From Chroococcales cyanobacterium (GTDB taxonomy: Bacteria > Cyanobacteriota > Cyanobacteriia > Cyanobacteriales > Nostocaceae): a DNA stretch of 64,000 nucleotides. Both the position numbers and the translations under genes were made by a program. Below, one piece after another: positions 1-64,000 of the stretch. The stretch spans positions 149 through 64,148 of the forward strand of contig JBBSCU010000001.1 in the NCBI GenBank assembly GCA_038249935.1, read 5' to 3'. The stretch's first letter is position 1; each line of letters starts with the position of its first letter. The notes beneath the pieces are model-generated. The model had not been told where the DNA came from. It saw only the letters and a program-made list of their open reading frames with translations, and searched no databases.

Positions 1-165
1 ATTTGGTAGTGTTTGTTACAAGCCTTTAACTCAGATTTACATTTGTGTTAAACAGGTTTTACTCTCTTCATCGTCAATTATCGGCTTTGTACAGGATTTT
101 TAGGGAAAAATTGCCAAAAAAGACTTGACTATTTTCTGCTGAAATATATGAATTTTTAGATAAGA

Positions 166-384
166 TTACAACGTTTCTGGGTCTAACTCTTGTGTTTTCC
201 CTGCGTGATACTCAGCCATTGCTTCGGCTGCAAGTTTAGCAAGGGTGTCCTTAGAACCTGCGAATGCTTCATCCCATCGGATTTCGTCTTCGAGTTCTTC
301 CAGAATCATTGCAGCGATCGCATCTTGCTCACTTGCAGGCAAAGTTTTCAACTTAGCGATCGCTTTTTCAAGTAACTCGGTCAT
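166..384 (-). CDS. Small acidic antitoxin-like hypothetical protein
   Basis: MTELLEKAIAKLKTLPASEQDAIAAMILEEL..RWDEAFA..LAKLAAEAMAEY resembles a cyanobacterial family usually found beside a RelE/ParE-like toxin; start moved to ATG at 384. Confidence 0.6.
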   Translation of the reverse strand: MTELLEKAIAKLKTLPASEQDAIAAMILEELEDEIRWDEAFAGSKDTLAKLAAEAMAEYHAGKTQELDPETL

Positions 385-565
385 AACTCCATCTGCCATA
401 GGTGGCTTTTCCGGTGCTGATAATTCGTACTTTTTATTCTACTGGCTCTACTTGCTTGCTTGTAATGTATATACAATTTCAAGATTAGACTTCTTGCAAA
501 AGTCGTAATTTTAGACTTTTTCTCCGCGCCTCTGCGTGAGAAAAACAAATATTTATGCAAGAGGT

Positions 566-1180
566 CTATTTTCGCTCAACAATTCCAACTAAAACTTTCA
601 TTAAATCTTCTAAATCATCTGGTAATGAATAAATTTTTATGTCTTCTATAATTTGTTGTGCTTTAACATCAAGTCTTCCAAATCGCCAGACATCACCAAT
701 TGTAACGGCTCCATACTGAAAAGGTTGTTCTTCAATTTGGGATAAAGCAATTAATTCAGCCGCTAGTTGCGTAAATCCTCTCGTAATATCATCATTTTTT
801 GCTTCCACAACTAAAAGGTTCTGGTCTGCACGGAGGAGATAATCAAGATTTCCTTTGAGCCATTTACTTACCGCAAGTGGGTACTCAATTCGTAACTGAC
901 AATCACAATAATATGTAGCAACTTCTAATAAAATTGGTGCGACCAAAGTTTCTCGACGGGCTGTTTCACTTGTCAAACTAACCCGTGGAAGAGTCCTTTC
1001 TATACGGTCTCTTAATTCTTCTAATCGGTCTAAAGGCTTTTGTGTTTTTGGTAGCGATAACCTTGACCGTACCAAAGCATAACCAAGCTCTGCTAAGATT
1101 TCTTCTGGCTCATAAGTCATTTCAAAATACGAGCGAAAGGTATATTCGCGGTCTTCTTGAAGGATTTTAGGTTTTGCCAT
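566..1180 (-). CDS. PD-(D/E)XK nuclease-fold hypothetical protein (HsdR-N-like)
   Basis: Motif GNLDYLL..LLVVEAK followed by GFTQLAAELIAL. Confidence 0.6.
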   Translation of the reverse strand: MAKPKILQEDREYTFRSYFEMTYEPEEILAELGYALVRSRLSLPKTQKPLDRLEELRDRIERTLPRVSLTSETARRETLVAPILLEVATYYCDCQLRIEYPLAVSKWLKGNLDYLLRADQNLLVVEAKNDDITRGFTQLAAELIALSQIEEQPFQYGAVTIGDVWRFGRLDVKAQQIIEDIKIYSLPDDLEDLMKVLVGIVERK

Positions 1181-1282
1181 AATTCACTACAATCCCGCAT
1201 GATTAATTCTTATTCTGATTGTGGCTTATTTACGATGAATTAACCGATTAACCACTAATAATTGGATACAAATACGCCAAAG

Positions 1283-2581
1283 TTACCACTCAGCTAAAGC
1301 GATCGCTATTCCTTGTTGCAAATCTGATGTGAGTGTGGCATTATTTGCCAACTGCTGCAATTGTTGATATGTAGTTTCTGCATCCAGATTTTTCAGTGCT
1401 GCGATCGCGTGCAGTCTCACCGATGCATTAGAATCGGCTAGCAGTAAAATCAATGGTTCAATAGCTTGCATTTTACCTAACTGTCCTAAAGACAAAGCGA
1501 TCGCACTTTTAACGTTAGCAATCTCTCTGGCTGGATGTTGCAATCGCAGTATTTTTAGTAACATTTCTGCGGCTGGTGTAGTTAACTGTGGGTTTTGCAC
1601 TCGCCCCAAAACTGTCACAATTTCTTGCCAAAGTGTCTCGGATGTGATTTGGTTAAATGCTGTTTGTAAATATTCCAAACTAGATAACGTCCCCACCCAA
1701 CTTAAAGCGCGGATGGTTTCTAATTGCAGTGGTAGGAGTGTATTGGGTGATATTAGCACCTGAAATAATTGCTGGGCAGCGTCATCACAACCCATCCGAG
1801 AAAGGGAAACTGCGGCTGCACAACAAACTTCAAGGTTAAAGTCGTAAAGCTTGGGTTGTAATCTTGTCACTAAATCTAATACTTCGCGTAAGTCGGGGCG
1901 AAAACTTAAACCAAGGACTGCTGCACGCCTGACTGTGGCAGCTACATCATCCAAAGCGTTTAATAATACTGGCGGTACACGTTCGTCATGAAAGCTGCTG
2001 AGGGCTTCAATTGCGGCGGCGCGGATTGCTGCTTGTGGATCTTGTACTACACTTAACAGTGGTGCAATGGTTTTTGGTTGCCGAATACAAGAGAGCGATC
2101 GCACTGCTAAAAGCCTTGTATCTTCATTTAATAGAAGTTCAGAGAGGGCAGCGATCGCAACAGTACCCATTTGCCCCAGTGCTGTAGCTGCGATCGCTTT
2201 GAGTTCTTCATCCTCATCGGTTTTCAACAATTCTACCATTGGTAAAATTGCATCTGGGTGCTGAAATTCGCTCAAAATTCGTGCTGCATACCAGCGCAAT
2301 TCTTCTTCTGCGTCTTTATCTTTCAAGATGTCAATGAGTGGTGGGATGGCAATATTTCCCAAGTGAGTCAACACCTTGGTTATTTCCCAGCGTTGTTGAA
2401 AATCTCCCACCTCTAACATTGAAAGTGATAATGTCAGCAGATATTCTCGATTTTTAACTATCTCTGGATGTTCAGAGTCTACCCCTAAGATTAATTGTTG
2501 CAAATCTTGAATTAGCGATGACCAATTAGCTGCATCGTGTGCTGCCTGTATTTGCACCAAAAGCTGGTTGATGTTACTCAC
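1283..2581 (-). CDS. nirB: HEAT/PBS-lyase repeat protein, probable NirB nitrite-reductase maturation factor
   Basis: Repeated helical units (AIRAAAIEAL, VRRAAVLGL, VRLHAIAAL); transcribed divergently from nirA; the symbol rests on synteny recalled from Anabaena. Confidence 0.6.
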   Translation of the reverse strand: MSNINQLLVQIQAAHDAANWSSLIQDLQQLILGVDSEHPEIVKNREYLLTLSLSMLEVGDFQQRWEITKVLTHLGNIAIPPLIDILKDKDAEEELRWYAARILSEFQHPDAILPMVELLKTDEDEELKAIAATALGQMGTVAIAALSELLLNEDTRLLAVRSLSCIRQPKTIAPLLSVVQDPQAAIRAAAIEALSSFHDERVPPVLLNALDDVAATVRRAAVLGLSFRPDLREVLDLVTRLQPKLYDFNLEVCCAAAVSLSRMGCDDAAQQLFQVLISPNTLLPLQLETIRALSWVGTLSSLEYLQTAFNQITSETLWQEIVTVLGRVQNPQLTTPAAEMLLKILRLQHPAREIANVKSAIALSLGQLGKMQAIEPLILLLADSNASVRLHAIAALKNLDAETTYQQLQQLANNATLTSDLQQGIAIALAEW

Positions 2582-2616
2582 AATATCCTGCTTTAATTAT
2601 CAATCTTTTGCCTCCA

Positions 2617-3027
2617 CTAGGTTGGCTTGACTACGACTGAATTACCCTCAATTTTGGCGGCATAAGTTTTGAGCGGATTTGTTGCTGGGCCTTTTTGCAC
2701 CTTGCCATCAACTCCGTATTCTGAACCATGACAGGGACATAAGAAGGTTTTTGTTGGGGGTTCCCACGCCACCGTACAACCTGCATGAGTACAGGTAGGG
2801 TCAACAGCAGTTAGATTTTCGCCTTTAGATGTGCCGATTAACACAGTCCCGATGGGTGAATCTTTCGCCAGTAATTGACCTGTTTTATCTAATTCTGCCG
2901 AGGTACCCACTGTTTGCCAACCTCCAGATGTTGAAGTTGTGCCAGAAGAACAGGCGGCGATCGCTACAGGTAGAGAACTCGCTATCCAACCCAAACCTAC
3001 CCAATTAATAAAATCACGACGTTTCAT
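2617..3027 (-). CDS. Small Rieske [2Fe-2S] protein with Tat/lipoprotein signal
   Basis: MKRRDF twin-arginine motif, IAAC lipobox, Rieske boxes CTHAGC and CPCHGS. Confidence 0.9.
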   Translation of the reverse strand: MKRRDFINWVGLGWIASSLPVAIAACSSGTTSTSGGWQTVGTSAELDKTGQLLAKDSPIGTVLIGTSKGENLTAVDPTCTHAGCTVAWEPPTKTFLCPCHGSEYGVDGKVQKGPATNPLKTYAAKIEGNSVVVKPT

Positions 3028-3112
3028 AACTGCTAAATATCTAAGTTTTAGCTAACACAAATTATCTCAAATACTTTTATCAAGCGCTTTGCTTCGCTTG
3101 TTGATGACTTTA

Positions 3113-3127
3113 ATGCAGAAAACGCAT
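3113..3127 (+). promoter_or_regulatory. Putative NtcB (LysR-type) binding site
   Basis: ATGC-AGAAAAC-GCAT (AT-N11-AT), centred 51.5 bp upstream of the NtcA site centre. Confidence 0.6.
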
Positions 3128-3164
3128 AGTATTCATGCATTTTCAACGATTTTACCAAAAAATC

Positions 3165-3206
3165 GTAACAATTTATACGATTTTAACAGAAATTTCCCTT
3201 TAACTT
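3165..3206 (+). promoter_or_regulatory. NtcA-activated promoter of the nirA operon
   Basis: GTA-ACAATTTA-TAC (3165-3178), 22-nt spacer, TAACTT (3201-3206): canonical GTAN8TAC-N22-TAN3T. Confidence 0.85.
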
Positions 3207-3470
3207 AGTGAGTATCGAAATCGTTACATAAACAGTATCTAAACTTGCTTGACAAATTCCCAAGATGTAAATGAAGACAAGTTTTCCTTAACTAACCACG
3301 GATTTGAAGTTTCGCTTTTGAATGCTCTTGAGTAAAAATAATCAGCTTTAAGCAAATATTAAGTTTTTATTCCTTAACCTTCGTAGATACAACACCTGAT
3401 GTAACTACGGGTTGATTGATGTTGGGCAATTATCACCATATTTCAGTAATTTGCAACGAGAGTCAGCCTC

Positions 3471-5057
3471 ATGACAGAGACAGTAACTACCACCGCCAGC
3501 CTGAATAAGTTCGAGAAATTCAAAGCAGCCAAAGATGGACTCGCCATCAAGAGCGAGATAGAGAAATTTGCCGCCCTCGGTTGGGAAGCAATGGACGAAA
3601 TAGACCGGGATCATCGACTCAAATGGGTGGGTGTATTTTTTCGCCCAGTTACCCCAGGTAAGTTTATGATGCGGTTGCGGATGCCTAACGGTATTCTTAA
3701 CAGCAGTCAAATGGGTGTTTTAGCGTCAGTGGTGCAGCGTTACGGAGATGAAGGCTGTGCTGATATTACTACGAGACAGAATATTCAATTACGGGGGATC
3801 AGAATTGAAGATTTACCAGATATCTTTAATAGATTTCACGCAGTTGGTTTAACCAGCATTCAGTCAGGGATGGATAATGTTCGCAATATCACAGGCGATC
3901 CCGTGGCGGGGTTGGATGCAGATGAGTTGTATGACACACGAGAGTTAATACAGCAAATTCAAGATATGCTCACCAACAAAGGGGAAGGGAACCCAGAGTT
4001 TAGCAACTTACCACGGAAATTTAATATTGCGATCGCAGGTGGACGAGACAATTCAGTTCACGCTGAAATCAACGATTTAGCTTTTATTCCAGCATTTAAA
4101 AATAGTGCTGAGTCTTTTTGCCACTCAGGACTCATTTTCGGCTTTAACATCCTCGTCGGTGGCTTTTTCTCAGCTAAACGTTGTGAGGCGGCAATTCCTC
4201 TGAATGCTTGGGTGGCTCCAGAAGATGTGGTAGCAGTATGTAGAGCCGTTTTGGAAGTCTTCCGTGATCATGGGCCGCGTGCTAATCGGCAAAAATCCCG
4301 CTTAATGTGGCTAATTGATCAATGGGGTTTAGAAAAGTTTCGAGCCGAAGTAGAAACCCGTTTGGGTAAATCATTATTACCCGCAGCAGCTAAAGACGAA
4401 ATGGACTGGGAAAAACGCGATCACATCGGGCTTTATAAACAAAAACAACCAGGATTGAACTATGTAGGCTTGAACATTCCCGTCGGGCGACTGGATGCCG
4501 AAGATATGTTTGAAATTGCTCGGATAGCAGAAGTTTACGGCAGTGGCGAAATCCGTTTTACAGTTGAGCAAAATATCGTCATCCCCAACATTTCTGACTC
4601 ACGTTTAGCAACATTTTTATCAGAGCCTTTGCTAGAAAGGTTTTCCATTGATCCTGGTTTACTGACGCGATCGCTAGTATCCTGCACAGGCGCACAATTT
4701 TGCAACTTTGCCCTCATCGAAACGAAAAACCGCGCCCTGGCAATGATTAAAGCCTTAGAAGAAGATTTAACCTTCACCAATCCAGTCCGAATTCACTGGA
4801 CAGGTTGCCCCAATTCCTGTGCACAACCACAAGTTGCAGACATCGGCTTGATGGGAACTAAGACTCGTAAAAATGGCAAAACCTTGGAAGGCGTTGACAT
4901 CTATATGGGTGGCAAAGTTGGCAAAGATGCCCATTTAGGAACTTGCGTCATCAAAGGCATACCCTGCGAAGACTTGCAGCCAGTATTGCAAGATTTACTC
5001 ATCAAAAACTTTGGCGCAAAACTCAAGGAAGAAGCGTTAGTAGTTAGTAACTTTTAG
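3471..5057 (+). CDS. nirA: Ferredoxin-nitrite reductase
   Basis: FMMRLRMPNG, TTRQNIQLR, PRKFNIA, siroheme/4Fe-4S cysteines CTGAQFC and GCPNSC. Confidence 0.97.
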   Translation: MTETVTTTASLNKFEKFKAAKDGLAIKSEIEKFAALGWEAMDEIDRDHRLKWVGVFFRPVTPGKFMMRLRMPNGILNSSQMGVLASVVQRYGDEGCADITTRQNIQLRGIRIEDLPDIFNRFHAVGLTSIQSGMDNVRNITGDPVAGLDADELYDTRELIQQIQDMLTNKGEGNPEFSNLPRKFNIAIAGGRDNSVHAEINDLAFIPAFKNSAESFCHSGLIFGFNILVGGFFSAKRCEAAIPLNAWVAPEDVVAVCRAVLEVFRDHGPRANRQKSRLMWLIDQWGLEKFRAEVETRLGKSLLPAAAKDEMDWEKRDHIGLYKQKQPGLNYVGLNIPVGRLDAEDMFEIARIAEVYGSGEIRFTVEQNIVIPNISDSRLATFLSEPLLERFSIDPGLLTRSLVSCTGAQFCNFALIETKNRALAMIKALEEDLTFTNPVRIHWTGCPNSCAQPQVADIGLMGTKTRKNGKTLEGVDIYMGGKVGKDAHLGTCVIKGIPCEDLQPVLQDLLIKNFGAKLKEEALVVSNF

Positions 5058-5075
5058 TGCTTATCAGGGGTATTG

Positions 5076-5207
5076 CAATACCGTTCGGAAAGATCCCCCC
5101 GCCTGTGGCGACCCCCTTAAAAAGGGGGTAAAGAGATATTAGCCCCCCTTTTTAAGGGGGGTTGGGGGGATCTCCAAACACTAAATATCACTAATCCAAG
5201 CGTATTG
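5076..5207. mobile_element. MITE-like element with CAATAC-type ends and a GATCCCCCC/CCCCCTTAAAAAGGGGG palindromic core
   Basis: Left end CAATACCGTTCGG, right end CCAAGCGTATTG; reverse complement is nearly identical to 25011-25139. Confidence 0.7.
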
Positions 5208-5230
5208 CCTTAAAAGCTCAATGTTTAGTC

Positions 5231-5374
5231 TCAAAGGTGCAACTTCCGAGTTCAAAGGCGCAACGTCCGAGTTCAAAGGTGCAACGTCCGAGTTCAAAGG
5301 CTCAACCTCCGAGTTCAAAGGCTCAACTTCCGAGTTCAAAGACTCAACCTCCGAGTTCAAAGGCTCAACCTCCG
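5231..5374 (+). repeat. 21-bp tandem array, about 6.9 copies
   Basis: Unit TCAAAGGYKCAACBTCCGAGT at 5231, 5252, 5273, 5294, 5315, 5336 and a partial at 5357. Confidence 0.95.
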
Positions 5375-5401
5375 TTTTTTATTCAATTAGTAAAGATTAG
5401 A

Positions 5402-6898
5402 ATGCTTAAAAAATTATTTTCATTCAGCGATCGCTACCGCATCTTACATCAGACTTGGTTCGCTTTCTTTCTCACCTTTGTTTGTTGGTTTAACTTTGCT
5501 CCCTTCGCTACAACCATTGGCAAAGAGCTAGATTTAGCGCCTGAGCAAATTAAAACTTTGGGTATCTGTAACCTCGCCCTCACAATTCCCGCACGAATAA
5601 TTATTGGGATGCTTCTGGATCGTTTTGGCCCCAGAATCACCTACTCAATCCTGCTGATGTTTGCGGTTGTTCCATGTTTAGCGACGGCGCTAGCGCAAGA
5701 TTTTAATCAATTAGTCATCAGTCGTTTGCTGATGGGAATTGTCGGCTCTGGGTTTGTTGTCGGTATCCGCATGGTATCCGAATGGTTTCAGCCGAAGGAA
5801 ATGGGTATTGCTCAAGGCATTTATGGCGGCTGGGGCAACTTTGGGGCTTTTGGCGCAGAGTTTGCCTTACCGATGCTTGCAGTTTCTACGAGCTTTTTGG
5901 GTGGTGGTGCTTCTAATTGGCGGTTTGTGATCGCATTTACAGGGATCATTGCAGCCATCTACGGCGTAATTTATTACAACAGTGTCCAAGATACGCCCGC
6001 AGGGAAAGTCTACAAGAAACCTCACAAAAATGGTTCTCTGGAAGTGACCAGTATTAAAAGCTTCTGGGCGATGATTATCTCAAATTTTGGTTTAATTTTC
6101 GCTCTCGGTTTATTAGCTTGGCGCTTGGAACAAAAGAATATTCACTTCTTAACTTTGAGCCAAATGTATTTTACTTGGTTGCTATTAGCAGGATTATTTG
6201 CTTACCAAAGTTATAAAGCTTGGGAAGTAAACCGAGAACTTCTAATTGGCAAAAAAACCTACGCTCCATCAGAACGCTTCCAATTTGGTCAAGTAGCTTT
6301 ACTCGAATTCACTTATGTAACTAACTTTGGCAGTGAATTAGCAGTTGTTTCAATGCTCCCGGCATTTTTTGAAAAAACCTTTGCCTTAGAACACGTTGTA
6401 GCTGGGATGATTGCCGCTACCTATCCCTTCTTAAATTTGATTTCTCGTCCTAGTGGTGGCTTAATTTCTGATAAATTTGGCTCACGTAAATGGACAATGA
6501 CAATACTCAGTGTTGGCATTGGTGTTGGCTATTTGATGGCACATTTTATTAATAGTAACTGGCCGATTCCGCTAGCGATCGCAGTGACAATGTTTGCCGC
6601 TTACTTTGCCCAAGCCGGCTGCGGTGCAACCTACAGCATCGTACCCCTAATTAAGAAAGAAGCCACTGGACAAATTGCCGGGAACGTGGGGGCTTACGGT
6701 AATTTTGGTGCCGTGGTTTACCTGACAATTTTTAGCTTAACTGACGCATCTACACTATTTACCACAATGGGTATAGCAGCTTTAGTTTGCGCTTTTATGT
6801 GTGCCTTCTTCCTCAAAGAACCAAAAGATTCCTTTGCGGCTGCTTATGAAGGTGAGTTACCAGAAATGACAACTCCTATTTTCTTAACTGAAGAATAA
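5402..6898 (+). CDS. nrtP: MFS nitrate/nitrite permease (NarK/NNP family)
   Basis: 12-TM pattern, GMLLDRFGPR, GIYGGWGNFG, GQIAGNVGAYGNFG; lies between nirA and narB; start taken at ATG 5402. Confidence 0.92.
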   Translation: MLKKLFSFSDRYRILHQTWFAFFLTFVCWFNFAPFATTIGKELDLAPEQIKTLGICNLALTIPARIIIGMLLDRFGPRITYSILLMFAVVPCLATALAQDFNQLVISRLLMGIVGSGFVVGIRMVSEWFQPKEMGIAQGIYGGWGNFGAFGAEFALPMLAVSTSFLGGGASNWRFVIAFTGIIAAIYGVIYYNSVQDTPAGKVYKKPHKNGSLEVTSIKSFWAMIISNFGLIFALGLLAWRLEQKNIHFLTLSQMYFTWLLLAGLFAYQSYKAWEVNRELLIGKKTYAPSERFQFGQVALLEFTYVTNFGSELAVVSMLPAFFEKTFALEHVVAGMIAATYPFLNLISRPSGGLISDKFGSRKWTMTILSVGIGVGYLMAHFINSNWPIPLAIAVTMFAAYFAQAGCGATYSIVPLIKKEATGQIAGNVGAYGNFGAVVYLTIFSLTDASTLFTTMGIAALVCAFMCAFFLKEPKDSFAAAYEGELPEMTTPIFLTEE

Positions 6899-6913
6899 CA
6901 ATATGGATTTGTA

Positions 6914-7013
6914 TCACGCAGAGGCGCAGAGTCGCAGAGAGGAAGAGTTGAATCAACGCCCAATTTTCATATCTCTCTTAATCTCTTCTCCGCGCCTCTG
7001 CGTCTCTGCGTGA
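6914..7013. repeat. Inverted-repeat element TCACGCAGAG(G/A)CGCAGAG
   Basis: 18-bp arms at 6914-6931 and 6996-7013 (17/18 match); half copies at 521-540 and 46464-46487. Confidence 0.85.
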
Positions 7014-7031
7014 AATTCTTTATCAAACACC

Positions 7032-9236
7032 ATGACTGAATTTACCAAAACCCTCTGTCCCTACTGTGGTGTTGGTTGTGGACTAGAAGTTTCACCCCCA
7101 GCCCAACAAGGCAAAGCAACTAATCGAGATAGCCAAGGAAATCCAATTTGGCGAGTCCGGGGCGACAAAGCCCATCCATCTAGTCAAGGAATGCTTTGCG
7201 TCAAAGGCGCAACGATCGCGGAATCTTTAGATAAGAATAGATTACATTATCCAATGGTGCGAGACTCTTTGGATCAAGAGTTTCGGCGGGTTAGTTGGGA
7301 TGAAGCTTTTGATCTGATCACCAAGCGCATTCAAACTGTGCGTTTCACCCAAGGGGTAGAAGCCTTATGTATGTATGGTTCCGGTCAGTTTCAAACCGAG
7401 GATTATTATATAGCCCAGAAACTCATGAAAGGCTGTCTGGGTACTAATAATTTTGATGCCAACTCTCGCTTATGTATGTCTAGTGCTGTGTCTGGCTACA
7501 TTCAAAGCTTTGGCGCAGATGGTCCGCCATGTTGTTACGAAGACTTGGAGTTAACTGACTGTGCGTTTTTAATTGGCACCAATACGGCTGAATGTCACCC
7601 CATCGTTTTTAACCGACTGGAAAAATATCACAAAAAGAACCGCAAGGTGAAAATGATTGTGGTTGATCCGCGTCGCACACCAACCGCAGAAGCCGCAGAT
7701 TTGCATTTAGCGATTCGTCCCGGTACAGATATTGATTTGTTAAACGGCATCGCCCATTTGTTGATGCGCTGGAACTATATTGATACCATGTTCATGGACG
7801 ACTGCACCAGCAACTTTCCGGCTTATGCTGAAGTGATTCGCCACTATTCGCCAGAAGTGGTAGCTCGCCAATGTGGAATCACCATTGAAGATTTAGAAAC
7901 AGCAGCTCGCTATTGGGGTAAATCTGAGCGGGTATTGTCTTTGTGGTCAATGGGTGTGAATCAATCTTCAGAAGGGACGGCGAAGGTCAGAACTATCATT
8001 AATCTGCACCTGATGACTGGACAAATTGGCAAACCTGGGGCTGGCCCTTTCTCGCTCACGGGTCAGCCGAACGCGATGGGAGGACGGGAAGCTGGGGGTT
8101 TAGCGCATTTATTACCAGGTTATCGGGTGATCAAAAATCCTCAGCACCGCGCAGAAGTTGAGGAGTTTTGGGGACTCAAGCCGGGACAGATTTCGCCCAA
8201 TCCCGGTTTGACTGCTTGGGACATGATTACTGGGCTGGAAAATGGCGCTGTAGAGTTACTATGGATTGCAGCTACCAACCCAGCTGTAAGTATGCCAGAT
8301 TTGGAGCGGACTAAAAAGGCGTTATTGCGATCGCCTTTTACCATCTACCAAGATGCATATTATCCCACAGAAACCTCAGCCTACGCTCACGTTCTGCTAC
8401 CTGCTGCCCAGTGGGGTGAAAAAACTGGCGTGATGACAAATTCGGAACGGGTGGTAACTTTATGTCAAGCCTTCCGCCAACCGCCAAGAGAAGCTAAAGC
8501 AGATTGGGAAATTTTTGCCGAAGTCGGACGCAGATTAGGTTTTGAGAAAGAATTTGCTTTTAGTAACTCTGCTGAAGTTTATGCTGAGTTTGTCAAACTG
8601 ACTAAAACTCGCCCCTGCGATATGACAGGTATCAGTCATGAGCAATTACAAGCAGAAGGCGCGACTCAATGGCCTCATCCTGAAGAGAGTCCTAATTGTA
8701 CAGACGCGATTAATCGCGTCTCTCCCAAACGCCTCTACACCAATCTCCGCTTCCACACCCCTGACGGACGCGCCCGATTTGGAGCATATTACTCAAAGGG
8801 ATTGGCAGAACCACCAGACCCCGATTATCCTTTTGTGCTTACTAATGGGCGACTTTACGGACATTGGCACACCCAGACACGCACTGGGCGGATTGAAAAA
8901 ATTTGCAAAATGCATCCCGAACCGTTTATCGAAATTCATCCCCGTGATGCTGCTAAGTTAGGTATTGTAGATAATATGTGTGTAGAAGTGCGATCGCGTC
9001 GCGGTAAAGCGAAGTTTCCTGCTAAAGTGACAAAGGCGATCGCGCCCGGTACAGTTTTTGTCCCTATGCATTGGGGTTCGCTGTGGGCAGACAACGCCGA
9101 AGCTAACGCCCTAACTCATCCAGAATCCTGCCCCGATTCGCTGCAACCAGAATTAAAAGCCTGTGCAGTCCAGCTAACACCAATTTCTGTGGAAGTTACA
9201 ATTAAAGACTATCAACTTCAGTCCTCACAATGGTAG
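7032..9236 (+). CDS. narB: Ferredoxin-dependent nitrate reductase (Mo-bisPGD)
   Basis: [14 protein letters not shown] Fe-S motif, [23 protein letters not shown]-terminal molybdopterin dinucleotide-binding domain. Confidence 0.97.
8698..8723. repeat. SDR-type palindrome inserted in frame in narB
   Basis: GTACAGACGCGATTAATCGCGTCTCT encodes TDAINRVS. Confidence 0.9.
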
Positions 9237-9301
9237 ACTGCTAAGTGTAACTTTAAAGAACTTTTAAAACATCCTCTAAATAAGAGTCTGAAATAGTCTT
9301 T

Positions 9302-9333
9302 AATTACGAATCACGAATTACGAATTACGAATT
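9302..9333 (+). repeat. Heptamer STRR (AATTACG)n
   Basis: About 4.5 copies; a shorter copy lies near 44115-44132. Confidence 0.85.
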
Positions 9334-9389
9334 ATTTTAATCCTCTAGATTTATCTATGGGATTTTATTTTAGAATCGGGTGCAGCATT

Positions 9390-9848
9390 ATGAAAAAGCT
9401 ACTGAGGCTCATTATCGGAGCTACCAAAGATGAGAACTTCATGCACGTTGTTGAAAATATAGAGGTGCTAGTTTCTAAGGCTCTATCTATTTTTATGGTA
9501 ATTGTGATTTTGGTAGCGGTCGCAGATTTAGGAGTCTTTCTTGTTAAAGAGTTATTTACAACACCTCATGGTACGTTTAACACAACATTATTCAAGATTT
9601 TCGGTTTATTTTTGAATATTTTAATTGCTTTAGAAATTTTAGAAAATATTACAGGTTATCTGCGAAAACACGTTTTCCAAGTTGAATTAGTTATTGGCAC
9701 TTCTTTAATTGCTGTTGCCAGAAAAATTATTATTCTTGACTTAGAAAAAGTCTCAGGTATTGATATAATTGGTTTAGGAATTGCTATTTTCGCTCTATCA
9801 ATTAGTTATTTGATAATTCGTCTCAGTCATTATAGAGATAGACGTTAA
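9390..9848 (+). CDS. PsiE-family (phosphate-starvation-inducible) membrane protein
   Basis: Four hydrophobic segments, LIALEILENIT, IAVARKIIILD. Confidence 0.8.
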   Translation: MKKLLRLIIGATKDENFMHVVENIEVLVSKALSIFMVIVILVAVADLGVFLVKELFTTPHGTFNTTLFKIFGLFLNILIALEILENITGYLRKHVFQVELVIGTSLIAVARKIIILDLEKVSGIDIIGLGIAIFALSISYLIIRLSHYRDRR

Positions 9849-9889
9849 GTTAGAAATTCCCCAAATAAACGAATTTTCAATAATTCATC

Positions 9890-10342
9890 ATGACAGATTT
9901 CTTTCAATTTGAAGCAGATTTTGTTGATTCTCTACGTTGCATCCCTATGCAAGTACGTTGCAAATTAGATACCTGTGGCATCAAGCTAAAATTGTCTGAT
10001 TGGAATCAAATGACTACAGCAGAGCGTCAAGCTTTAGTCGAATTACCTTGCACTAAAGAAACAGAAATTCAGTCTTACGGCGAGCGTATTCAGCAATTAG
10101 TTGTACAACGCACAGGTATACCAGCGACAAAATTGCCCATCGAGCCTTATCCCGCATGGCTAGACTCTGCCACTCTACCAGCCAATCTCCAGGAAAAAGC
10201 TCAAGAAATAGGTGTAACCCTGACACAGCAAGATTGGACAGCTTTAACGCCCTTACAACGTTTTGCCTTGATTAAACTCAGCCACCCAGGACATGAAAAC
10301 GAAAACTTTAACAGAGCGATCGCAGAATTTAATCTGCTTTAA
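9890..10342 (+). CDS. narM: Nitrate reductase-associated maturation protein
   Basis: FQFEADFVDSLRCIPMQVRCKLDTCGIKLKL..LTPLQRFALIKL; downstream of narB. Confidence 0.88.
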   Translation: MTDFFQFEADFVDSLRCIPMQVRCKLDTCGIKLKLSDWNQMTTAERQALVELPCTKETEIQSYGERIQQLVVQRTGIPATKLPIEPYPAWLDSATLPANLQEKAQEIGVTLTQQDWTALTPLQRFALIKLSHPGHENENFNRAIAEFNLL

Positions 10343-10364
10343 TTAATCAATAACAAAACAAATC

Positions 10365-10405
10365 TGTAAGGTACGTTACACTTTGTTAACTCGCTAGCTT
10401 AAAAT
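10365..10405 (+). promoter_or_regulatory. Putative NtcA-activated promoter upstream of the FHA-PrsW gene
   Basis: TGTA-AGGTACGT-TACA (10365-10380) and TAAAAT at 10400-10405, 20 nt after TAC. Confidence 0.6.
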
Positions 10406-10908
10406 GGTTTATTGCACCACAGTTAGTGCTTTAATATATCGAAATAAAACCTTTTGGTTCATCAATAAATTTGACCGACGCTGTGTTTCTATTATGTACT
10501 GCTTTTATTGATACATAAGTAGCTTATCCAAACCTACAAGTGTGCAAATCCCCAGTAGTTAGTGGTCAATCATTCAGTGGCAAAAATAGCTGAAAACAGA
10601 CCGCCGACAATTATATATTTTTTTAATGTAACTAAATGCAGTAAAAAGTACCATTTTCTGATAAATTGCCGTGCGTTTAATTTGCAGTTAGGATGTCAAG
10701 AGTGCATCACCTAGACAATCTGATTCATACACCTGGAATATTTATTAAGATTAGGTAAAACAATTTTAAATTTTGCATTTGGAATTTTAAATTTCTTAGC
10801 AGTAAGTGAAGCTATAGTGGATTTAGCAATGCTGCTGTTGATGTGGCTAAGGTTAGTTCCTGCTGCCAAATTATTTGAATAATTAGTTTAGAAACGCACT
10901 TCTTATCG

Positions 10909-12291
10909 ATGACAGGCAAAAACGCAAGACATAATGCATTTCTACAGCTAGTGTCTGGTAATGGAGCAGCTATTGGATCAGAATCTCGCTACTCGCTGCC
11001 CCCCAGTAAAGAGATGGTAATTGGACGCGACCCCAGCTGCCAAGTTGTCTTAGATGCCATGACGTACCGGATGGTATCTCGTCGTCATGCGGTAGTTCGT
11101 CCCCTCTCTTTATCCCCAGATAGCAAATTCAGCTGGGTGCTTTGTGATTTGAATAGTGCTAATGGTACTTATTTGAATGGACAACGCTTGTATGAATGTC
11201 AAGAATTGCATCCAGGCGATCGCATTTCTCTAGGTGCTGATGGGCCGCAATACGTTTTTGAGTATGAGTTTACCTCAGTCACTCCGGCAACGACAGTTAA
11301 CCAAATTACACCACTGCCTTCCGCAACAAACTACCACAACCATACGCAATTAAAGCGGCCAGATTCCGTTAGCTTCACCCAGCTTTTTCCAATTATTTCC
11401 ACTGGTAAAGATTTAACTCGTAAAGCTTACCTTATACCGGGAATACTGACCGTAATATTCGTAGTCCTAATGTTTGCTACAGTCGGTCGGCCTCAAGCTA
11501 ATCAAGTGATTGTTGCAACTTATATCGCCTTCGCTGCCTACTATTTTGTTTACCAACTTTGCGGTAAACAGAAGCCTTGGTGGGTGTTAATGGCTGCATC
11601 ACTAAGTACGCCGCTGATTTTGCTCAGTCCAGTGTTGAATCTATTTATCTTCGTGTTTCGCGGCATCTTGCCTGGAAACTTACCCTCACCCCAAGAATCT
11701 ATTACCTTTACAGAGTTGCTGGTGCGGATGTTTTTTGGCGCTGGATTAATGGAGGAATTACTCAAAGCCTTGCCTGTATTAGGAGCCTTTGCCATCGGTA
11801 GAATGTTGTCTTCACCTTGGCGGGAACGCATAGGCGTTTGGGAACCTCTAGATGGTATTCTGCTGGGAACGGCTTCGGCTGTAGGTTTCACTCTATTGGA
11901 AACTCTTGGTCAATATGTGCCAGATATCACTCAAAATGTTACGCAACAGGTGGGTATAGGCGCTGCTGGACAACTAGCGGGTTTACAACTGCTAATTCCG
12001 CGAATTTTAGGCTCTGTAGCTGGACACATGGCTTATAGTGGCTACCTGGGCTATTTTATCGGGCTGGCTGTCCTCAAACCCAGTAGAAGTTGGCAAATTC
12101 TCTCTATTGGTTATCTTAGTGCCTCTGCGCTCCACGCTCTGTGGAATGCTACAGGATCAATCAATGCCTTGCTGTTGGTAGTTGTTGGGGTGTTGTCTTA
12201 CGCCTTTTTGATGGCAGCAATTCTCAAGGCACGGGCGCTGTCACCGACGCGATCACAAAATTTTGCTACCCGATTTCTGGAACACAGATGA
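10909..12291 (+). CDS. FHA domain + PrsW-family intramembrane glutamic protease
   Basis: FHA motifs IGRDP, SRRHA, SANGTYLNG; PrsW motifs MEELLK, GFTLLET, GHMAY, LHALWN. Confidence 0.9.
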   Translation: MTGKNARHNAFLQLVSGNGAAIGSESRYSLPPSKEMVIGRDPSCQVVLDAMTYRMVSRRHAVVRPLSLSPDSKFSWVLCDLNSANGTYLNGQRLYECQELHPGDRISLGADGPQYVFEYEFTSVTPATTVNQITPLPSATNYHNHTQLKRPDSVSFTQLFPIISTGKDLTRKAYLIPGILTVIFVVLMFATVGRPQANQVIVATYIAFAAYYFVYQLCGKQKPWWVLMAASLSTPLILLSPVLNLFIFVFRGILPGNLPSPQESITFTELLVRMFFGAGLMEELLKALPVLGAFAIGRMLSSPWRERIGVWEPLDGILLGTASAVGFTLLETLGQYVPDITQNVTQQVGIGAAGQLAGLQLLIPRILGSVAGHMAYSGYLGYFIGLAVLKPSRSWQILSIGYLSASALHALWNATGSINALLLVVVGVLSYAFLMAAILKARALSPTRSQNFATRFLEHR

Positions 12292-12503
12292 GAGTAGGAA
12301 AATAAATCTTAAGTCTTAAATATTTATGTCTTAGGATGGATGGCCTAATTTGATAATCTGTTTATCATGATGTTATTTTAGGCCAACTATACCTAAAGAC
12401 TAAAAATTAGTGGATGTTTGAAACCGCAACATAAGCTTTACTAGCAGATAAATTTCTCTGACTTTTTAATTAAAATATAGGAAAAAGAAATAGTAAACTC
12501 AGT

Positions 12504-13133
12504 TTATGGTTCAGGCTGAGAGTTATTGAGTTGAGTAAAAGCATAGTAAGCGATCGCTAAAGTAACCTTTGCTTGCTCTACTTCTGATAAAGCTGTCCAC
12601 TCACTATTTTTAAGATTACTGAGCGCAGATGCCGCGTTTTGCGATTCGCTACTTCGCATAGCGTAAGCAAAAGGACGAGCTAAGACTAAAAGATCCTCTG
12701 TTCCCCAAGTAGGTAGTACTGTCTGAACGCACTCAACCAGTTGTTCACCCATTGATTGGCGAGAAGAAAATATCTCAGCAGCTTTGGTAGCGATCGCATT
12801 GAGCAATAATTGAGGGACACAAGCAGAGAAAGTAGTACGTAATGTTTCTTGAAGATTAAACACTACTGCCTGTTGTGAATTGCGATCGTAGCTTGACCAA
12901 AGTGTGTCTAGATGGCTATAAAAATCTTGCGATCGCGTCGTTAATTCTGACTCTAAGAAATCTGGCATTACGAACTGTTGTTCTAGTTCGTGAAAATATG
13001 CTTCTGATTCATTATCAACTGGATTCCAGGGATAAGTAGCATCGTCTGGTTCTAGTAACGCTTCTAAAAACTCTAAATCTAGTTGAGACGGCAAAGAACA
13101 GAAAGCGTCTGAGTCGTTAATTTTTTTAGCCAT
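12504..13133 (-). CDS. Acidic helical hypothetical protein, possibly PatU3-like
   Basis: 209-aa ORF co-oriented downstream of the CHAT gene; YPWNP motif and helical C-half; the PatU3 likeness is from memory only. Confidence 0.75.
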   Translation of the reverse strand: MAKKINDSDAFCSLPSQLDLEFLEALLEPDDATYPWNPVDNESEAYFHELEQQFVMPDFLESELTTRSQDFYSHLDTLWSSYDRNSQQAVVFNLQETLRTTFSACVPQLLLNAIATKAAEIFSSRQSMGEQLVECVQTVLPTWGTEDLLVLARPFAYAMRSSESQNAASALSNLKNSEWTALSEVEQAKVTLAIAYYAFTQLNNSQPEP

Positions 13134-13372
13134 TTTTTCTTAACTCCCGATTAGTTGGTGATATTGACAGCTACAATTCCTAAGAAGAGATTTCCGCAAA
13201 AACAGTTGATTTTTCTCTAGTAAAAATAGATTGTAAAAGCTGATGCTCAACATCAAAATGCATTTATCAAGAAGGGGAAAGGTTTCGGTGTGAGCGCTTA
13301 GTCGAACGGTAAAAAGCTATGCAGGTATTGTGTCTGACCTAATTCATCCCCTTTTTTTATGCAATAACTCTG

Positions 13373-14947
13373 CTACGAGTCTTCAATAATAAACTCCCAA
13401 ATATCACCTCTAGCACTTCCAAACTTTAACTGCATTCCCGATTTCAAGGGGACTTCCTCTCGGAGGATTTGTTGCCAACCATTAGGACTTAAAAACCAGG
13501 TTGTCCCGTAGGTGGAAAAATCTTGCAAGTAATAAGTTCGCATCAGTGTAGCATCAGTAAGAGTATTGCGGCAGAAGATTTCGGCGTGGCGTTTAGAAAC
13601 AGCTGGTTCTGGGATGACAATATCATTGTCTTTTGTGCGACCGATGCGGGTGACTCCATAACGCAATAACCAGGTTTTAGCTGAGGAGAGCGATCGCAAA
13701 GAGGCAGTAAAGGGAGAACTTATATCAGGAATGGCTGTATCTGGGAGTTCCGTAATTCCTTCATCAACAGCCTTGATCAGTTCGCCATTAAAATCTGGAT
13801 GCAGATAAAGAACAGGCAAAGTCCAAGCAGGTTGATTAAATTTATACAGTGTTAATAACTCTTGCCTAGCCAGTGCTACGGCTTCATCAATTGGTTTGTG
13901 CGATCGCAAAGCTTCGGTAAAGGCTTGAATAAAACTGTGGCTTTCGTGGTCAGCGATTTTATCGCGCATCCCCAAAACCGCAGGTACACCATGACGAATC
14001 AGCACTTCTGCCAAACTGCTAGCAGCTATAGCTTGATGATTGCTAGTAGCTGGTTGTGCGCCCCAACAGGCGTTAAAAACCGCTAATTTCACACCTGTAC
14101 GGGTCAATACTTGCGCCAATTCTATCCCATTCAGGGCGCATTCTGGTTGCAAAAACAGTAAGCCGCCGTCTGGGTCTGGCAAACCATGTCCAGCATAAAA
14201 GAAAACATTGTATGCTTTGGTTTCTAGTTCTTGAATCAACTCCTGGGGAGTTGGTTGTATGAGTTGATTCACTATACAGGGTGCATATCTTTGGGAATGA
14301 CCGCCGACCGGCGGATCTGCAAGAGTTTGCTGTAGGATAGCGGCTTCTTGTTTTAGTTGCAGGTTTTCATCATGACCTAAGACCAGCAGGATACTTAAAG
14401 CCTGGTCAGTTCGCAAATAGGGCAAGGGGTCAACTTCAGTGCTGGTGCGACTAAATAGCAAATCTGAGGAGAGAGACATAGCCGATTGGCCAGGCTCACG
14501 CTGCATAATTTCCCAAGGGAAAGCGATGAGATCCGGGTCACGAATTTCTAGTCGAAAGCGCAAACGTGTATGCTGACCCATAGCAATACCACGACTGCGT
14601 TCTAGACTACCGAGAATTTGTCCGTCGAATACCCAGCGCCATAAATTCATTCCTAAATATTGCATCAGACGACTGCTGTAGGGGCTAGTGGTCTGAGATG
14701 AAGGGGGTGAAATCGAATCTATAGAGAATGGGTTAGTCTTTTGAGATGTTAAGTTTGGGGAAATATCTAGGTGACTATGACCAGCGAACATCTGCTGCCA
14801 TTCTTGCCAGACTTGAGTAAGTTCAACAGGCCATACACAGTCACGTAAAACATAGCCACTGGGATAGGGAGCCTTGACCACCCAAATGGCGAAGTTGTCA
14901 GTGCCAGTGTTTAAAAGACGGGCGATCGCCAAATTCAGGGATGGCAT
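13373..14947 (-). CDS. HetF-like CHAT (caspase-fold) protease with C-terminal FHA domain
   Basis: LRFRLEI..FPWEIM, FFYAGHG (His codon 14186-14188), VFNACWGA (Cys codon 14066-14068), AWTLPVLY; FHA IGRT..SKRHA. Confidence 0.88.
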   Translation of the reverse strand: MPSLNLAIARLLNTGTDNFAIWVVKAPYPSGYVLRDCVWPVELTQVWQEWQQMFAGHSHLDISPNLTSQKTNPFSIDSISPPSSQTTSPYSSRLMQYLGMNLWRWVFDGQILGSLERSRGIAMGQHTRLRFRLEIRDPDLIAFPWEIMQREPGQSAMSLSSDLLFSRTSTEVDPLPYLRTDQALSILLVLGHDENLQLKQEAAILQQTLADPPVGGHSQRYAPCIVNQLIQPTPQELIQELETKAYNVFFYAGHGLPDPDGGLLFLQPECALNGIELAQVLTRTGVKLAVFNACWGAQPATSNHQAIAASSLAEVLIRHGVPAVLGMRDKIADHESHSFIQAFTEALRSHKPIDEAVALARQELLTLYKFNQPAWTLPVLYLHPDFNGELIKAVDEGITELPDTAIPDISSPFTASLRSLSSAKTWLLRYGVTRIGRTKDNDIVIPEPAVSKRHAEIFCRNTLTDATLMRTYYLQDFSTYGTTWFLSPNGWQQILREEVPLKSGMQLKFGSARGDIWEFIIEDS

Positions 14948-15096
14948 GGATTCATAAAACTAAAAGCTAAAAACAAATAATTTCAAATAACAATTATCCA
15001 AGGTGAAAATTTTCTACTTTTTTACCTTGCATCGTTTTTTACTCTGGTTGTTACCTGTTATTATTCCAGGTTTTTACCAGTTTATCGAGTATTTAA

Positions 15097-17373
15097 CTAA
15101 GTTGGACTGGTGTTAGGTGGTTGAGTAACTGGCGGTTGCGTGACAACTCTACATGGACTTGGTACATCTGATTGTAAAACAGAGACTTTAAAACGGTTCA
15201 TCTGAGAAAATTTAATTGATACCTTTTCCTCTGGCTTCAATGCAGGTTTTAACTTAGATGGTGCTTGCGAAGTTACTGGATTTGTGCTGTTTGTTGGAGT
15301 TGGTGTAACTTTATTGTTACAGACTCGCACATATACTGAAAAATCCCCAGAAGCAGGTTTGGGATTTGGTTTTGTGTCGAGAACTTCTAAAAAACTTTCC
15401 GGGGGAAGCAATTTGTTGTTTCCCAAGGATATTTCGTTGTTGGTTTTAATTACCCAACCACGAGAAAGGTTAGCAAGCGATCGCGGTGCAGGTATCGCTT
15501 CGATGGTAGGGGTTGGAGTTGCTGTGGGATTGGACAAAATTGGAGAGGAACGTGATGGCGATCGCAGTTGCTTAACGAAGAATCCTAAACTGCCTGCTGC
15601 GATCACAAATATTAACGGGACTATCCAGTGTAGCGGTAAACTCGAACTTTTAACTGGCAGATTTTCTGGAAGGACTTGAGTTTTGTGGTTTGGGCGATCT
15701 AAAAGTGTCGGATCTGCCGCTTTGGACGCTAAATCAACAGTTTTGGCAGAATAACCCTCTGGAATGACTGCTTTGATGGTGATCTCTGGTTCCCAGTATT
15801 GGACTTGATAGTGTACTAAAGCAACGGTGACATTATCGTGTCCATTTTTAGTATTAGCAATTTCTACTAATCTATCCGCAACATTTGTTATATTTGTTTC
15901 TCCAAGCAGAATCGGCAATATTTCTGTTTCCCAGTACTCTTCTACCCGATCAAAATCAGTCAAACCATCGGATGTGAGCAGAAATACGGCATCTTCGTCG
16001 AGCATAAACCGTCCAGATGTCGGATGCAATGAGCTACTTGGCCCCATTCCCAAAGCTTGAACCAGAGAACCAGCAGCACTTTGTTGTACAGCCTCGCGGT
16101 AAATAGCATAGCCTAGCCGCACCTCACGGGAAGCAACATCATCGTCGAGGGTAACTTGATAACAGCCGTGGCGTGTAATCCAATAGGCACGACTATCGCC
16201 GACGTGGGTAATGTACATTTCGTGGGCAACAGGCAATGCCATTACTAACGTTGTACCCATGCGTTGTCGCCCTTGACGATTTTCACTGTCATTGCGCTGA
16301 CTAATTTTGTCATTGGCAATTGCCACGGCGTTTTCTAGGTCATTCAGCAGCAGTGAAGGGTCTATGTGGTCGTAGGGAACTTTTGTTAATTGCTGTACCT
16401 GTTGCTGGATTGTTTCAATGGCTAAATTTGAGGCGACATTGCCGCCCTCGTGTCCACCGATGCCATCACAGACAATTGCTAAGGCTGTTGGCTGGGGTGG
16501 TTTGCTGACCAGAGTGCCACTGGGGGGGCTACAGGCATCTTCGTTACGTTGGCGACTTGGCCCAGTATCAGTTTTGGTGATAATTTTGATCGTGGGTGTT
16601 TGCGATCGCCCTAATTGTGCCAGTCCGTGATCTAAAACTGTGATTAATTGTTCGGATGAGTGAATCTTTCCCTGAATTAAGGAAAGGCTAACGTGTTCAA
16701 CAAATTCAGCTACGGCTGGTTTGGCATCACTGAGCAACTGCTGCCAAAATTCACCTAATTGGGGTAATTCTGGCAATGTTGCAGCGTCGAAACGCAATTC
16801 CAACAAACGTACTAGTGATCCTTCTATCCGTAATACATAGGAGTCAAGTAAGCTAGAGGCGACACCTTCACTCGCAAGAGGTTGCCACAGATGAGCTATT
16901 TGCCATAACCAATTGAGTTGGCGCATCGATGTAGCATCACGCCAAGCGGTAGTTAACTCGCTGCCCAAATGCACTTGTTGGATAGTGTCATCTACTAATA
17001 GGGGCGGTTTTTCTAAAAGTAATATTTCTTGCTGGGCGGGATCGTCAGCTAGAAAAAGTACTCCATATACCTGTGGTACGTGTAAGCGGTAGGGAATGAG
17101 TCTCAGGTAAGCTCTGGGGATATGTAAATTATCTAACTCAGGCGTTAGCGTTAATAAACCAGGCTTCGTATCTAAAAGAACAAATTTATCAATAACTAAA
17201 TAGCGATCGGCTAATATTTGTCCAGGGCTACCCACACTCGGACTATCTACCACAGCCCAGAGATAATTTTTGGGTAAGGGCGTGGAACATCGCTGGCAAA
17301 ACTTGTGGGTCAGTGGGTTGGCAGCCTGACAATTTTCATTGGGACAGTGGAGCGTTGCCGCATCATTTTCCAT
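15097..17373 (-). CDS. prpJ: Membrane PP2C Ser/Thr phosphatase with Zn ribbon and kinase-like N-terminal region (PrpJ-like)
   Basis: CPNENC/CQRC; PP2C motifs RNED, CDGIGGHEGG, LTSDGLTD, GHDNVT; one TM; Pro/Thr-rich tail; symbol from architecture and recalled synteny with ndhM. Confidence 0.75.
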   Translation of the reverse strand: MENDAATLHCPNENCQAANPLTHKFCQRCSTPLPKNYLWAVVDSPSVGSPGQILADRYLVIDKFVLLDTKPGLLTLTPELDNLHIPRAYLRLIPYRLHVPQVYGVLFLADDPAQQEILLLEKPPLLVDDTIQQVHLGSELTTAWRDATSMRQLNWLWQIAHLWQPLASEGVASSLLDSYVLRIEGSLVRLLELRFDAATLPELPQLGEFWQQLLSDAKPAVAEFVEHVSLSLIQGKIHSSEQLITVLDHGLAQLGRSQTPTIKIITKTDTGPSRQRNEDACSPPSGTLVSKPPQPTALAIVCDGIGGHEGGNVASNLAIETIQQQVQQLTKVPYDHIDPSLLLNDLENAVAIANDKISQRNDSENRQGRQRMGTTLVMALPVAHEMYITHVGDSRAYWITRHGCYQVTLDDDVASREVRLGYAIYREAVQQSAAGSLVQALGMGPSSSLHPTSGRFMLDEDAVFLLTSDGLTDFDRVEEYWETEILPILLGETNITNVADRLVEIANTKNGHDNVTVALVHYQVQYWEPEITIKAVIPEGYSAKTVDLASKAADPTLLDRPNHKTQVLPENLPVKSSSLPLHWIVPLIFVIAAGSLGFFVKQLRSPSRSSPILSNPTATPTPTIEAIPAPRSLANLSRGWVIKTNNEISLGNNKLLPPESFLEVLDTKPNPKPASGDFSVYVRVCNNKVTPTPTNSTNPVTSQAPSKLKPALKPEEKVSIKFSQMNRFKVSVLQSDVPSPCRVVTQPPVTQPPNTSPT

Positions 17374-18012
17374 AGTTTTCGCACCGATCAGCGATTAGCA
17401 ATTTCTTTAATAACATTAGTAGGGACAATCTAGACCGCTCATCTTTCTGAAACTTGACATACCCAGACTTTAGATGATGATTTTAGCTGGCGGATATCAG
17501 CAGGTGCTAATACTTAACTTATCTAAAGAATACGCTCCTAAGTCAACCCTACAGCCTCATCATAGCTTCTATTGCTCTGTGACTCTTCATTGCCAAGCAA
17601 CTAACTCCAACCCTGTTACCAAAGCATAACCCAAGCATAACTCCGCTATTTGCTTTTGCTGAATTACTCCATCATCAAGAGGCAGATTAATGTTGGTGTT
17701 TGTTTAGTTTATGTTTATTTAGTTTATAAGTAGGATAGCAATAATTAACTTTAATTAAGAATTAAGATAATTAAATATACTTTTGGCAAAAGTACCTGAC
17801 GAATGATGTGGTTTTCAAAATCTCTTCAGAATTGCTGAGTAACCAAAAGAGCGAAACAGGAGTACTGATTCAGCACTCAGCATTGTTTCGGTAATCTCGT
17901 TTCCAGGTTCTAAGAAGGAAATGCTCTTTGGGGAGGCAGCAAAGCCTCACAGAGGGCATTCCCAGTCAGTACTAATATGAAAATAGCTGGAAGTTGACAC
18001 AGAAGGATTCAG

Positions 18013-18396
18013 CTAGCCCTCTATCAACTCTTTAGCTTGTTGTTTGTCGTCAATTACAACTTGAGGGACTCCCATGCTGTAGTTGGTAACGCGAGCAGAG
18101 AGATTATAGCTGAGTTCGCCGAGTTGCAGGAGCGATCGCAGATAATGCTCTAAGTCTGACCCAACACGGCGTAAATTATAGTCTGTCAGGTCTGCGCCAC
18201 TAGATGCTTCTACTAGTTCGTCAAATTTGCGATAAACCTTTTGCAACGCATCTTCACTCCAGTTAAATTCGTTGTCTGGGTCAACATCTAACGTTAAAAC
18301 TTGTTGACTAGGAACCAGTTCGCCATCCCGGTCAATTTCACCTGCAAAAATGCGGATATGCCGGGTTGTGGACTTGAGCAGCATCGGGTTATCCAT
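18013..18396 (-). CDS. ndhM: NDH-1 subunit M
   Basis: MLLKSTTRHIRIF..LTLDVDPDNEFNW..LTDYNLRRVGSDLEH. Confidence 0.95.
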   Translation of the reverse strand: MDNPMLLKSTTRHIRIFAGEIDRDGELVPSQQVLTLDVDPDNEFNWSEDALQKVYRKFDELVEASSGADLTDYNLRRVGSDLEHYLRSLLQLGELSYNLSARVTNYSMGVPQVVIDDKQQAKELIEG

Positions 18397-18680
18397 AAAT
18401 AAAAAGGTGTAAGATTTGGGTGGATGACACTGAAATTATTGTAGACGCTATATCCGAGCTTGAATGCTCTCAATTTACAAGCTTTGAATGCAGTTTCAAA
18501 AGGGTATATTGAATGGGCATAAGTAAAAATATCACCTGTACTGATTAGCTTGCTACTTCTATTAGGAGTTGAAGCCGGATCTACCTACTACTAATACTGA
18601 CAGTAGTCCAATTATTTATCTGCAAAAATTACTGGGTAGAGTGTTTTCATTTGGGCATACAAACAAGTCTGAGTGGTGTG

Positions 18681-18694
18681 GTAGTCTTATCTAC
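18681..18694. promoter_or_regulatory. Candidate NtcA site in the ndhM / Asr1734-like intergenic region
   Basis: GTA-GTCTTATC-TAC; no correctly spaced -10 box on either side. Confidence 0.35.
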
Positions 18695-19289
18695 TGCGAG
18701 GCTTTTGTTACTATCAAGCCCAGAAGACAGTAGGTGAGGTGCTTGGCTGGAATATTTTGATCTGTGTATATTTTTTTAGGGAGAACAAAAATTTTTTCCT
18801 TAATAATTATGTTCAGAAATTTCTTTTGAATTTACTGCTGAAAAAAACGTACATCTAGTAATTTTACGGAATAGCGCTACATCGACCTCTGGCTTTAATA
18901 AAATGAAAAAAGTTAAGCGGTTTTACTTACGTATAAACACTAAAGTTAGAGTAACAAGTCAAACTGTTATTGACGTTCAGATAAAGTTGATGTAAAAACC
19001 TTTAAAAAGGTAGAACAATTTCTTACAGAAACTTTATTATGTAGAATCTTAAAAACTGAATAATAGTTATGGCTTACCATAAACTACATCTAGCACAGGA
19101 ACATCAAAATCTAGATAGTGAAAATTTAGGTTGAAAATAAAACACAGGAGAGGAAAATGGAATACAAAGGTGATGGATGAAGAAAAATTCTTAATTCAAG
19201 CACTTTGGATTTAAAAGAGATATAAAGAATTTTTGCTGGACATCTACCTCCTTACCCTCATGACCACCAAGTAAAGGAATCTCATAGCT

Positions 19290-19574
19290 ATGAACTCCAA
19301 AGCATTACCACGCCAGATAAATAATCTCGAAGTAGGTGTTTATGAGTGCGAAATACATCTCAAATTTCGGTTGATTGAGGAGAAGAGTCTATTGAGCGAT
19401 CGCGAACAACTCTTACAGGTGCTACTTGATGCTTTAACCGAGGGTTCTGACGACTTTTTAGAGACGCTGCAAGCGTCAGTTAAAGCACAGGAAGTATCTG
19501 AATTTAAAGCCTCACATCAAATGCGACGCCAGCTAATGCGCTTGCGTAACGTTGCTGATAATCCCCAAACTTAA
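19290..19574 (+). CDS. Asr1734/Npun_R1517-family heterocyst differentiation regulator
   Basis: MNSKALPRQINNLEVGVYECEIHLKFRLIEEK..MRRQLMRLRN. Confidence 0.88.
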   Translation: MNSKALPRQINNLEVGVYECEIHLKFRLIEEKSLLSDREQLLQVLLDALTEGSDDFLETLQASVKAQEVSEFKASHQMRRQLMRLRNVADNPQT

Positions 19575-20244
19575 AGGTGTAATTTAAGTAGAGGTAAATT
19601 GTGAATTGGGTATCAAATCAAATGTTGTTCCCATGCCCCGTTGCAATAAAAACTAAGCAACAAGTAGAATTCATAAAATATTCTGATTTCTACTTTGTGA
19701 AAGTCTTATTTAGCAGCACAAAGTCCCAGGAACAGTTTCCTCTATTAAAAACTTTGTAGCAAAGGGTACTGGTAGAATCTGAAAGCAAATTCAGCCGGGT
19801 GCATTTTACCGAGTTTTTATTAAAACATTGCATGAAAAACAAAATTCTCTGTATTTACAGATGGGGAATTAGACAACAGGCGCGAATAAAATGAAAATCT
19901 AAAAGACTAAAGTAAAAATAAATAACCTTTCTTTTAGCTTTTTGCTTTAGCTAAGTGCCCGATCGCTAAATATAGCAACCGCTAAGGCGGTTTGAGCATG
20001 AGCGGTTACTATATTTCCCAAATTATGGCAGACTGGCCATAAGTATCGGCGATCGCTTGCTTCTAGTGAGTCACTGTTCAGAGTTGATTTTCCCGTGCCA
20101 AGTTTTGATTGCCCTTGATCATTTATGGGCAAGTTAGTAAATCAATACAGCACTTCCCGAAGTTATGAGGTACACTAATTGATCGAATTATTGTTTATCT
20201 GTGTTGATAGTCTGTCAAGTTTAAATTGATGGGTAAGAAACTTC

Positions 20245-20297
20245 GTAGTAAGGACTTCAGTCCTTATTTTCTAAGTACTAAAGTGCTTACTACAAAC
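20245..20297. repeat. REP-like double-hairpin element
   Basis: GTAGTAAGGACTTCAGTCCT..AGTACTAAAGTGCTTACTAC; an inverted near-copy lies at 50018-50072. Confidence 0.8.
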
Positions 20298-20505
20298 TTT
20301 TCATTACTAGCTTGACAGACTACTAATAGCATCCCAAGTATCTGTACCTCATAGCAGCAGGAAGTGCTGTAAAACACGCTCTGCAACATTTTTTTACAAA
20401 GTACCCTATTTTGCGCGTGTCCCGGCTGAACCTGATAATCTAAAGTTACATATCGAATTGATACTTGGTAGAATCGTACCAGCGATCGCCAAAATTGATA
20501 ATATT

Positions 20506-20949
20506 ATGCCAAGAAAAGAACAAGGATGGGTCACATTTCAAACATCAGAGGAGGAACGAAAGATCCTGGAAGAGTTCTGTGAACACTCTCAACGCACCAA
20601 GACTGAGATTCTGCGGGAATTAGTGCGTAGTCTTAATCAGCACTCGTCACCACCAATATCACTGCCAACTAAGCAGGAAAAACAGGAAGATATTTATATT
20701 CAAAAGCTTGAGATAGAAAGTAGTATTCAAAAAAAATCACTAAAAGTTAGCTCTCGCAATATTCTTAAAGGTGTCGTTAAACGAGTTATCTTGGGGGCTG
20801 TTAATAGTGAAGTGACACTAGAGATTATTCAGAAAGTAGAATTAACCTCGATTATTACTAGAGCTTCCGCAGAAGAGTTGGAACTATCTGAGGGAAAAGA
20901 AGCTTATGCAGTCATCAAGTCCAACGATATTGTTATTGCCAGAGAATAA
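20506..20949 (+). CDS. RHH/CopG-like DNA-binding domain fused to a TOBE (Mop, molybdate-binding) domain
   Basis: N-terminal WVTFQTSEEE..RTKTEILRELV; C-terminal SSRNILKG..TSIIT..AYAVIKSNDI. Confidence 0.85.
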   Translation: MPRKEQGWVTFQTSEEERKILEEFCEHSQRTKTEILRELVRSLNQHSSPPISLPTKQEKQEDIYIQKLEIESSIQKKSLKVSSRNILKGVVKRVILGAVNSEVTLEIIQKVELTSIITRASAEELELSEGKEAYAVIKSNDIVIARE

Positions 20950-20951
20950 AC

Positions 20952-21012
20952 CAGAAGTCAGAAGTCAGAAGTCAGAAGTCAGAAGTCAGAAGTCAGAAGT
21001 CAGAAGTCAGAA
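20952..21012 (+). repeat. Heptamer STRR (CAGAAGT)8
   Basis: 8 perfect copies plus a partial, directly after the stop codon. Confidence 0.95.
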
Positions 21013-21184
21013 TACTCCAGCCATGTTCGCGCAGCGTCCCGTACAAAAGAGATAGAGTATTAAGTCTTGAAAAATCTTTTAATTTTGTTTCGCCCACAAT
21101 TCAGCTTGGTTTTAAACCAATATTCATTATTCAGTCCTACAGAATCCAATTCTGAATTCTTGTTATAAAAATGGTATTAATATC

Positions 21185-21625
21185 CTAAATATAATACATA
21201 AGTTCCTTCTGTTCTCGGATTGCTCTTTTTTCACAAAGGTCTTGGAGTGTATATTTTTCCAAAACGGAGTTAGCAGCCTGACGTGCTTCCTGCCAGACTT
21301 CTTGAATTAGCTCACCTTCTACCGTGTTGGGAGTTGGCTCACAAGCAGAGTCAACAACATCTGACCCTTCCATACAGCTAAAAGCATCTAGTACTGTGAT
21401 CTTCTGAGGATCTCGTGCTAGAACGTAGCCACCTTTGGCTCCACGTATACTTTTAATCAAACCTCCGCGCCTTAATGTTGCCAGAAGTTGTTCCAAATAG
21501 CGGTTTGGTATGTCTTGTAATACCGCTATCTCTCGAATTTGCAGGGCTTCACCCTTAGGGTAGCAGGTTGCCAACTCTAACAGGGCTAGAAGTGCGTATT
21601 CTGATTTGTTAGAGATTATAGCCAC
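21185..21625 (-). CDS. Rrf2-family transcriptional regulator (CymR-like)
   Basis: SEYALLAL..IPNRYLEQLLATLRRGGLIKSIRGAKGGYVLAR; lacks the three-Cys IscR cluster motif. Confidence 0.92.
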   Translation of the reverse strand: MAIISNKSEYALLALLELATCYPKGEALQIREIAVLQDIPNRYLEQLLATLRRGGLIKSIRGAKGGYVLARDPQKITVLDAFSCMEGSDVVDSACEPTPNTVEGELIQEVWQEARQAANSVLEKYTLQDLCEKRAIREQKELMYYI

Positions 21626-21884
21626 AGACGTAATATTTCAAACTCACATCTAAACATCCGAAGCCGCTGAGTCTGCTTACTTAACTTACTGCTAAGAAAA
21701 ACTCGACAATCTACTTTTTGTTGATCGGCTAACCTTACTTTAAAGACTTTCAAGGATAGAAGCAATTACTTTTTTTGTTTTTTTAAATAAATTAAAGTGA
21801 TTAATCGGTGTACGGTCTTCTGGAGTTGAAACTAAGTTAAAGGCTGATTCTATCTAGTTTTTAACCAAATTTTGTCAGTGATTA

Positions 21885-24857
21885 TCATGGTTTGTTAGTT
21901 CTTGGCGTATTGCTTAATTTGGCTCTTAAATCTGCCCATTTGACCCCTGCTAGGCTGGGCAAGACAACATGAGCGGCTCCAACTCGTTCATTGGGGCCGA
22001 GTCCTACTGCCCACATCCCCGCAGCTAGAGCTGCGTCAATTCCGGCTGCGGCATCTTCTACAACCACAGATTGCTCTGGTTCGAGTCCTAGCTGCTTGGC
22101 TGCGTACAGAAATAGGTCGGGTGCTGGCTTTGGTAGCTGTACACTATAACCGTCAGCGATCGCATCTACTTTATCAGCAATACCCAATAGTTCGATCACT
22201 GTCTGGGCATTTTTGCTAGCTGAACCAATACCAATTTTAATCCCAGCTTGCCGCAATTCATCCAAGAGGGCGATCGCTCCTGGTAACAAATTCTTGGGTG
22301 TCATATTTTGGATCAAGTCAACGTAGTACCCGTTTTTACGCTCCATCATCTCCTGGATTTGTGCTTCCGAATACGGTCTATCGCCGATAATTAGCATCAG
22401 AGATTCACGACGAGATACACCCCGTAGCGCTTCGTTAGCTTGCCGATTAAAAGGTATCCCCTCTTCATCTGCTAGCTTTTTCCAAGCTAGATAGTGAACT
22501 TCTGCTGTATCTGTTAGCACACCATCTAGATCGAAGATGAATCCTTGGATGTTGGGCATTGGGTAGTGAGTACTTATACTGAGCGTTCGCGTAGCGTCTC
22601 GTAGAGAAGTATTGGTTATTCCTCCTGTCTCAACTCCCGGACGCAAATCGAAGTCGTGCCATTTTCCGCGCCAGTGTAGTTTAAACTTCAGACGCGTCCA
22701 GCCCGGTGGTAGGTGAGGATTGGCTACGGGGCCATTTTCGGTTATTTGGATGCCGCCGAAGCCGAAAATTACAGCTTGCCAAATGCCACCAGCACTAGCG
22801 CCGTGAATTCCATCGCTGGTGTTATTTCGGTTATCTTCAAGATCAACCATTAACGCCCGCATAAACAGTTCGTAAGCTTGAGTTGATTTGCCTAAATCTG
22901 AAGCTAAAATCGCATGAACTGCCGGGCCAAGGGACGAACCATAGGTAATATCGGTGCGGGGTGCGTAATAGTCCCAGTTTGCTTGCAATGCTTTTTCGTT
23001 GTAGGGAAAATCTGCCGATTCCCGCATTAAATATAGGAGCATTAATACATCTGGCTGCTTGAGTACTTGATATTTGTTAGTTTTCTCAATACCTAATATC
23101 GGTTGCATGGAGCGATCGCGTGGTTCATAGTCTGCTAAATTGATATCTTCCAATTGAAAAAATCCCTCGATCTGCTCAATTAGTTCTGTTGATGGGTCAT
23201 AGAGAAACAATATTTTGGCGATGATATCTTGCCAATGCGATCGCTCTTCTGGAGTGAGTTTTAGTTTATCTTCTAGTTCGGTAGCTCGTTCGGGGAATTT
23301 GTCAGCCAACCAATCGTAAACTGCGATCGCTTTCTCTAGATGCCATTGCGCCATGCGGTTTGTAAAGGCGTTGTTGTGGACGAATTCATGGTATTCATCC
23401 GCTCCGATGACTCCCCGAATTTCATACTTTTGGCTCTCAGGATTGAATTCGACCCGGCTACCCCAAAAGATGGCTGCATCTAAGATCACCTCTGCGCCAC
23501 GCTTTTGCATCCAGTCATCATCACCAGTAGCTTGCCAATAGTTCCAAATGGCGTAAGGGATATCTGCATTGATATGAATTTCGCGATCGCGGCACCAAAT
23601 TCGCACGTCTTCACCATAAAAATCACTGCCGATAGCCCAACGTGGTGTAACTTCATCTCCGGTAATCGCACTTTCCCAGGAAAACATTGCCCCTTTATAA
23701 CCATAATGGGCTGCTTTGCGTCTAGCTCCATTCAAAGTGTGCCAACGGTAGCTGAGTAAGTTACGAGCGATCGCTGGTTGGGTAAACAGAAACATCGGCT
23801 GCATAAAAATTTCTGTATCCCAAAAGATATGGCCGCGATAGCCAAACCCCGAAAGAGTTTTCGCCGGAATGCTCACCCTGTCATCATGCCGTGGAGCGGC
23901 AATCAGCAGTTGAAATAAATTGTAACGAACCGCAAAAGCCGCTGTGCTATCCCCTTCAATCAGGATGTCACTTTGTTGCCAAACCTCATCCCATGCCTGT
24001 TCATTGGCTTTTAGTAATGTTACGTAGTCTGGCAGGTGCGCGAGTTTTTCTTGAGCTGCTGGGACTGGTGTTTCAATCTCCCGCGAGGTAAAAACTGTCA
24101 AGAGTTTTTCTATTGTTACGGTCTGTTCCGCTTTAGCTAAGAAGGTCGTACTCAAAGTCGGATAACCAGGTGCGGTACTGACTTGCAAAGATGCTTCAAT
24201 GCCTAATATTGTCACCTTAGCTGCCATACCGAGTTCAATTCGGGAGTTGCGGGTGCGGCGTTGTAACCAGATTCCTTGGTCAGTCTTGCCCTGGTCTAAT
24301 CCTTCCCAGTGATTGAAACCTTGATTTTCTGGATAGCCGTTGATACTAGCTTGAATTTCGATTAACCCATCAAAATCTACTGGCGTTAAATAGCAGCGTA
24401 GCGCCAATACGTGCGGATCTGCAAGACTAGCAAAGCGTTCAAAGCTGATGTCTATGGTGTTCCCACTGGGAGAGCGCCAACGCAAAGAGCGGCTGAGAAG
24501 TCCTTGGCGCAAATCAAGCTGCCGATTGTAGCGCAATATCTCACCTTGATCGAGGCGGAAGCGATCGCCATTCACAATCACTACCAAGGGCAACCAGTCA
24601 GGGCAATTTACCAGTTCAGTGTACACCACCGGCACATCATCGTAGACACCGTGGATAAAAGTAGCTGGCATTGCATGAGGATATCCTTCTTCAAAACTGC
24701 CTCTTGTTCCCAGGTATCCATTACCAATAGTAAAAACGGTTTCCTTGGAGTGCAATTGTTCAGAGTCAAACTGGGTTTCGGTTAATATCCAGTCTGTGTA
24801 AACAAAATGGGGAGTGGGGAGTGGGGAGTGGGGAGTAGTGAGTGGCGCATTGGGCAT
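21885..24857 (-). CDS. GH65 alpha-glucoside phosphorylase fused to beta-phosphoglucomutase (HAD)
   Basis: GNGYLGTRG, YRGHIFWDTE, GADEYHE, KQPDV, GSSLGP; C-terminal FDLDGVLTDTAE, KPAPDLF, VEDAAAG; exact start uncertain because the first codons are STRR-derived. Confidence 0.92.
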   Translation of the reverse strand: MPNAPLTTPHSPLPTPHFVYTDWILTETQFDSEQLHSKETVFTIGNGYLGTRGSFEEGYPHAMPATFIHGVYDDVPVVYTELVNCPDWLPLVVIVNGDRFRLDQGEILRYNRQLDLRQGLLSRSLRWRSPSGNTIDISFERFASLADPHVLALRCYLTPVDFDGLIEIQASINGYPENQGFNHWEGLDQGKTDQGIWLQRRTRNSRIELGMAAKVTILGIEASLQVSTAPGYPTLSTTFLAKAEQTVTIEKLLTVFTSREIETPVPAAQEKLAHLPDYVTLLKANEQAWDEVWQQSDILIEGDSTAAFAVRYNLFQLLIAAPRHDDRVSIPAKTLSGFGYRGHIFWDTEIFMQPMFLFTQPAIARNLLSYRWHTLNGARRKAAHYGYKGAMFSWESAITGDEVTPRWAIGSDFYGEDVRIWCRDREIHINADIPYAIWNYWQATGDDDWMQKRGAEVILDAAIFWGSRVEFNPESQKYEIRGVIGADEYHEFVHNNAFTNRMAQWHLEKAIAVYDWLADKFPERATELEDKLKLTPEERSHWQDIIAKILFLYDPSTELIEQIEGFFQLEDINLADYEPRDRSMQPILGIEKTNKYQVLKQPDVLMLLYLMRESADFPYNEKALQANWDYYAPRTDITYGSSLGPAVHAILASDLGKSTQAYELFMRALMVDLEDNRNNTSDGIHGASAGGIWQAVIFGFGGIQITENGPVANPHLPPGWTRLKFKLHWRGKWHDFDLRPGVETGGITNTSLRDATRTLSISTHYPMPNIQGFIFDLDGVLTDTAEVHYLAWKKLADEEGIPFNRQANEALRGVSRRESLMLIIGDRPYSEAQIQEMMERKNGYYVDLIQNMTPKNLLPGAIALLDELRQAGIKIGIGSASKNAQTVIELLGIADKVDAIADGYSVQLPKPAPDLFLYAAKQLGLEPEQSVVVEDAAAGIDAALAAGMWAVGLGPNERVGAAHVVLPSLAGVKWADLRAKLSNTPRTNKP
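22583..22607. repeat. SDR-type element in the GH65/PGM interdomain linker
   Basis: GCGTTCGCGTAGCGTCTCGTAGAGA; a related intergenic copy lies at 21025-21043. Confidence 0.65.
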
Positions 24858-24876
24858 AGGGATTAGGGATTAGGGA
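24808..24876 (+). repeat. Heptamer STRRs (TGGGGAG)4 and (TAGGGAT)3
   Basis: Read directly; overlaps the GH65 start region. Confidence 0.9.
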
Positions 24877-25004
24877 CTTTGAGCTAGATGAACGGAGTTC
24901 TGAGGTGGATGAACGAGTCTTTGAGAGAGATGAACGGAGTTCTGAGGTGGATGAACGAGTCTTTGAGAGAGATAAACGGAGTTCTGAGGTGGATGAATGA
25001 GTCT
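24877..25004 (+). repeat. 42-bp (2x21) tandem array, about 3 copies
   Basis: GATGAACGGAGTTCTGAGGTG-GATGAACGAGTCTTTGAGAGA at 24887, 24929 and 24971 (partial). Confidence 0.93.
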
Positions 25005-25010
25005 CTAATT

Positions 25011-25139
25011 CAATACGCTTGGGTTATTTTAGTGTTCGGAGATCCCCCCAACCCCCTTAAAAAGGGGGGCTAATATGTCTTTGTACCCCCTTTTTAAGGG
25101 GGTCGCCGAAGGCGGGGGGATCTTAACCCAAGCGTAGTC
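25011..25139. mobile_element. MITE-like element, same family as 5076-5207
   Basis: CAATACGCTTGGGTTA ... TAACCCAAGCGTAG ends and the same palindromic core. Confidence 0.72.
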
Positions 25140-25167
25140 TCTAATTCTCCTTGTCCCCCTTGTCCCC

Positions 25168-27579
25168 TCACCCACCCATATGCTTTTCTAAAATCTTTTT
25201 CGCTCTGGGTTTATAAATGAGATGAAATAACGCTTCCATGTAGCGATCTCTGGCTTCGTTATTTTCGGGAGCAACAAAGTTCCAAAAACTAAACATTTTA
25301 GCAAGCAGTAGTAATTGATTGCTATGTAAATGCCAATTATATTTGTTATGAATTCGCTGACTCATCCATTCTGATACTTCGTGCCAGTATTCAGCATGAG
25401 CATCACATTTTTCCAGGAAGTCTAAAATTTTCTTTGCTGTTCCTTCCAAGTCTGTAGGATTAACATTAAACTCGTTTTCTTGGTTCTCGATAATTTCTAA
25501 AGAACCGCCAAATTGAGTAGTGAAAGTAGGCAAGCCAGAAATCATGGCTTCCAAAATACTCCGCCCGAAGGATTCAAAGTAGGCAAAATGAACATAAACT
25601 CCCTGAGAATCTGCAACTACTCGGTAAGCTTCGCCGAGGTCTTTGCTAGGGATACGCATCCCCAACCAGCGAATCTTGCCATAGAGATGATATTGATTAA
25701 TAATGTTGTGGAGTTTTTGAATTTCTTCCGTTTCTTCTGAGTTTATACCTTCATGTGGATGCAGCTTACTACTTAAAAGTATTAGGTTACAACGCTCTTG
25801 CAACGCCTGACTTTTACCGAAGCATTCTGCTAAACCAGTCAGGTTTTCGATGGAAGTAATGGTATCAACGGCAAAGATTGGTCGCTTTTTAGGATGATCT
25901 AGATTCCCAAATATTTGGGGATCTTCGTGGCTAAAGAGTAGGTCGTGAATTTGTGTGCAAAGGTTATAATCTCGGTCTTCTTTTTGGCTATAAGAAAAGA
26001 AAATATTTTCATTTACTCCCGGTGGCACTAAGTTGAATTTAGGACTAAACAAATCAATCCCATCAACCACATGATACAACTGCGGCATCGTAAAGCACTT
26101 ATACGACTCGTATTGACCCATGCTGTCGGGTGTGCCGACAATTTCTTGATAGGACGATGTAATAATGAATTCGGCTGCATTCATGCTAATCAAATCGGCA
26201 GTGAATTGTACCGAGAAGTGATATTTATCTTCTAAATCTTGCCAATATAAATTGCTAAATAGATATTTAGGTTTTTCCAAAGAATGGGCAATATTACACT
26301 GGGTAACTTTCATCCGACGAGATAGGAGAAAGGCGACTAAATTCCCGTCGCTGTAATTACCAATGAGAAGATCGGGTTTGCCGTGGAATTGAGCTAGTAA
26401 TTCTCTTTCTGCATCTAGTGCAAATTGTTCTAAATAAGGCCAAATGTCAAATTTAGAAATCCAATTGTTGGTGATTTCTGGATTAAATTCCCCAAAGGGA
26501 ACCCGCAATATCCAAGCATTTTCAGTATCTTGAACTTTTTCTAAACGCAGGTTGCAAAGTGTCCCTTCACAATTAGGGATTAGTCGAGTGAGAATAATTA
26601 CGTGGGGTTTAATGCCCAACAAATCAAGTCCAGCGAGTTTGATTTGTTCACGCAGTTCGTTTTCTAAGCTCCGAGCTTGTTCGAGGACGTAGATAACTTG
26701 ACCAAGTGTTTCATCTCTTCCTAAAACATCTTGTTGTCCTACCCAGCCGTGAACGGAAACGAGGACGACGCGAAAGACAGCAGGGACGCGAGCGACAAAT
26801 GCTTCTAAGATGCCCGGTTCTGGGGAGTAAATGAGTCGGTCGATGAGTTCTAGGGTTTCGGAGATTCGCGCCGCAGCGTTACCCCAACCAGGCTCAAAGC
26901 CGAGTTCTTGGAGGTCGGAGCGGAATTTTTCATAAGGTTCATCAGGCTCAAGCTCACTCAAAAATTTCAGCGCTTTCTTAATTTGTTTAGCTAACTGCAT
27001 ACCGGAGGGAATGCGATCGCTCAACAATAGACTAATACCATCGTATTGCAGCCCATGTAATGCTTTAAATAACATTTCTAACCAATATTCGGGGTCAGCC
27101 AAAAACTGATTGCACAGGTAATGGTTGAGGAAGGCTAAACCTTGACCGATATTTCTAGCGTCGTCGATTCTTATAGAACTCTCATAGAAGGGGTGGAGGT
27201 CGATTTCGAGGATGTGGTTTTGGTAGCGGTTGACTAAGCGATCTCTCACATCTAGCAGCGCTTCAGGTGTCATCTGCTCGAACCGCCCAAAGTCGGCTGT
27301 CAGTTGCCAAACTTCTTGATTAGCAATCCTGGGTCGAACCACGAACCAAGTACTTTCATCTTCAATAATTATTTCGTGGGTGTACTGTATGAGTTTCCCA
27401 ACATAAGAAGAGTGGTAAAAATAGGCTGGCTTTTGGAATTGATGACAGTAGTCGACAAAACCCTGCAATATCTCATTTCTCAGGAAGTAACGCTTATCTG
27501 AAGCACTCAACGCATAAATAAACTGACGCAGAGCAGTTTTTTCATCACCGTTGAAGACAGCTTGAACTAGTTCATGCAT
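25168..27579 (-). CDS. susB: Sucrose synthase, divergent SusB type (GT4)
   Basis: YFLRNEIL, LGQVIYVLEQAR, GNYSDGNLVA, HSLEK, FESFGRSILEAM; 803 aa. Confidence 0.9.
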   Translation of the reverse strand: MHELVQAVFNGDEKTALRQFIYALSASDKRYFLRNEILQGFVDYCHQFQKPAYFYHSSYVGKLIQYTHEIIIEDESTWFVVRPRIANQEVWQLTADFGRFEQMTPEALLDVRDRLVNRYQNHILEIDLHPFYESSIRIDDARNIGQGLAFLNHYLCNQFLADPEYWLEMLFKALHGLQYDGISLLLSDRIPSGMQLAKQIKKALKFLSELEPDEPYEKFRSDLQELGFEPGWGNAAARISETLELIDRLIYSPEPGILEAFVARVPAVFRVVLVSVHGWVGQQDVLGRDETLGQVIYVLEQARSLENELREQIKLAGLDLLGIKPHVIILTRLIPNCEGTLCNLRLEKVQDTENAWILRVPFGEFNPEITNNWISKFDIWPYLEQFALDAERELLAQFHGKPDLLIGNYSDGNLVAFLLSRRMKVTQCNIAHSLEKPKYLFSNLYWQDLEDKYHFSVQFTADLISMNAAEFIITSSYQEIVGTPDSMGQYESYKCFTMPQLYHVVDGIDLFSPKFNLVPPGVNENIFFSYSQKEDRDYNLCTQIHDLLFSHEDPQIFGNLDHPKKRPIFAVDTITSIENLTGLAECFGKSQALQERCNLILLSSKLHPHEGINSEETEEIQKLHNIINQYHLYGKIRWLGMRIPSKDLGEAYRVVADSQGVYVHFAYFESFGRSILEAMISGLPTFTTQFGGSLEIIENQENEFNVNPTDLEGTAKKILDFLEKCDAHAEYWHEVSEWMSQRIHNKYNWHLHSNQLLLLAKMFSFWNFVAPENNEARDRYMEALFHLIYKPRAKKILEKHMGG

Positions 27580-27764
27580 GATGACGAATTCCAGAAATTT
27601 AGCTAGGTCACGACCTCATTTTTGTCTCCGGCTCTGTGAGGTACATTCCCCCCACGATGCTAAATTACTATAAAAATCTTTGCGTCTAGCTCTGGTATGA
27701 AAAGCTGCTAGAACTTCAAATCTATGGGATGAGAAAGCAACGGCTTCAGTGTTAGTTGAAAGGC

Positions 27765-27935
27765 AGGGCTATTTCATTCTCATCTAGCCCGCCTCAGAAT
27801 GAATTCTGAGTCTAATAGCGAAAGTCGTCTAAAGACGACTGAAAAAAGGTTATAGTCTAGTCCGTTTTAACGGACTTTAGCTATTAGCCTGAAACTTTAG
27901 TTTTGGGCGGTTTATGCCTAAAATGAAATAGCCCT
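27765..27935. mobile_element. MITE-like element with a perfect 14-bp TIR and a multibranch palindromic core
   Basis: AGGGCTATTTCATT (27765-27778) / AATGAAATAGCCCT (27922-27935). Confidence 0.72.
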
Positions 27936-27946
27936 TAAAGACAGCC

Positions 27947-28168
27947 TCATTCTTCTTCCCAAGATTCGTGATTCAGCAGGTCGATAATTCTATCTCTGAG
28001 TAGAAATTCATTTTTTTCTAGCTCCAGTTCAAAATTAATCCAGTCACGATGAGGAATATATTTGCAGAGGGTGTAAATTGGCTGCTGACGGTTAATAAGC
28101 CCCTTTTTCACAAGTTGAAGTGCTTCTACCTTGATAACCTCTATGTCGTATTTAATCGTAGTATTCAT
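27947..28168 (-). CDS. DUF4327-family protein
   Basis: YDIEVIKVEALQLVKKG..RQQPIYTLCKYIP..LEKNEFLLRDRIIDLL..W. Confidence 0.8.
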   Translation of the reverse strand: MNTTIKYDIEVIKVEALQLVKKGLINRQQPIYTLCKYIPHRDWINFELELEKNEFLLRDRIIDLLNHESWEEE

Positions 28169-28517
28169 AAATCGTTCCTTTGTTCTCAATCACGGAATTG
28201 AGAACTAAAACAATAGTTGCTTTGACTCTACCTTAAAATTATCAAAAAAATTGGCGAAAATTGTGAAGAATCAAGACATTAATGCTTGCTAAAAGTTAGA
28301 TATGCCAGTAAGATACTTTTTAGGTTTCCAAATATACCTTCTTTAGAGAGATTTTTACAGAGTAAGAAGGGCGGGATAGCAAGCTGTAGACAAAAATAGA
28401 GCAACCATTCAAAGACACTATGCGTAGAGTCTTGTAGAAAAGCGGTACTAAATGCTCTCTGTGCTAGTTGCCAAAGGGTAGGCTAGGGTAAAGAACATTC
28501 TCTAAAGGACTTCTACC

Positions 28518-29750
28518 ATGCTCTTAAATCTTGATAAAGTTCGCCAATATTTTCCCGCTCTAGCTGGTGAATGGACTTTTTTTGATAATGCTGGCGGGTC
28601 ACAAACCCTGAAAAAAGTAGCAGATAGAATTAGCGAATTTCTCCTGACTTCTGATGTCCAGTTAGGAGCTTCTTATGCGGTTTCTCAACTTGCAGGAGAA
28701 CGATTAGCTTTAGCAACTAAGGGAATGGCTACTTTCATTAACGCCAATTCTTCTAAAGAAGTGGTCATGGGACCATCTACTACAATGATGTTGAAAGTTC
28801 TCTCAATCTGTCTGGCTCAAACTTTCATGCCTGGTGATGAAATTATTGTTACTAATTGTGATCATGAGTCCAATATTGGTGCTTGGGTTGCTCTTGAAAA
28901 ACAAGGGATGAAGATTAAAGTATGGCAAATTCGCCCAGACAGCTTGGAACTTGATTTAGCAGATTTAGAACCATTGATGAGTCAGCGTACAAAACTGGTA
29001 GCTTTGACTCACGCTTCTAATGTTTTGGGAACCATCAACCCGATCAAAGAAATCGCTGCATTTGTACACGATCGCAATGCGATGATTTGTGTAGATGGTG
29101 TAGCTTATGCACCACACAGATTAGTTGATGTCCAAGATTTAAATGTTGATTTCTATGCTTTGAGTTGTTATAAAGTCTATGGGCCACATCATGCTTTACT
29201 TTATGGCAAAGAAGAACATTTATTAAGATTGCCTGGTCTTAACCATTATTTTATTGCTCAAACAGATATACCTTATAAATTTCAGTTAGGGAATGCCAAT
29301 TTTGAATTAAGTTATGGAATGTTAGGTTTATGTGATTATTTAAGTGAGTTAGCACAGCTGCACTATGGCAATCAAACTGCACCTGATTTGAGAAATCAAA
29401 TGGTGCAAGCGTTTGATTTAATTAGCATACATGAAGAAAAGATTAGCGATCGCCTTCTAAATTACCTCAACAACAAGTCTAATGTGCGAGTAATTGGTCA
29501 ATCAAAGGCTGATCGGCAATTACGTGTGCCTACTATATCCTTTGTAGTCGATGGAATGAACAGCTCAACCATTCCGGCAAAAATTGACCAACATTACATT
29601 GGGATTCGTTATGGTGACTTTTATGCTAAACGGCTCATTGAATACCTGGGGTTAGCGTCGCAAGGTGGAATAGTCCGGGTGAGTATGGTACATTACAACA
29701 CTCTTAAAGAAGTTAACAGCTTGATTGAGGCTTTTGAGCAAGTATTTTAA
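28518..29750 (+). CDS. Class V PLP aminotransferase / cysteine desulfurase-like protein
   Basis: FFDNAGGSQT, DHESNIGAW, THASNVLG, VDGVAYAPH, PLP lysine in SCYKVYGPH. Confidence 0.9.
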   Translation: MLLNLDKVRQYFPALAGEWTFFDNAGGSQTLKKVADRISEFLLTSDVQLGASYAVSQLAGERLALATKGMATFINANSSKEVVMGPSTTMMLKVLSICLAQTFMPGDEIIVTNCDHESNIGAWVALEKQGMKIKVWQIRPDSLELDLADLEPLMSQRTKLVALTHASNVLGTINPIKEIAAFVHDRNAMICVDGVAYAPHRLVDVQDLNVDFYALSCYKVYGPHHALLYGKEEHLLRLPGLNHYFIAQTDIPYKFQLGNANFELSYGMLGLCDYLSELAQLHYGNQTAPDLRNQMVQAFDLISIHEEKISDRLLNYLNNKSNVRVIGQSKADRQLRVPTISFVVDGMNSSTIPAKIDQHYIGIRYGDFYAKRLIEYLGLASQGGIVRVSMVHYNTLKEVNSLIEAFEQVF

Positions 29751-31003
29751 TCCTTACCAAGCTGCAAAACTTGCACCTCTTCTTGTGGGTAAATTAATGT
29801 TTTACCCACTGGTAGAACAGCTAAGGCATTGGTTTGAGCTAAATTAATTAAATTGCCGGAACTGTGACTACCACCAGCTTTGTAAAATTCATAAACACCA
29901 TCAATTAAATGCAATTTACCCCAAAGGTAAGTTTCATTCTTGCCGTCTGATCGCAATTCATCATGCGATCGCACTTTCAAAAATACTGGCTCCCAACCTT
30001 CGGTAATTCCCGAAAGTTTCTTGATTGCTGGTAGCACAAACCGCCAAAATGTCACCAACACAGCCGCAGGGTTCCCTGGTAAACCAAAATAGAGTGGAGA
30101 GACGCGATTAATCGCGTCTGTACTGGGGAAAGTAGCGACGGTGAGGGGTTTTCCGGGCTTTATCTGTACAGCGCGAATGTGGATTTTTGCTCCTAATGAG
30201 TCTAAAATTTTGTCAACATAATCATAATCTCCCACTGAGACACCACCAGAAGAGAGAACTATATCAGCGATCGCAACGGCGTGGGCAATGACTTTTTCCA
30301 GAGCAACTGGATCATCCTTAACAATACCTAAAATTAACGGTTCTGCTCCATTTTGTCTCACCAAAGCTGCGATCGCATACTGATTAGAATCCACAATTTG
30401 CCCTGGTTGCAACGGTTTGTCAATTAGTACTAACTCATCACCAGTAGAAAAAATTGCCACACGCGGACGACGATAAACACTTAATTGCTGACATTGTGCA
30501 GCTGCCAATACAGCAATTTCTGGGGCATTTAACTTAATTCCTGCTGGTAATAGTTGTGTTCCAGCTTGATAAAAAGATGCTTTGTGTCTAACAAATTCTT
30601 GCGGTTTTGGCGCATCCAGGATAAACACGCGCTTTTCCTCCCGACGTGTCTTCTCTTGCATGACTATAGTATCCGCACCGGCTGGCATCAGGGCACCTGT
30701 GAAAATTCGCGTGGCTTGCCCTGGTTGAATCGTAGACTTGGGCTGATACCCCGCCGGAATCTCTTCAACAATTTCCAAAATGGCTGGTTGTTCGCCGCTA
30801 GAGTGCTGCACATCTTCGTAGCGAACTGCGTAACCATCCATTGCTGAATTATCCCAATGGGGAAAATCTAGGGGACTGGTGACAGGTGTTGCCAAAATCC
30901 GACTATCTGCTGTCAATAAATCTACAACTTCTATATCCCGTTGATTATCCAACGGTTGTACTAAATTTAAAATAATTGCTTGTGAATCGCTGACTGATAA
31001 CAT
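29747..31003 (-). CDS. moeA: Molybdopterin molybdotransferase
   Basis: NSAMDGYAV, RIFTGA, FSTGDEL, SGGVSVGDYD, KPGKP, FGLPGNP. Confidence 0.96.
   Translation of the reverse strand: MLSVSDSQAIILNLVQPLDNQRDIEVVDLLTADSRILATPVTSPLDFPHWDNSAMDGYAVRYEDVQHSSGEQPAILEIVEEIPAGYQPKSTIQPGQATRIFTGALMPAGADTIVMQEKTRREEKRVFILDAPKPQEFVRHKASFYQAGTQLLPAGIKLNAPEIAVLAAAQCQQLSVYRRPRVAIFSTGDELVLIDKPLQPGQIVDSNQYAIAALVRQNGAEPLILGIVKDDPVALEKVIAHAVAIADIVLSSGGVSVGDYDYVDKILDSLGAKIHIRAVQIKPGKPLTVATFPSTDAINRVSPLYFGLPGNPAAVLVTFWRFVLPAIKKLSGITEGWEPVFLKVRSHDELRSDGKNETYLWGKLHLIDGVYEFYKAGGSHSSGNLINLAQTNALAVLPVGKTLIYPQEEVQVLQLGKD
30098..30123. repeat. SDR-type palindrome inserted in frame in moeA
   Basis: AGAGACGCGATTAATCGCGTCTGTAC; protein reads [15 protein letters not shown]. 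Confidence 0.9.
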
Positions 31004-31097
31004 AGCGATCGCCTCCGACTTTTTACCTTTATCTCATAAATTAACACTGATCACTCAATCAAGAGATTACATCATGTTGGAAATCATTCTCATTGAC

Positions 31098-31715
31098 TTA
31101 AGCTCTTTCCAATTCTCTCCAAGACTTAGAGAGGACTGATCCTGCTGACTTTGCAAAAATAAACGTGAGCATAAGTCCCGCTAACAAATCCGGCAAAGAT
31201 GATTTTGTTAGAAACACCAATCCAGCCGCCACAAGTACAGATGTGTTGGCGATAATGTCGTTACGAGAACAAAGCCACACAGAAGACATATTAATGTTAT
31301 CGTCCTTATGCCTTGTCAAAAGATAAAGACAGAACAAGTTGCTACAAAGGGCAAGAAATCCAACTGTACTCATGATTTGCAGGTCAGGAGTTGTGTTAAA
31401 AAACACCTGATGTGTAGCCCTGGCAAAGACCACTACCGCAGACAAAAACATAATAGCTCCTTTGAGCATGGCAGATTTTGCCTGTGATTTTGCTCCCTTA
31501 TTGATTACATAAAGACTGCTTCCATAGGCGATCGCATCCCCTAGCATATCCAGAGAATCCCCTGTTAGAGAAAGGGATTTGGACTGAATCCCAGACAGGA
31601 GTTCTACAACGAACATCACTGCGTTTACGCCCAGAACAATCCACAAAACCTTGCTCTGGCGCTTGGTCATTTTTTCAAGTTCACATGATTTCTTTTGGCA
31701 GCAATGGTCAGACAT
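31098..31715 (-). CDS. Short CDF-family cation transporter
   Basis: MSDHCC start, GDSLDMLGD, WLCSRNDII, about 6 TMs, no cytosolic C-terminal domain. Confidence 0.85.
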   Translation of the reverse strand: MSDHCCQKKSCELEKMTKRQSKVLWIVLGVNAVMFVVELLSGIQSKSLSLTGDSLDMLGDAIAYGSSLYVINKGAKSQAKSAMLKGAIMFLSAVVVFARATHQVFFNTTPDLQIMSTVGFLALCSNLFCLYLLTRHKDDNINMSSVWLCSRNDIIANTSVLVAAGLVFLTKSSLPDLLAGLMLTFIFAKSAGSVLSKSWRELERA

Positions 31716-31793
31716 TATCTAATTCCTTAGTTACTTGCTTATTCATTCCTACATTCAAAAGAATATCATAATGAACAGATAAAAAGAAAGAGA

Positions 31794-32159
31794 CTACTGA
31801 ACAATCTTTTGCAACACAAGATCCAAAATCTCACCTACGAATTGATCTCGCAGTGAGTAATAGACGAGTTTCCCATCATTCCTATACTTAAGTACCTTGA
31901 GGTCACGGAGCTTCCGTAAATGGTGTGATGCCACAGATACCTGCACACCAAGAACCTCTGCAATATCACAGACACACAATTCCTGGCGATCCTTTAAGGC
32001 ATGGAGTATCTTCAGCCGAGATTTGTCAGCAAGAGCAGTAAAGAGTGTTTTAGCTTCTTCAAAGGTTTCGTCCATCGGCATTACGTCGAGGACATGAACT
32101 ACTAACTCGTCATTAAAACAGCGCACTTGACAAATGTCATCCGGTTTTACTTTCGGCAC
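31794..32159 (-). CDS. ArsR/SmtB metal-sensing repressor (CadC-like)
   Basis: DICQVRC, FTALADKSRLKIL, ELCVCDIA, SVASHHLRKLR, GKLVYYSL; GTG start. Confidence 0.92.
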   Translation of the reverse strand: MPKVKPDDICQVRCFNDELVVHVLDVMPMDETFEEAKTLFTALADKSRLKILHALKDRQELCVCDIAEVLGVQVSVASHHLRKLRDLKVLKYRNDGKLVYYSLRDQFVGEILDLVLQKIVQ

Positions 32160-32338
32160 AAAAATTTCCTACGAATCATCTAAAAGCCAGTCTAGCAGTG
32201 ATTTAGGGTGGTTACTGTATACTTCAATGGCGATCAAAGTTATGTTTAAAGTGCAGCAAGTACCCAAGTCACCACCTTAATATTAAAAACAGGAACAATA
32301 ATTATTTCCCAACTCCTAAATAAAAATACCTACTTTGT

Positions 32339-32896
32339 ATGACAATCGAACGAGTTCCCCAAAAACACTATCCCAAGGCTGACATTGAGCGGCGAGGTAT
32401 GGCATTGGGACTTGATTTCCTTGGTGTGTGGTTAGTCAGTTCCCTACTCGGAGGCGGCGATATCGGGATTCAATTTGTGCAAATCCTAGTTTTTGTCATA
32501 TTTTGGCTAGTTTTGCGGGTACTGGTAGTATACAACAATCAAGGGCAAAGTTTAGGGCGTTGGGCGTTCGATTTAAAGGTGTTGGAAGTCGAAGATGGGC
32601 AAGTAATGGGCAGAATTCCAGATTTGCTCTCATTGGTGAAGCGAGAGGCGATCGTCGGCTTGGGTGCCCTTTTAGTGTCAATTGCCCTGAGCAATATTAG
32701 AGCCAATCCCACTGCTATACTGCTAGTACTTCCCCTAGCAATTGATTGTGCGACTGCCTTCTCTGATACCCAGATGCGGCAAGCTTTACACGATCGCTAT
32801 TGTGGAACTTTCATCGTTTCGTCGCGTCGTGGCTACTCGCTGGATATAAAAATTAAAAGATTAGTTGAAAATATACGGCGGAATGTGAGAAGATAG
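32339..32896 (+). CDS. RDD-family membrane protein
   Basis: RRGMALGLDF, GQSLGRWAFDLKV, QALHDR. Confidence 0.85.
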   Translation: MTIERVPQKHYPKADIERRGMALGLDFLGVWLVSSLLGGGDIGIQFVQILVFVIFWLVLRVLVVYNNQGQSLGRWAFDLKVLEVEDGQVMGRIPDLLSLVKREAIVGLGALLVSIALSNIRANPTAILLVLPLAIDCATAFSDTQMRQALHDRYCGTFIVSSRRGYSLDIKIKRLVENIRRNVRR

Positions 32897-32939
32897 TCGT
32901 TTGTGTTAACTCTCTTCAAGCTTTACTGTTTATAAGATT

Positions 32940-33134
32940 ATGGCTAAGAGTAAAGGTGCCCGCATAATTGTGACACTAGAGTGTACCGAGTGTCGGACAA
33001 ATTCAAACAAGCGATCTCCTGGTGTTTCACGTTATACCAGTACTAAAAATCGCCGCAACACCACTAATCGATTAGAACTGAAAAAGTTCTGCACCCACTG
33101 TAATAAACATACCGTTCACAAGGAAATTAAGTAG
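32940..33134 (+). CDS. rpmG: 50S ribosomal protein L33
   Basis: [34 protein letters not shown]. Confidence 0.98.
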
Positions 33135-33136
33135 AG

Positions 33137-33352
33137 ATGAGTTATTTCCGTCGTCGCCTTTCTCCAATTAAGCCAGGAGATCCAATCGATTATAAAGATG
33201 TCGATTTGTTACGTAAGTTTGTTACCGAGCGGGGCAAGATACTGCCACGTCGGATTACTGGGCTTACGTCTCAGCAACAGCGAGAGTTGACATTAGCAAT
33301 TAAACGTTCGCGGATTGTGGCTTTATTGCCATTTATCAATGCAGAAGGCTAA
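33137..33352 (+). CDS. rpsR: 30S ribosomal protein S18
   Basis: [26 protein letters not shown]. Confidence 0.98.
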
Positions 33353-33371
33353 AAAGAGTGATGAGTTATGA

Positions 33372-33399
33372 GTAGAGACGCGATTAATCGCGTCTGTAC
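33372..33399. repeat. SDR-type palindrome (intergenic)
   Basis: GTAGAGACGCGATTAATCGCGTCTGTAC. Confidence 0.9.
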
Positions 33400-33475
33400 A
33401 GGAGTTAAAAATCAAAACTCCTAACTCCTAACTTCAAACTATTTAAACTGTTCACCAAATTAAAGTGCGAGAGTT

Positions 33476-35536
33476 GTGGAGAAGGGGACGCTAGTTGAAT
33501 TTAGGGTTCAAGGCGATCGCCGTCTGGGCATCGTAGAACGTCCAGATGGTAAAACCCGCTGGTTTGTGGTAGACGAACGTGGTCAATCCCACAGCCTCGC
33601 GCCTAAACAAATAAGCTATACAGTTACCGGACAGACTTACAAAACCTCTGAGATTACCAACTTTTTAGAGCAGGTCAAGCCTTATTTAGATCCATCTAGC
33701 TTGGAAGTAGCTTGGGAATTGCTGATTGAAGATGGGGAAACAGTTACCCCAGACCAAATGGCGAATCTGCTATTTTCGGAATTAGCCGCGCCTTATTGTT
33801 ACGCCGCCTATTGCTTGTTATCAGACGACAAACTTTATTTCAAGCAAAAAGGAGACGCTTACGAGCCGCGGACTGCTGCTCAAGTTGCAGAACGCCAGCA
33901 CCAGATGGAAGTAGAGGCACAAAAAGCCAAGGGACAGCAGGAATTTTTAACTCGCCTAGAGCAAGCGCTCAAAGGTGAAGCAGTAGAGTGGGGGCGGCAC
34001 GATCGCCAGCGCATAGAAGGATTAGAAAAATACGCCGCGCTGCTTGCTGACACCGTGCGGACGGGGGTCAATCATGACTCTTTGGCTCGTGCTTATCCTC
34101 CCCCAGCTTCAGTTTTAGAAACTATGACCATGCTGGGACGACCCACAACACCCCAAGGAGCCTTTCAACTGTTGGTGGATTTGGGTTGCTGGAGTCCTTA
34201 TGAAAACTTGTTCCTGCGTCGTTCTTCAATTCCGATTCAGTTTCCTAATAAGGTATTAGAAGTGGCGCAACAGCGTTTGGATTTCCCGCCGATTGACTCA
34301 GATACAAACCGCCTAGATCTGATTCACTTGAAGGTGTACACCATTGATGATGAAACTACTACAGAGATCGACGATGGTCTGAGTTGGGAAGTACTGCCCA
34401 ATGGACGGGAACGCCTATGGGTGCATATCGCCGATCCCACTAGATGGTTAGTCCCGGAAGATGATTTAGATTTGGAAGCTAGAAAGCGGGGTAGTACAGT
34501 CTATCTACCTACGGGGATGATTCCCATGTTCCCAGAGGTATTGGCAACTGGGCCAATGAGTCTGATCCAGGGACGAGTTTGTTGCGCCCTCAGTTTCGGG
34601 ATTGTTTTAGATACAACTGGGGCAGTGGAAGATTATAGCATTCATACCAGCTTAATTAAGCCGACTTATCGCCTCACCTACGAAGATGTAGATGAAATGC
34701 TGCAATTAAGGGTACAAGCAGAACCGGAAATTGAAGCGATCGCTACTTGGGCACGGCGGCGCAGAGCCTGGCGTTACGCCCAAGGAGCAATTAGCATCAC
34801 TATGCCCGAAGCGACGATCAAAGTTAAAGGTGACGAGATCAACATTGACATTTTGGACGATTCCCCGTCGCGCCAAGTGGTAGCAGAAATGATGATTCTT
34901 GCCGGTGAAGTTGCGGCTCGTTATGGTAAAGCTCACAACATACCTTTGCCTTTTCGTGGTCAACCGCAACCAGAATTACCTCCAGATGAGGAATTGCTCC
35001 TACTTCCGGCTGGATTCGTTCGCGCTTGCGCCATGCGTCGTTGTATGCCCAAGAGTGAAATGAGCATTACGCCTTTACGTCATGCTGGTTTGGGTTTGGA
35101 TACCTATACCCAAGCAACCTCTCCCATCCGCCGCTACAGTGACTTGCTTACCCACTTTCAACTTAAAGCCCATTTGCGGGGTGAAGTTCTGCCATTTTCC
35201 GCAGAACAACTTAAAGAAGTGATGATAAATGTTACCAGCATCACCCAAGAGGTGACGATGGTGGAACGGCAAACTAATAGATATTATGCTCTAGAGTATT
35301 TACGCCGTCATCCAGAGGAAACTTGGGATGTGACAGTGTTGATGTGGCTGCGAGAAGACAGCAACTTGGCACTAATTTTGTTAGAAGATTTGGGCTTGCA
35401 ATTACCAATGGTTTTCAAGCGTTCTGTGAACTTGGGCGAAGAGATATTGGTGAAAGTTAGTCATGCCGATCCCCAAAAAGATATGATTCAGTTTCAAGAA
35501 ATAATTTATCAAGAAGCCCAAATAGCAGCGAATTAA
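33476..35536 (+). CDS. rnb: Ribonuclease II/R (RNB domain)
   Basis: TIDDETTTEIDDG, VHIADP, HAGLGL..YTQATSPIRRYSDL. Confidence 0.93.
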   Translation: MEKGTLVEFRVQGDRRLGIVERPDGKTRWFVVDERGQSHSLAPKQISYTVTGQTYKTSEITNFLEQVKPYLDPSSLEVAWELLIEDGETVTPDQMANLLFSELAAPYCYAAYCLLSDDKLYFKQKGDAYEPRTAAQVAERQHQMEVEAQKAKGQQEFLTRLEQALKGEAVEWGRHDRQRIEGLEKYAALLADTVRTGVNHDSLARAYPPPASVLETMTMLGRPTTPQGAFQLLVDLGCWSPYENLFLRRSSIPIQFPNKVLEVAQQRLDFPPIDSDTNRLDLIHLKVYTIDDETTTEIDDGLSWEVLPNGRERLWVHIADPTRWLVPEDDLDLEARKRGSTVYLPTGMIPMFPEVLATGPMSLIQGRVCCALSFGIVLDTTGAVEDYSIHTSLIKPTYRLTYEDVDEMLQLRVQAEPEIEAIATWARRRRAWRYAQGAISITMPEATIKVKGDEINIDILDDSPSRQVVAEMMILAGEVAARYGKAHNIPLPFRGQPQPELPPDEELLLLPAGFVRACAMRRCMPKSEMSITPLRHAGLGLDTYTQATSPIRRYSDLLTHFQLKAHLRGEVLPFSAEQLKEVMINVTSITQEVTMVERQTNRYYALEYLRRHPEETWDVTVLMWLREDSNLALILLEDLGLQLPMVFKRSVNLGEEILVKVSHADPQKDMIQFQEIIYQEAQIAAN

Positions 35537-35545
35537 CCACACTCA

Positions 35546-35576
35546 GTGCTGAGTGCTGAGTGCTGAGTGCTGAGTG
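35546..35576 (+). repeat. Heptamer STRR (GTGCTGA)4
   Basis: Read directly. Confidence 0.9.
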
Positions 35577-35612
35577 AATTAAAAACTACTCAATACATAA
35601 ATATACTTGGTA

Positions 35613-35718
35613 TATAGCGGTTCCCATTCAGATGCGGTACAACGTTATATCCCAAGGTGTAGGGGCACGGCACGCCGTGCCCCTACGGATGTACCTCACG
35701 TAAACGAGAACTGCTATA
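35613..35718. mobile_element. MITE-like element with TATAGC(G/A)GTT ends and a GTAGGGGCACGGC..GCCGTGCCCCTAC core
   Basis: Left TATAGCGGTTCCCATT; right end reverse complement TATAGCAGTTCTCGTT; core palindrome 35659-35686. Confidence 0.68.
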
Positions 35719-35817
35719 TGCCCCGCCTTTTGTGGGCAGTTTTTTAACTCAGCACTTTTCATCTTGCTCTAACTCGTTTCGGTTAGCATATAGAGTAAAT
35801 GGAATCAGGTAATAGTT

Positions 35818-36102
35818 ATGAATATATCTTTGACTCCAGAACTTGAGCAGTTGGTTAAGGATAAGGTTAATAGTGGTCGATATCACTCAGTTAGTGAGGT
35901 GATGGGTGAAGCATTGAGATTGCTAGATGAACGCGATCGCATTCGGGAGCAACGCCTAGCAGAATTAAAAGCTAAAATCCAAGTTGGTATTGAAGCTTTA
36001 GACCGAGGTGAAGTAGTCGATGGTGAAGAGGTGTTTGCAGAAATTGAAGAAGATATCCGACGTGCTGAAGCTCAAATGCGACAAGCAGAGGCTACTAAAT
36101 AA
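35818..36102 (+). CDS. ParD-family type II antitoxin
   Basis: MNISLTPELEQLV..SGRYHSVSEVMGEALRLL. Confidence 0.9.
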   Translation: MNISLTPELEQLVKDKVNSGRYHSVSEVMGEALRLLDERDRIREQRLAELKAKIQVGIEALDRGEVVDGEEVFAEIEEDIRRAEAQMRQAEATK

Positions 36103-36407
36103 TGAGTCGGTATGTTTTAACAATTCCAGCCAAGCAAGACCTCAAGGAGATTAATCGTTATGTTAACCGCTTTAATCCTGGTACGGCTCAAAGACTCAAT
36201 GAAAAAATTAGACGGCAGTGTAAACTGTTAGCTGATTTTCCTAATATGGGGCAAAGTTCCGATAATTTTGGTAACGGTTTACGGAGTTTCCCGTTAGAAG
36301 ATTACTTGATATTTTATCGTCCCATTGATGGCGGTGTGGCAATTGTGCGTGTTATCAGTGGTTATCGGGATTTAGAGATAGTTTTCTCAAATGAGGATAT
36401 TCTTTAA
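36102..36407 (+). CDS. ParE/RelE-family toxin
   Basis: AKQDLKEI..LADFPNMG..LRSFP..YLIFYR..IVRVISGYRD; TAATG coupling with the antitoxin. Confidence 0.9.
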   Translation: MSRYVLTIPAKQDLKEINRYVNRFNPGTAQRLNEKIRRQCKLLADFPNMGQSSDNFGNGLRSFPLEDYLIFYRPIDGGVAIVRVISGYRDLEIVFSNEDIL

Positions 36408-36476
36408 AATTGTATTTGATGTAAGCGATCGCTTTCTCTAGCAAATCTTACATATCAAACCGTTTTTTATAACCTA

Positions 36477-37199
36477 ATGTCTAAAAAGTCCGATTCACAG
36501 TTACAAAATCTCTTTTCTTCACAAAAATCGACCAATTGGGACGAAAGATTAGCCCAAATAGCCTATCGCTTTAACCGAGAATATCAAGGCGAAACCTTTG
36601 AACTCCCAACAGAAGTACAGGCGATGCCGATATTCCGCGAGTGGATTGCTGGGAGTTTCTCAGGAAGAATTGCTTCACCTTTTTGGGAAATTGCTCAACC
36701 TCAAAAAAACCAGCACTGTATAGATATTGGCTGTGGGATCAGCTTTTTAATTTATCCTTGGCGGGATTGGCAAGCATTTTTTCATGGGCAAGAAATCAGT
36801 AATGTGGCACGGGATACTCTTAATTCCCGTGGGCCGCAATTGAATTCCAAGCTATTCAAAGGTGTGCAGTTAGGAGCAGCTGATCAGTTAAGCTATTCAT
36901 CAGAGCAGTTTGACCTGGCGATCGCAACGGGATTTAGTTGTTATTTTCCCCTTGAATATTGGAATGCTGTACTGATAGAAGTCAAGCGGGTGTTGAAACC
37001 AGGTGGACATTTTGTATTTGACATCCTTAATCCAGAACAGCCTTTAGCGGAAGATTGGGCTGTTTTAGAAACCTATTTGGGTGCTGAGGTGTTTCTAGAG
37101 CCTTTAGCTGAGTGGGAAAAAACAATTAAAGCGACTGGTGCTAAAGTAATAGCGCAGAAATCAGGGGAATTATTTCAGTTATATAAAGTGCGGTTTTGA
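36477..37199 (+). CDS. Class I SAM-dependent methyltransferase
   Basis: CIDIGCG, FDLAIA, RVLKPGGHFVF. Confidence 0.88.
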   Translation: MSKKSDSQLQNLFSSQKSTNWDERLAQIAYRFNREYQGETFELPTEVQAMPIFREWIAGSFSGRIASPFWEIAQPQKNQHCIDIGCGISFLIYPWRDWQAFFHGQEISNVARDTLNSRGPQLNSKLFKGVQLGAADQLSYSSEQFDLAIATGFSCYFPLEYWNAVLIEVKRVLKPGGHFVFDILNPEQPLAEDWAVLETYLGAEVFLEPLAEWEKTIKATGAKVIAQKSGELFQLYKVRF

Positions 37200-37292
37200 A
37201 AATATTTGGATGGCATAACATATAATTTCCCACAAAATATCATACTAAGGAACGCAAATTTAATAACGTGCAATTCTTATTTAACTTGGAAT

Positions 37293-37322
37293 GGTGCGTT
37301 ACGCTCCGCTAACACACCCTAC
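37293..37322. repeat. SDR-type palindromic element
   Basis: GGTGCGTTACGCTCCGCTAACACACCCTAC. Confidence 0.6.
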
Positions 37323-37428
37323 TTTTGCACTTTATTTAATCCACATTCCTAAATCAGTAATTTCAATATCAATAGACACAATTCTGACTGATTTCCAGTT
37401 AATTTGTTTATTTGCCCCCTTATCAGCC

Positions 37429-38745
37429 ATGACACCCCCTGAGCCAAAAACTGATTTTGAAGATAATCTTCCCCAAACCTCATTTGAACCACCTCCTAGA
37501 CAAAGGCGATCGCGTTGGTTATTTTTAGCAGCCCTACTATTGTTAGGGGGTGGAGCAACTATAGTTTGGCGTTTGTTCGCTCCCCAAAATTCAGCACCTT
37601 CAACTGCTAACACTCAACCTCAAGGGGTAAGAGTTAAAATATCGACGGTACAAAGCGGCATAATTGAGGAAAGTTCAGATTTTATTGCTAACCTAAAATC
37701 CCAGCGATCGCTCACACTTCAGCCCAAGATTCCAGGTCAAGTTACCCAGATATTTGTTAAATCGGGAGATCCAGTTGCAGAAGGAGCAGCAATTATCCAA
37801 GTAGACGCAAAAGTGCAACCAGGAGCGATCGCTAACAATACTGCACCTCAAGTATTTTTAATGCAATTGCAAAATACCCGCGCTACACTCAAATCTCTGG
37901 AAGCAGAACGACCATCCTACGTTGCTAATGTGCAGTTATACCAGCAGGACTACGAAAGGTATTCCGCTTTAGCTGAGGAAGGAGCCGTGTCTCGACAGGC
38001 TAGAAATCAGGTTGCTAATCGGCTCGCCACTGTTAAAACTAATCTTGATGCCATTGATAAGAGGATTCAAGCCCAACGAGCCTCTATATTGCAAGCGGAA
38101 AAAACCTTGCAGCAAACTAATCTAAACATTCAAAACCAACAAATCCAGAACCAGGACGATAAAATTACTGCTCCCTTTAGTGGCACAATTGGCGACATCC
38201 CGGTGAAAGTCGGTGACTTGGTTAATACTTCCACACAATTAGTAACGATCGCCCAAAATCAACCTTTAGAAGTTAACATCTTTGTACCATTACAGCGATC
38301 GCCACAATTGCGTAAGGGAATGCTAGTGGAGGTTTTGAACGCCCAAGGTCAGAAGTTGGGTAGAAGTAGAGTATTTTTTATTGCACCTAATAGCAGTAAT
38401 AAAACACCAGGAATATTGATCAAAGCCCTCTTTAACAATCCTAAAGGTCAGCTACGTGCAGATGAATTGGTAAGGGCGAGAGTGATCTGGAATCAGCGCC
38501 CCGGAGTCTTAATTCCGACAACATCGGTGACTCGTGTAGCTGGAGAAACTTTTGTTTATGTAGTTGAAACAGAAAAATCTCCCCAAGGTATATCTCAACA
38601 AGTAGCTCGGCAAAAACAAGTCAAGCTAGGCGAAAGTAGAGGTAATAATTACCAAGTTATCGAAGGATTACAGCCAAAAGATAAAATTGTGATCTCAGGG
38701 TTGCTCAATCTGAGGGATGGTGTGGCGATCGTTTCAGAATCTTAG
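37429..38745 (+). CDS. RND efflux periplasmic adaptor (MFP)
   Basis: N-terminal TM, LQPKIPGQV..VKSGD, ITAPFSGTIG..VKVGD, GLQPKDKIV; start moved to ATG 37429. Confidence 0.93.
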   Translation: MTPPEPKTDFEDNLPQTSFEPPPRQRRSRWLFLAALLLLGGGATIVWRLFAPQNSAPSTANTQPQGVRVKISTVQSGIIEESSDFIANLKSQRSLTLQPKIPGQVTQIFVKSGDPVAEGAAIIQVDAKVQPGAIANNTAPQVFLMQLQNTRATLKSLEAERPSYVANVQLYQQDYERYSALAEEGAVSRQARNQVANRLATVKTNLDAIDKRIQAQRASILQAEKTLQQTNLNIQNQQIQNQDDKITAPFSGTIGDIPVKVGDLVNTSTQLVTIAQNQPLEVNIFVPLQRSPQLRKGMLVEVLNAQGQKLGRSRVFFIAPNSSNKTPGILIKALFNNPKGQLRADELVRARVIWNQRPGVLIPTTSVTRVAGETFVYVVETEKSPQGISQQVARQKQVKLGESRGNNYQVIEGLQPKDKIVISGLLNLRDGVAIVSES

Positions 38746-38751
38746 AAATAA

Positions 38752-38828
38752 AGACGCAATAAATCGCCGTCTTTACAATAATCAGTCCTTTGTAGAGACG
38801 GCGATTTATCGCGTCTCCTGCCTTAACC
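38752..38828. mobile_element. Truncated MITE-like remnant: inverted AGACGC(A/G)ATAAATCGCCGTCT pair plus a partial TIR
   Basis: Two inverted SDR-like copies ending in CTTAACC, the inner part of the TIR CTTAACCGAACCGTATTG seen at 42388-42405. Confidence 0.55.
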
Positions 38829-38829
38829 A

Positions 38830-38884
38830 AAGTTCCGAGTTCCAAGCCTGAAGTTCCGAGTTCCAAGCCTGAAGTTCCGAGTTC
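38830..38884 (+). repeat. 21-bp tandem array, 2.6 copies
   Basis: AAGTTCCGAGTTCCAAGCCTG. Confidence 0.9.
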
Positions 38885-38907
38885 TCATATTGACAGTGTT
38901 AAACCTA

Positions 38908-38962
38908 AGAGGATGTCTTAAAAGTATTTGCTACCAAGAAGAGGACTTTTCAAACATCCTCT
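38908..38962. mobile_element. 55-bp element bounded by 18-bp inverted repeats AGAGGATGT(C/T)T(T/G)AAAAGT
   Basis: 16/18 match; lone ends of the same family at 9260-9277, 50789-50804 and 59068-59085. Confidence 0.6.
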
Positions 38963-38990
38963 AAGACCCAATCCCCAATCCCCAATCCCC

Positions 38991-41900
38991 ATGTTTGTTG
39001 ATTTCTTTATTAAGCGACCTGTATTTACAAGTGTCTGCGCCATCATAATTCTGTTGGTAGGGGCGATCAGTATCCCCACACTACCCACAGCTCAATATCC
39101 AGAGATCACCCCGACTCAAATTAACGTTAGTGCTAACTATGTCGGCGCTAATGCCGAAGTCGTAGAAAATACCGTTACAACTATCTTAGAGCGGCAGATT
39201 AATGGCGTTGAAGGCATGAAGTACATGACTTCAAACAGCAGTAACAACGGCAATAGTACAATTACCGTCACATTTGATGCATCGCGCAACAAAGATATTG
39301 CAGCGGTAGATGTGCAGAATCGGATATCGATCGCCGAACCGCTATTACCAGAAGTTGTGCAGCGAACTGGAGTCACCGTCACTAAGCAATCTAACAACAT
39401 CCTCTTAGCGATCGGGCTGTACTCAAATAACAAAGAATACGACAACGTTTTTTTAAGTAACTACGCTGACCTCTACATAACAGATGCCCTGAAAAGACTC
39501 AAGGGTGTGGGTGAGGTGCGGATTTTTGGTGAACGCCGCTATGCCATGCGCTTGTGGCTCAACCCCAACAGCCTTGCTAGCCGTAACCTCACCGCCCAAG
39601 ATGTGATCGATGCACTCAACGAGCAAAACTTACAGGTGGGTGCTGGGCAAATCGGACAGCAGCCAACATCACCAGATCAGATGTATCAAATCGATTTGCA
39701 AGCTGTTGGCAGACTAAGTGGGGCAGAGGAATTTGCCGACATGGTGATCAACACATCTGAGAATGGCACGCTGGTCAAGCTCAGAGATGTCGGTCGGGCG
39801 GAGTTGGGAGCAGAAAATTACAGTAGTTTCCTGCGATTTAAAGGCAATGAAGGTGTAGGTCTAGGGATATTTCCCAGTCCGGGGAGTAACGCTTTAGACG
39901 TTGCTAAGGTAGTGAAAGCGGAAATGATTCGACTGAGGCAAAGTTTTCCGCCAGGACTAGAATATCAAGTTGCGTTTGATACGACACTTTTTATCGAAGC
40001 ATCCCTAGCAGAAGTAGTTAAGACGTTGATAGAAGCGATCGCTTTAGTCGTCTTAGTAATTTATATCTTCTTACAAGACTGGCGGACTACACTAATTCCA
40101 GTGATTGTTGTTCCCCTAACCTTGATTGGTACTTTTGCCTTTATCAAGGTTTTTGGATTTTCGATCAACACCCTGACCATGTTTGGTTTAACTTTGGCAA
40201 CAGGATTGGTGGTTGATGACGCAATTATCGTCGTTGAAAATATCTCTCGCTTAATTGAAGATGAGGAAATGTCACCCGGACAAGCTGCCTCTGAGTCAAT
40301 GCGGGAGTTGTTCGGGGCAGTAATTGCCACATCCCTAGTGTTAATGGCTGTATTTATACCTGTGGCATTCTTCCCAGGCGCTACAGGACAGATATACAAG
40401 CAATTTGCGCTAACGATCGCCTTTTCAATGGCAATTTCTACCTTTCTGGCCATTACCCTGACTCCTTCCCTCTCCGCCTTGCTGCTGCGTCCGGGGCAAA
40501 GACAACGCGGTTGGTTGGGTTGGATTTTTGGGCAGTTTAACAGGTTTCTTGACTGGTTGCGTCGGGAATATGAGGGCATACTCAAAGGTTTGACCCGGAT
40601 CAAAGCGATCGTTGTGGGAGTATTTATATTGTTATTGGGGGTGACAGGCTGGCTTTATATCAGTGTACCTACAGCCTTTATCCCTGATGACGACCAAGGT
40701 TATTTCATCACCATTATTCAAGGGCCAGAGGGAGTTTCACTCAACTACACCAGCAAAGTCATGGCTCAGGTAGAAAAAGAAATCCTCAAATTGCCGGAAG
40801 TCACAGGTACTTTTGCGATCGGTGGCTTTGGTTTTAGTGGTAACTCTGCTAATAGTGGAGCGATTTTTTCGACACTCCAGCCTTGGGGTAAGCGTCACGA
40901 ACCGGGACAGTCAGCACAGGCAATTATTGCCAAGTTGGGGGGAATATTAGGGGGAATTCCCGAAGCGAGAATTTTCGCAGTGAATCCGCCATCTATTCAA
41001 GGTTTAGGTAGTTTTGGCGGCTTCCAGTTTCAGCTACAAGACAGAAGAGGGAACAGCGGTTTAAATAACCTACTGCAAGTTATGGGTCAGTTACTCCAAC
41101 GCGGGAATCAGACACCAGGATTGCAAGCTGTGTTTAGCACTTTTAGCGCAAATACGCCGCAGATGTTGATTGAAGTAGACCGTAACAAAGCCAAATCCCT
41201 GCAAGTTGCAGTAGACGATATCTTTAATACCCTACAGTCTTACTTGGGTTCGCGGTATGTCAACGATTTTAATTTACTACAGCGGACTTATCGGGTGTAT
41301 GTCCAAGCAGACGCTCGGTTTCGCTCTAACCCAGCGGATATCGGTAAATTATACGTGCGTTCTGCCACTAATCAGATGATTGCCCTGAGCAATTTTGTGA
41401 AAATTACTCCTACTACTGGAGCGCAAACGATTAATCATTACAACTTGTTCCGCTCGATTGAAATCAATGGCTCCGCCGCTCCTGGTTATAGTTCTGGCGA
41501 AGCAACAACAGCAATGGAGAAACTAGCAGAGCAAGTTTTGCCAGCAAGTATGGGTTATGAATGGTCGGGGATTGTCGCTGAGGAGAAACAGTCCGGCGGT
41601 CTAGCGCCTTTAATTTTTGGATTGGGACTTGTCTTCGTGTTTTTGGTGCTGGCTGCTCAGTATGAGAACTATGTTGACCCAATAATTATTATGTTGTCAG
41701 TTCCTCTAGCTATTTTGGGGGCGTTGTCAGCGCAGACGTTGCGGGGTTTACCTAACGATGTGTTTTGCCAAGTTGGTTTAGTGATGCTGATTGGTTTGGC
41801 AAGTAAAAATGCCATTCTGATTGTGGAATTTGCCAACCAACTGCAAGAGCGGGGTCTTTCAATTACCAAAGCAGCGGTGCAAGCATCACAAGAACGTTTG

Positions 41901-42167
41901 CGACCGATCTTGATGACTACCTTCGCCTTTGTCTTGGGTGTTTGGCCATTGGTAAATCCCGAAGGAGCAGGAGCAGCTAGTAGGAAATCTCTGGGGACTG
42001 CGATCGCTGGTGGTACGATTGTCTCTACTTTCTTGAGTCTGTTTTTTGTCCCAATTTTATATATCGTCATTGGCAACATTCGCCATCGCTTCAGTCCACG
42101 TCGTCATCAAATTCAAGAGGTAGATGTTAGTCAAGATGGCAAAGTTCCTTCTACTAGCCATCGGTAA
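38991..42167 (+). CDS. RND efflux permease (AcrB/HAE1 family)
   Basis: MFVDFFIKRPVF, GLVVDDAIIVVENI, GLASKNAILIVEFA, RLRPILMT. Confidence 0.96.
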   Translation: MFVDFFIKRPVFTSVCAIIILLVGAISIPTLPTAQYPEITPTQINVSANYVGANAEVVENTVTTILERQINGVEGMKYMTSNSSNNGNSTITVTFDASRNKDIAAVDVQNRISIAEPLLPEVVQRTGVTVTKQSNNILLAIGLYSNNKEYDNVFLSNYADLYITDALKRLKGVGEVRIFGERRYAMRLWLNPNSLASRNLTAQDVIDALNEQNLQVGAGQIGQQPTSPDQMYQIDLQAVGRLSGAEEFADMVINTSENGTLVKLRDVGRAELGAENYSSFLRFKGNEGVGLGIFPSPGSNALDVAKVVKAEMIRLRQSFPPGLEYQVAFDTTLFIEASLAEVVKTLIEAIALVVLVIYIFLQDWRTTLIPVIVVPLTLIGTFAFIKVFGFSINTLTMFGLTLATGLVVDDAIIVVENISRLIEDEEMSPGQAASESMRELFGAVIATSLVLMAVFIPVAFFPGATGQIYKQFALTIAFSMAISTFLAITLTPSLSALLLRPGQRQRGWLGWIFGQFNRFLDWLRREYEGILKGLTRIKAIVVGVFILLLGVTGWLYISVPTAFIPDDDQGYFITIIQGPEGVSLNYTSKVMAQVEKEILKLPEVTGTFAIGGFGFSGNSANSGAIFSTLQPWGKRHEPGQSAQAIIAKLGGILGGIPEARIFAVNPPSIQGLGSFGGFQFQLQDRRGNSGLNNLLQVMGQLLQRGNQTPGLQAVFSTFSANTPQMLIEVDRNKAKSLQVAVDDIFNTLQSYLGSRYVNDFNLLQRTYRVYVQADARFRSNPADIGKLYVRSATNQMIALSNFVKITPTTGAQTINHYNLFRSIEINGSAAPGYSSGEATTAMEKLAEQVLPASMGYEWSGIVAEEKQSGGLAPLIFGLGLVFVFLVLAAQYENYVDPIIIMLSVPLAILGALSAQTLRGLPNDVFCQVGLVMLIGLASKNAILIVEFANQLQERGLSITKAAVQASQERLRPILMTTFAFVLGVWPLVNPEGAGAASRKSLGTAIAGGTIVSTFLSLFFVPILYIVIGNIRHRFSPRRHQIQEVDVSQDGKVPSTSHR

Positions 42168-42227
42168 GCAAGTTAAAAATATTCGTAGGTTGGGTTGAGG
42201 CTTTACATTGGTGTCAACTTCAGCCCT

Positions 42228-42405
42228 CAATACGGTTCGGATAAGACTTGATCCCCCCAACCCCCTTAAAAAGGGGGGCTAAGAATAGCTCTATTTCCCC
42301 CTTTTTAAGGGGAGCCAGTCCGTTGGGCGGGTTTCCCGACTTGAAGGATCTGGCGTGGACTAAGGGGGATCTTTAAGGACTATGCACCTTAACCGAACCG
42401 TATTG
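42228..42405. mobile_element. MITE-like element with 18-bp TIR and nested palindromic cargo
   Basis: CAATACGGTTCGGATAAG / CTTAACCGAACCGTATTG (17/18). Confidence 0.8.
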
Positions 42406-42410
42406 CAAAC

Positions 42411-42645
42411 TACTCGACAGTCCGAGCTTTTTACCCGACAGTCCGAGCTTTTGACTCGACACTCCGAGCTTTTGACTCGACACTCCGAGCTTTTGACTCG
42501 ACACTCCGAGCTTTTGACTCGACACTCCGGGCTTTTTACTCGACACTCCGGGCTTTTTACCCGACACGCCGAGCTTTTTACCCGACACGCCGAGCTTTTT
42601 ACTTGACAGTCCGAGCTTTTTACCCGACACTCCGAGCTTTTTACT
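42411..42645 (+). repeat. 21-bp tandem array, 11 copies
   Basis: Unit KACYCGACASTCCGRGCTTTT, starting 5 bp from the TIR. Confidence 0.96.
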
Positions 42646-42770
42646 AAAAGTCTCAAGTGCAGCATGATATAAATCAATACACTGTAGATAATTGGTCTTT
42701 GAAGACGTGGTAAATTGCGTCTCTACATCAGGACTTCGCGCTGATCCCAAGGGTATCGGGTTAGAAACCG

Positions 42771-42818
42771 CACGCCAGTCGCCTTAAGTCGGGAAACCCG
42801 CCCACGGCGCTGGCTCCC
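42771..42818. repeat. 48-bp dispersed repeat, inverted relative to the copy at 42310-42357
   Basis: CACGCCAGTCGCCTTAAGTCGGGAAACCCGCCCACGGCGCTGGCTCCC. Confidence 0.8.
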
Positions 42819-42873
42819 CAACGCACTGGTTCGTCTACACAAGTAAAATTGCTTTATATACATCGTAACTAAC

Positions 42874-44067
42874 ATGAATTCACCAGAAGATCACAGCCAG
42901 TTTGAACTACAGAAACCAATTTATCTACAGTTAAACTTTCAAATTATTTGTGCAGTTGTACTGATTGCTGTTATCGGAGTTTCCAGCGTGACTCCAGCTT
43001 TTCCCAAGCTAGCTAAAGATTTAAATATCAATCCGAAAAACTTGGGTTTATTGATTACAGTATTTACATTACCATCTCTGATTTTAGGGCCAATTATTGG
43101 TGTCCTTGCTGATAGATGGGGGAGAAAGAGAATTATCGTTCCTTCACTATTTTTATTTGGCATAGCTGGTACAGCTTGCGCCTTTGCCCGCGACTTTAAT
43201 TTATTGCTATGGTTGCGTTTACTGCAAGGAATTGGTGCTGCTTCTTTGCTTTCTCTGAGTATTACCTTAATCGGCGATTTGTATAAAGGAGAAAGACGAA
43301 CTACCGCAATGGGTTACAATGCCAGTATCAGCAGTGTTGGCACCGCAACTTATCCACTGATAGGTGGCGCATTAGCAACAATGGGTTGGTATTATCCCTT
43401 CGCGCTGCCCATATTAGCGATTCCTCTGGGGTTGCTGGTGTTGTTTGCACTTAAAAATCCCGAACCACAAGGCGATCGCAACCTCAAACAGTATTTAAAC
43501 AATGCTGTAAAAGTTCTGAAAAATCGTCAGTTATTTGGACTTTTTATTGCCAGTGCAGCTAACTTTGTTTTTCTTTATGGCGCTTATGTTACTTATTTAC
43601 CACAATTAATTAGCGATACATTTAAAGCGCCGCCTACCATAATTGGGTTGCTACTTTCTAGTGTTTCTGTGGCAATTACAATTACATCTTCTCAGTTAGG
43701 CAGATTAGCTAGAAGATTTCCAGCTAAGACTTTAATTAGTGCATCTTATATTTTCTATGGTTTAGCAATGTTAATTGTTCCCTTTGTGACAAATCTATGG
43801 TTATTATTAATCCCTAGTACAATTTTTGGTATTGGACTTGGCATTGGTTTTCCTAGCATCCAAACACTTTTAGCAGATTTAGCACCAAGAGAATATTTAG
43901 CGACTATTATATCGGTAAACGGTACATTTTTTGGATTAGGGCAAACCTTAGGGCCGTTGTTGATGGGTTATGCCTTTAGTTTTGGCGGAATTAATAGCGT
44001 GTTTTACGCAGCGGCGAGTTTTGCAATTATTGTCTTTTTTGTGTTTAGATATTTTACTTGTGTGTGA
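42874..44067 (+). CDS. MFS transporter (DHA1-like)
   Basis: GVLADRWGRKR, RLLQGIG, 12-TM pattern. Confidence 0.92.
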   Translation: MNSPEDHSQFELQKPIYLQLNFQIICAVVLIAVIGVSSVTPAFPKLAKDLNINPKNLGLLITVFTLPSLILGPIIGVLADRWGRKRIIVPSLFLFGIAGTACAFARDFNLLLWLRLLQGIGAASLLSLSITLIGDLYKGERRTTAMGYNASISSVGTATYPLIGGALATMGWYYPFALPILAIPLGLLVLFALKNPEPQGDRNLKQYLNNAVKVLKNRQLFGLFIASAANFVFLYGAYVTYLPQLISDTFKAPPTIIGLLLSSVSVAITITSSQLGRLARRFPAKTLISASYIFYGLAMLIVPFVTNLWLLLIPSTIFGIGLGIGFPSIQTLLADLAPREYLATIISVNGTFFGLGQTLGPLLMGYAFSFGGINSVFYAAASFAIIVFFVFRYFTCV

Positions 44068-44135
44068 GCATTGTCTTATATAGTAAGTATTGCTCATGTA
44101 ATCTAACTTTCTTAATTACGAATTACGAATTAATA

Positions 44136-45761
44136 TTATTTACCCTGCCATAGCTGCCGCAACGACTGAAAAATATTTACAAATCTCTCTTCTAGCCAGA
44201 GCATAATATAATCAAGCCATTCCAGAAGTTGCTCTAAAGGGTGTTTCTCATAGCCAGTTGAAGTTGCTTTAGTTTCTATCCAATCTGGCTGTGCCTCAAC
44301 TTGACTGCTTTGGTGAAACTGCTGCTGCAAAATCTCCCCTTCGTAATTATCGCTTTTACTTTGGGAAATGCGAGCTTGGGTTTGTTTTACAGAAGCGACT
44401 TTTCCCGATATTTTTTGACTTGAGGTAACATTAGTAGTTGGTTGTTTCTTTCGTACTAAGCCAGAGCCAACTTTAGGTTGTTTGACAGTCAAATTATTTT
44501 GTGAAAAATGTCCTACTGGTAAACTTGAGGCTAAAGCAGAATTTATAGTTTGAGAAAGTGCAACTGGCTTGTCAGAAACGGTTTCGGTGTTACCAAATAA
44601 ATCATTCCACGTTAGCCAAGGATCATCTGTTAAATCTTGGTTCTCGAACTGACGGCTTTTGGACAAGGCTTTTCTAATGCGTGGTGATAATAGTTTACCT
44701 GGCAATCTATCATCACTAGTTGTTGGCTCAAGTCTTTTTCTACTACCAACACCAAAAAAGTAATTAAGCGCCGCCTCAATCAAAGCCTGAAGATTCAGTG
44801 TATGAGTTTCCAAACCATCAGTAGTAGTTGCAATTTGTCCTCTAGCAGCTAATTGCTCTGTGCCATAAAGAAATATATTTAACTGAGTTTGGGCAACTTG
44901 GACAATTTCCTGGCTACGTTCTTGCACTGGAACTAGAGCATTGGATTCCAATTTAGCAAAGGCTATATCTAGAAATGCTAATAATCTATCTGTATGAAGT
45001 AAATCTTTTGGTATCCCCTCAGCTAAAACTGGAGTTTTAGCTGTATTTCCGTCAGTGAGCTTTGCTAACAAACGGTCAATTTGTGGTAATAACTCCGTCT
45101 CTTTTTTAGCTATAATTAACTGCCAGGACTTCCAATAATTAGCAACTTCGTTAATAATCCGGTCTTCTATTTTTCCCTGCTGTTGGGATGTCAAAATATC
45201 TAGAATTTCATTGTCGGTAGTAACAAGTACTAAGCGACGATTTATCAAACTCGTGGCAATTCCCCGTACTTCTGGAAGATGCTGTTTGAGACTTACGACT
45301 TTATTCTCGGTAATATTTGATGATTGAGTAAGATTAGCGTTATTTGGAGAGTTATTATCAACTAATTTCAGCCGAAAAGCTCTCAATAAAGCCAAGGGAT
45401 TGAAAGTTTCAGATATTTTTGCGGGACTAGAGGCGGGTTCATCAAATGATAGATAATGGACAGCCTCTAGTACGTTTTGAATAGGACTATCAACATTTGG
45501 CAGAGTTTCGCGTTGGAAATCGATATCATTTGGTTGTAACTTTAGTCTAGTTTGTGGTTCTTTGGTGTATAGGGTTTTCCCAGATGATTCCGATGAATGA
45601 AACAGTAGATACACTGGGTAAAGTAGTACCTCGACACCCCACTTGGTGGCAACTTCCAAATGCCGAAAGGTGTGTTCCCATTGTTCTGTCACCCGCCGAG
45701 ATTGCTGATGGACAAAGTTAAATAGTCTGCTTTGATAACGACCAGAGGAACCAGAAGACAT
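44136..45761 (-). CDS. Hypothetical protein (conserved-looking termini, Ser/Gln-rich middle)
   Basis: 541-aa open frame; N-terminal YQSRLFNFV, C-terminal DWIETKA..GYEKHPLEQLLEWLD. Confidence 0.8.
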   Translation of the reverse strand: MSSGSSGRYQSRLFNFVHQQSRRVTEQWEHTFRHLEVATKWGVEVLLYPVYLLFHSSESSGKTLYTKEPQTRLKLQPNDIDFQRETLPNVDSPIQNVLEAVHYLSFDEPASSPAKISETFNPLALLRAFRLKLVDNNSPNNANLTQSSNITENKVVSLKQHLPEVRGIATSLINRRLVLVTTDNEILDILTSQQQGKIEDRIINEVANYWKSWQLIIAKKETELLPQIDRLLAKLTDGNTAKTPVLAEGIPKDLLHTDRLLAFLDIAFAKLESNALVPVQERSQEIVQVAQTQLNIFLYGTEQLAARGQIATTTDGLETHTLNLQALIEAALNYFFGVGSRKRLEPTTSDDRLPGKLLSPRIRKALSKSRQFENQDLTDDPWLTWNDLFGNTETVSDKPVALSQTINSALASSLPVGHFSQNNLTVKQPKVGSGLVRKKQPTTNVTSSQKISGKVASVKQTQARISQSKSDNYEGEILQQQFHQSSQVEAQPDWIETKATSTGYEKHPLEQLLEWLDYIMLWLEERFVNIFQSLRQLWQGK

Positions 45762-45848
45762 AATAATAATTTTTTAGTTCAAGTCTTGTTGAGTTGTGAG
45801 ACTCGCGCCAAACAATAAAAACGATTAACACCTCATTTTAGCGAAAAT

Positions 45849-48800
45849 ATGACACCGACTGTCTCTCAATCCGATGCCAAATTCATCTTACAAGCGATTG
45901 AGCAACTGCGCTCTTTTTGTCAAGTTAATCTTCAGTCTACTTGGCTACACCAGGAATCTGACTTAATTATTACTGATGTTGTAGCTGCTGATTTGTCTCG
46001 TTGGCAACCTGTTCAGTTAGATGCTAAAGAATATATTGCTTGGACAGGTGGGGAAAAAGTGTTATGGCTAGTGCAAAAATTGGTGGTTCCCCAAGATTTA
46101 CACGGTTATCCTTTAGCTGGGTTATCTTTGCGGCTGGCGCTGGTTTGGTGGGCAAATTCTGCTGAGATTTATGTAAATGGGGAGTTGGTGGTGGAGGGTG
46201 ATTTATTTGACTGTTCGCCGAGAGTGCTTCTCAGTCAGGGGGTAACGCCAGGGGAAGAGTTTATTGTGGCTTTGCGGTTAGTGAGTCCGGGACATTGTGA
46301 TGGTGCTTTAGTGCGATCGCTTTTATTTTATGAGTCTATTGATAATAATAATCCTGATCCGGGTTTTGTGGCTGATGAGTTAGCTGTAGTGCAACTTTAT
46401 TTGGAAAAATTTGCGCCGGAGAGGTTGGATGTTTTGGCGGCGATGGTGGGGGAGGTTACGAACCGCAGAGGCGCAGAGGACACGGAGGAAGAGAAGGGAG
46501 AGTTGGTAAAGTCGTTTTTGTCGCTACGCCGAAACTTAATTAAATCGGACATCTTAGCCCCCCTTTTGAAGGGGGATCAAAAATCTAAAATTTTCCTGTT
46601 GGGTCATGCTCACTTGGATTTAGCATGGTTATGGCCTGTGAGTGAAACTTGGAATGCGGCGCAAAACACTTTTGAGTCGGTTCTGAAGTTGCAAGAAGAT
46701 TTTCCTGAGTTAATTTTCTGTCATTCGACTCCCGCACTTTATGCTTGGATTGAGGAACATCGCCCGGATTTGTTTGAGGCGATTCAAGCACAGGTAGCCG
46801 CTGGACGCTGGGAAGTTGTCGGTGGAATGTGGGTGGAACCGGAACTTAATTTGATTGCTGGTGAATCAATCGTTCGTCAGTTATTGTACGGCCAGCGATA
46901 TATACAGGAGAAATTTGGCAAGCTTTCTACTGTGGTGTGGGTTCCAGATTCTTTTGGTTTTTGTGCAACTTTACCGCAGTTTTTCGCTAATGCCGGAATT
47001 GAGTATTTTGTCACGCAGAAGTTACGCTGGAATGATACTACTAAGTTTGATTATGGGGCTTTTTGGTGGCGATCGCCTGACGGCAGTGAAATCTTTAGTT
47101 TGATGTCTGCACCCATCGGTGAAACCATTGACCCGGTTAAAATGGCATCATCTGCTCTTGAATGGCAATCCCAAACTGGTTTACTACAATCCCTTTGGCT
47201 TCCCGGTGTCGGCGACCACGGCGGCGGTCCCACTCGTGATATGTTAGAAACCGCCCAACGCTGGCAAAAGTCGCCTTTCTTCCCAGATTTGGAATTTACG
47301 ACGGCTGAAAAATATTTACAGCAAATCGTAGAGACGCGATTCACCGCGTCTGGACAGGATTCTCCCCCATCCTTCCCCATCTGGAATGACGAACTATACT
47401 TAGAATTCCATCGCGGTTGCTATACTACCCACGCAGATCAAAAACGCTGGAATCGTCGTTGTGAAATTTTATTGTATGAAGCTGAACTATTTGCAACTTT
47501 AGCAAATATCAGTTGTGGTCTGACATATCCCAAAGAAGAAATCGAAGCAGCTTGGAAACTGGTGTTATTTCAACAGTTTCACGATATTTTACCTGGTTCT
47601 TCAATTAGCCAAGTTTATCTGGATGCGCTACCGCAATGGCAGCAAGTGGAACAAATAGGAACGAAGATATTACAGTCATCACTTTTAGCGATCGCATCTC
47701 ATATTACCCGATCAGAACCACCAAAATCCGATAGTTTGCCTATTTTCGTGTTCAATTCTCTCAATTGGCAGCGTTCCGAGGTAGTCTCTATAGCCTTACC
47801 CACGCCACCAACAACTACCCAAGAATGGCAGATTTACGATACTTCTGGAAAACAGCTTATCTCCCAATTATCTGCACAATCAACGCTACTATTTCTCGCC
47901 GCCGAAATTCCACCCGTAGGCTACCGCATATTTTGGCTTTCCCCCTCATCTCCCAGTAGAGACGCGATTAATCGCGTCTCTACCCACTCCCCAATCCTCC
48001 CAGACTGGATTTTAGAAAATGAATTCTTGCGAGTTGTGATAGATCCTGACACTGGAGATTTATCAAGTATTTTTGACAAAACTTATCAACGGGAAGTTTT
48101 GAGTGGCGCAGGAAATCAACTACAAGCTTTTAAAGATAGTGGTCAATATTGGGATGCTTGGAATATTGATCCCAATTATGCTGATCATCCCTTACCCTCA
48201 ACAAATCTTCAATCTATTCAGTGGCTAGAACAAGGTACAGTGCAAAGTCGTGTGCGTGTGGTGCGTCAGTTGGGTGAATCGGAATTTTGCCAAGATTATA
48301 TTCTCCAAGCTGGTTCACCTCTGCTGAATATCGCCACCACCGTCAATTGGCAAGAAAATCATGTATTAGTGAAAGCTGCTTTTCCTTTGAATGTCGAAGC
48401 AGATTTTGCTACCTATGAAATTCCCTGCGGCGCTATTCGCCGTTCAACTAAACCCCTAACACCCGCAGAACAAGCAAAATGGGAAGTCCCCGCCTTACGT
48501 TGGGCTGATTTAACTGGGGAGATAAAGGAGGGTTTATATGGTGTCAGCTTGCTGAATGATTCTAAATATGGTTATGACAGCAAACCAAATCAACTCCGCC
48601 TGACACTGCTACGAAGTTCTACTTGGCCAGATATAGACGCTGACAGAGGCTTTCACGAATTTACATATACATTGTATCCCCACGGCGATCGCTGGGAATC
48701 AGCCCAGACGGTACGACGTGGCTATGAATTGAATACACCTTTACAAGTAATAGTCAACTCACTTAGTAGTTACAACTGTACACAGGCTAAAGGCTCCGCT

Positions 48801-49097
48801 ACCGCTAACAGCACTCTTGACAGGGCGAGTTTCCTGAATTTATCAGCCGAAAATTTAATCTTGATGGCCTTGAAACCATCTGAAGATGATCCGCAACAGT
48901 TGATTCTGCGGTGTTATGAATGTCACGGAGACACAGCCAAGCTATCTTTACAAAGTGATTTAGGGTTGAGTCTAGGAGACACGGTAGATTTGTTGGAGCG
49001 TTCCTCAACTACTGAATTCTCATCTGGGCAACAAATCTTGACGATACCACCCTGGAAAATCGCCAGTTTCAAGGTGATACCAGCGACTAATCCTTAA
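45849..49097 (+). CDS. GH38 alpha-mannosidase
   Basis: GHAHLDLAWLWP, VPDSFG, GDHGGGP, YLEFHRGCYTT, QFHDILPGS. Confidence 0.95.
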   Translation: MTPTVSQSDAKFILQAIEQLRSFCQVNLQSTWLHQESDLIITDVVAADLSRWQPVQLDAKEYIAWTGGEKVLWLVQKLVVPQDLHGYPLAGLSLRLALVWWANSAEIYVNGELVVEGDLFDCSPRVLLSQGVTPGEEFIVALRLVSPGHCDGALVRSLLFYESIDNNNPDPGFVADELAVVQLYLEKFAPERLDVLAAMVGEVTNRRGAEDTEEEKGELVKSFLSLRRNLIKSDILAPLLKGDQKSKIFLLGHAHLDLAWLWPVSETWNAAQNTFESVLKLQEDFPELIFCHSTPALYAWIEEHRPDLFEAIQAQVAAGRWEVVGGMWVEPELNLIAGESIVRQLLYGQRYIQEKFGKLSTVVWVPDSFGFCATLPQFFANAGIEYFVTQKLRWNDTTKFDYGAFWWRSPDGSEIFSLMSAPIGETIDPVKMASSALEWQSQTGLLQSLWLPGVGDHGGGPTRDMLETAQRWQKSPFFPDLEFTTAEKYLQQIVETRFTASGQDSPPSFPIWNDELYLEFHRGCYTTHADQKRWNRRCEILLYEAELFATLANISCGLTYPKEEIEAAWKLVLFQQFHDILPGSSISQVYLDALPQWQQVEQIGTKILQSSLLAIASHITRSEPPKSDSLPIFVFNSLNWQRSEVVSIALPTPPTTTQEWQIYDTSGKQLISQLSAQSTLLFLAAEIPPVGYRIFWLSPSSPSRDAINRVSTHSPILPDWILENEFLRVVIDPDTGDLSSIFDKTYQREVLSGAGNQLQAFKDSGQYWDAWNIDPNYADHPLPSTNLQSIQWLEQGTVQSRVRVVRQLGESEFCQDYILQAGSPLLNIATTVNWQENHVLVKAAFPLNVEADFATYEIPCGAIRRSTKPLTPAEQAKWEVPALRWADLTGEIKEGLYGVSLLNDSKYGYDSKPNQLRLTLLRSSTWPDIDADRGFHEFTYTLYPHGDRWESAQTVRRGYELNTPLQVIVNSLSSYNCTQAKGSATANSTLDRASFLNLSAENLILMALKPSEDDPQQLILRCYECHGDTAKLSLQSDLGLSLGDTVDLLERSSTTEFSSGQQILTIPPWKIASFKVIPATNP
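47328..47355. repeat. SDR variant inserted in frame in the mannosidase
   Basis: GTAGAGACGCGATTCACCGCGTCTGGAC encodes VETRFTASG. Confidence 0.8.
47956..47983. repeat. Perfect 28-bp SDR palindrome inserted in frame in the mannosidase
   Basis: GTAGAGACGCGATTAATCGCGTCTCTAC encodes RDAINRVST. Confidence 0.92.
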
Positions 49098-49101
49098 CTG
49101 G

Positions 49102-49146
49102 GAGACGCGATTAATCGCGTCTCTACAAGCGATTAATCGCGTCTCT
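49102..49146. repeat. SDR palindrome with a partial tandem duplication
   Basis: GAGACGCGATTAATCGCGTCTCTACAAGCGATTAATCGCGTCTCT between the convergent mannosidase and psbN. Confidence 0.88.
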
Positions 49147-49147
49147 T

Positions 49148-49279
49148 TTAGTCTTCATGGTCATCATAAGGATCGTTCAATTGCTTGCTAGGAGGGCCAA
49201 AGGAGGTATAAATCGACAGTACGGTGATGGCAACCACCATGACAGCCACAGAAATGCTAAGAACTATTGCGGGTTCCAT
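49148..49279 (-). CDS. psbN: PsbN, 43 aa (absent from the ORF track)
   Basis: Hand translation MEPAIVLSISVAVMVVAITVLSIYTSFGPPSKQLNDPYDDHED; divergent from psbH. Confidence 0.96.
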   Translation of the reverse strand: MEPAIVLSISVAVMVVAITVLSIYTSFGPPSKQLNDPYDDHED

Positions 49280-49364
49280 AATTGAGGTATAGATTATAAG
49301 TGCTATTCTTATAGAATATTACAGAAGATTAAAAAAAGCTTTGGCAAGTAATGTTAGGTGAACT

Positions 49365-49568
49365 ATGGCGCAAAGGACTTGGTTGGGAGATATCCTGAAA
49401 CCCCTCAATTCTGAGTATGGGAAAGTGTCTCCAGGTTGGGGTACTACCCCTGTGATGGCTGTTTTTATTTTGCTATTTTTCGTGTTTCTGCTGATTATTC
49501 TGCAACTTTACAATCAATCACTGTTGATTCAGGATGTACTTGTCGATTGGCGGACTGTAGGGCGTTAA
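49365..49568 (+). CDS. psbH: Photosystem II protein H
   Basis: [25 protein letters not shown]. Confidence 0.98.
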
Positions 49569-49609
49569 CGGATACAGAGCTATCAAGTTTGGATAACAAG
49601 TTAAGTTAC

Positions 49610-49632
49610 ACCCGGCTCTTCCGGGTTTTTTT
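49610..49632 (+). terminator. Rho-independent terminator after psbH
   Basis: ACCCGG-CTCTT-CCGGGT followed by a T-run. Confidence 0.8.
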
Positions 49633-49723
49633 GTCAATAGTCAGTACACACTGACTATTGAGTAGACTATATAGTATGTGAATTTTTGTATTGTAGTGGT
49701 TTTAGAGTTTACAGGAGACAAAA

Positions 49724-50008
49724 ATGAATATATTTGGTATCGGTCTGCCGGAAATGGGTGTAATTATGGTAGTGGCATTGTTAATCTTTGGCCCAAAGAA
49801 GCTGCCAGAAATTGGTCGGAGTGTGGGCAAAACAATTCGTAGTTTCCAAGAAGCTTCCAAGGATTTTCAAAACGAGTTTCAAAAAGAAGTAGAACAGTTA
49901 GAAGAAACTGTAAAGACTACTGCTGAATTGGAACCTAAGCAAATCGAGCCTGCTGAATCTGAACATGATACCGCTAGCTCTTCCCAACCTAGTAGTCTGA
50001 CAAGCTAA
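49724..50008 (+). CDS. tatA: TatA/E translocase subunit
   Basis: FGIGLPE..LLIFGPKKLPEIGRSVGKTIRSFQ. Confidence 0.95.
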   Translation: MNIFGIGLPEMGVIMVVALLIFGPKKLPEIGRSVGKTIRSFQEASKDFQNEFQKEVEQLEETVKTTAELEPKQIEPAESEHDTASSSQPSSLTS

Positions 50009-50017
50009 GTTTGCTGG

Positions 50018-50072
50018 GTTTGTAGTGAGCGCTTTAGCACTAAAATCAAGGACTAAAGTCCTGACTACAAAC
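50018..50072. repeat. REP-like double-hairpin element
   Basis: GTTTGTAGTGAGCGCTTTAGCACT..AGGACTAAAGTCCTGACTACAAAC; inverted copy of 20245-20297. Confidence 0.8.
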
Positions 50073-50146
50073 TTATTCACTCATCAAGGTTGTTTTAGCA
50101 GACTACTAGCTAGGAGAGTGCTGCATATAGATTTATTTTAGGCAAA

Positions 50147-50788
50147 ATGACAGAAGGTGTTACGCAACCAGCTTTGGTGATTCCCCAGCTAATTGTCGGG
50201 TTGGGGAATCCAGAAAGCAAATACGACCAAACACGCCATAATATCGGCTTTGCTGCTGTAGAAACTCTCTCCCGTTCTTGGCGCATTCCCTTAGCGGAAA
50301 ATCGCAAGTTTCAGGGAGAGTATGGCGAGGGTATGGCATCAGGTGGAGGTAAGATTCGCTTGCTAAAACCGTTGACTTATATGAATCGCTCAGGACAAGC
50401 AATCCAAGCGGTGACAAGTTGGTATAAATTGCCGCCTGAGTCGGTGCTGGTGATTTATGACGATATGGATTTGCCTTTAGGAAAAACTCGTCTACGCTTG
50501 TCTGGTTCGGCTGGGGGACATAACGGCATGAAAAGTGCGATCGCACATCTTAGCGGTCAAGATTTTCCCCGGTTGCGAATCGGTATTGGTAAACCCAAAG
50601 GTGCAGCTAATAATGATGATTCAGATACTATCTCCCATGTCCTGGGGCGATTTTCTGTTGCGGAAAATCAGCTGATGTCTCTTGTACTTCAGTTCGTAGT
50701 TGAGTGTATAGAACTAAGCCTTAAGCAGGGAGTAGAAAAGGCGATGAATCTTTGTAATAGCCGCACCATTAATAATTCTGAGTCTTAA
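50147..50788 (+). CDS. pth: Peptidyl-tRNA hydrolase
   Basis: LIVGLGNP..TRHNIGF, KPLTYMNRSG, YDDMD, GGHNGMKS. Confidence 0.97.
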   Translation: MTEGVTQPALVIPQLIVGLGNPESKYDQTRHNIGFAAVETLSRSWRIPLAENRKFQGEYGEGMASGGGKIRLLKPLTYMNRSGQAIQAVTSWYKLPPESVLVIYDDMDLPLGKTRLRLSGSAGGHNGMKSAIAHLSGQDFPRLRIGIGKPKGAANNDDSDTISHVLGRFSVAENQLMSLVLQFVVECIELSLKQGVEKAMNLCNSRTINNSES

Positions 50789-50828
50789 AGGTTGTTTGAA
50801 AAGTCCTATTGTAGGTAGCAAAACGTTC

Positions 50829-50888
50829 TAGATCCCCCTAAATCCCCCTTAAAGAAGGGGGACTTTGATTCCGGTTCCCCGTTTAAGG
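50829..50888. repeat. Partial copy of the GATCCCCC/CCCCCTTAA..AAGGGGG hairpin element
   Basis: GATCCCCCTAAATCCCCCTTAAAGAAGGGGGACTT between the convergent pth and rpsU. Confidence 0.7.
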
Positions 50889-50927
50889 TTATTAAATAAA
50901 GCAACGCCAGTTCCAAGCCAAATAGGT

Positions 50928-51107
50928 TTATTTAAAAGTTCTTTTGCGTCTAGCTGCCACTGCCTTACGTTTGCGTTTTTCTATCGGTGTTTCAAAGTGC
51001 CGATGATACCTTACATCGGCTAATATACCAGCATTGGAAACCTGGCGTTTAAACCGACGCAAAGCTGAGTCTATTCCTTCGTTCTCTCCTAGAAGCACCT
51101 GAGTCAT
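50928..51107 (-). CDS. rpsU: 30S ribosomal protein S21
   Basis: [34 protein letters not shown]. Confidence 0.96.
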
Positions 51108-51530
51108 TCTTGGCTTTTCCTCATTATCAATAGTTTCCATTGTAATATCAGCCTCAAACTTAGTAAAACCCCCCTAAGCTAAAGTTAGGTTAAGAGGTTA
51201 ATCGTCCAGTTAAGGCGGGTTATGTATGCTTCTGAGTTGTAAAATTGCACTTAGCTACAAGTTAATCTAAGTGTTCTAATGCACTCTCAGCGGCAGTAGA
51301 GAATATGGAAAAATTATAATACTAAATTTTCATAATTATACTATTAACTGGCAAAAAATATAGTCTTGGCTACTACCAGAAATGAGAAAATACTATTATA
51401 TTTACATATTTTAAAAGTTTATCCTGCCCTCATTTAGTAATTTATATCCAGATGCTAATGCTGCAAAAGCAATTATGAAATTCCATAAGCTAGTTGGCTG
51501 TAAAATAACTCCACCACGGTTAAATCACCA

Positions 51531-51911
51531 TCAAGCTGAATTTTGCATTAAAGGGTATGGTTGAATCAAAATCTGTGCCGGAATCCCCAATTGTTTATGC
51601 AAACCCCGAATCATCTCCAACGTTAACGCTTGCTTGCGATGCAAAATGTCGGCAACTTCTGCTTTACTGCCAATAACAGAACCTAATTCATCTACAGATA
51701 ACCCACGGGATTCGAGATAATATAAGATTGCTTCGATAGGATCTGGTGCTTCGATTGGGTAATGCCTTTGCTCGTATGCTTCCACAAGCGTAGTTAAAAC
51801 TTCTAAACGGTCGGACTCTGATGTGTTTAGTTCCGCATCAAACAATCTTTCAATTTCAGCAAGCGCAGCACGATAATCAGCTTCGGTGCGGATTGGACGG
51901 TGTTCAAGCAT
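51531..51911 (-). CDS. higA: HigA-type HTH antitoxin
   Basis: RPIRTEADY..LVEAYE..PDPIEAI..LTLEMIRGLH..IPAQILI. Confidence 0.9.
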   Translation of the reverse strand: MLEHRPIRTEADYRAALAEIERLFDAELNTSESDRLEVLTTLVEAYEQRHYPIEAPDPIEAILYYLESRGLSVDELGSVIGSKAEVADILHRKQALTLEMIRGLHKQLGIPAQILIQPYPLMQNSA

Positions 51912-51924
51912 AGATATTACTGCC

Positions 51925-52218
51925 TCAAATACCTGTTGCATCTACGTTATCGTATTCTTTATGGGTTCCAATAAAACGAATAAAAATAATTCCGATATTA
52001 TAACGAACGTGAACAATTAAGCGGTAATCATTGCCTTTTATATTAAAAACAACACGGTTATTAGCAATAATACTGGCATTGCGATAAATGCTTTTGATAT
52101 TTGCCGGACTATCCCATTCTGCACGAGATGCTTCATCAAACCAAGCCTTTAATGGCTGTTCGGCATCGGGATATGATTCCCAAAACTTTCGTAACGTGCT
52201 GCGGGCAATGATTCGCAT
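51925..52218 (-). CDS. higB: HigB-type mRNA interferase toxin
   Basis: MRIIARSTL..NRVVFNIKGNDYRLI..RFIGTHKEYD; toxin-first gene order. Confidence 0.93.
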   Translation of the reverse strand: MRIIARSTLRKFWESYPDAEQPLKAWFDEASRAEWDSPANIKSIYRNASIIANNRVVFNIKGNDYRLIVHVRYNIGIIFIRFIGTHKEYDNVDATGI

Positions 52219-52582
52219 AATGAGAAAATTCCAGCATTACGAATTAGTTTTTATTAGAAAATAAGGTGCGTTTGCCCTGGATCGTAGTGGGGTTTTTAAA
52301 CCCCTGCTAAATTTTACATTTATTTGGACAAAACTAAGTAAATATATTGAATTAAAACCTCGGCTGTCTGAAGGTGTCAGTACAAGTAATGTTGATTACA
52401 TCAAGTAGTCCTTGCCAGCGTGTTATCAAGGTGCTTTAATAGCGATCGCATTCTGCAAAACAATTCTACTTACAGAATATGTACAAGACCCGCAGCGACT
52501 CAAAACATTAAAATCAAAGATATGACAAGCTAGTAGCATATCCTTGACACTAAATTCTCCCCAAAGCTGAATAGGAGTATAT

Positions 52583-53425
52583 ATGGAGCCAATCATTTTT
52601 ATAGTTTTAGTGCTTATAGGTTATGCCTTAGGTTCTGCAAAACTGATTAATCAAGGTAATGAAGCCCTAGTTGAACGCTTAGGTCGGTATCATCGGAAAC
52701 TTAAGCCGGGACTGAACTTTATTGTTCCTTTTGTCGATCAGATTGTGATGGAAGATACTACGCGAGAGCAAATTTTAGACATCAAGCCTCAGAATGTGAT
52801 CACCAAAGATAACATTAACCTGGAAGTCGATGGTGTTGTGTACTGGCGTCTTAGAGATATTGAGAAAAGCTTTTACGCTATTGAAGATCTCCAAGCAGCG
52901 CTGATAAACCTGACTACAACCACCCTCAGAGAAATCATTGCCCAGAACACCCTTGAGCAGACCAATGTTTCTAGAGCAGAGATGCACTCAGCTATCTCAG
53001 ACCAGTTAAACAATATAACGGCGGGTTGGGGAGTTGAGATTCTCCGGTTGGATCTTCAGAATATTACACTACCTGAGAGTGTGCGAAAGTCAAGAGAAGA
53101 GGAGCAAGCTGCTGAAATCAAAAAACGGGCGCTGATTACCGAAGCCGAAGGGCAAAAAGAAGCTGCTATTCGGAAAGCAGAAGGAACTATGAGATCAGTG
53201 GAGATAATTTCTCAAGCATTGCGTTCTAATCCCGAAAGTAGGGGCATTCTGCGGTATCTTGTAGCTCAAGATTATGTAGATGCCAGTCAAAAACTCGGCG
53301 AGAGCAATAATGCCAAAATTGTCTTTGTAGACCCAGCCAACTCAACTGAAATGTTTCAGGAGTTAATTGCCGAGTCGATGGTTAAAGAAGGTAACGGTAA
53401 AAAACCCGAAAATGGCAATACTTAA
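52583..53425 (+). CDS. SPFH/band-7 (stomatin-like) protein
   Basis: LVERLGRY..PGLNFIVPFVD, VITKDN, TTLREII, WGVEILR. Confidence 0.93.
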   Translation: MEPIIFIVLVLIGYALGSAKLINQGNEALVERLGRYHRKLKPGLNFIVPFVDQIVMEDTTREQILDIKPQNVITKDNINLEVDGVVYWRLRDIEKSFYAIEDLQAALINLTTTTLREIIAQNTLEQTNVSRAEMHSAISDQLNNITAGWGVEILRLDLQNITLPESVRKSREEEQAAEIKKRALITEAEGQKEAAIRKAEGTMRSVEIISQALRSNPESRGILRYLVAQDYVDASQKLGESNNAKIVFVDPANSTEMFQELIAESMVKEGNGKKPENGNT

Positions 53426-54282
53426 CAGTCACGCTGTCTGGCGGGTCGGAATATTGCATCGGCTACTAGTGAAACATCGCGCATTTCTTGAACATCGTGG
53501 ACTCGGAGGATATCAGCGCCATTAAAAATAGCAGCACAACAAGCTGCTGCCGTTCCCCAAACTCGGGCTTTGGGATCTGGTTGATTTAAAATGCGACCAA
53601 TGAAACTTTTACGGGATGCTCCTACCAAGATAGGACAGTTGAGTGCTACGAGCGATCGCAAGCCGCGAAAAATTTCTAAATTTTGCTCATAGTTCTTAGC
53701 AAAACCAATACCAGGATCAATAATAATTTTATCCAGGTCAATGCCCGCAGCAGTTGCTAACCCAATTTGCCGAGCTAAAAAACTATAAATCTCTTTGAGC
53801 AAATCTTCATAATCAGTCTGTTGTTGCATTGTCTGTGGTGTTCCTCGGATGTGCATTAAAATAATCGGCACATCTAACTCTGCCACTGTCGGCAACATCT
53901 CTGAGTCAAAGCTGCCGCCAGAAATATCATTAATAATATCTGCTCCAACTTCGATAGATGCCCTTGCTACAGCAGCACGGGTAGTATCTACAGAAATCGG
54001 AACTGAAATTTCCGATCTAAGCACCTGTAATACTGATAGCACTCGGTCAAGTTCCTCCGCCAGAGTTATTTCCTTTGCCTCTGGTCGAGTTGATTGACCG
54101 CCCACATCGATAATGTCAGCACCAGCAGCTACCAGTGCTTGCGCCTGTGCTAAAGCAGCAGACGTAGTATTAAACTCACCCCCATCACTAAAACTATCAG
54201 GCGTTACATTCAAAATACCCATCAAATAAGTTCGCTGTCCCCACTCGAAACAGCGCCCCCGAATTATCAAGTTACTTGGCAT
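53422..54282 (-). CDS. folP: Dihydropteroate synthase
   Basis: MGILNVTPDSFSDGG, DVGGQSTRP, DPGIGFAK, GASRKSFIG, RVHDV. Confidence 0.97.
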   Translation of the reverse strand: MPSNLIIRGRCFEWGQRTYLMGILNVTPDSFSDGGEFNTTSAALAQAQALVAAGADIIDVGGQSTRPEAKEITLAEELDRVLSVLQVLRSEISVPISVDTTRAAVARASIEVGADIINDISGGSFDSEMLPTVAELDVPIILMHIRGTPQTMQQQTDYEDLLKEIYSFLARQIGLATAAGIDLDKIIIDPGIGFAKNYEQNLEIFRGLRSLVALNCPILVGASRKSFIGRILNQPDPKARVWGTAAACCAAIFNGADILRVHDVQEMRDVSLVADAIFRPARQRDC

Positions 54283-54334
54283 AAATCTACATTAGGCATT
54301 CCCATGCAGAGCATGGGAACGAGAAAAAGGCACA

Positions 54335-55081
54335 TCACAGTGACTTAAAATTCACAATCCGAGCAAAACTCTCTGGTTCGAGACTTGCTCCTCCCACTAA
54401 AGCACCATCAATTTCTGATTGAGCCATGATCTCATCAATATTATTCGGCTTAACTGAGCCGCCATATTGAATTGATACATTTTGATTACTCAACTGGTTA
54501 CGAATTAAGCCAATTATTCGATTAGCTTCTGCTGCTTCACAAGTATCACCAGTGCCAATCGCCCAAATTGGTTCATAGGCAATTATCAAATTATTCTGAT
54601 CAACATCCACTAAACCTTTTTCTAGTTGAGTGATAATCAGTGATTCAGTTTTTCTTGCATCTCGTTGTTGTTTAGTTTCGCCTACACAAAGAATTGGTGT
54701 CAAACCATACCTTTGAGCCGCTTTGAGACGCAGATTAACAGTTGCGTCCGTTTCACAAAAGAATTGCCGTCGTTCGCTATGACCGACAATCACAAAGCGC
54801 ACACCACTTTCTGTCAGCATTGGGCCAGAAACCTCACCCGTATAGGCTCCATATTCTTCCCAGTGGACATTTTGCGCCCCCAATTGGATGAGGCTACCGT
54901 GCAAACTCTTGGACAAAATACTTAAATCAGTGAACGGAGGGCACAATATCACTTCTCGCCCCTGGGGCGTTTCCTCTAAATGGGGCAGAAATCCTTGTAA
55001 AAACTCCTGGGTTTCTGCCTGGGTTTTGTGCATTTTCCAGTTGCCGGCAATAATGATTTTTCGCACAGGTAATTTAGTCAA
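54335..55081 (-). CDS. tpiA: Triosephosphate isomerase
   Basis: [35 protein letters not shown]; alternative GTG start at 55066. Confidence 0.98.
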
Positions 55082-55175
55082 GATCCTAACGCGCTATTTA
55101 GATGCATTTTTTAGTTTATGACTTTTTGTAAGTCATTAGTCTACATAGTTGGGCATTGGGGCATTAAGCATTGAG

Positions 55176-55360
55176 AATGAGTCTTTTAGCTCCATCAATG
55201 AGTCTTTTAGCTCCATTAATGAGTCTTTTAGCTCCGTTAATGAGTCTTTTAGCTCCATTAATGAGTCTTTTAGCTCCATTAATGAGTCTTTTAGCTCCGT
55301 TAATGAGTCTTTTAGCTCCATTAATGAGTCTTTTAGCTCCATTAACGAGTCTTTTAGCTC
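55176..55360 (+). repeat. 21-bp tandem array, 8.8 copies
   Basis: Unit AATGAGTCTTTTAGCTCC(A/G)TT. Confidence 0.96.
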
Positions 55361-55442
55361 TCTTATCTCCACAAACCCCTGTTAAAAATAACTAGGATAA
55401 GAGACGGGGCTAATCTAAATAAATCCCAAATCTCAAATTGAT

Positions 55443-56924
55443 ATGACTTCGACATTGCCCGTGCCTGAACCTCATCAAAGCGATTCCGCCAACACTGATG
55501 CAAATTCTCTCAGCTGGGAGGAAGAACTGGATAGTGCTATTTTCAGTTTTGAAGACATTCAGACGGAACTGAATTATAAACAAGCACAAACGGCGCTACG
55601 AAACTTGGTAAGCAATCTCGACCTCACTTCCCAAGAAAAAACCGGGTTGGAGACGGAAATTGCTGATTTGGAAACCATGCTGGGAAAATTAGACGGCATG
55701 GTGGTACAGATTGCGGCTTTTGGCATGGTGGGACGTGGTAAGTCTTCTCTACTTAATGCTTTGGTTGGGCAAACAGTATTTGAAACTGGGCCGCTGCATG
55801 GTGTTACCCGTGCTGCACAAAGAGTTAATTGGAGTATTAGTGAGGAAGCAATTGGAAAAACTGAACGGGCTTTGCGAGTCACTCTCCCTGGTGTAGGTCA
55901 ATCGCAGGTGGAATTAATTGACACTCCTGGGTTAGACGAAGTAGATGGTGCAACCCGTGCCGCGTTAGCTGAACAGATTGCAAAACTTGCGGATTTGATT
56001 TTGTTTGTGATCTCTGGCGATATGACGAAGCTAGAATACATCGCCCTTTCTCAGTTACGGGAAGCAGGTAAACCGATCATTTTGGTGTTTAACAAAGTAG
56101 ACCAGTATCCAGAAGCAGACCGGATGGCAGTTTACCAGAAAATCCGGGATGAAAGGGTGCGGGAATTGCTCACACCCCTAGAAATTGTCATGGCTGCGGC
56201 ATCGCCATTGGTGAAGACGGCGATTCATCGCCCTGATGGTACTAGGGGCATACAGTTGCGTACAGGTAATGCGAAAGTTGACGAACTCAAGCTGAAAATT
56301 TTGGAGATTTTACACCGTGAGGGTAAAGCCTTGGTTGCTCTTAATACCATGCTTTATGCCGATATTGTCAATGAGCAATTGGTTGAGCGAAAAGTGATGA
56401 TTCGGGAACAGAATGCCAATCAGTTGATTTGGAAAGCTGTGATGACTAAGGCATTAGCGATCGCACTCAATCCCCTAACTGTGGTAGATATTCTGAGTAG
56501 CGTAGTCATTGATATTGCTCTGATTTTGGGTTTATCTAAGCTCTATGGCTTCTCCATGACCGAAGCCGGGGCTGTACAATTGCTGCAAAAAATCGCCCTG
56601 AGTATGGGCGGCATCGGTGCTAGTGAATTGTTAGCAAATTTAGGTTTGAGTGGATTAAAAACTTTACTTGGGATCTCTGCAACAGCTACCGCAGGTGCCA
56701 CCCTTGCTCCTTATATATCAGTGGCAATCACCCAAGCGGGAGTAGCTGGTGTTTCTTCTTACGGTATTGGACAAGTTACCAAAGTTTATTTAGCCAATGG
56801 CGCGACTTGGGGGCCTGATGGCCCGAAAGCGGTGATTAATCGGATTTTGGCAAACCTGGATGAGACTTCAATTCTCAACCGGATTAAAGATGAATTGCTC
56901 TACAAGGTAAAATTTAGAAAGTGA
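55443..56924 (+). CDS. Era-like GTPase with a C-terminal DUF697-like membrane domain
   Basis: GMVGRGKS, DTPG, NKVD, C-terminal Gly/Ala-rich hydrophobic helices. Confidence 0.88.
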   Translation: MTSTLPVPEPHQSDSANTDANSLSWEEELDSAIFSFEDIQTELNYKQAQTALRNLVSNLDLTSQEKTGLETEIADLETMLGKLDGMVVQIAAFGMVGRGKSSLLNALVGQTVFETGPLHGVTRAAQRVNWSISEEAIGKTERALRVTLPGVGQSQVELIDTPGLDEVDGATRAALAEQIAKLADLILFVISGDMTKLEYIALSQLREAGKPIILVFNKVDQYPEADRMAVYQKIRDERVRELLTPLEIVMAAASPLVKTAIHRPDGTRGIQLRTGNAKVDELKLKILEILHREGKALVALNTMLYADIVNEQLVERKVMIREQNANQLIWKAVMTKALAIALNPLTVVDILSSVVIDIALILGLSKLYGFSMTEAGAVQLLQKIALSMGGIGASELLANLGLSGLKTLLGISATATAGATLAPYISVAITQAGVAGVSSYGIGQVTKVYLANGATWGPDGPKAVINRILANLDETSILNRIKDELLYKVKFRK

Positions 56925-57097
56925 TTGTCGATTAACGAATTGTTTGTCGTCTTAACAAATTAATGTCGTTTATCTAAAATAGCTACAAGTATTACAGCAT
57001 AAAGGATTTGGTCATCTTGCTACTAAGGCTACTAAAGCGATCGCTACTATCGCACAGAGTTCCATCGTAGTCAAAAATTATGGCAGCAAAAGAAACC

Positions 57098-57204
57098 CTT
57101 TGCATTTTTCAAACAACCTCTTAGGGATTGAAACATCCCAGTACAGCATTATCAATCCGATCAAGCGATTGCAATTCATCAAAATCCCTATTAGGGATCG
57201 AAAC
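57098..57204 (+). CRISPR. Orphan CRISPR mini-array (2 repeats, one 33-nt spacer), type I-D-like repeat
   Basis: Degenerate repeat 57098-57134 ending TTAGGGATTGAAAC; spacer ATCCCAGTACAGCATTATCAATCCGATCAAGCG; repeat 57168-57204 ATTGCAATTCATCAAAATCCCTATTAGGGATCGAAAC with a 37-nt length, ATCCC/GGGAT stem and GAAAC end. Confidence 0.8.
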
Positions 57205-57285
57205 AGTTGTCTGATGCCGGGACTAGGAAATACATCCTAAAACAAAAAAACTGTAGTAGTTCCAGTTGAATAGAAACAATTACTT

Positions 57286-57320
57286 AAAAAAACCTCCACC
57301 TTGAATGCTTGGAGGTTTTT
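57286..57320. terminator. Probable bidirectional terminator
   Basis: AAAAACCTCCA-loop-TGGAGGTTTTT between the mini-array and the convergent gene. Confidence 0.75.
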
Positions 57321-57350
57321 AAAGCTAACGCCTAAGAACAAATAGCTTTT

Positions 57351-58529
57351 TTAAAACTTAACAAAATACGTATTTGTTGGCAAGAATTGGGTAGTTCCTG
57401 AATTTGTAGCCAAGTCATTTATATTACCTGTTTTAAGTACTGCAAATTTATCGGTAAAGAGCAATACTTCACCATTGCCAGGAGTAACCCAAGCTTGCCG
57501 AGTATTCAGATTATTAGGAACAACCAAAAAACTTGCATCGCCACGGTAAGCCGGGATGGGTTTACCTAAGAAAAGTTGGCTATCTCTATTGGGAATTGCG
57601 TAAGCAGCAGAGGAACCCACAAAAATACTAGTGCCATTAGAATAAATGGTTTTAGGGAAATTAGCGCTTCCGTCACCTAACCCAGCAGATGAAGGAAGTC
57701 TTGGAAAAGCTAGCTGTCCACGCTCGACACTAAACTTAGTAAGATCAACAACTCCTGTATATACCTTTGTTTCATCGCGCGTCTGGGCAGCATTGGTATA
57801 CTTATCGGTAGTAATCAACGTTTGGGTTATTAAATTTTTACCATTCCATCTAAAAATTGAATTGCCACCATAAACTGAGCCGAGTACATAAAGTTTATTA
57901 CCAAAAATATGTAGGCGATTTAATCGGGTATCTGCCATGTTATCAGCAAGGCTACCTGCACCATAACCCCAAAGCTTACCTTGGTTGTCTCCTGGCAAAT
58001 TTGGCAGATTGAATAACTTTGTGCCATTGAAACCCATTCGGTAAAGAAAAGCTATTTGGACGGGAATACCTGCCCGTTTTTGTTGTTGAAAACCACTAAT
58101 GTAGAGATAGTTGTTTTTGTACTCAAAATCCATTACCTCCGTCACGCCATAAGTATTTTTGGCTTTGAAGTTGAGGCTGGTGTCATATATTGATAAAGTA
58201 TTTGCGGACTGTTGAATGACGAGCCCCTCTAGAAACTTGACTCGCGTTCTTGAATTGGCTATGTTGGTAACTATCTTTTGGATAGCTCCGTCAGTACTTA
58301 ATTTTACTAACCCTGTTGGGACAGCGAGAACATAGGTCTTGCCGTCAATTACTGCACAGTCACGGGCATCATGAGAAGAGTTTGGAATTAGTTTTTTTGT
58401 CCCATTCTCTTCTACTTCCCATACCCCTTCAGCATTGATGATCGCAACTTTACTGCCGTTGGTGCAAGCTGCTCTTGGTGAAGAGATATTGACATAAGCG
58501 GCTAAAGCGGGACTAGAGTAATCAAACAT
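57351..58529 (-). CDS. Hypothetical beta-rich protein, probable beta-propeller
   Basis: 392-aa ORF of short beta-strand repeats (KTYVL, YLYISG, KLYVLG, SIFVG); no signal peptide; own promoter and terminator. Confidence 0.78.
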   Translation of the reverse strand: MFDYSSPALAAYVNISSPRAACTNGSKVAIINAEGVWEVEENGTKKLIPNSSHDARDCAVIDGKTYVLAVPTGLVKLSTDGAIQKIVTNIANSRTRVKFLEGLVIQQSANTLSIYDTSLNFKAKNTYGVTEVMDFEYKNNYLYISGFQQQKRAGIPVQIAFLYRMGFNGTKLFNLPNLPGDNQGKLWGYGAGSLADNMADTRLNRLHIFGNKLYVLGSVYGGNSIFRWNGKNLITQTLITTDKYTNAAQTRDETKVYTGVVDLTKFSVERGQLAFPRLPSSAGLGDGSANFPKTIYSNGTSIFVGSSAAYAIPNRDSQLFLGKPIPAYRGDASFLVVPNNLNTRQAWVTPGNGEVLLFTDKFAVLKTGNINDLATNSGTTQFLPTNTYFVKF

Positions 58530-58574
58530 TTTACACCCAAGATAAAAAAATACTTCAGTTGGTAAGAAGTTTTT

Positions 58575-58604
58575 AGCATAGGCCTAATTGATACGGGATG
58601 TCAA
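58575..58604 (-). promoter_or_regulatory. Sigma70-type promoter of the beta-propeller gene
   Basis: Minus strand TTGACA-N18-TATGCT, 45 nt upstream of the ATG; duplicated in the second copy. Confidence 0.65.
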
Positions 58605-58635
58605 AAGATTTTTGAGCCTGGCGAAATCTAACCGC

Positions 58636-58672
58636 ATTGCAATTCATCAAAATCCCTATTAGGGATTGAAAT
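58636..58672 (+). CRISPR. Solo CRISPR repeat
   Basis: ATTGCAATTCATCAAAATCCCTATTAGGGATTGAAAT, 35/37 identical to 57168-57204. Confidence 0.85.
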
Positions 58673-58690
58673 AATATTAATTATCTAAAG

Positions 58691-58792
58691 TCAATCGCTT
58701 TCCTGCTGATTTAACCATGCTTCTAAATCAGTTATATTAGAAAAATCTAATGGAGATCCTTCTAAATCTGCTAATTTTTGAGCAGATAACAC
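58691..58792 (-). pseudogene. 3' remnant of a DUF4351-like (Rpn-associated) domain
   Basis: Hand translation VLSAQKLADLEGSPLDFSNITDLEAWLNQQESD* matches the remembered family tail L..L.EALLDF....DLEAWL. Confidence 0.6.
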
Positions 58793-58864
58793 TTATAAAC
58801 AAGCTGCTCTTGGCGAAGAGATATTGAGATAGGCAGCTAAAGGGAAACTAGAGTAATCAAACAT
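58793..58864 (-). pseudogene. Truncated second copy of the beta-propeller N-terminus (23 aa)
   Basis: MFDYSSFPLAAYLNISSPRAACL* versus MFDYSSPALAAYVNISSPRAACT. Confidence 0.85.
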
Positions 58865-58971
58865 TTTACATCTAAGATAAAAAAATACTTCAGTTGGTAA
58901 TAAGTTTTTAGCATAGGACTAATTGATACGGGATGTCAAAAGATTTTTTGAGCCTAGCGAAATCTAACCGC

Positions 58972-59008
58972 ATTGCAATTCATCAAAATCCCTATTAGGG
59001 ATTGAAAT
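58972..59008 (+). CRISPR. Solo CRISPR repeat (second copy)
   Basis: Identical to 58636-58672. Confidence 0.85.
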
Positions 59009-59218
59009 AATATTAATTATCTAAAGTTAATCGCTTTCCTGCTGATTTAACCATGCTTCTAAATCAGACTTTATAAACATCCTCTATAATTCAGATTTTT
59101 GACCCTAATTAATAACAATGCATACTTATACCAATTATCTGTGAGGTTGCATAGAAAAGGGGCTTAAGCCCCTTGTTTCACCAAACTTGATTTTGTGCAG
59201 TTTTCCAAAGAATTGGTA

Positions 59219-60712
59219 TTAGTCCATCAAATGTTGCTGAACTTTTGAGACTAATTCATTTGTCCAGTAGTTTGCAAGTTCGGCATCGGCGGCTTCTACC
59301 ATCACCCTGATTACTGGTTCTGTACCAGAGGCGCGAACCAAAATTCTGCCGGAATCACCCATTGCAACTTCAGCAAGTGCGATCGCTTCTTGGAGAGGTT
59401 GGCAATCTTTCCATCCTAAACGGCGATCGCGATCCATAACTCGCACGTTCCGCAACAATTGTGGATAAGTTTGGAAGCTCTGATCTACCAATTCCGCTAA
59501 GGAAACACCCGCCTCTTTTACCAAAGCTGCTACGTGTAAGGCTGTTAATAAACCATCTCCAGTCACGGCATAATGACGGCAAAGAATATGACCTGATTGT
59601 TCGCCGCCGAGCATTCCCCCAGTCCGCACCATTTCGGCTTGCACATATTGGTCGCCGACTGCGGTACGAATTAATTTGCCGCCAATTTGTTGCCAAGCTT
59701 TCTCAAAACCTAAGTTGGCCATGACAGTAGATACAATTAAGTTATCCGGCAACTGTTGGTTTTGTTGTAACTTGCGTCCCCACAGATAGAGAATGTAATC
59801 GCCGTTAACTTGCCGGCCAATATTATCTACAGCTAAAACGCGATCAGCATCGCCATCAAAGGCAAAGCCTAAATCAGCGTTGTGTTCTTGTACTGTTGCT
59901 GCAAGAATATCTAAATGAGTGGAACCGCAGTTAACATTAATGCGATCGCCATCCGCTTCGTTATGCAAGCAGATTACCTCTGCTCCCATCTGTGTAAATA
60001 CTGATGGTGCTAACCCGACTGCTGCTCCCCATGCCAAGTCTAAAACAATCTTCATTCCTTGAAGATTTAGCGCACTGTTCAGGGGTTTTTTTAACGCCGA
60101 GCTATAATCCTCCACTAACTCAAAACGTGAGTAATGCCGTCCGCAATTACTGACTCTAGCAATCGGTGATATTTTGCCACGCAGTCCGGCTTCAATTTCT
60201 GCCTGTAATACTTGCGGCAACTTCCCACCATCGGCACCAAAAACCTTAATACCATTGTCTTCTGGCGGATTGTGGCTAGCAGAAATCATCACTCCGCCTA
60301 TAGCATCACTGATGCTGGTGACATAGGAAATGCCAGGAGTGGGACATAATCCCAAATACCAGACCTCTAACCCTGCTGCTGTTAACCCTGCACTCAAAGC
60401 CATTGCTAGCATATCGCTGGAGTTTCGAGAGTCCTGTCCGAGAATGACTGGACCTACTTGAGTAGCATGGTTACGTAAAACAATCCCCGTCCAAAAACCA
60501 ACTTGTAATGCTAAAGGTGCACTTAGTAATTCTCCGACTCGTCCGCGAATCCCGTCAGTACCAAATAAGGGATTTGCTGGTAGTGGGATTAAATTAAAGG
60601 CAAAACTGCTCTCAATTCCTTTGTCCAATCCATCAGCTTCGGAAGCAGAACCCCCGGGAATGTCTGATATCCGAGTTATAGATGAAACCATAAGTTTAAA
60701 TACTCCACACAA
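59219..60712 (-). CDS. glmM: Phosphoglucosamine mutase
   Basis: [35 protein letters not shown]; likely start at ATG 60691. Confidence 0.96.
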
Positions 60713-61107
60713 TCACACTGAAAAATAGCACTTAAAACTCTATTCAGCAATTTCGTCATGCTTTTTTTCTTAAGAAATTCATTCTGATCAAGCCAATATT
60801 AAGTAATAATACTTAAAAATTGCCTCTTGAATTGTGAATTTTTAATAAAGTCAGTATTTATTTTTACTTGATCAGTAAAGTCTCCACATTTTAGCTAATT
60901 ATTCCTTTTAATCAAGACATCGGAATCTAAAAGTTCAATTCGTTTAGCCTTGTTGCTGTGTAAAAAACTACAAAATCATCCGAGCAGCTTAAAAAATTTT
61001 AATATAAATTCTCATCAAATAGTTTTAAGGTAACGGTTTAATGGCTTTTTTAGCCGTTAGTAAATTAAAACTTCGGCAGTTGATTTTTTGAAGTTGAGAA
61101 ATTTAGC

Positions 61108-61824
61108 ATGAGCAGCAATTTAGCAGCCAAATTACGTGTAGGCACTAAAAAAGCCCACACAATGGCAGAAAATGTCGGTTTTGTTAAGTGCTTTTTAAGA
61201 GGAGTCGTCGAGAAAAACTCTTACCGCAAATTAGTTGCTAACTTCTACTTCGTTTACTCAGCGATGGAAGAAGAGATGGAAAAGCACCGTCAGCACCCAA
61301 TTATTTCTAAAATTAACTTTCCCCAACTAAACCGTAAACATACCCTAGAGCAAGACTTGGGTTATTACTTTGGGGCTAATTGGAGAGAGCAAATCCAACT
61401 ATCTCCCGCAGGTAAAGCTTATGTACAGCGCATCCGAGAAATATCTGAAACAGCACCAGAACTGTTAATCGCACATTCGTATACTCGTTACCTGGGTGAT
61501 TTATCTGGGGGACAAATTCTCAAAAATATTGCTGTAACAGCAATGAATTTGTCTGATGGGCAAGGAACAGCCTTTTATGAGTTTCCAGAGATTTCCGATG
61601 AGAAGGCATTCAAAGCGAAATATCGTCAAACTTTGGATGAACTACCCCTTGATGATGCTACCAGCGATCGCATAGTTGATGAAGCTAACGCCGCCTTTGG
61701 TACGAACATGAAGCTGTTTGAGGAATTGGAAGGCAATTTAATCAAGGCCATTGGTGTAATGCTGTACAACAGCCTGACACGCCGTCGGACACGCGGTAGT
61801 ACTGAACTCGCTACTGCTGAATAA
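61108..61824 (+). CDS. ho1: Heme oxygenase (biliverdin-producing)
   Basis: GTKKAHTMAENVGF, HSYTRYLGDLSGGQIL, EANAAF. Confidence 0.95.
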   Translation: MSSNLAAKLRVGTKKAHTMAENVGFVKCFLRGVVEKNSYRKLVANFYFVYSAMEEEMEKHRQHPIISKINFPQLNRKHTLEQDLGYYFGANWREQIQLSPAGKAYVQRIREISETAPELLIAHSYTRYLGDLSGGQILKNIAVTAMNLSDGQGTAFYEFPEISDEKAFKAKYRQTLDELPLDDATSDRIVDEANAAFGTNMKLFEELEGNLIKAIGVMLYNSLTRRRTRGSTELATAE

Positions 61825-62011
61825 GCTAATGTGCGACACAGAGATCCGAGGATTAACTTAATCTCAAGAGTGTTAAAAGCGCTCAATACATTTAGGGGCG
61901 ATCGCCTTATGATTGTTTTGGATTCATCAAAGCAAATATAAGGAGATTGCCCCTCAATTATGTTTAATTATTTTTGAATTTGGAGCGCCCAGACGTGAAT
62001 CGGACAACAAA

Positions 62012-63334
62012 CTAACTTTTGAACAAGATATCATTGCGACTAACTGCGCCTAGCTGGGGTAAAGAGTTGATGGCTGAGTGGGGAGTGAGGGTAGCAGGAA
62101 CAATTGCAGGTAGTTGTAATTGTTTTACAACACTTTGCAACAGTTGATCTTGTCCAGTACGGAAACCGCCGACATTTGTCCCACGGTTGATAATAGCAAA
62201 CCAAACCAAACCGCGATCGCGTGTGGGCATCACTCCCGCCAAAGCGCTTACATCCCGGAGAGTACCAGTTTTGATTACAGTCGCGGCGGGAATGTGTCTA
62301 GAGTGTAGTGTTCCTCGACGATCAAACCCAGACATCGGGAACAAGTCAGCTAAATTCAGTTGATGAGCAGATGCCTCGCCTTGAATAGCCATCAACATAG
62401 CACAAGCAGCTCTAGGGGAAATGCGATTTTCTGGCCCCAGTCCAGAACCATTGATTAACTGGATTTCCACTTGTGGCACCTTAGCAAGATGAGCAGCCGT
62501 TGATTGTACTACAGCTGCTCCCCCCACTGAGTCTGCCAGCATCTCTGCCATCTCGTTGTTACTGTAAACATTCATTTCCTTGATTAGTTGCTTCAAGGGT
62601 AACGAGCGATGACGTAGTAACAAGATTTGTTGCGGGTTTGGTTGCGCCGCAAATTTGATCGCACCTGCAATCACGACTTTCGGCTTGGGTGTTCCCTTGG
62701 GCATGATTGAGTGGATGTAAACAGCAGGGCGACCCCAAGTTGCATAATTTAGAGTTTGCTTGAGTATCAGACCTGCTAGCATCGGCTGACGTTGGAAATT
62801 CATGGCAAAATTGCCAGTAATGATCAAATTTCCCTTTATCTGCTTAATGCCCATTTTATTGAGAGTATTACCAAGAGCGATCGCTTCTTCCCAAACAAAC
62901 AAAGGATCACCACCGCCAGTAATCACCAAATCACCCTGCACAACTCCTTTGACAACTGTCCCAGTGACACTTACTAAAGTATCAAATTGATAATTTGGCC
63001 CCCAAGTTTTCAAAGCAACTAATGAAGTAGCAATTTTGGTTAAAGAGGCAGCCGGCAGAGGTGTCGTACCTTGGTGATTTGCCATCAGCATCGGCCCCGA
63101 CTGCATCCAAATTCCCTGACTCTCAGCCAGATTTTGCGCCACCAATTTTGATGTTATGAGCTTTTTTAGATATGTCTGCACCGTCGTCGCCCCAGCTGGA
63201 TTTGGATCAGGGGCAAGAACCAAGCCAGGGCTACTTTGCCAAGTCAGAGCATCCAGCGCATCCTGAGGCTTGAACTGTACGCCGGCCATTTCCAGCCAGA
63301 GCGTAACCAAACCTGAACCCAATAATTCCAGCAT
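62012..63334 (-). CDS. dacB: D-Ala-D-Ala carboxypeptidase/endopeptidase (peptidase S13)
   Basis: PAASLTK (SxxK), YSNN (SxN), KTGTL (KTG), GGGDP. Confidence 0.9.
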   Translation of the reverse strand: MLELLGSGLVTLWLEMAGVQFKPQDALDALTWQSSPGLVLAPDPNPAGATTVQTYLKKLITSKLVAQNLAESQGIWMQSGPMLMANHQGTTPLPAASLTKIATSLVALKTWGPNYQFDTLVSVTGTVVKGVVQGDLVITGGGDPLFVWEEAIALGNTLNKMGIKQIKGNLIITGNFAMNFQRQPMLAGLILKQTLNYATWGRPAVYIHSIMPKGTPKPKVVIAGAIKFAAQPNPQQILLLRHRSLPLKQLIKEMNVYSNNEMAEMLADSVGGAAVVQSTAAHLAKVPQVEIQLINGSGLGPENRISPRAACAMLMAIQGEASAHQLNLADLFPMSGFDRRGTLHSRHIPAATVIKTGTLRDVSALAGVMPTRDRGLVWFAIINRGTNVGGFRTGQDQLLQSVVKQLQLPAIVPATLTPHSAINSLPQLGAVSRNDILFKS

Positions 63335-63458
63335 ATTTTATTCCCCTACGTCTGTTTAGGATGTTTTATATTATTTCCTGTGCCAATATACACGCTTTTT
63401 TATGCCGATCAGCATTGAGTTTCAATAACTGGTGTATTTAGATTGGGTTTTTTAGGGA

Positions 63459-63642
63459 GATCCCCACAACCCCCCTTAAAAAGGGGGGCTAATAATGGCT
63501 CTATTTCCCCCTTTTTAAGGCTCCGGTGTACACACAACTCTTCTAAAAAAACCAAAATCGTCGTAGATCCCCCTAAATCCCCCTTAAAAAGGGGGACTTT
63601 GAGAAGTTTTTGCCCCCCTTAAAAAGGGGGGTTGGGGGGATC
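63459..63642. mobile_element. Nested palindromic element of the CCCCCTTAAAAAGGGGG family
   Basis: Inverted outer arms GATCCCC.CAACCCCCCTTAAAAAGGGGGGC ... GCCCCCCTTAAAAAGGGGGGTTGGGGGGATC with a second core inside. Confidence 0.65.
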
Positions 63643-63716
63643 AAAAGTCTATGTGACTTATTAAATTGACTTATCGTATTTATTGGGGTGCGGGTGGAAA
63701 AATCCACCCCTAAACT

Positions 63717-64000
63717 CTACTTTCTTTCTGGATGTGCTGCATCCTCTGGTGAAGGAGTACCCATCTGGTTAATTGTGGCAATCATCTGATATAAGCGCCC
63801 CAAGTCGCGTTGATTGAAGTACAAAAGCAGACGGGGTAGTCCAACAGTTTCATCTTGGGCTTCTTGAGGTAACGCCTGACTTTTTTCAATGCGTCCTTGA
63901 ATAATAATGTCGCTAAAATCAGTATTGAGTTGCTCTACTTGAGCGTCTGATAAATCTGTCTTCAGGCGGATGACTAACCTATCGCCTACATATCGACAGG
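63717..64000 (-). CDS. 3' part of a probable LOG-family (Rossmann-fold) protein, cut by the window edge
   Basis: Hand translation CRYVGDRLVIRLK..LNTDFSDII..GRIEKS..LPRLLLYFNQRDLGRLYQMI..HPERK*. Confidence 0.7.
   Translation of the reverse strand, partial: CRYVGDRLVIRLKTDLSDAQVEQLNTDFSDIIIQGRIEKSQALPQEAQDETVGLPRLLLYFNQRDLGRLYQMIATINQMGTPSPEDAAHPERK

What the first reader, a model, noticed from the sequence alone, without database searches (positions are those of the whole stretch)
12504..13133. The 209-aa protein may be a PatU3 paralogue
The order YPW motif, then VP..LL, then MGEQLVECVQ..LP, then AMRS, then a terminal Q..V.LAIA helix mirrors my recollection of the PatU3 C-terminal domain (FPW, LP..VL, LGAKLV..VE..FP, RS, QQM.LSLLAA). 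Its position directly downstream of a HetF-like protease makes it the obvious substrate candidate. The comparison is from memory and unverified.
Basis: inference. Interest (0 to 1): 0.7.

Follow-up and report, generated by a model that had tools for sequence, protein, structure and literature searches.

The report
PatU3-like protein beside HetF-like protease
The 209-aa Nostoc protein is a distant, shortened relative of the heterocyst and cell-division regulator PatU/PatU3, it is encoded right after a HetF-like protease in many cyanobacteria, and so the known HetF–PatU3 proteolytic switch probably has an undescribed, more widespread sister system.

Summary
The ORF is real: 12504-13133, minus strand, 209 aa, with all the motifs at the stated places. 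It has no Pfam, NCBIfam, PADLOC or PDB match. It belongs to a cyanobacteria-wide family of 298 clusters at 50% identity.

I obtained genuine PatU from a Spirulinaceae contig, as the gene directly downstream of a Pfam HetF... HetZ gene; relatives carry the UniRef name 'PatU'.

Profile-profile comparison of the two families gives score 42.1, P 2.8e-5, probability 74% over 100 nearly ungapped columns (residues 101-204). Sixty shuffles reached at most 26.8 and the reversed alignment 29.1. The near-invariant R160-S161 falls on the PatU column that corresponds to the mapped HetF cleavage site of PatU3 (R117|S118).

The protein lacks PatU's N-terminal part and its roughly 100-aa C-terminal domain, is not next to hetZ, and coexists with PatU in one genome. 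It is a domain-level paralogue, not a PatU orthologue.

A CHAT-FHA protease (His254/Cys294; strong partial HetF-model match) lies directly upstream in 6 of 11 contexts. PP2C and FHA-PrsW genes often accompany it.

Best reading: a phospho-regulated protease-substrate pair analogous to HetF-PatU3. Cleavage is untested.

The parts
12504..13133 (-). 209-aa all-helical protein ('X'), a member of an unnamed cyanobacterial family that shares the PatU/PatU3 helical core
   Evidence: ORF. No Pfam, NCBIfam, PADLOC or PDB-sequence hit. 435 close homologues and 298 clusters at 50% identity. AF2 model with the 136-sequence alignment: pLDDT 87.4, pTM 0.68, eight helices. No Foldseek PDB match better than E 0.6.
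12522..12833 (-). Residues 101-204: the core homologous to the central helical region of PatU (Spirulinaceae PatU residues 135-226, roughly PatU3 residues 60-151)
   Evidence: hhalign A5 vs A4: probability 73.9, E 2.8e-5, score 42.1, 100 columns. Shuffle and reversal controls at most 29.1. HMM-sequence scores 18-28 bits for the best hits, in the same register. Nulls at most 7.4 bits.
12651..12656 (-). R160-S161, the predicted protease cleavage site (P1 Arg, small P1' residue)
   Evidence: R160 is present in 131 of 136 family members; residue 161 is G, S, D or N. hhalign pairs R160-S161 with PatU R190-S191. That column is R118/R119 in PatU3-length forms P0412 and P0352, against the mapped HetF site R117|S118 of PatU3 (PMC9457339). 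In the AF2 model it lies in the loop after helix 145-158, the least confident part of the domain. Cleavage itself is inferred.
13020..13034 (-). YPWNP motif (residues 34-38) in the flexible N-terminal part; counterpart of the invariant FPWE of PatU
   Evidence: Y34, P35 and W36 are at least 90% conserved. PatU has invariant P96, P97, F99, P100, W101, E102. The sub-profile comparison aligns the two motifs, but with score 11.5, which is not above shuffles (maximum 22.7).
13134..13372 (-). 239-bp spacer between the protease gene and X, with one promoter-like site (13237-13209)
   Evidence: (the number of consensus matches is no higher than in shuffles). RNA-seq-derived contigs of related strains run across X and the protease gene, which is compatible with co-transcription but does not prove it.
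13373..14947 (-). 524-aa cytoplasmic HetF-like protease: CHAT domain (residues 137-369; His254 in AGHG, Cys294 in NACWG) plus a C-terminal FHA domain (433-510)
   Evidence: Pfam CHAT 2.5e-19 and FHA 9.7e-14. NCBIfam HetF model 146.9 bits, E 7.8e-43, partial. Dyad positions; the HetF catalytic Cys is C295 (PMC9457339). Immediately upstream of X-family genes in L002, L004, L079, L081 and L085.
15097..17373 (-). 758-aa zinc-ribbon + PP2C Ser/Thr phosphatase with a Pro/Thr-rich C-terminal part; first gene of the same-strand trio
   Evidence: Pfam PP2C_2 2.9e-10; NCBIfam serine/threonine phosphatase 1.6e-74. The same position is conserved in L002, L004 and L081.
10909..12291 (+). 460-aa FHA + PrsW intramembrane protease, convergent with X
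   Evidence: Pfam PrsW-protease 6.3e-37 and FHA 6.1e-18. Convergent downstream neighbour of X-family genes in L002, L004, L080 and L085.

Best explanation
The 209-aa protein is a stand-alone copy of the helical core domain found in the middle of PatU/PatU3. PatU3 is the cyanobacterial inhibitor of heterocyst differentiation and cell division, and a likely anti-sigma factor of sigma-HetZ. The 209-aa protein is a distant paralogue, not an orthologue.

It most likely works as the dedicated substrate of the HetF-type CHAT-FHA cysteine protease encoded directly upstream. The protease would cut after the near-invariant Arg160, in the loop following helix 145-158, just as HetF cuts PatU3 after Arg117. 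This would destroy or release a protein that otherwise binds and holds an as yet unknown partner.

The FHA domains on this protease and on the convergent PrsW protease, and the PP2C phosphatase upstream, suggest that Ser/Thr phosphorylation decides when the cut is made.

Shown: the ORF, its conservation, the statistical homology to the PatU core, the alignment of R160 with the PatU cleavage column, an intact His/Cys dyad in the protease, conserved gene order, and transcription of the locus in relatives.

Inferred: cleavage, its site, the phospho-control, and the inhibitory role.
For: Identity of the PatU comparator
- The comparator is the gene directly downstream of a PF28104 HetZ gene in L086.
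- Its homologues are named 'PatU' by UniRef (P0334, P0356).
- PatU3-length forms start MQDRF/VQNRF, like the published MQERF start of Alr0101 (primers in the S1 Table of PMC7377430).

Homology
- hhalign A5 vs A4: score 42.1, P 2.8e-5, probability 73.9%, 100 columns, with only two compensating 1-residue indels.
- Controls: 26.8 at most in 30 column shuffles, 20.2 at most in 30 block shuffles, 29.1 for the reversed alignment.
- X-family HMM against 120 PatU sequences: median 9.6, maximum 22.8 bits. Shuffles reached 7.4 at most in 2400; reversed sequences 4.0.
- PatU HMM against X-family sequences: up to 28.2 bits.

Cleavage column
- X R160-S161 pairs with PatU R190-S191.
- That column is R118/R119 in PatU3-length proteins, and HetF cuts PatU3 at R117|S118 (PMC9457339).
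- R is present in 131 of 136 X-family members and 30 of 42 PatU sequences, followed by a small residue in both families.

Protease
- CHAT + FHA, with HetF-model E 7.8e-43.
- His254 and Cys294 are present.

Synteny
- CHAT-FHA lies directly upstream, on the same strand, in the window and in L002, L004, L079, L081 and L085.
- FHA-PrsW is convergent in the window and in L002, L004, L080 and L085.
- PP2C lies upstream in the window and in L002, L004 and L081.
- A Ser/Thr kinase or small FHA protein is nearby in L083 and L084.

Paralogy
- An X-family gene and hetZ-patU coexist on one contig (L086).

Expression
- RNA-seq contigs of related strains cover X together with the protease gene.
Against: - hhalign probability is 74%, not above 95%.
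- Pairwise BLASTP is not significant (E 3.3).
- At whole-database scale the HMM hits are not significant (E 4.9-100 at Z = 1.8e9).
- The N-terminal [FY]PW match is no better than shuffles.
- The PCC 7120 PatU3 sequence itself could not be fetched, and no PatU structure model could be compared.
- X lacks the PatU C-terminal domain. A PatU3 truncation after about residue 170 suppresses the hetF phenotype (PMC9457339), so that domain is probably needed for PatU3's inhibitory activity. X may therefore act differently.
- In 5 of 11 contexts no CHAT gene is adjacent (L005, L080, L083, L084, L086).
- hetF and patU3 themselves are not neighbours, so adjacency is not how the known pair is organised.
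- No conserved threonine exists in X, so the FHA domain probably does not dock on X.
- The strongly conserved ARP.AYAMR motif could be a binding surface rather than a cleavage site.
Confidence: 0.55

Rival explanations
1. The protein is homologous to the PatU core but is a partner of the CHAT-FHA protease rather than its substrate, for example an inhibitor, activator, adaptor or chaperone. The conserved ARP.AYAMR segment would then be a binding surface, and the protease would cut something else.
For: The conserved gene order shows a functional link but not its direction. The ARP.AYAMR motif is far more conserved in X (R153 and P154 in 134 of 136) than the corresponding PatU segment, which is more than a cleavage loop would need. 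The motif is largely helical in the model (helix 145-158).
Against: The only characterised protein with this core, PatU3, is a substrate of the only characterised protease of this CHAT subgroup, HetF, and is cut at the aligned arginine (PMC9457339). Clan CD proteases need a fixed P1 residue, which fits the near-invariant R160 followed by a small residue.
Confidence: 0.2
2. The resemblance to PatU is chance or convergence between two helical proteins. X would be an unrelated conserved hypothetical protein that belongs to a Ser/Thr-phosphorylation module (PP2C, FHA proteins, kinases) with no mechanistic parallel to HetF-PatU3.
For: BLASTP E 3.3. hhalign probability only 74%. HMM hits are not significant at database scale. 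No structural confirmation was possible. The [FY]PW block is not significant. In L083 and L084 the neighbours are a kinase or a small FHA protein, without any CHAT gene.
Against: The real score is 13-15 units above every one of 61 controls. More than half of 120 PatU sequences beat the best of 2400 shuffles. The alignment is nearly ungapped and collinear over 100 columns, and it puts the conserved Arg-small pair on the experimentally mapped cleavage column. The independent genomic link to a HetF-type protease is what the homology would predict.
Confidence: 0.13
3. X acts as an anti-sigma-like or division-inhibitor protein on its own (binding HetZ, HetZ' or ZipS/Ftn6, as PatU3 does), and its neighbourhood with the protease reflects shared regulation only.
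For: PatU3 binds sigma-HetZ and is a likely anti-sigma factor (PMC13342950), and it binds the divisome protein ZipS (PMC12288457). X shares the PatU core.
Against: X lacks the PatU C-terminal domain that appears necessary for PatU3 activity (truncation suppressor, PMC9457339). No sigma or HetZ gene is a regular neighbour of X. The family also occurs in lineages labelled Chroococcales and Spirulina, whereas hetZ and patU are reported mainly from filamentous forms (PMC12669612). This rival is not exclusive of the best explanation.
Confidence: 0.1

Closest known systems
PatU / PatU3 (Alr0101 of Anabaena sp. [quoted passage not shown]
   Same: Both share a helical core of about 100 residues with collinear blocks: [LV]P..[LV]L, G..[LM]V..V...[LF]P, LA...., R-[SG], and [EQ]Q..LSL[LA][AI]A. 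Both have an N-terminal [FY]PW motif. The conserved Arg-small pair of X lies at the position of the HetF cleavage site of PatU3.
   Different: X is 209 aa against 258 (PatU3) or 330-380 (PatU). X lacks the N-terminal PatU5-equivalent part and the roughly 100-aa C-terminal domain. X has a long extra helix (58-102). X is not downstream of hetZ. X forms a separate family that coexists with PatU in the same genome and reaches lineages labelled as non-filamentous. Similarity is detectable only by profile methods.
HetF-PatU3 proteolytic pathway (Xing et al. 2022, PMC9457339)
   Same: In both, a HetF-type CHAT cysteine protease with an intact His/Cys dyad (C294 here, C295 in HetF) is paired with a PatU-core protein that carries an Arg at the aligned P1 position.
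   Different: The protease here is soluble and carries an FHA domain instead of HetF's transmembrane and TPR parts. Protease and putative substrate are adjacent genes, whereas hetF and patU3 are not. PP2C and FHA-PrsW genes are attached. Nothing has been tested biochemically.
FHA / PP2C / Ser-Thr kinase signalling modules of bacteria (for example FhaA/FhaB-PstP-PknB of mycobacteria)
   Same: Co-located PP2C phosphatase and FHA-domain proteins, with Ser/Thr kinases nearby in some genomes.
   Different: Here the FHA domains are fused to two proteases (CHAT and PrsW). No kinase is in the window's cluster. X has no conserved threonine.

Membership tests
PatU/PatU3 orthologous family | Encoded directly downstream of hetZ (the hetZ-patU or hetZ-patU5-patU3 cluster) | tested here: not met
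   The upstream neighbour is CHAT-FHA and the downstream neighbour is FHA-PrsW. The same holds in relatives. True PatU sits after PF28104 HetZ in L086, 6 kb from a separate X-family gene.
PatU/PatU3 orthologous family | Full architecture: central helical core plus a conserved C-terminal domain of about 100 aa (..ERQWQT..G..LRV..LP.GG...YPGYLSVE..PL.F) | tested here: not met
   X ends about 10 residues after the core's last helix.
PatU/PatU3 orthologous family | Retrieved by sequence search with PatU, and the reverse | tested here: not met
   The listed 120 of 187 PatU hits are proteins of 257-383 aa. None of the 150 listed X-family representatives is PatU-like in length or motifs. BLASTP E 3.3.
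PatU-core domain superfamily (remote homology) | Significant profile-profile match over the helical core | tested here: met
   hhalign P 2.8e-5, probability 73.9%, 100 columns, above all 61 controls. HMM-sequence scores exceed the shuffled and reversed nulls.
PatU-core domain superfamily (remote homology) | Same three-dimensional fold as PatU3 | not testable with these tools
   No PatU3 structure is in the PDB (searches find nothing).
HetF-type protease substrate | Arg at P1 with a small P1' residue, at the position equivalent to PatU3 R117|S118 | tested here: met
   R160-S161 pairs with PatU R190-S191. The column corresponds to R118/R119 in PatU3-length forms. R is present in 131 of 136 members.
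HetF-type protease substrate | Actual cleavage by the CHAT protease | not testable with these tools
   This needs a biochemical assay.
HetF (NCBIfam NF045509), for the upstream gene | Full-length HetF: CHAT + transmembrane segment + TPR, with score at or above 1200 | tested here: not met
   146.9 bits over model positions 72-388 only, with an FHA domain in place of the HetF C-terminal half. It is a HetF-like CHAT paralogue, not HetF.
Known anti-phage defence systems with CHAT proteases | Match to PADLOC models | tested here: not met
   No hit for any of the four proteins.

The most novel reading that the evidence does not exclude
The HetF-PatU3 switch that couples cell division to heterocyst differentiation is a specialised offshoot of an older, cyanobacteria-wide module. 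In that module a soluble, FHA-bearing HetF-type protease, controlled by Ser/Thr phosphorylation (PP2C and kinases), cleaves a minimal PatU-core protein at a conserved Arg to regulate cell division or envelope growth, including in non-heterocystous and possibly unicellular cyanobacteria.
Probability: 0.3. Interest if true: 0.8.

Novelty: new variant of a known kind. Interest (0 to 1): 0.65.

Why it matters
PatU3 and HetF are central to how Anabaena coordinates cell division with heterocyst differentiation. PatU3 has no recognised domain, no solved structure and no described relatives outside the hetZ-patU cluster.

This work shows that its helical core, including the protease-sensitive loop, exists as a free-standing protein family encoded next to a HetF-type protease across cyanobacteria. 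That has three consequences.
- It defines a PatU-core domain and gives PatU3 a structural hypothesis, through the AF2 model of the paralogue at pLDDT 87.
- It predicts a second, phospho-regulated protease-substrate pair that can be tested directly with the assays already published for HetF-PatU3.
- It offers an evolutionary origin for the heterocyst-specific switch.

I found no paper describing this family or the CHAT-FHA gene pair. That was a limited full-text search, not proof of absence.

Tried and rejected
Attempts to fetch PatU3 (Alr0101) itself
- Primer 20-mer from PMC7377430 on genome contigs: one chance hit in a Fibrobacter MAG, which exhausted that cap.
- Two-motif degenerate pattern on metagenomes: 0 hits.
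- TNYRSPET degenerate pattern on viral contigs (3 loci) and metagenomes (70 loci): all chance matches, none PatU.
- A 'fishing' profile built only from published residues (MQERFKP, TNYRSPET, PAT*). It worked in simulation.
- My first reading of the C-terminus from primer 2-patU3-R was in the wrong frame. The two reverse primers in the S1 Table also differ by one base.
- An E. coli RpoE query to pull HetZ out of the PDB: no HetZ chain among the 50 hits.
- Supplements of PMC9457339, PMC9896137, PMC13342950 and PMC12669612 are not held. PMC8315979 is not held.
- PatU was finally reached by luck. A Spirulinaceae contig fetched for synteny carried hetZ-patU 5-6 kb from the family member.

Ideas rejected
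- The sub-group with an N-terminal extension 'ME.KAMCS...' as PatU itself. It clusters inside the family, and one member (P0223) has CHAT-FHA upstream.
- The 'NYRSP' string in P0231 as a PatU3 mark. It sits at the wrong position.
- R67-S68 ('TTRSQ') as the cleavage-site equivalent. This was my own early guess from lengths, and the profile alignment superseded it.
- X as an FHA ligand. It has no conserved Thr.
- A defence-system reading. There are no PADLOC hits.

Foldseek against the PDB found no informative fold match. The best hit was filovirus VP30 C-terminal domain at E 0.3-0.6 and TM about 0.3.

Full report
OBSERVATION. The window is from a Nostoc-type cyanobacterium: 41-45% GC, carrying nirA, nrtP, narB, NdhM and other typical genes. 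The ORF 12504..13133 on the minus strand encodes 209 aa from an ATG. The listed motifs are present at residues 34 (YPWNP), 106 (VPQLLL), 128-141 (MGEQLVECVQTVLP), 158-161 (AMRS) and 186-195 (EQAKVTLAIA). Directly upstream on the same strand, 239 bp away, lies a 524-aa CHAT + FHA protein. Upstream of that lies a 758-aa zinc-ribbon PP2C phosphatase. A 460-aa FHA + PrsW protease is convergent downstream. The CHAT-FHA protein matches NCBI's HetF model at E 7.8e-43, but only over model positions 72-388 and far below the equivalog cut-off. It is a HetF-like paralogue, not HetF. It keeps the catalytic dyad, His254 in AGHG and Cys294 in NACWG. The HetF catalytic residue is Cys295 (PMC9457339).

THE FAMILY. 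The 209-aa protein has no hit in Pfam, NCBIfam or PADLOC, and no significant hit among PDB sequences. It has 435 close homologues; all 120 listed are 'hypothetical', and those with a taxon name are Nostocales. An exhaustive HMM search of 1.84 billion representatives with a Nostocales alignment (A1) found 298 clusters at E <= 1e-3, and 242 at E <= 1e-10, mostly 190-230 aa. Named members come from Spirulina, Spirulinaceae, Allocoleopsis and a Chroococcales MAG. The family-wide conserved positions are YPW, P107, L132, D147-L148, A152-R153-P154, R160, W179, L182 and A195. With the 136-sequence alignment AlphaFold2 gives a confident all-helical model: pLDDT 87.4, pTM 0.68, helices 17-27, 41-53, 58-102, 108-121, 128-139, 145-158, 165-172 and 184-205. 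Foldseek finds nothing meaningful in the PDB, with a best E of 0.6.

GETTING A REAL PatU. From the literature I took the following facts.
- PatU3 is 258 aa and a probable anti-sigma factor of sigma-HetZ (PMC13342950).
- HetF cuts it between R117 and S118, within T114-N-Y-R-S-P-E-T121. A truncation to about 170 residues suppresses the hetF phenotype (PMC9457339).
- It starts MQERFKP (primers).

While sampling gene neighbourhoods of divergent family members, a Spirulinaceae contig (L086) turned out to carry two relevant genes 5-6 kb from the family member. One is a 380-aa gene with the Pfam HetZ domain (PF28104). The other is a 333-aa gene with no Pfam hit, 4 bp downstream of it. That is the hetZ-patU arrangement. 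A homology search with the 333-aa protein returned 187 proteins of about 260-380 aa, two of which UniRef calls 'PatU' (Lusitaniella; Allocoleopsis PCC 7113). Two PatU3-length forms begin MQDRF.../VQNRF..., matching the published MQERF start. The PatU consensus (A4, 42 sequences) contains PLFPWETE, LPV..PE.VLAQLL, GAKLV.AV..LFP, P.R(S) and QQM.LSLLAAREI. After this core PatU continues with a conserved domain of about 100 aa that the 209-aa protein does not have.

THE HOMOLOGY TEST.
- Pairwise BLASTP is not significant (E 3.3).
- The shallow Nostocales profile against one PatU sequence gives only a 37-column hit at E 0.099.
- With diverse alignments on both sides (A5, 136 sequences; A4, 42 sequences), hhalign gives score 42.1, P = E = 2.8e-5 and probability 73.9% over 100 columns. 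These are X residues 101-204 against PatU 135-226, with only two compensating single-residue indels.
- Controls run locally: reversed PatU alignment 29.1; 30 column shuffles with maximum 26.8 and mean 15.5; 30 seven-column block shuffles with maximum 20.2.
- An HMM of A5 scores the 120 PatU sequences at median 9.6 and maximum 22.8 bits. The four best domains cover the same profile region (positions 94-196). The maximum was 7.4 in 2400 shuffled sequences and 4.0 for reversed sequences.
- The PatU HMM scores X-family sequences at up to 28.2 bits.
- These HMM hits would not be significant in a blind database search (E 4.9-100 at Z = 1.8e9). That explains why PatU did not appear in the listed hits. 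For a single pre-specified comparison they are highly non-random.
- The N-terminal [FY]PW motifs are aligned by a sub-profile comparison, but with a score of 11.5, within the shuffle range. That block is collinear and suggestive, not proven.

I put the probability of true homology of the core at about 0.85.

THE CLEAVAGE COLUMN. In the hhalign alignment G129, P141, A152, R160 and S161 of X pair with G159, P171, A181, R190 and S191 of the Spirulinaceae PatU. In PatU3-length proteins the same alignment column is R118 (P0412..PAR|SGS) and R119 (P0352..PNR|S). That is within one or two residues of the mapped R117|S118 of Alr0101. The column is Arg in 30 of 42 PatU sequences and in 131 of 136 X-family sequences. 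It is followed by S/G/A in PatU and by G/S/D/N in X. In the X model R160-S161 lie in the loop right after helix 145-158, the least confident stretch of the domain. A near-invariant P1 arginine is what a clan-CD (caspase-fold) protease requires. This last point is established knowledge of that clan, not a test made here.

GENOMIC ASSOCIATION. I examined eleven contexts: the window, L002 (Cylindrospermum), L004 (Stigonema), L005 (Spirulina), and L079, L080, L081, L083, L084, L085 and L086.
- CHAT-FHA lies directly upstream on the same strand in six of them, including members that share only about 35-40% identity with the window protein.
- FHA-PrsW is convergent downstream in five.
- PP2C lies upstream of CHAT-FHA in four.
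- Of the five without a CHAT neighbour, one keeps only the convergent FHA-PrsW gene (L080), one has a Ser/Thr kinase directly upstream (L083), one has a small FHA protein 1 kb away (L084), and two show none of these (L005, L086).

The family therefore travels with Ser/Thr-phosphorylation readers and erasers and with two proteases, most tightly with the HetF-like one. None of the four proteins matches a known defence system. X has no conserved threonine, so the FHA domains probably read a phospho-threonine on another component.

Contigs assembled from RNA-seq runs of related strains (88-99% identity) cover X. In two runs a single contig joins X to the protease gene, and in one of these also to PP2C. 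This shows the locus is expressed in relatives and is compatible with co-transcription. However, contigs are unstranded and may include DNA, and one contig also bridges the convergent gene.

INTERPRETATION. The protein is not a PatU orthologue. It has a different neighbourhood, it lacks both the N-terminal PatU5-equivalent part and the C-terminal domain, it forms a separate family, and it coexists with hetZ-patU on one contig. It is a distant paralogue at the level of one domain. The most economical mechanism is a second HetF/PatU3-type pair. The soluble CHAT-FHA protease would cut X after R160. The FHA domain and the PP2C would couple this to Ser/Thr phosphorylation. What X binds is unknown. 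Because PatU3 truncated at about 170 is inactive (PMC9457339), the missing C-terminal domain may carry PatU3's inhibitory function, so X need not inhibit division or HetZ. Rivals are listed separately: X as a partner or inhibitor of the protease, chance similarity, or an autonomous anti-sigma-like role.

NOVELTY. Full-text searches found nothing on a CHAT-FHA gene pair in cyanobacteria. The PatU3 and HetF passages I read mention no PatU3 relative outside the hetZ cluster. I rate it a new variant of a known kind, a HetF-PatU3-like module with different architecture, regulation and distribution. Interest is 0.65. It would matter to the heterocyst and cell-division field and is directly testable, but it rests on remote homology and synteny only.

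Noticed in passing
window 5231-5374: A 21-nt tandem repeat (6.9 copies, 91% matches, unit TCAAAGGCTCAACCTCCGAGT) lies just upstream of nrtP. The mechanical GTG-started ORF 5237..6898 reads through it as PSSKAQ-type heptapeptide repeats, so the true nrtP start is probably downstream of the array.
   Followed up: partly
L086 10001-10612 and 15539-17687: In a Spirulinaceae genome the X-family gene lies only about 5-6 kb from hetZ-patU, with xisH/xisI and a transposase fragment between them. This may be coincidence, but it is the only context where the two paralogues are near each other.
   Followed up: no
L081 10814-14201; L083 5488-6717: A second zinc-ribbon PP2C plus an FHA-Ser/Thr-kinase pair lies 2 kb downstream of the X gene in L081. 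A Ser/Thr kinase lies directly upstream of the X gene in L083. These are candidate kinases for the module; none is present in the window's cluster.
   Followed up: no
window 13373-14947 (residues 478-482 of the CHAT-FHA protein): The FHA domain reads S-T-Y-G-T where FHA domains usually have S-x-N-G-T (from my own knowledge of the fold). The usual peptide-contacting Asn appears to be replaced by Tyr. Its conservation in orthologues was not checked.
   Followed up: no
window 13373-14947 (residues 143-146) vs PatU consensus: The CHAT-FHA protease itself contains FPWE (..IAFPWEIM..), the same tetrapeptide that is invariant in PatU (PLFPWETE) and resembles YPWN of X. This may be a trivial property of CHAT domains or a shared docking element.
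   Followed up: no
window 3471-10342: A nitrate-assimilation cluster of the nrtP type: nirA, MFS nitrate/nitrite permease, narB, then a PsiE-family protein and the 'nitrate reductase-associated' protein (PF09655). The PP2C / CHAT-FHA / X / FHA-PrsW cluster sits beside it in Nostoc, Cylindrospermum and Stigonema alike.
   Followed up: partly
window 21885-27579: A 990-aa GH65 glycoside phosphorylase fused to a HAD phosphatase lies next to a sucrose synthase (803 aa) on the same strand.
   Followed up: no
window 13205-13356 and 15200-15310: RNA-seq contigs of related strains replace parts of the two intergenic spacers (X/CHAT-FHA and CHAT-FHA/PP2C) with unrelated sequence of different length. The spacers are therefore much less conserved than the genes.
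   Followed up: no
S1 Table of PMC7377430 (primers 2-patU3-R and patU3(MBP)-2): The two published reverse primers for the patU3 3' end differ by one base (..tgttgcggg.. against ..tgttgccggg..). The last residues of PatU3 read as either ..INPAT or ..SLIPAT, which I could not resolve.
   Followed up: no

Follow-up and report, generated by a model that had tools for sequence, protein, structure and literature searches.

A SusB-type sucrose synthase paired with a kojibiose-type phosphorylase–mutase fusion: a probable breakdown route for glucosylsucroses in cyanobacteria

Gene layout and predicted enzymes

Within the window, the 64-kb stretch of DNA analysed here, two co-oriented genes encode a predicted sucrose synthase and, downstream of it, a predicted two-enzyme fusion protein. 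The features of the locus are as follows:

27579..25168, minus strand: predicted sucrose synthase of the SusB lineage (P0002), 803 aa; TIGR02470, PF00862, PF24862, PF24861
24858..25167, minus strand: intergenic spacer of 310 bp, repeat-laden and strain-specific
24857..21885, minus strand: fusion ORF (P0001), predicted GH65 phosphorylase plus beta-phosphoglucomutase, 990 aa
22647..24782, minus strand: GH65 phosphorylase part of the fusion, residues 26-737; PF03636, PF03632, PF03633
22551..22646, minus strand: inter-enzyme linker, residues 738-769, matched by no family
21996..22550, minus strand: beta-phosphoglucomutase domain, residues 770-954; TIGR01990

Profile searches gave P0002 1153.7 bits against the sucrose-synthase equivalog TIGR02470 (cut-off 810.4) and placed it far under the cut-offs of the sucrose-phosphate synthase models; it carries all three sucrose-synthase Pfam domains. 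The source genome holds two sucrose synthases, P0002 among them, and a single GH65 gene. In P0001, the N-terminal (residues 26-259), catalytic (311-694) and C-terminal (708-737) GH65 subdomains scored 240 (PF03636), 376 (PF03632) and 28 bits (PF03633), all above cut-off and thus in the three-domain architecture, and the mutase part scored 245.3 bits against the equivalog TIGR01990 (cut-off 189.4). These matches and the positions of both ORFs on the minus strand bear out the initial annotation, which had described a GH65 enzyme fused to the mutase for beta-glucose 1-phosphate and lying co-oriented downstream of a sucrose synthase homologue. Public annotation calls the fusion 'beta-phosphoglucomutase' (NCBI) or 'kojibiose phosphorylase' (JGI). 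Fusion is the rule among relatives: in 57 of the 80 GH65 matches of a phylum sample, a mutase either shares the open frame or abuts it. The linker differs in length between relatives, and some Nostoc carry ~45-57 extra residues with the frame still open.

The mutase domain scored 164-184 bits against solved beta-phosphoglucomutases, and equivalents of the Lactococcus lactis 1LVH residues D8, D10, T16, H20, G46, V47, R49, S114, K145, E169 and D170 are conserved, the motifs FDLDGVLTDT, GVSR, SASKN, KPAPD and ED aligning with the corresponding 1LVH residues. We take these to be the Asp nucleophile and Asp acid/base (DxD) together with cap-domain and Mg-site residues. Sucrose-phosphate phosphatases (preprint 10.64898/2026.09.11.751015) were considered as a match and rejected, being HAD-IIB proteins, whereas the mutase here is HAD-IA.

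Residues 22-739 of P0001 aligned to kojibiose phosphorylase 3WIQ. With residue roles as given in Table 2 of PMC11442529, the catalytic acid E488 (motif GADEYHE) corresponded to CsKP E483, the phosphate-site residues K333, Y340, S641, S642 and H685, which replace a catalytic base, to CsKP K330, Y337, S631, S632 and H675, and the -1 subsite residues F345, W346, D347, K600 and Q601 were present. At the specificity positions, E81, E395, A397, P405, W421 and G589 (EEAPWG) agree with the kojibiose phosphorylase motif EEAPxx, defined at CsKP positions 64, 392, 394, 402, 416 and 585 in PMC8537180. The match to the kojibiose hydrolase model NF053734 reached 291 bits (cut-off 800). Of the +1-subsite motif W-E-T (CsKP W391, E392 and T417), W394 and E395 are present and the third residue is C422, a cysteine shared by 46 of 48 cyanobacterial GH65 sequences. 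Because mutation of T417 leaves >14% activity and two Nostoc enzymes are counted as kojibiose phosphorylases in PMC11442529, this deviation lowers strict motif membership but not likely activity. On a GH65 tree built by a quick method, the clade linked to sucrose synthase has R-D-R after the +1 residue, while a second cyanobacterial clade, like CsKP, has G-D-I; RIWCRD[R/Q/H]E was found in 80 of 80 related loci, and the R-D-R change hints at a different acceptor site. Judged by sequence, the three enzyme identities are clear with active sites predicted to be intact, and the GH65 domain is best read as a kojibiose-type phosphorylase.

Action on another alpha-glucoside, be it glucosylglycerol, glucosylglycerate, trehalose or nigerose, would fit the diverse specificities and common acceptor promiscuity that PMC11442529 describes for GH65, and the second-best solved relative of P0001 was indeed glucosylglycerol phosphorylase 4KTP (376 bits; maltose phosphorylase 1H54, 321 bits). 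However, 3WIQ outscored 4KTP by 146 bits, EEAPWG mismatches the maltose, trehalose and trehalose-6-phosphate enzyme patterns quoted in PMC8537180, and the W and E of the kojibiose +1 subsite are in place, which makes such a specificity very improbable.

Known kojibiose phosphorylases, those of Caldicellulosiruptor saccharolyticus (3WIQ) and of Thermoanaerobacter brockii (EC 2.4.1.230), resemble P0001 in GH65 fold, order of domains, catalytic Glu, phosphate site, -1 subsite, +1 W-E and EEAPxx, but P0001 differs in its Cys instead of Thr, R-D-R instead of G-D-I, C-terminal mutase and sucrose synthase partner. In Escherichia coli, YcjT likewise lies beside a beta-phosphoglucomutase, which we take YcjU of the same cluster to be, but the two are encoded apart, unfused, in a cluster for sugar uptake that includes no sucrose synthase. 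The 2024 GH65 review (PMC11442529) lists YcjT as a kojibiose phosphorylase; the words 'fusion', 'fused' and 'cyanobacteri' do not occur in it. The maltose and trehalose phosphorylase operons of lactic acid bacteria follow the same logic, in which an inverting GH65 phosphorylase yields beta-glucose 1-phosphate for a dedicated mutase and glycolysis (PMC4336185); they differ in linkage specificity, are unfused and serve imported sugars, whereas an endogenous compatible solute is proposed here.

Conservation and transcription of the pair

Of 80 related loci, 69 had a co-oriented sucrose synthase as the gene directly upstream of the fusion. These are all of the informative ones (69 of 69), since in the remaining 11 the sequence upstream of the match ends within 255 bp. 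The sucrose synthase was full length in 66 of the 69, cut by a contig end in two (L056 and L074) and matched over residues 485-802 only in one (L089). In a 401-genome sample of the phylum, 41 of 80 GH65 matches directly followed a sucrose synthase on the same strand, at a distance of 17-521 nt, and no other arrangement of the two within 3 kb was seen. A FastTree phylogeny of 44 sucrose synthases, picked by hand from the survey tables, split 23 GH65-linked from 21 unlinked sequences at one fully supported (100%) branch, so that the label 'linked' amounts to one change on the tree. P0002 fell in the linked group, apart from the SusA type, which justifies the name susB given to it at the outset. 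The adjacency of the two genes is far beyond chance, and their pairing is ancient.

Within the source organism's family, 41 of the 45 genomes sampled carried the pair, and from this together with synteny we infer that all1059 (susB) and all1058 are its orthologues in Anabaena PCC 7120, where they stand in the same order and are written 'susB (all1058-all1059)' in papers (PMC13156569). PCC 7120 differs from the source strain, another Nostoc, which has the 310-bp repeat-filled spacer and a single GH65 gene, in possessing a second GH65 protein, All4989. A link of all4989 to susA (all4985) was considered and found no support elsewhere, since none of 13 mutase-less GH65 matches (55-63% identity) had a sucrose synthase within 3 kb. 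The second cyanobacterial GH65 clade never adjoined a sucrose synthase in the survey and lay directly downstream of a debranching-enzyme-like hydrolase in three genomes (G011, G302 and G316). The genes around the pair (NdhM, a TOBE protein, an Rrf2 regulator, a class-V aminotransferase and MoeA) have no connection with sugar metabolism; Rrf2 was the sole recurring neighbour, in 46 of 80 loci, all of them Nostoc.

The spacer contains a 42-nt unit repeated 3.0 times (24877-25004), heptamer repeats and an 18-nt inverted repeat (25051-25068 and 25086-25103) with a predicted hairpin of -57.8 kcal/mol (z -5.27). A consensus scan of positions 21000-28600 revealed no excess of promoter-like (14 versus 13.1 expected from shuffles) or terminator-like sites (8 versus 7.2). 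RNA contigs of three libraries (X15, X16 and X17) spanned the sucrose synthase (~25097-27733) and the fusion (~21908-24814) nearly end to end with 90-99% likeness to both genes, and DNA carry-over is possible; none of them bridged the spacer, which differs between strains. A fourth library, X18, held only pieces of 151-155 nt.

Glucosylsucrose synthase and stress regulation

Glucosylsucroses are Glc(alpha1-2)n-sucrose oligomers amassed by Nostoc and Anabaena under salt, heat and drying, and oligomers equivalent to those of stressed Nostoc are formed from UDP-glucose by TeGSS and alr1000 (PMC9909042). The use of UDP-glucose marks TeGSS (tll1591, PDB 7FG9/7FGA) and alr1000 as synthetic enzymes, dedicated UDP-glucose:sucrose alpha-1,2-glucosyltransferases; they are retaining GT-B glycosyltransferases, unlike the phosphorylase here, for which the same metabolite is proposed. 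An orthologue was traced in the source genome via a Thermosynechococcus-like neighbour of sucrose-phosphate synthase. Encoded on a separate contig (C92:14217-15302) at 3.6 kb from the genome's SusA-type sucrose synthase, it has 512 bits and 63% identity to TeGSS; the Thermosynechococcus reference protein itself was confirmed as PDB 7FG9/7FGA with 816 bits. Two other searches of the source genome did not lead to the gene: the TeGSS dimer-residue motif R-D-x-x-W-Q had no match, and Pfam Glycos_transf_1 had 56, too many to single out the synthase.

At thresholds of our own choosing (GH65, at least 56% identity; synthase, best E at most 1e-125), the synthase was present in 52 of 55 genomes with GH65 and in 21 of 346 without it among the 401 genomes, and outside the source organism's family in 12 of 13 GH65 genomes; as the surveyed genomes are related, these counts overstate the independent support. 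Two of the three exceptions hold a GH65 remnant without residues ~399-650 and no sucrose synthase. Conversely, GH65 occurred in 52 of 73 sampled genomes with the synthase, and the 21 genomes with the synthase family but no GH65, the three Thermosynechococcus-like ones among them, indicate that the product can also be handled without the phosphorylase.

In one genome (G364), synthase, sucrose synthase and GH65-mutase genes follow each other co-oriented, and in another (G011) a synthase-like gene is followed by the debranching-enzyme-like hydrolase and the GH65-mutase. The window contains no synthase gene, and none lay in the 80 related loci at 6 kb or less from the pair, and no debranching-like gene was found in the 6-kb flanks of the same loci. 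The hydrolase is paired with the synthase family across the phylum and is adjacent to it in 35 genomes. With a linkage to the synthase far tighter than that of GH65, it rivals the phosphorylase as candidate degrading enzyme.

Published expression data for PCC 7120 connect the two sets of genes. According to Table S1 of PMC9804601, alr1000 rose within 3 h 19.3-fold on salt and 29.3-fold on dehydration in the wild type (2.0- and 1.8-fold in the orrA mutant), all1058 14.3- and 18.4-fold (1.2- and 1.5-fold) and susB 69.3- and 53.1-fold (2.6- and 4.1-fold), which places all1058 and susB in the OrrA salt/dehydration regulon. The trehalase gene treH rose 21.5-fold on dehydration in the same table and may serve as a precedent for a degrading enzyme that is induced alongside synthesis genes. 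Induction of the pair at 3 h together with synthesis genes fits synthesis as well as turnover. Mutants of susB were reportedly covered by Ehira et al. in 2014. In PMC9804601, susB is described as a participant in sucrose synthesis, with Ehira 2014 cited.

All1058 (BAB73015.1) already appears as a characterised kojibiose phosphorylase in Table 1, footnote b, of PMC11442529, where a pair of 2010 meeting abstracts is the sole source, so the pathway assignment would be the only new element here. For T. brockii kojibiose phosphorylase, PMC1994063 describes transfer of glucose from beta-glucose 1-phosphate to O-2 of the glucose residue of sucrose and the building of Glc(alpha1-2)n chains on xylosylfructoside, an acceptor range that makes the glucosylsucrose reaction chemically ordinary for GH65 kojibiose phosphorylases. 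The literature searched yielded no assay of a cyanobacterial GH65 enzyme on glucosylsucrose and did not address glucosylsucrose breakdown or removal, and the PCC 7120 papers examined state no physiological role for all1058. Four independent kinds of evidence, namely co-occurrence, clustering in two genomes, co-regulation in PCC 7120 and the classical acceptor range, support a link of the pair to alpha-1,2-glucosylsucrose, if circumstantially.

Recycling, synthesis and the natural substrate

The pair is probably the missing breakdown route for stored glucose-extended sucrose. In its specific form, as a phosphorolytic, ATP-free branch acting on glucosylsucroses, with substrate and net direction deduced from the above, we give this proposal an even chance. 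The GH65 domain would use phosphate to take off the terminal alpha-1,2-glucose as beta-glucose 1-phosphate, and the fused mutase would turn this otherwise dead-end product into glucose 6-phosphate, thereby pulling the reversible phosphorolysis forward. Once the chain is down to sucrose, SusB with a nucleoside diphosphate would yield NDP-glucose and fructose. Synthesis would proceed elsewhere, through the UDP-glucose-dependent glucosylsucrose synthase encoded on the other contig. Being reversible, the phosphorylase may also even out chain lengths.

The initial annotation had proposed that the locus builds or recycles glucosylsucrose, and of these options recycling fits better; building is unlikely because a UDP-glucose-dependent synthase is already known and has an orthologue in this genome. 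Net synthesis would require the mutase to make beta-glucose 1-phosphate from glucose 6-phosphate and the GH65 domain to add glucose to sucrose from SusB or SpsA, with no UDP-glucose. The reversibility of GH65 phosphorylases and the glucosylation of sucrose by kojibiose phosphorylase in vitro (PMC1994063) would allow this, the early induction of all1058 and susB with spsA and alr1000 agrees with it, and the >80-fold rise in sucrose on dehydration would push the reverse reaction (PMC9804601). On the other hand, TeGSS and alr1000 already account for Nostoc-equivalent oligomers, and nearly a third of the synthase-bearing genomes sampled are without GH65. With a phosphoglucomutase equilibrium on the side of glucose 6-phosphate and millimolar phosphate in the cytosol, the yield would be small; to our knowledge, sets of a phosphorylase and a beta-phosphoglucomutase are catabolic elsewhere. 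We thus regard net synthesis as quite unlikely.

A further question is whether the natural substrate is free kojibiose or a kojioligosaccharide rather than the sucrose-capped oligomer, with SusB adjoining because both enzymes serve stress-sugar turnover. This would agree with the plain listing of All1058 as a kojibiose phosphorylase (PMC11442529), with the fit of the active-site motif to classical kojibiose phosphorylases and with the second GH65 clade, which stands downstream of the hydrolase in three genomes and never beside sucrose synthase. Such sugars might come from removal of the fructose or cleavage of the chain by another enzyme, for instance the debranching-like hydrolase or an invertase. 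Yet the R-D-R signature of the sucrose-synthase-linked clade hints at another acceptor, and the SusB lineage is still linked in 23 of 23 sampled cases. We also know of no report of free kojibiose as a cyanobacterial metabolite, and consider this substrate unlikely.

Recycling by the pair could form part of a wider, OrrA-controlled glucosylsucrose cycle of four parts, a model that we put forward tentatively and rate slightly below an even chance. In this cycle, an alr1000-type UDP-glucose synthase would lengthen sucrose and the kojibiose-type phosphorylase fused to its mutase would shorten the chain with no ATP spent. SusB, presumably beside the phosphorylase since before the split of Nostocales and Leptolyngbya-like lineages, would cleave the sucrose core. 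The second phosphorylase clade would do the same job together with the debranching-enzyme-like hydrolase (possibly Lti2), the phylum-wide partner of the synthase.

Sucroglucans, as glucosylsucroses are also known, are cyanobacterial stress solutes whose synthase was identified only in 2022, and alpha-1,2-glucosides of sucrose attract interest as additives for cosmetics and food. In Nostoc desiccation studies, SusB serves as a routine marker of 'osmolyte synthesis' and its gene partner is ignored (PMC11962455, PMC13131328). Existing tools for Anabaena PCC 7120 allow a direct test of the recycling claim. If the pair is a recycling route, the role of the second sucrose synthase would be explained, a fusion annotated only as 'beta-phosphoglucomutase' would gain a function, and a one-protein catalyst would link glucose 6-phosphate to alpha-1,2-glucosides of sucrose. 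If the four-part cycle is true, it would provide the first defined physiological roles for SusB, All1058 and Lti2 and the first phosphorylase for a sucrose-capped alpha-1,2-glucan.

The gene pair and its active sites

Open reading frames and domain matches reproduced exactly the coordinates and description that the initial annotation had given for two genes spaced 310 bp apart, which encode a sucrose synthase (P0002) and a GH65 phosphorylase fused to a beta-phosphoglucomutase (P0001):

27579..25168, minus strand: sucrose synthase P0002, 803 aa
24857..21885, minus strand: fusion P0001, 990 aa
P0001 residues 26-259: GH65 N-terminal domain
P0001 residues 311-694: GH65 catalytic domain
P0001 residues 708-737: GH65 C-terminal domain
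P0001 linker of 32 residues: no family match
P0001 residues 770-954: beta-phosphoglucomutase (TIGR01990, 245.3 bits; cut-off 189.4)

P0002 scored 1153.7 bits against the sucrose synthase model TIGR02470 (cut-off 810.4), and P0001 matched, behind the kojibiose phosphorylase 3WIQ, the solved structures of glucosylglycerol phosphorylase (4KTP, 376 bits) and maltose phosphorylase (1H54, 321 bits). In the mutase domain, the equivalents of Lactococcus D8, D10, T16, H20, G46, V47, R49, S114, K145, E169, and D170 are conserved, which we take to be the residues with functional roles in the Lactococcus beta-phosphoglucomutase. For the GH65 domain, P0001 was aligned to CsKP, the Caldicellulosiruptor saccharolyticus kojibiose phosphorylase (3WIQ).

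Active-site residues of CsKP and their P0001 equivalents (roles from PMC11442529, Table 2)
Catalytic acid: CsKP E483; P0001 E488
Phosphate site: CsKP K330, Y337, S631, S632, H675; P0001 K333, Y340, S641, S642, H685
-1 subsite: CsKP F342, W343, D344, K596, Q597; P0001 F345, W346, D347, K600, Q601
+1 subsite: CsKP W391, E392, T417; P0001 W394, E395, C422

The match of this residue set to CsKP indicates that the protein is a phosphorylase rather than a hydrolase. At the third position of the +1 W-E-T set, the threonine of CsKP is replaced by cysteine in P0001, as in 46 of 48 aligned cyanobacterial relatives (the remainder being one Val and one Ser), whereas two distant relatives from non-photosynthetic lineages retain threonine. 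At the six positions that De Beul et al. name as determining specificity, P0001 reads E-E-A-P-W-G and so fits EEAPxx, their pattern for kojibiose phosphorylases (PMC8537180, section 2.2). Set beside this pattern, a different alpha-glucoside as substrate, to which the 4KTP match might point, appears very improbable. Kojibiose hydrolase was rejected as an identity for P0001, whose score of 291 bits with that model falls short of the cut-off (800).

The spacer between both genes carries a hairpin with an 18-nt inverted repeat (25051-25103; -57.8 kcal/mol, z -5.27), which lies 65-117 nt past the sucrose synthase stop and could dampen read-through in the window strain. With regard to co-transcription, RNA-library contigs span each gene and none crosses the spacer. 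A 42-nt unit is also present in triplicate (24877-25004). Because spacers elsewhere span 17-521 nt, these repeats are strain-specific insertions of Nostoc repeat elements, with a possible effect on read-through. Heptamer repeats at 24808-24876 (TGGGGAG x5.4 and TAGGGAT x2.9) extend across the beginning of the fusion ORF; the TGGGGAG repeat encodes the variable, proline-rich N-terminal 17 residues of P0001, and homologue alignments begin only at residue 17-18. Directly downstream of the fusion gene lies an Rrf2-family regulator gene (21185-21625, minus strand) with no evident connection to sugar genes, which is found at the same place in 46 of 80 related loci (best 80 of 389), all Nostoc, and is absent in distant lineages.

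Conservation of the pairing and lineages of its enzymes

Relatives of the locus were collected with one genome per species, yielding 389 relatives among 400 candidate stretches, of which the best 80 (Nostoc for the most part, along with Leptolyngbyaceae, a Pseudanabaenaceae, and Phormidesmis) were retained. A co-oriented sucrose synthase gene lies directly upstream in 69 of these best 80; 66 are full length, two are clipped by a contig end, and one (locus L089) matches residues 485-802 only. The other 11 loci have at most 255 bp of upstream sequence and are thus uninformative on pairing. Across 401 genomes sampled evenly over the phylum, P0001 was matched in 70 and P0002 in 89. Among the 80 GH65 matches in this survey, 41 are immediately preceded on the same strand by a sucrose synthase, at a distance of 17-521 nt. 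In no match does one lie nearby in any other arrangement, and three more cases are broken off by a contig end no more than about 250 nt from the gene end concerned.

In a quick maximum-likelihood tree of 52 domains, the cyanobacterial GH65 enzymes form two clades. Clade 1 holds 30 rows including the window, 24 of them fused and sucrose-synthase-linked, and clade 2 holds 17 rows (11 without mutase, six fused), with no sucrose synthase adjoining any of the 17. In a FastTree phylogeny of 44 sampled sucrose synthases, one branch, supported at 100%, divides the 23 GH65-linked from the 21 unlinked enzymes; the linked enzyme is therefore a distinct lineage (SusB) that has accompanied the phosphorylase in several cyanobacterial families. 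At 90% conservation, no more than five alignment columns separate the GH65 clades, and two of these directly follow the +1 subsite residue, where clade 1 has W-C-R-D-R (P0001 residues 421-425, about 23583-23597) and clade 2 shares W-C/T-G-D-I with CsKP. The pattern RIWCRD[R/Q/H]E is present in all 80 of the best 80 of 389 related loci, and the two most basal sucrose-synthase-linked members carry G-D-R. The R-D-R motif hints that the acceptor site is modified in the sucrose-synthase-linked clade.

A few loci depart from this arrangement. In L163 (genome G098, same genus, 85% identity), the GH65 part stands without a mutase domain in an 824-aa frame, with no adjoining sucrose synthase and no ORF of at least 200 aa in 3.6 kb upstream, and this locus may be decaying. 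L157 (G308) and L158 (G208) represent a fusion subclade that has lost its sucrose synthase partner, and in both the fusion is directly preceded by a gene for a class-I fructose-bisphosphate aldolase.

Evidence for a link between the pair and glucosylsucrose

Neither the enzyme nor the gene pair is new, and both carry annotations. The counterparts in PCC 7120 are all1059 (susB) and all1058 (PMC3610870; PMC13156569), and All1058 and a second GH65, All4989, appear among the characterised kojibiose phosphorylases (PMC11442529, footnote b; PMC3899277, Figure 1 legend), for which footnote b gives two Japanese meeting abstracts of 2010 as sole sources. That 2024 GH65 review (PMC11442529) contains no mention of fusion, fused, or cyanobacteria. 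Anabaena glucosylsucroses, whose oligomers accumulate only transiently, are reviewed in PMC4390843, and PMC9909042 describes the 2022 identification of the glucosylsucrose synthases TeGSS (tll1591) and alr1000, which use UDP-glucose and sucrose, and mentions neither phosphorylase nor catabolism. In the open literature searched, nothing was found on glucosylsucrose breakdown or a phosphorylase for it, and only an unrelated review on kojibiose phosphorylase and sucrose synthase in cyanobacteria. As these searches were blank, a link between the pair and glucosylsucrose is absent from the searchable open literature, outside which the 2010 abstracts and Ehira et al. 2014 lie. New here are the inferences on pathway assignment, co-inheritance of SusB and the phosphorylase, the acceptor-loop motif peculiar to one clade, and a synthase-hydrolase pairing.

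TeGSS was found in a Thermosynechococcus-like genome, adjoining its sucrose-phosphate synthase, and its identity was confirmed against PDB 7FG9/7FGA (816 bits). The window's genome (G000) carries an orthologue (contig C92:14217-15302, 512 bits, 63% identity) 3.6 kb from its other, SusA-type sucrose synthase (the two genes being at L123:3234-5654 and 9215-10303); genes for a peptidoglycan-binding protein, a BlaR/BlaI-like pair, and a ComB-type phosphatase, all unrelated, lie between them. A second, partial copy (C55:9414-9977, 201-aa frame) covers residues 1-189 only.

With analyst-set thresholds, the synthase family occurred in 52 of 55 genomes with a cyanobacterial GH65, compared to 21 of 346 others, and in 12 of 13 GH65 genomes outside the window's family; since the surveyed genomes are relatives, these counts overstate independence. 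Two of the three GH65 genomes without synthase retain no more of GH65 than a remnant from which about residues 399-650 are missing, and also lack sucrose synthase and a debranching-enzyme-like hydrolase, so that the whole gene set looks to have been lost together. These genomes, G071 (L164) and G370, belong to the same family, are small (3.8-4.1 Mb), and encode a 680-aa remnant without catalytic core. Genome G364 has a co-oriented cluster of synthase, sucrose synthase, and GH65-mutase, and in G011 a synthase-like gene is followed by a 771-aa debranching-enzyme-like hydrolase and GH65-mutase. That free kojibiose or a kojioligosaccharide made by another enzyme is the true substrate would suit the EEAPxx pattern, but we regard it as doubtful.

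In PCC 7120, alr1000, all1058, and susB are co-regulated under stress, with the regulator OrrA involved.

Fold changes after 3 h in PCC 7120 (PMC9804601, Table S1)
alr1000: salt, 19.3 in wild type and 2.0 in the orrA mutant; dehydration, 29.3 in wild type
all1058: salt, 14.3 in wild type and 1.2 in the orrA mutant; dehydration, 18.4 in wild type
susB: salt, 69.3 in wild type and 2.6 in the orrA mutant; dehydration, 53.1 in wild type
spsA: salt, 6.5 in wild type
all4989: salt, 1.3 in wild type; dehydration, 0.49 in wild type

According to PMC1994063, the kojibiose phosphorylase of T. brockii attaches glucose to O-2 of the glucose unit in sucrose and forms Glc(alpha1-2)n chains with xylosylfructoside, and PMC4336185 describes its tolerance of a range of acceptor anomeric substituents. 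Such activity, together with the shared induction, would also allow net synthesis from glucose 6-phosphate, which is improbable beside the dedicated UDP-glucose synthase orthologue in G000. The initial proposal that the pair builds or recycles alpha-1,2-glucosylsucrose compatible solutes is upheld in part, recycling being more likely than building.

A proposed route for glucosylsucrose breakdown

Several observations count against breakdown by the pair: the synthase family occurs without GH65 in 21 sampled genomes, the Nostoc pair has no synthase gene in its vicinity (80 related loci, best 80 of 389), the RNA-library contigs leave the hairpin-bearing spacer unbridged, and the synthase is more tightly partnered by the debranching-enzyme-like hydrolase. 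This hydrolase (roughly 770 aa) and the synthase family have nearly identical family-by-family distributions, each in 104 of 401 genomes, with both present in 95 genomes among the matches listed. Their genes lie within 5 kb in 35 genomes, 34 on the same strand, including non-photosynthetic lineages. The G011 protein (L125:5377-7692) has GDE_N_bis and GDE_C/MGH1-like domains, its best solved relative being the putative archaeal-type debranching enzyme 7VMA (311 bits). The hydrolase gene lies directly upstream of a clade-2 (All4989-like) GH65 in other families (L125 in G011, L134 in G302, L130 in G316), and the synthase-like gene precedes both in G011. The G000 copy (C268:3173-5476) and its relatives may correspond to Lti2 (All0875) of PCC 7120, annotated 'probable alpha-glucanotransferase', whose OrrA-dependent induction reaches 72-fold with salt and 127-fold on dehydration (PMC9804601, Table S1). 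As a candidate, it could hydrolyse or transglycosylate glucosylsucrose; it is both a possible rival to the pair in degrading these oligomers and an enzyme that may work upstream of the phosphorylase.

Co-induction with synthesis genes is compatible with a degradative role of the pair, because the PCC 7120 trehalase gene treH is induced 21.5-fold alongside trehalose synthesis genes (PMC9804601, Table S1) and the oligomers are transient. Overall, we give about an even chance to a mechanism in which the pair breaks down glucosylsucrose phosphorolytically, and its synthesis would be the job of the UDP-glucose synthase. The GH65 domain would phosphorolyse the terminal alpha-1,2-glucose, the fused mutase would convert beta-Glc1P to glucose 6-phosphate and pull the equilibrium, and SusB would turn the leftover sucrose into NDP-glucose and fructose, so that every hexose would be regained, either activated or phosphorylated, at no cost in ATP.

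What the first reader, a model, noticed from the sequence alone, without database searches (positions are those of the whole stretch)
57098..59086. A protein-coding gene bracketed by direct CRISPR repeats: cassette or giant spacer
Four same-orientation repeats (57098, 57168, 58636, 58972) are separated by 33, 1431 and 299 nt. The 1431-nt interval holds a complete antisense transcription unit: promoter, 392-aa beta-propeller gene and terminator. I saw no HIP1 site from 57045 to 59378, a mild hint of foreign origin. Three models fit: repeats used as recombination or integration sites for a gene cassette, an oversized Cas1-2 acquisition, or a CRISPR-linked accessory gene kept between two collapsed arrays. 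No recombinase or cas gene is present locally.
Basis: partly seen in the sequence, partly recalled or inferred. Interest (0 to 1): 0.85.

Follow-up and report, generated by a model that had tools for sequence, protein, structure and literature searches.

The report
Leftover end of a CRISPR array
The repeats around this Nostoc gene are the broken-off tail of a type I-D CRISPR array whose cas genes survive next to the same gene in a sister strain, so this is ordinary array fragmentation rather than a new way of capturing genes.

Summary
Three CRISPR repeats (57168, 58636, 58972) and a partial one (57098) bracket an intact 392-aa beta-propeller gene. The novel readings do not hold.

- **Sister strain.** In a Nostoc MAG the same gene, with the same flanking repeats, lies between glmM and a 9-repeat array followed by cas2-cas1-cas4-cas6-cas3' (type I-D).
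- **Loss in the window.** The window lineage lost the cas operon and most of the array. Its tpiA-GTPase block has other neighbours in 80 other Nostoc genomes.
- **Repeat 57098.** It is a half repeat fused to the terminal inverted repeat of a Nostoc MITE, not a decayed repeat.
- **Repeat 58972.** It is a by-product of a 335-bp tandem duplication covering the gene start, promoter, repeat and flank. It is not an acquisition product.
- **The gene.** The family is mobile and confined to Nostocales, with relatives in Nodularia phages. Its roughly 80%-identical homologues sit in four other chromosomal contexts without repeats.
- **HIP1.** The HIP1-free gap is not unusual.

How the gene came to lie between the last regular repeat and the terminal-type repeat is unresolved. 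A single insertion at the array's trailer end is the most economical reading. Fragmented orphan arrays and MITE-split arrays are already described in filamentous cyanobacteria. Interest is low to moderate.

The parts
56925..57105 (.). Junction DNA of unknown origin between the GTPase stop codon and the MITE end. Synteny with 80 other Nostoc genomes stops at 56925.
   Evidence: Searches show homology ending at the stop codon. No match in 142 fetched loci. A MITE profile does not recognise it. A + strand promoter-like site lies at 56952-56980.
57106..57124 (+). Right terminal inverted repeat (57106-57119, TTTTCAAACAACCT) and target-site copy (57120-57124, CTTAG) of a Nostoc MITE.
   Evidence: An exact 16-19-mer is shared with 9 MITE ends in other loci. 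Full copies show the inverted repeat and a CTWAG duplication. L114 carries the same MITE at the same loop position of a repeat of this family.
57121..57134 (+). 3' half of a CRISPR repeat (TTAGGGATTGAAAC).
   Evidence: Searches give 27 of 37 matches, with the last 14 positions identical to the consensus.
57135..57167 (+). Spacer 1 (33 nt), unique to the window lineage.
   Evidence: No exact match in viral contigs and no meaningful match within the window. Seen between repeats at genome-like depth in run X4.
57168..57204 (+). Full CRISPR repeat. It corresponds in position to the last regular repeat of the 9-repeat array in sister strain L001.
   Evidence: Rfam CRISPR-DR5, 45.1 bits. Alignment of the window to L001 starts exactly here.
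57205..57240 (+). Spacer-like 36 nt. Shared with L001 but replaced by an unrelated 54 nt in the L093/L094 lineage.
   Evidence: No exact match in viral contigs.
57283..57322 (.). Two-way intrinsic terminator hairpin (A run, stem, T run). It would end both the gene's transcript and array read-through.
   Evidence: -13.2 and -16.2 kcal/mol, z about -4 on both strands. Conserved in L001 and L093.
57351..58529 (-). 392-aa 7-bladed beta-propeller protein of unknown function, from a mobile, mosaic family confined to Nostocales.
   Evidence: Phage relatives. RNA-run contigs of a relative.
58575..58604 (-). Candidate sigma-70-type promoter of the gene (TTGACA, 18 nt, TATGCT).
   Evidence: a consensus match only. 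Duplicated at 58910-58939.
58636..58672 (+). Lone CRISPR repeat of terminal type (its last base is T rather than C), 32 nt upstream of the gene's -35 box.
   Evidence: Rfam, 49.7 bits. Conserved in L001 and L093 no better than its flanks. Terminal repeats of other arrays of this family also vary at the 3' end.
58465..58799 (.). Copy 1 of a 335-bp tandem duplication: the gene's first 65 nt, promoter, repeat and 127 nt of flank.
   Evidence: families D2 and D3: 93% and 98% identity, period 335-336. Junction read at 58799/58800.
58800..59078 (.). Copy 2 of the tandem duplication, shorter by about 59 nt. It holds the fourth repeat (58972-59008) and an orphan copy of the gene start.
   Evidence: Also present in L001. 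Absent from the lineage of RNA run X14, where a contig joins 58648 to 59007.

Best explanation
This is the trailer-end remnant of a type I-D CRISPR array, most likely no longer doing anything specific for the gene it surrounds. Shown: in a sister Nostoc the order is glmM, duplicated lone repeat, gene, 9-repeat array, leader, cas2-cas1-cas4-cas6-cas3'. Shown: the window matches that arrangement from repeat 57168 rightwards. To the left of that repeat it has only one spacer and a half repeat fused to a MITE end, then a GTPase gene that has other neighbours in other Nostoc genomes. Inferred: a MITE inserted into the loop of a repeat, and a later rearrangement at that MITE removed the leader side of the array and the cas operon. 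MITE-by-MITE recombination is plausible, because relatives carry this MITE just downstream of the GTPase gene. Shown: the fourth repeat arose through a 335-bp tandem duplication, not through spacer acquisition. Inferred: the gene-bearing 1.4 kb entered once, between the penultimate and terminal repeats of the array, in the common ancestor of three lineages. The gene belongs to a mobile, phage-related family with no general link to CRISPR. The leftover repeat-spacer-repeat unit could still be cut by a Cas6 encoded elsewhere in the genome, but that was not tested.
For: - Sister locus L001 carries the gene (91% identical), both distal repeats, a 9-repeat array and cas genes. Cas1 scores 454 bits against the type I-D Cas1d model (cut-off 385), and the helicase matches the I-D Cas3' model.
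- The window aligns to L001 from 57168 to 59033 at 91.7% and onward through glmM at 94.5%.
- In 80 genomes anchored on the GTPase, none has glmM, the gene, cas genes or this repeat within 10 kb, and homology ends at the stop codon. The GTPase contig from the same MAG as L001 has other neighbours.
- In four other Nostoc assemblies glmM is followed by a glycosyltransferase cluster.
- The MITE end is an exact 16-19-mer shared with 9 elements. Five full copies lie just downstream of the GTPase gene in relatives. L114 is an independent array cut by the same MITE at the same loop position.
- The tandem duplication is shown, and one lineage has a single copy.
- Homologues sit in four repeat-free contexts and in phages.
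- Repeat 58636 is no better conserved than its flanks; its L001 counterpart carries 3 changes.
- Array fragmentation, orphan arrays processed by a remote Cas6, and a MITE splitting one array are reported for Anabaena 7120 (bioRxiv 10.1101/2020.04.14.041012).
Against: - No element ends, target duplication or recombinase mark the 1.4-kb insert, so the insertion itself is inferred from parsimony only.
- The 36 nt after repeat 57168 differ completely in a third lineage although the DNA on both sides is shared. A single simple insertion does not explain that.
- Only the last 14-19 nt of the MITE can be recognised. The rest of the junction is of unknown origin.
- The lone repeat has stayed intact in three lineages, so some function cannot be excluded.
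Confidence: 0.66

Rival explanations
1. Two separate arrays flank an older resident gene. The lone repeat at 58636 would be the last survivor of a second array, and the gene was never inserted into an array.
For: A spacer-length segment (57205-57240) followed by shared trailer DNA and a terminator looks like a natural array end before the gene. Split arrays and orphan mini-arrays are common in these metagenomes and in Nostocales.
Against: Only a single repeat survives on the far side in every lineage seen. The 37 nt after the spacer-like segment match the repeat at only 13 of 37 positions, which is chance level. The gene is not a resident of the glmM flank in other Nostoc genomes, and the family changes position freely. 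This model needs at least one more event than a single insertion.
Confidence: 0.17
2. The gene is a cassette that moves by recombination between CRISPR repeats. A circle carrying one repeat would excise and re-enter at any repeat of the family.
For: The gene is bracketed by same-orientation repeats in three lineages. The family occupies at least five chromosomal positions and occurs in phages. Repeats of this family are abundant in the same samples.
Against: All repeat-flanked copies are at one locus beside glmM. Homologues elsewhere have no repeats and share only the coding sequence plus about 100 nt of a different promoter. The DNA next to the left repeat differs between lineages. No joint of the circle or empty-site kind appears in four metagenomes at 12-45x depth. 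These are contig data, which drop rare forms.
Confidence: 0.08
3. The repeats have a regulatory role. The lone repeat upstream of the promoter, or the mini-array RNA, would recruit Cas proteins to control the gene, as in crRNA-like regulators.
For: Repeat 58636 sits 32 nt upstream of the -35 box in three lineages. A type I-D operon with the same repeat occurs at matching depth in some samples that hold the window sequence.
Against: The two spacers have no complementarity to the gene or its promoter beyond chance 8-12-mers. The repeat next to the functional gene copy in L001 has 3 substitutions, like neutral DNA. Homologues elsewhere do without any repeat.
Confidence: 0.05
4. Cas1-Cas2 acquired oversized spacers of 1431 and 299 nt.
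For: Same-orientation, near-identical repeats bound both intervals.
Against: The 299-nt interval is part of a tandem duplication whose ends lie outside the repeats. Spacers of this family, read from the array sequences, are about 33-40 nt. The 1431-nt interval is a complete transcription unit with homologues elsewhere.
Confidence: 0.02

Closest known systems
Fragmented and orphan CRISPR arrays of filamentous cyanobacteria (Anabaena sp. PCC 7120; Reimann et al. 2020, bioRxiv 10.1101/2020.04.14.041012, citing Hou et al. 2019)
   Same: Arrays without cas genes, a repeat family also found next to a cas operon elsewhere, and a MITE interrupting an array. That paper reports arrays CR_6 and CR_7 as split by a 134-nt MITE.
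   Different: Here the split holds an intact, expressed protein-coding gene that is not a mobile-element gene. The array has shrunk to one and a half repeats on one side and one (duplicated) repeat on the other.
Tn7-like transposons that target CRISPR arrays in cyanobacteria (Chacon Machado and Peters 2025, PMC11837452)
   Same: Foreign DNA lies in the spacer just upstream of an intact repeat. [quoted passage not shown]
   Different: There are no tnsAB, tnsC or tnsD genes, and no inverted or direct repeats at the two ends of the interval. Those elements are reported to carry no cargo genes.
Type I-D CRISPR-Cas locus
   Same: The repeat matches Rfam CRISPR-DR5. The sister locus has Cas1d, Cas2, Cas4, Cas6 and Cas3'.
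   Different: The window has no cas genes. The effector genes (cas10d, csc1, csc2) were not seen even in the 13 kb of the sister locus.
Integron gene cassettes
   Same: A single gene bounded by repeated sites in one orientation.
   Different: There is no integrase. The sites are CRISPR repeats rather than attC. The gene has its own promoter and terminator, and only one locus is involved.

Membership tests
CRISPR array (type I-D, Rfam CRISPR-DR5) | Repeat sequence and hairpin of the family | tested here: met
   Three copies score above the Rfam gathering score. They are identical to the majority repeat (518 of 558 copies) in the arrays fetched from metagenomes and the sister locus. The stem-loop folds.
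CRISPR array (type I-D, Rfam CRISPR-DR5) | Regular alternation of repeats with unique spacers of about 33-40 nt | tested here: not met
   Only one regular unit exists (half repeat, 33-nt spacer, repeat). The other intervals are 1431 and 299 nt.
CRISPR array (type I-D, Rfam CRISPR-DR5) | Adjacent leader and cas genes | tested here: not met
   No cas homologue in the 64-kb window. The junction is unlike the L001 leader. The feature is met in sister locus L001.
CRISPR array (type I-D, Rfam CRISPR-DR5) | Spacers matching mobile elements | tested here: inconclusive
   No exact 28-nt match to viral contigs for either spacer. Mismatched matches were not searched.
MITE (Nostoc family with TIR AGGNTGTTTGAAAAGT and CTWAG duplication) | Both terminal inverted repeats and a target-site duplication | tested here: inconclusive
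   The right inverted repeat and CTTAG are present at 57106-57124. No left inverted repeat was found, and the family profile gives no hit to 56926-57105. It is a solo end.
Tn7-like array-targeting transposon | tnsAB, tnsC and tnsD genes, with TnsB-binding ends | tested here: not met
   The only ORF of 60 aa or more that fills the interval is the propeller gene, which has no Pfam match. The ends share no inverted or direct repeats.
Integron-like cassette | Site-specific recombinase and cassettes at several sites | tested here: not met
   The ORFs called between tpiA and the heme oxygenase gene give no candidate recombinase. Repeat-flanked copies occur only at the glmM locus.
crRNA-like regulator (mini-array that represses a gene) | Spacer partly complementary to a promoter or gene nearby | tested here: not met
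   The best matches within the window are 12 nt, with E about 0.07, and lie far from the locus.
Beta-propeller fold (the 392-aa protein) | Seven four-stranded blades | tested here: met
   AlphaFold2 model with pLDDT 82 and pTM 0.87. Top Foldseek matches are DDB1, WD40, BtuG and the clathrin terminal domain. No sequence family matched.

The most novel reading that the evidence does not exclude
CRISPR repeats in Nostoc act as portable recombination sites. A phage-related gene could then enter and leave arrays as a one-repeat circle. The same hairpin loop is also a preferred MITE target, so arrays would become hotspots for gene capture and for loss of cas operons.
Probability: 0.07. Interest if true: 0.7.

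Novelty: new member of a known kind. Interest (0 to 1): 0.3.

Why it matters
The case mainly shows how a striking pattern, a gene framed by CRISPR repeats, arises from ordinary events. Those events are an insertion at the little-used end of an array, a small tandem duplication, a MITE landing in a repeat loop, and a rearrangement that removed the cas genes. It adds a worked example, with a sister strain as the 'before' state, of how filamentous cyanobacteria come to have many orphan mini-arrays. Two side findings may deserve follow-up. One MITE family cuts repeats of this CRISPR family at the same loop position in two independent arrays. The propeller gene family is shared between Nostocales chromosomes and Nodularia phages and keeps changing position.

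Tried and rejected
- **Degenerate terminal repeat at 57241-57277.** Only 13 of 37 positions match, which is chance level.
- **Foreign composition.** The HIP1 gap and GC content are unremarkable.
- **Function of the gene from sequence libraries.** No hits in Pfam, NCBIfam, PADLOC or PHROGs. A PDB sequence search gave one weak PQQ-propeller match.
- **Protospacers.** No exact match for either spacer in viral contigs.
- **Self-targeting by the spacers.** Only chance matches within the window.
- **Element ends on the 1431-nt interval.** None found.
- **Similarity of 56926-57105 to the L001 leader, other array flanks or full MITEs.** None.
- **Linking the window genome to a cas operon by depth.** The result is suggestive but inconsistent between samples.

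Full report
**Observation**

Four same-strand copies of a 37-nt repeat lie at 57098, 57168, 58636 and 58972. The intervals between them are 33, 1431 and 299 nt. The last three match Rfam CRISPR-DR5 on the + strand above the gathering score. Their 20-nt core occurs three times in the window against 0.02 expected. The first copy matches at 27 of 37 positions, and its last 14 bases are perfect.

The 1431-nt interval holds an intact 392-aa ORF on the minus strand. A strong two-way hairpin terminator follows the ORF, and a consensus-like promoter lies upstream. The protein has no match in Pfam, NCBIfam, PADLOC or PHROGs. Its AlphaFold2 model is confident (pLDDT 82, pTM 0.87) and is a 7-bladed beta-propeller by Foldseek.

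The HIP1 hint is not. The window has 74 HIP1 sites, and the 2342-nt gap here is only the fifth largest. The gene's GC content is unremarkable.

**The fourth repeat**

Positions 58465-58799 and 58800-59078 are two copies of a 335-bp tandem duplication, 93-98% identical, with one indel of about 59 nt. The unit contains the first 65 nt of the gene, its promoter, the repeat and about 70-130 nt of flank. Its ends are not at repeats, so the '299-nt spacer' is not a product of spacer acquisition.

The duplication is shared with a sister strain. It is absent from a third lineage, where an RNA-run contig joins 58648 directly to 59007.

**The sister strain**

The closest homologue (91% identical) lies in a Nostoc MAG (locus L001). 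The order there is heme oxygenase, glmM, the duplicated lone repeat, the gene, a 9-repeat array, and then cas2, cas1, cas4, cas6, a 2OG-oxygenase-like gene and a helicase. Cas1 reaches the curated cut-off of the type I-D Cas1d model, and the helicase matches the I-D Cas3' model.

The window aligns to this locus from repeat 57168 to 59033 at 91.7%, and onward through glmM at 94.5%. Repeat 57168 therefore corresponds to the last regular repeat of a working-type array. Repeat 58636, whose last base is T, lies beyond the gene.

A third lineage (L093/L094, 89% identical, from RNA-run contigs) also has a repeat on both sides of the gene.

**The left boundary**

I anchored a genome scan on the GTPase gene and obtained 80 Nostoc loci. 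All keep tpiA-GTPase, but none has glmM, the gene, cas genes or this repeat within 10 kb. Homology to the window ends at the GTPase stop codon. In the very MAG that holds L001, the GTPase is followed by other genes. Conversely, glmM in four other assemblies is followed by a glycosyltransferase cluster. The GTPase-glmM adjacency is thus a rearrangement junction peculiar to the window lineage. Six metagenome contigs carry the identical arrangement.

The 'degenerate' first repeat explains how the junction formed. Its 5' part is the terminal inverted repeat of a Nostoc MITE. The exact 16-19-mer TTTTCAAACAACCTCT(TAG) recurs at the ends of 9 elements in other loci. Full copies are 140-275 bp, with inverted ends and a CTWAG duplication.

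In the window the MITE end and CTTAG are followed directly by GGATTGAAAC, the 3' end of a repeat. The MITE therefore sat in the repeat's hairpin loop. Locus L114 shows the mirror image: the 5' part of a repeat, ATTAG, the same MITE, and then unrelated DNA.

Five relatives carry this MITE just downstream of the GTPase gene. I infer that recombination at such a copy removed the leader side of the array and the cas operon. Only the MITE end is recognisable. The remaining 180 nt of the junction have no match anywhere.

**The gene family**

Homologues are confined to Nostoc. Those about 80% identical lie in four different chromosomal settings without any repeat of this family. Three of them share only the coding sequence plus about 100 nt of their own promoter.

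More distant relatives occur in a phage-like contig. Others form part of a 698-aa ORF in an IMG/VR contig and of a 695-aa protein in cultured Nodularia phages.

The gene is mosaic. Against L001 its first 630 nt are 97-100% identical (one 90-nt block is 90%), and the next 450 nt are 74-89% identical. Against L093 the pattern is roughly the reverse. This is a mobile, recombining family with no general tie to CRISPR.

**How the gene came to lie between repeats**

All repeat-flanked copies are at the glmM locus, so one event in a common ancestor suffices. The most economical reading is insertion of about 1.4 kb between the penultimate and terminal repeats of the array. CRISPR-targeting Tn7-like elements of cyanobacteria often take that position (PMC11837452).

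Here, however, there are no transposition genes and no inverted or direct repeats at the two ends of the interval. One fact remains unexplained. The 36 nt after repeat 57168 are replaced by an unrelated 54 nt in the third lineage, although the DNA on both sides is shared. I considered a degenerate terminal repeat at 57241-57277, but it matches at only 13 of 37 positions, which is chance level. The alternative of two arrays around an older gene cannot be excluded.

**Present function**

Repeat 58636 is no better conserved than its flanks. The copy next to the functional gene in L001 has three changes. The spacers have no meaningful match in the window or in viral contigs.

Arrays with the identical repeat and type I-D cas operons occur in the same metagenomes. 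In runs X3 and X4 an operon of the L125 type has about the same depth as the window sequence. In X1 a different operon fits better. The strain probably has a cognate Cas6 elsewhere, as shown for orphan arrays of Anabaena 7120, but this rests on depth matching only.

**Verdict**

The finding is real but ordinary. It is a fragmented, orphaned end of a type I-D array with a MITE scar and a small tandem duplication, lying around a mobile gene of unknown function.

Noticed in passing
window 50789-50906, 63540-63664, 38732-38960, 5083-5200; loci L069, L070, L073, L074, L076, L112, L114, L116, L131, L132: A Nostoc MITE family of 140-275 bp, with inverted ends AGGNTGTTTGAAAAGT...ACTTTTCAAACANCCT and a 5-bp CTWAG duplication. 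Several copies lie just downstream of the GTPase gene in relatives. Two independent arrays of this CRISPR family are cut at the same loop position.
   Followed up: partly
L114 645-1060: A 4-repeat array whose last repeat is cut by the MITE. The far side of the MITE is unrelated DNA with a mismatched target copy (ATTAG against CTCAG), the mirror image of the window's half repeat.
   Followed up: partly
L001 5012-5496: A 486-bp insertion with inverted ends GGTAACCGTTCA(C)GGGGGG and a GTTAATCG duplication, inside the second copy of the tandem duplication. It is absent from the window.
   Followed up: no
window 57351-58529: The propeller gene is a mosaic of near-identical and 66-89% identical blocks when compared with two sister lineages. 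This suggests recombination between alleles or paralogues.
   Followed up: partly
L142 7711-9798 (Nodularia phage vB_NspS-kac68v161 gp111); L141 7044-9140; L135 5001-6185: Relatives of the propeller protein occur in cultured Nodularia phages and in predicted viral contigs. In two cases the relative is part of a protein of about 695 aa, in a region of small hypothetical and regulator genes.
   Followed up: partly
window 55176-55360; also 5231-5374, 24877-25004, 38830-38884, 42411-42645: Tandem arrays of 21-nt units (2.6 to 11 copies) in intergenic DNA. One lies between tpiA and the GTPase gene.
   Followed up: no
window 58690-58799 and 59026-59085, minus strand: A short ORF remnant ending ...DLEAWLNQQESD lies directly beside the lone repeats. 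It may be the tail of a decayed gene. The duplicated gene start also creates a 33-aa pseudo-ORF (called as a gene in L087).
   Followed up: no
window 59122-59212: This stretch downstream of glmM, with a hairpin, is about 78% like a stretch that lies between the heme oxygenase gene and glmM in L136-L138. It may be a small dispersed element.
   Followed up: no
L096 166-273, L098 4124-4231, L117 1135-1242: Two-repeat mini-arrays of the same repeat family, in one shared context, occur in the same metagenome series. Orphan mini-arrays therefore seem common in these populations.
   Followed up: no
L001 11109-11729; L118, L125, L130: A 206-aa 2OG-Fe(II) oxygenase-like gene sits between cas3' and cas6 in every copy of this type I-D module. 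The usual cas10d, csc2 and csc1 genes were not seen in the stretches held.
   Followed up: no
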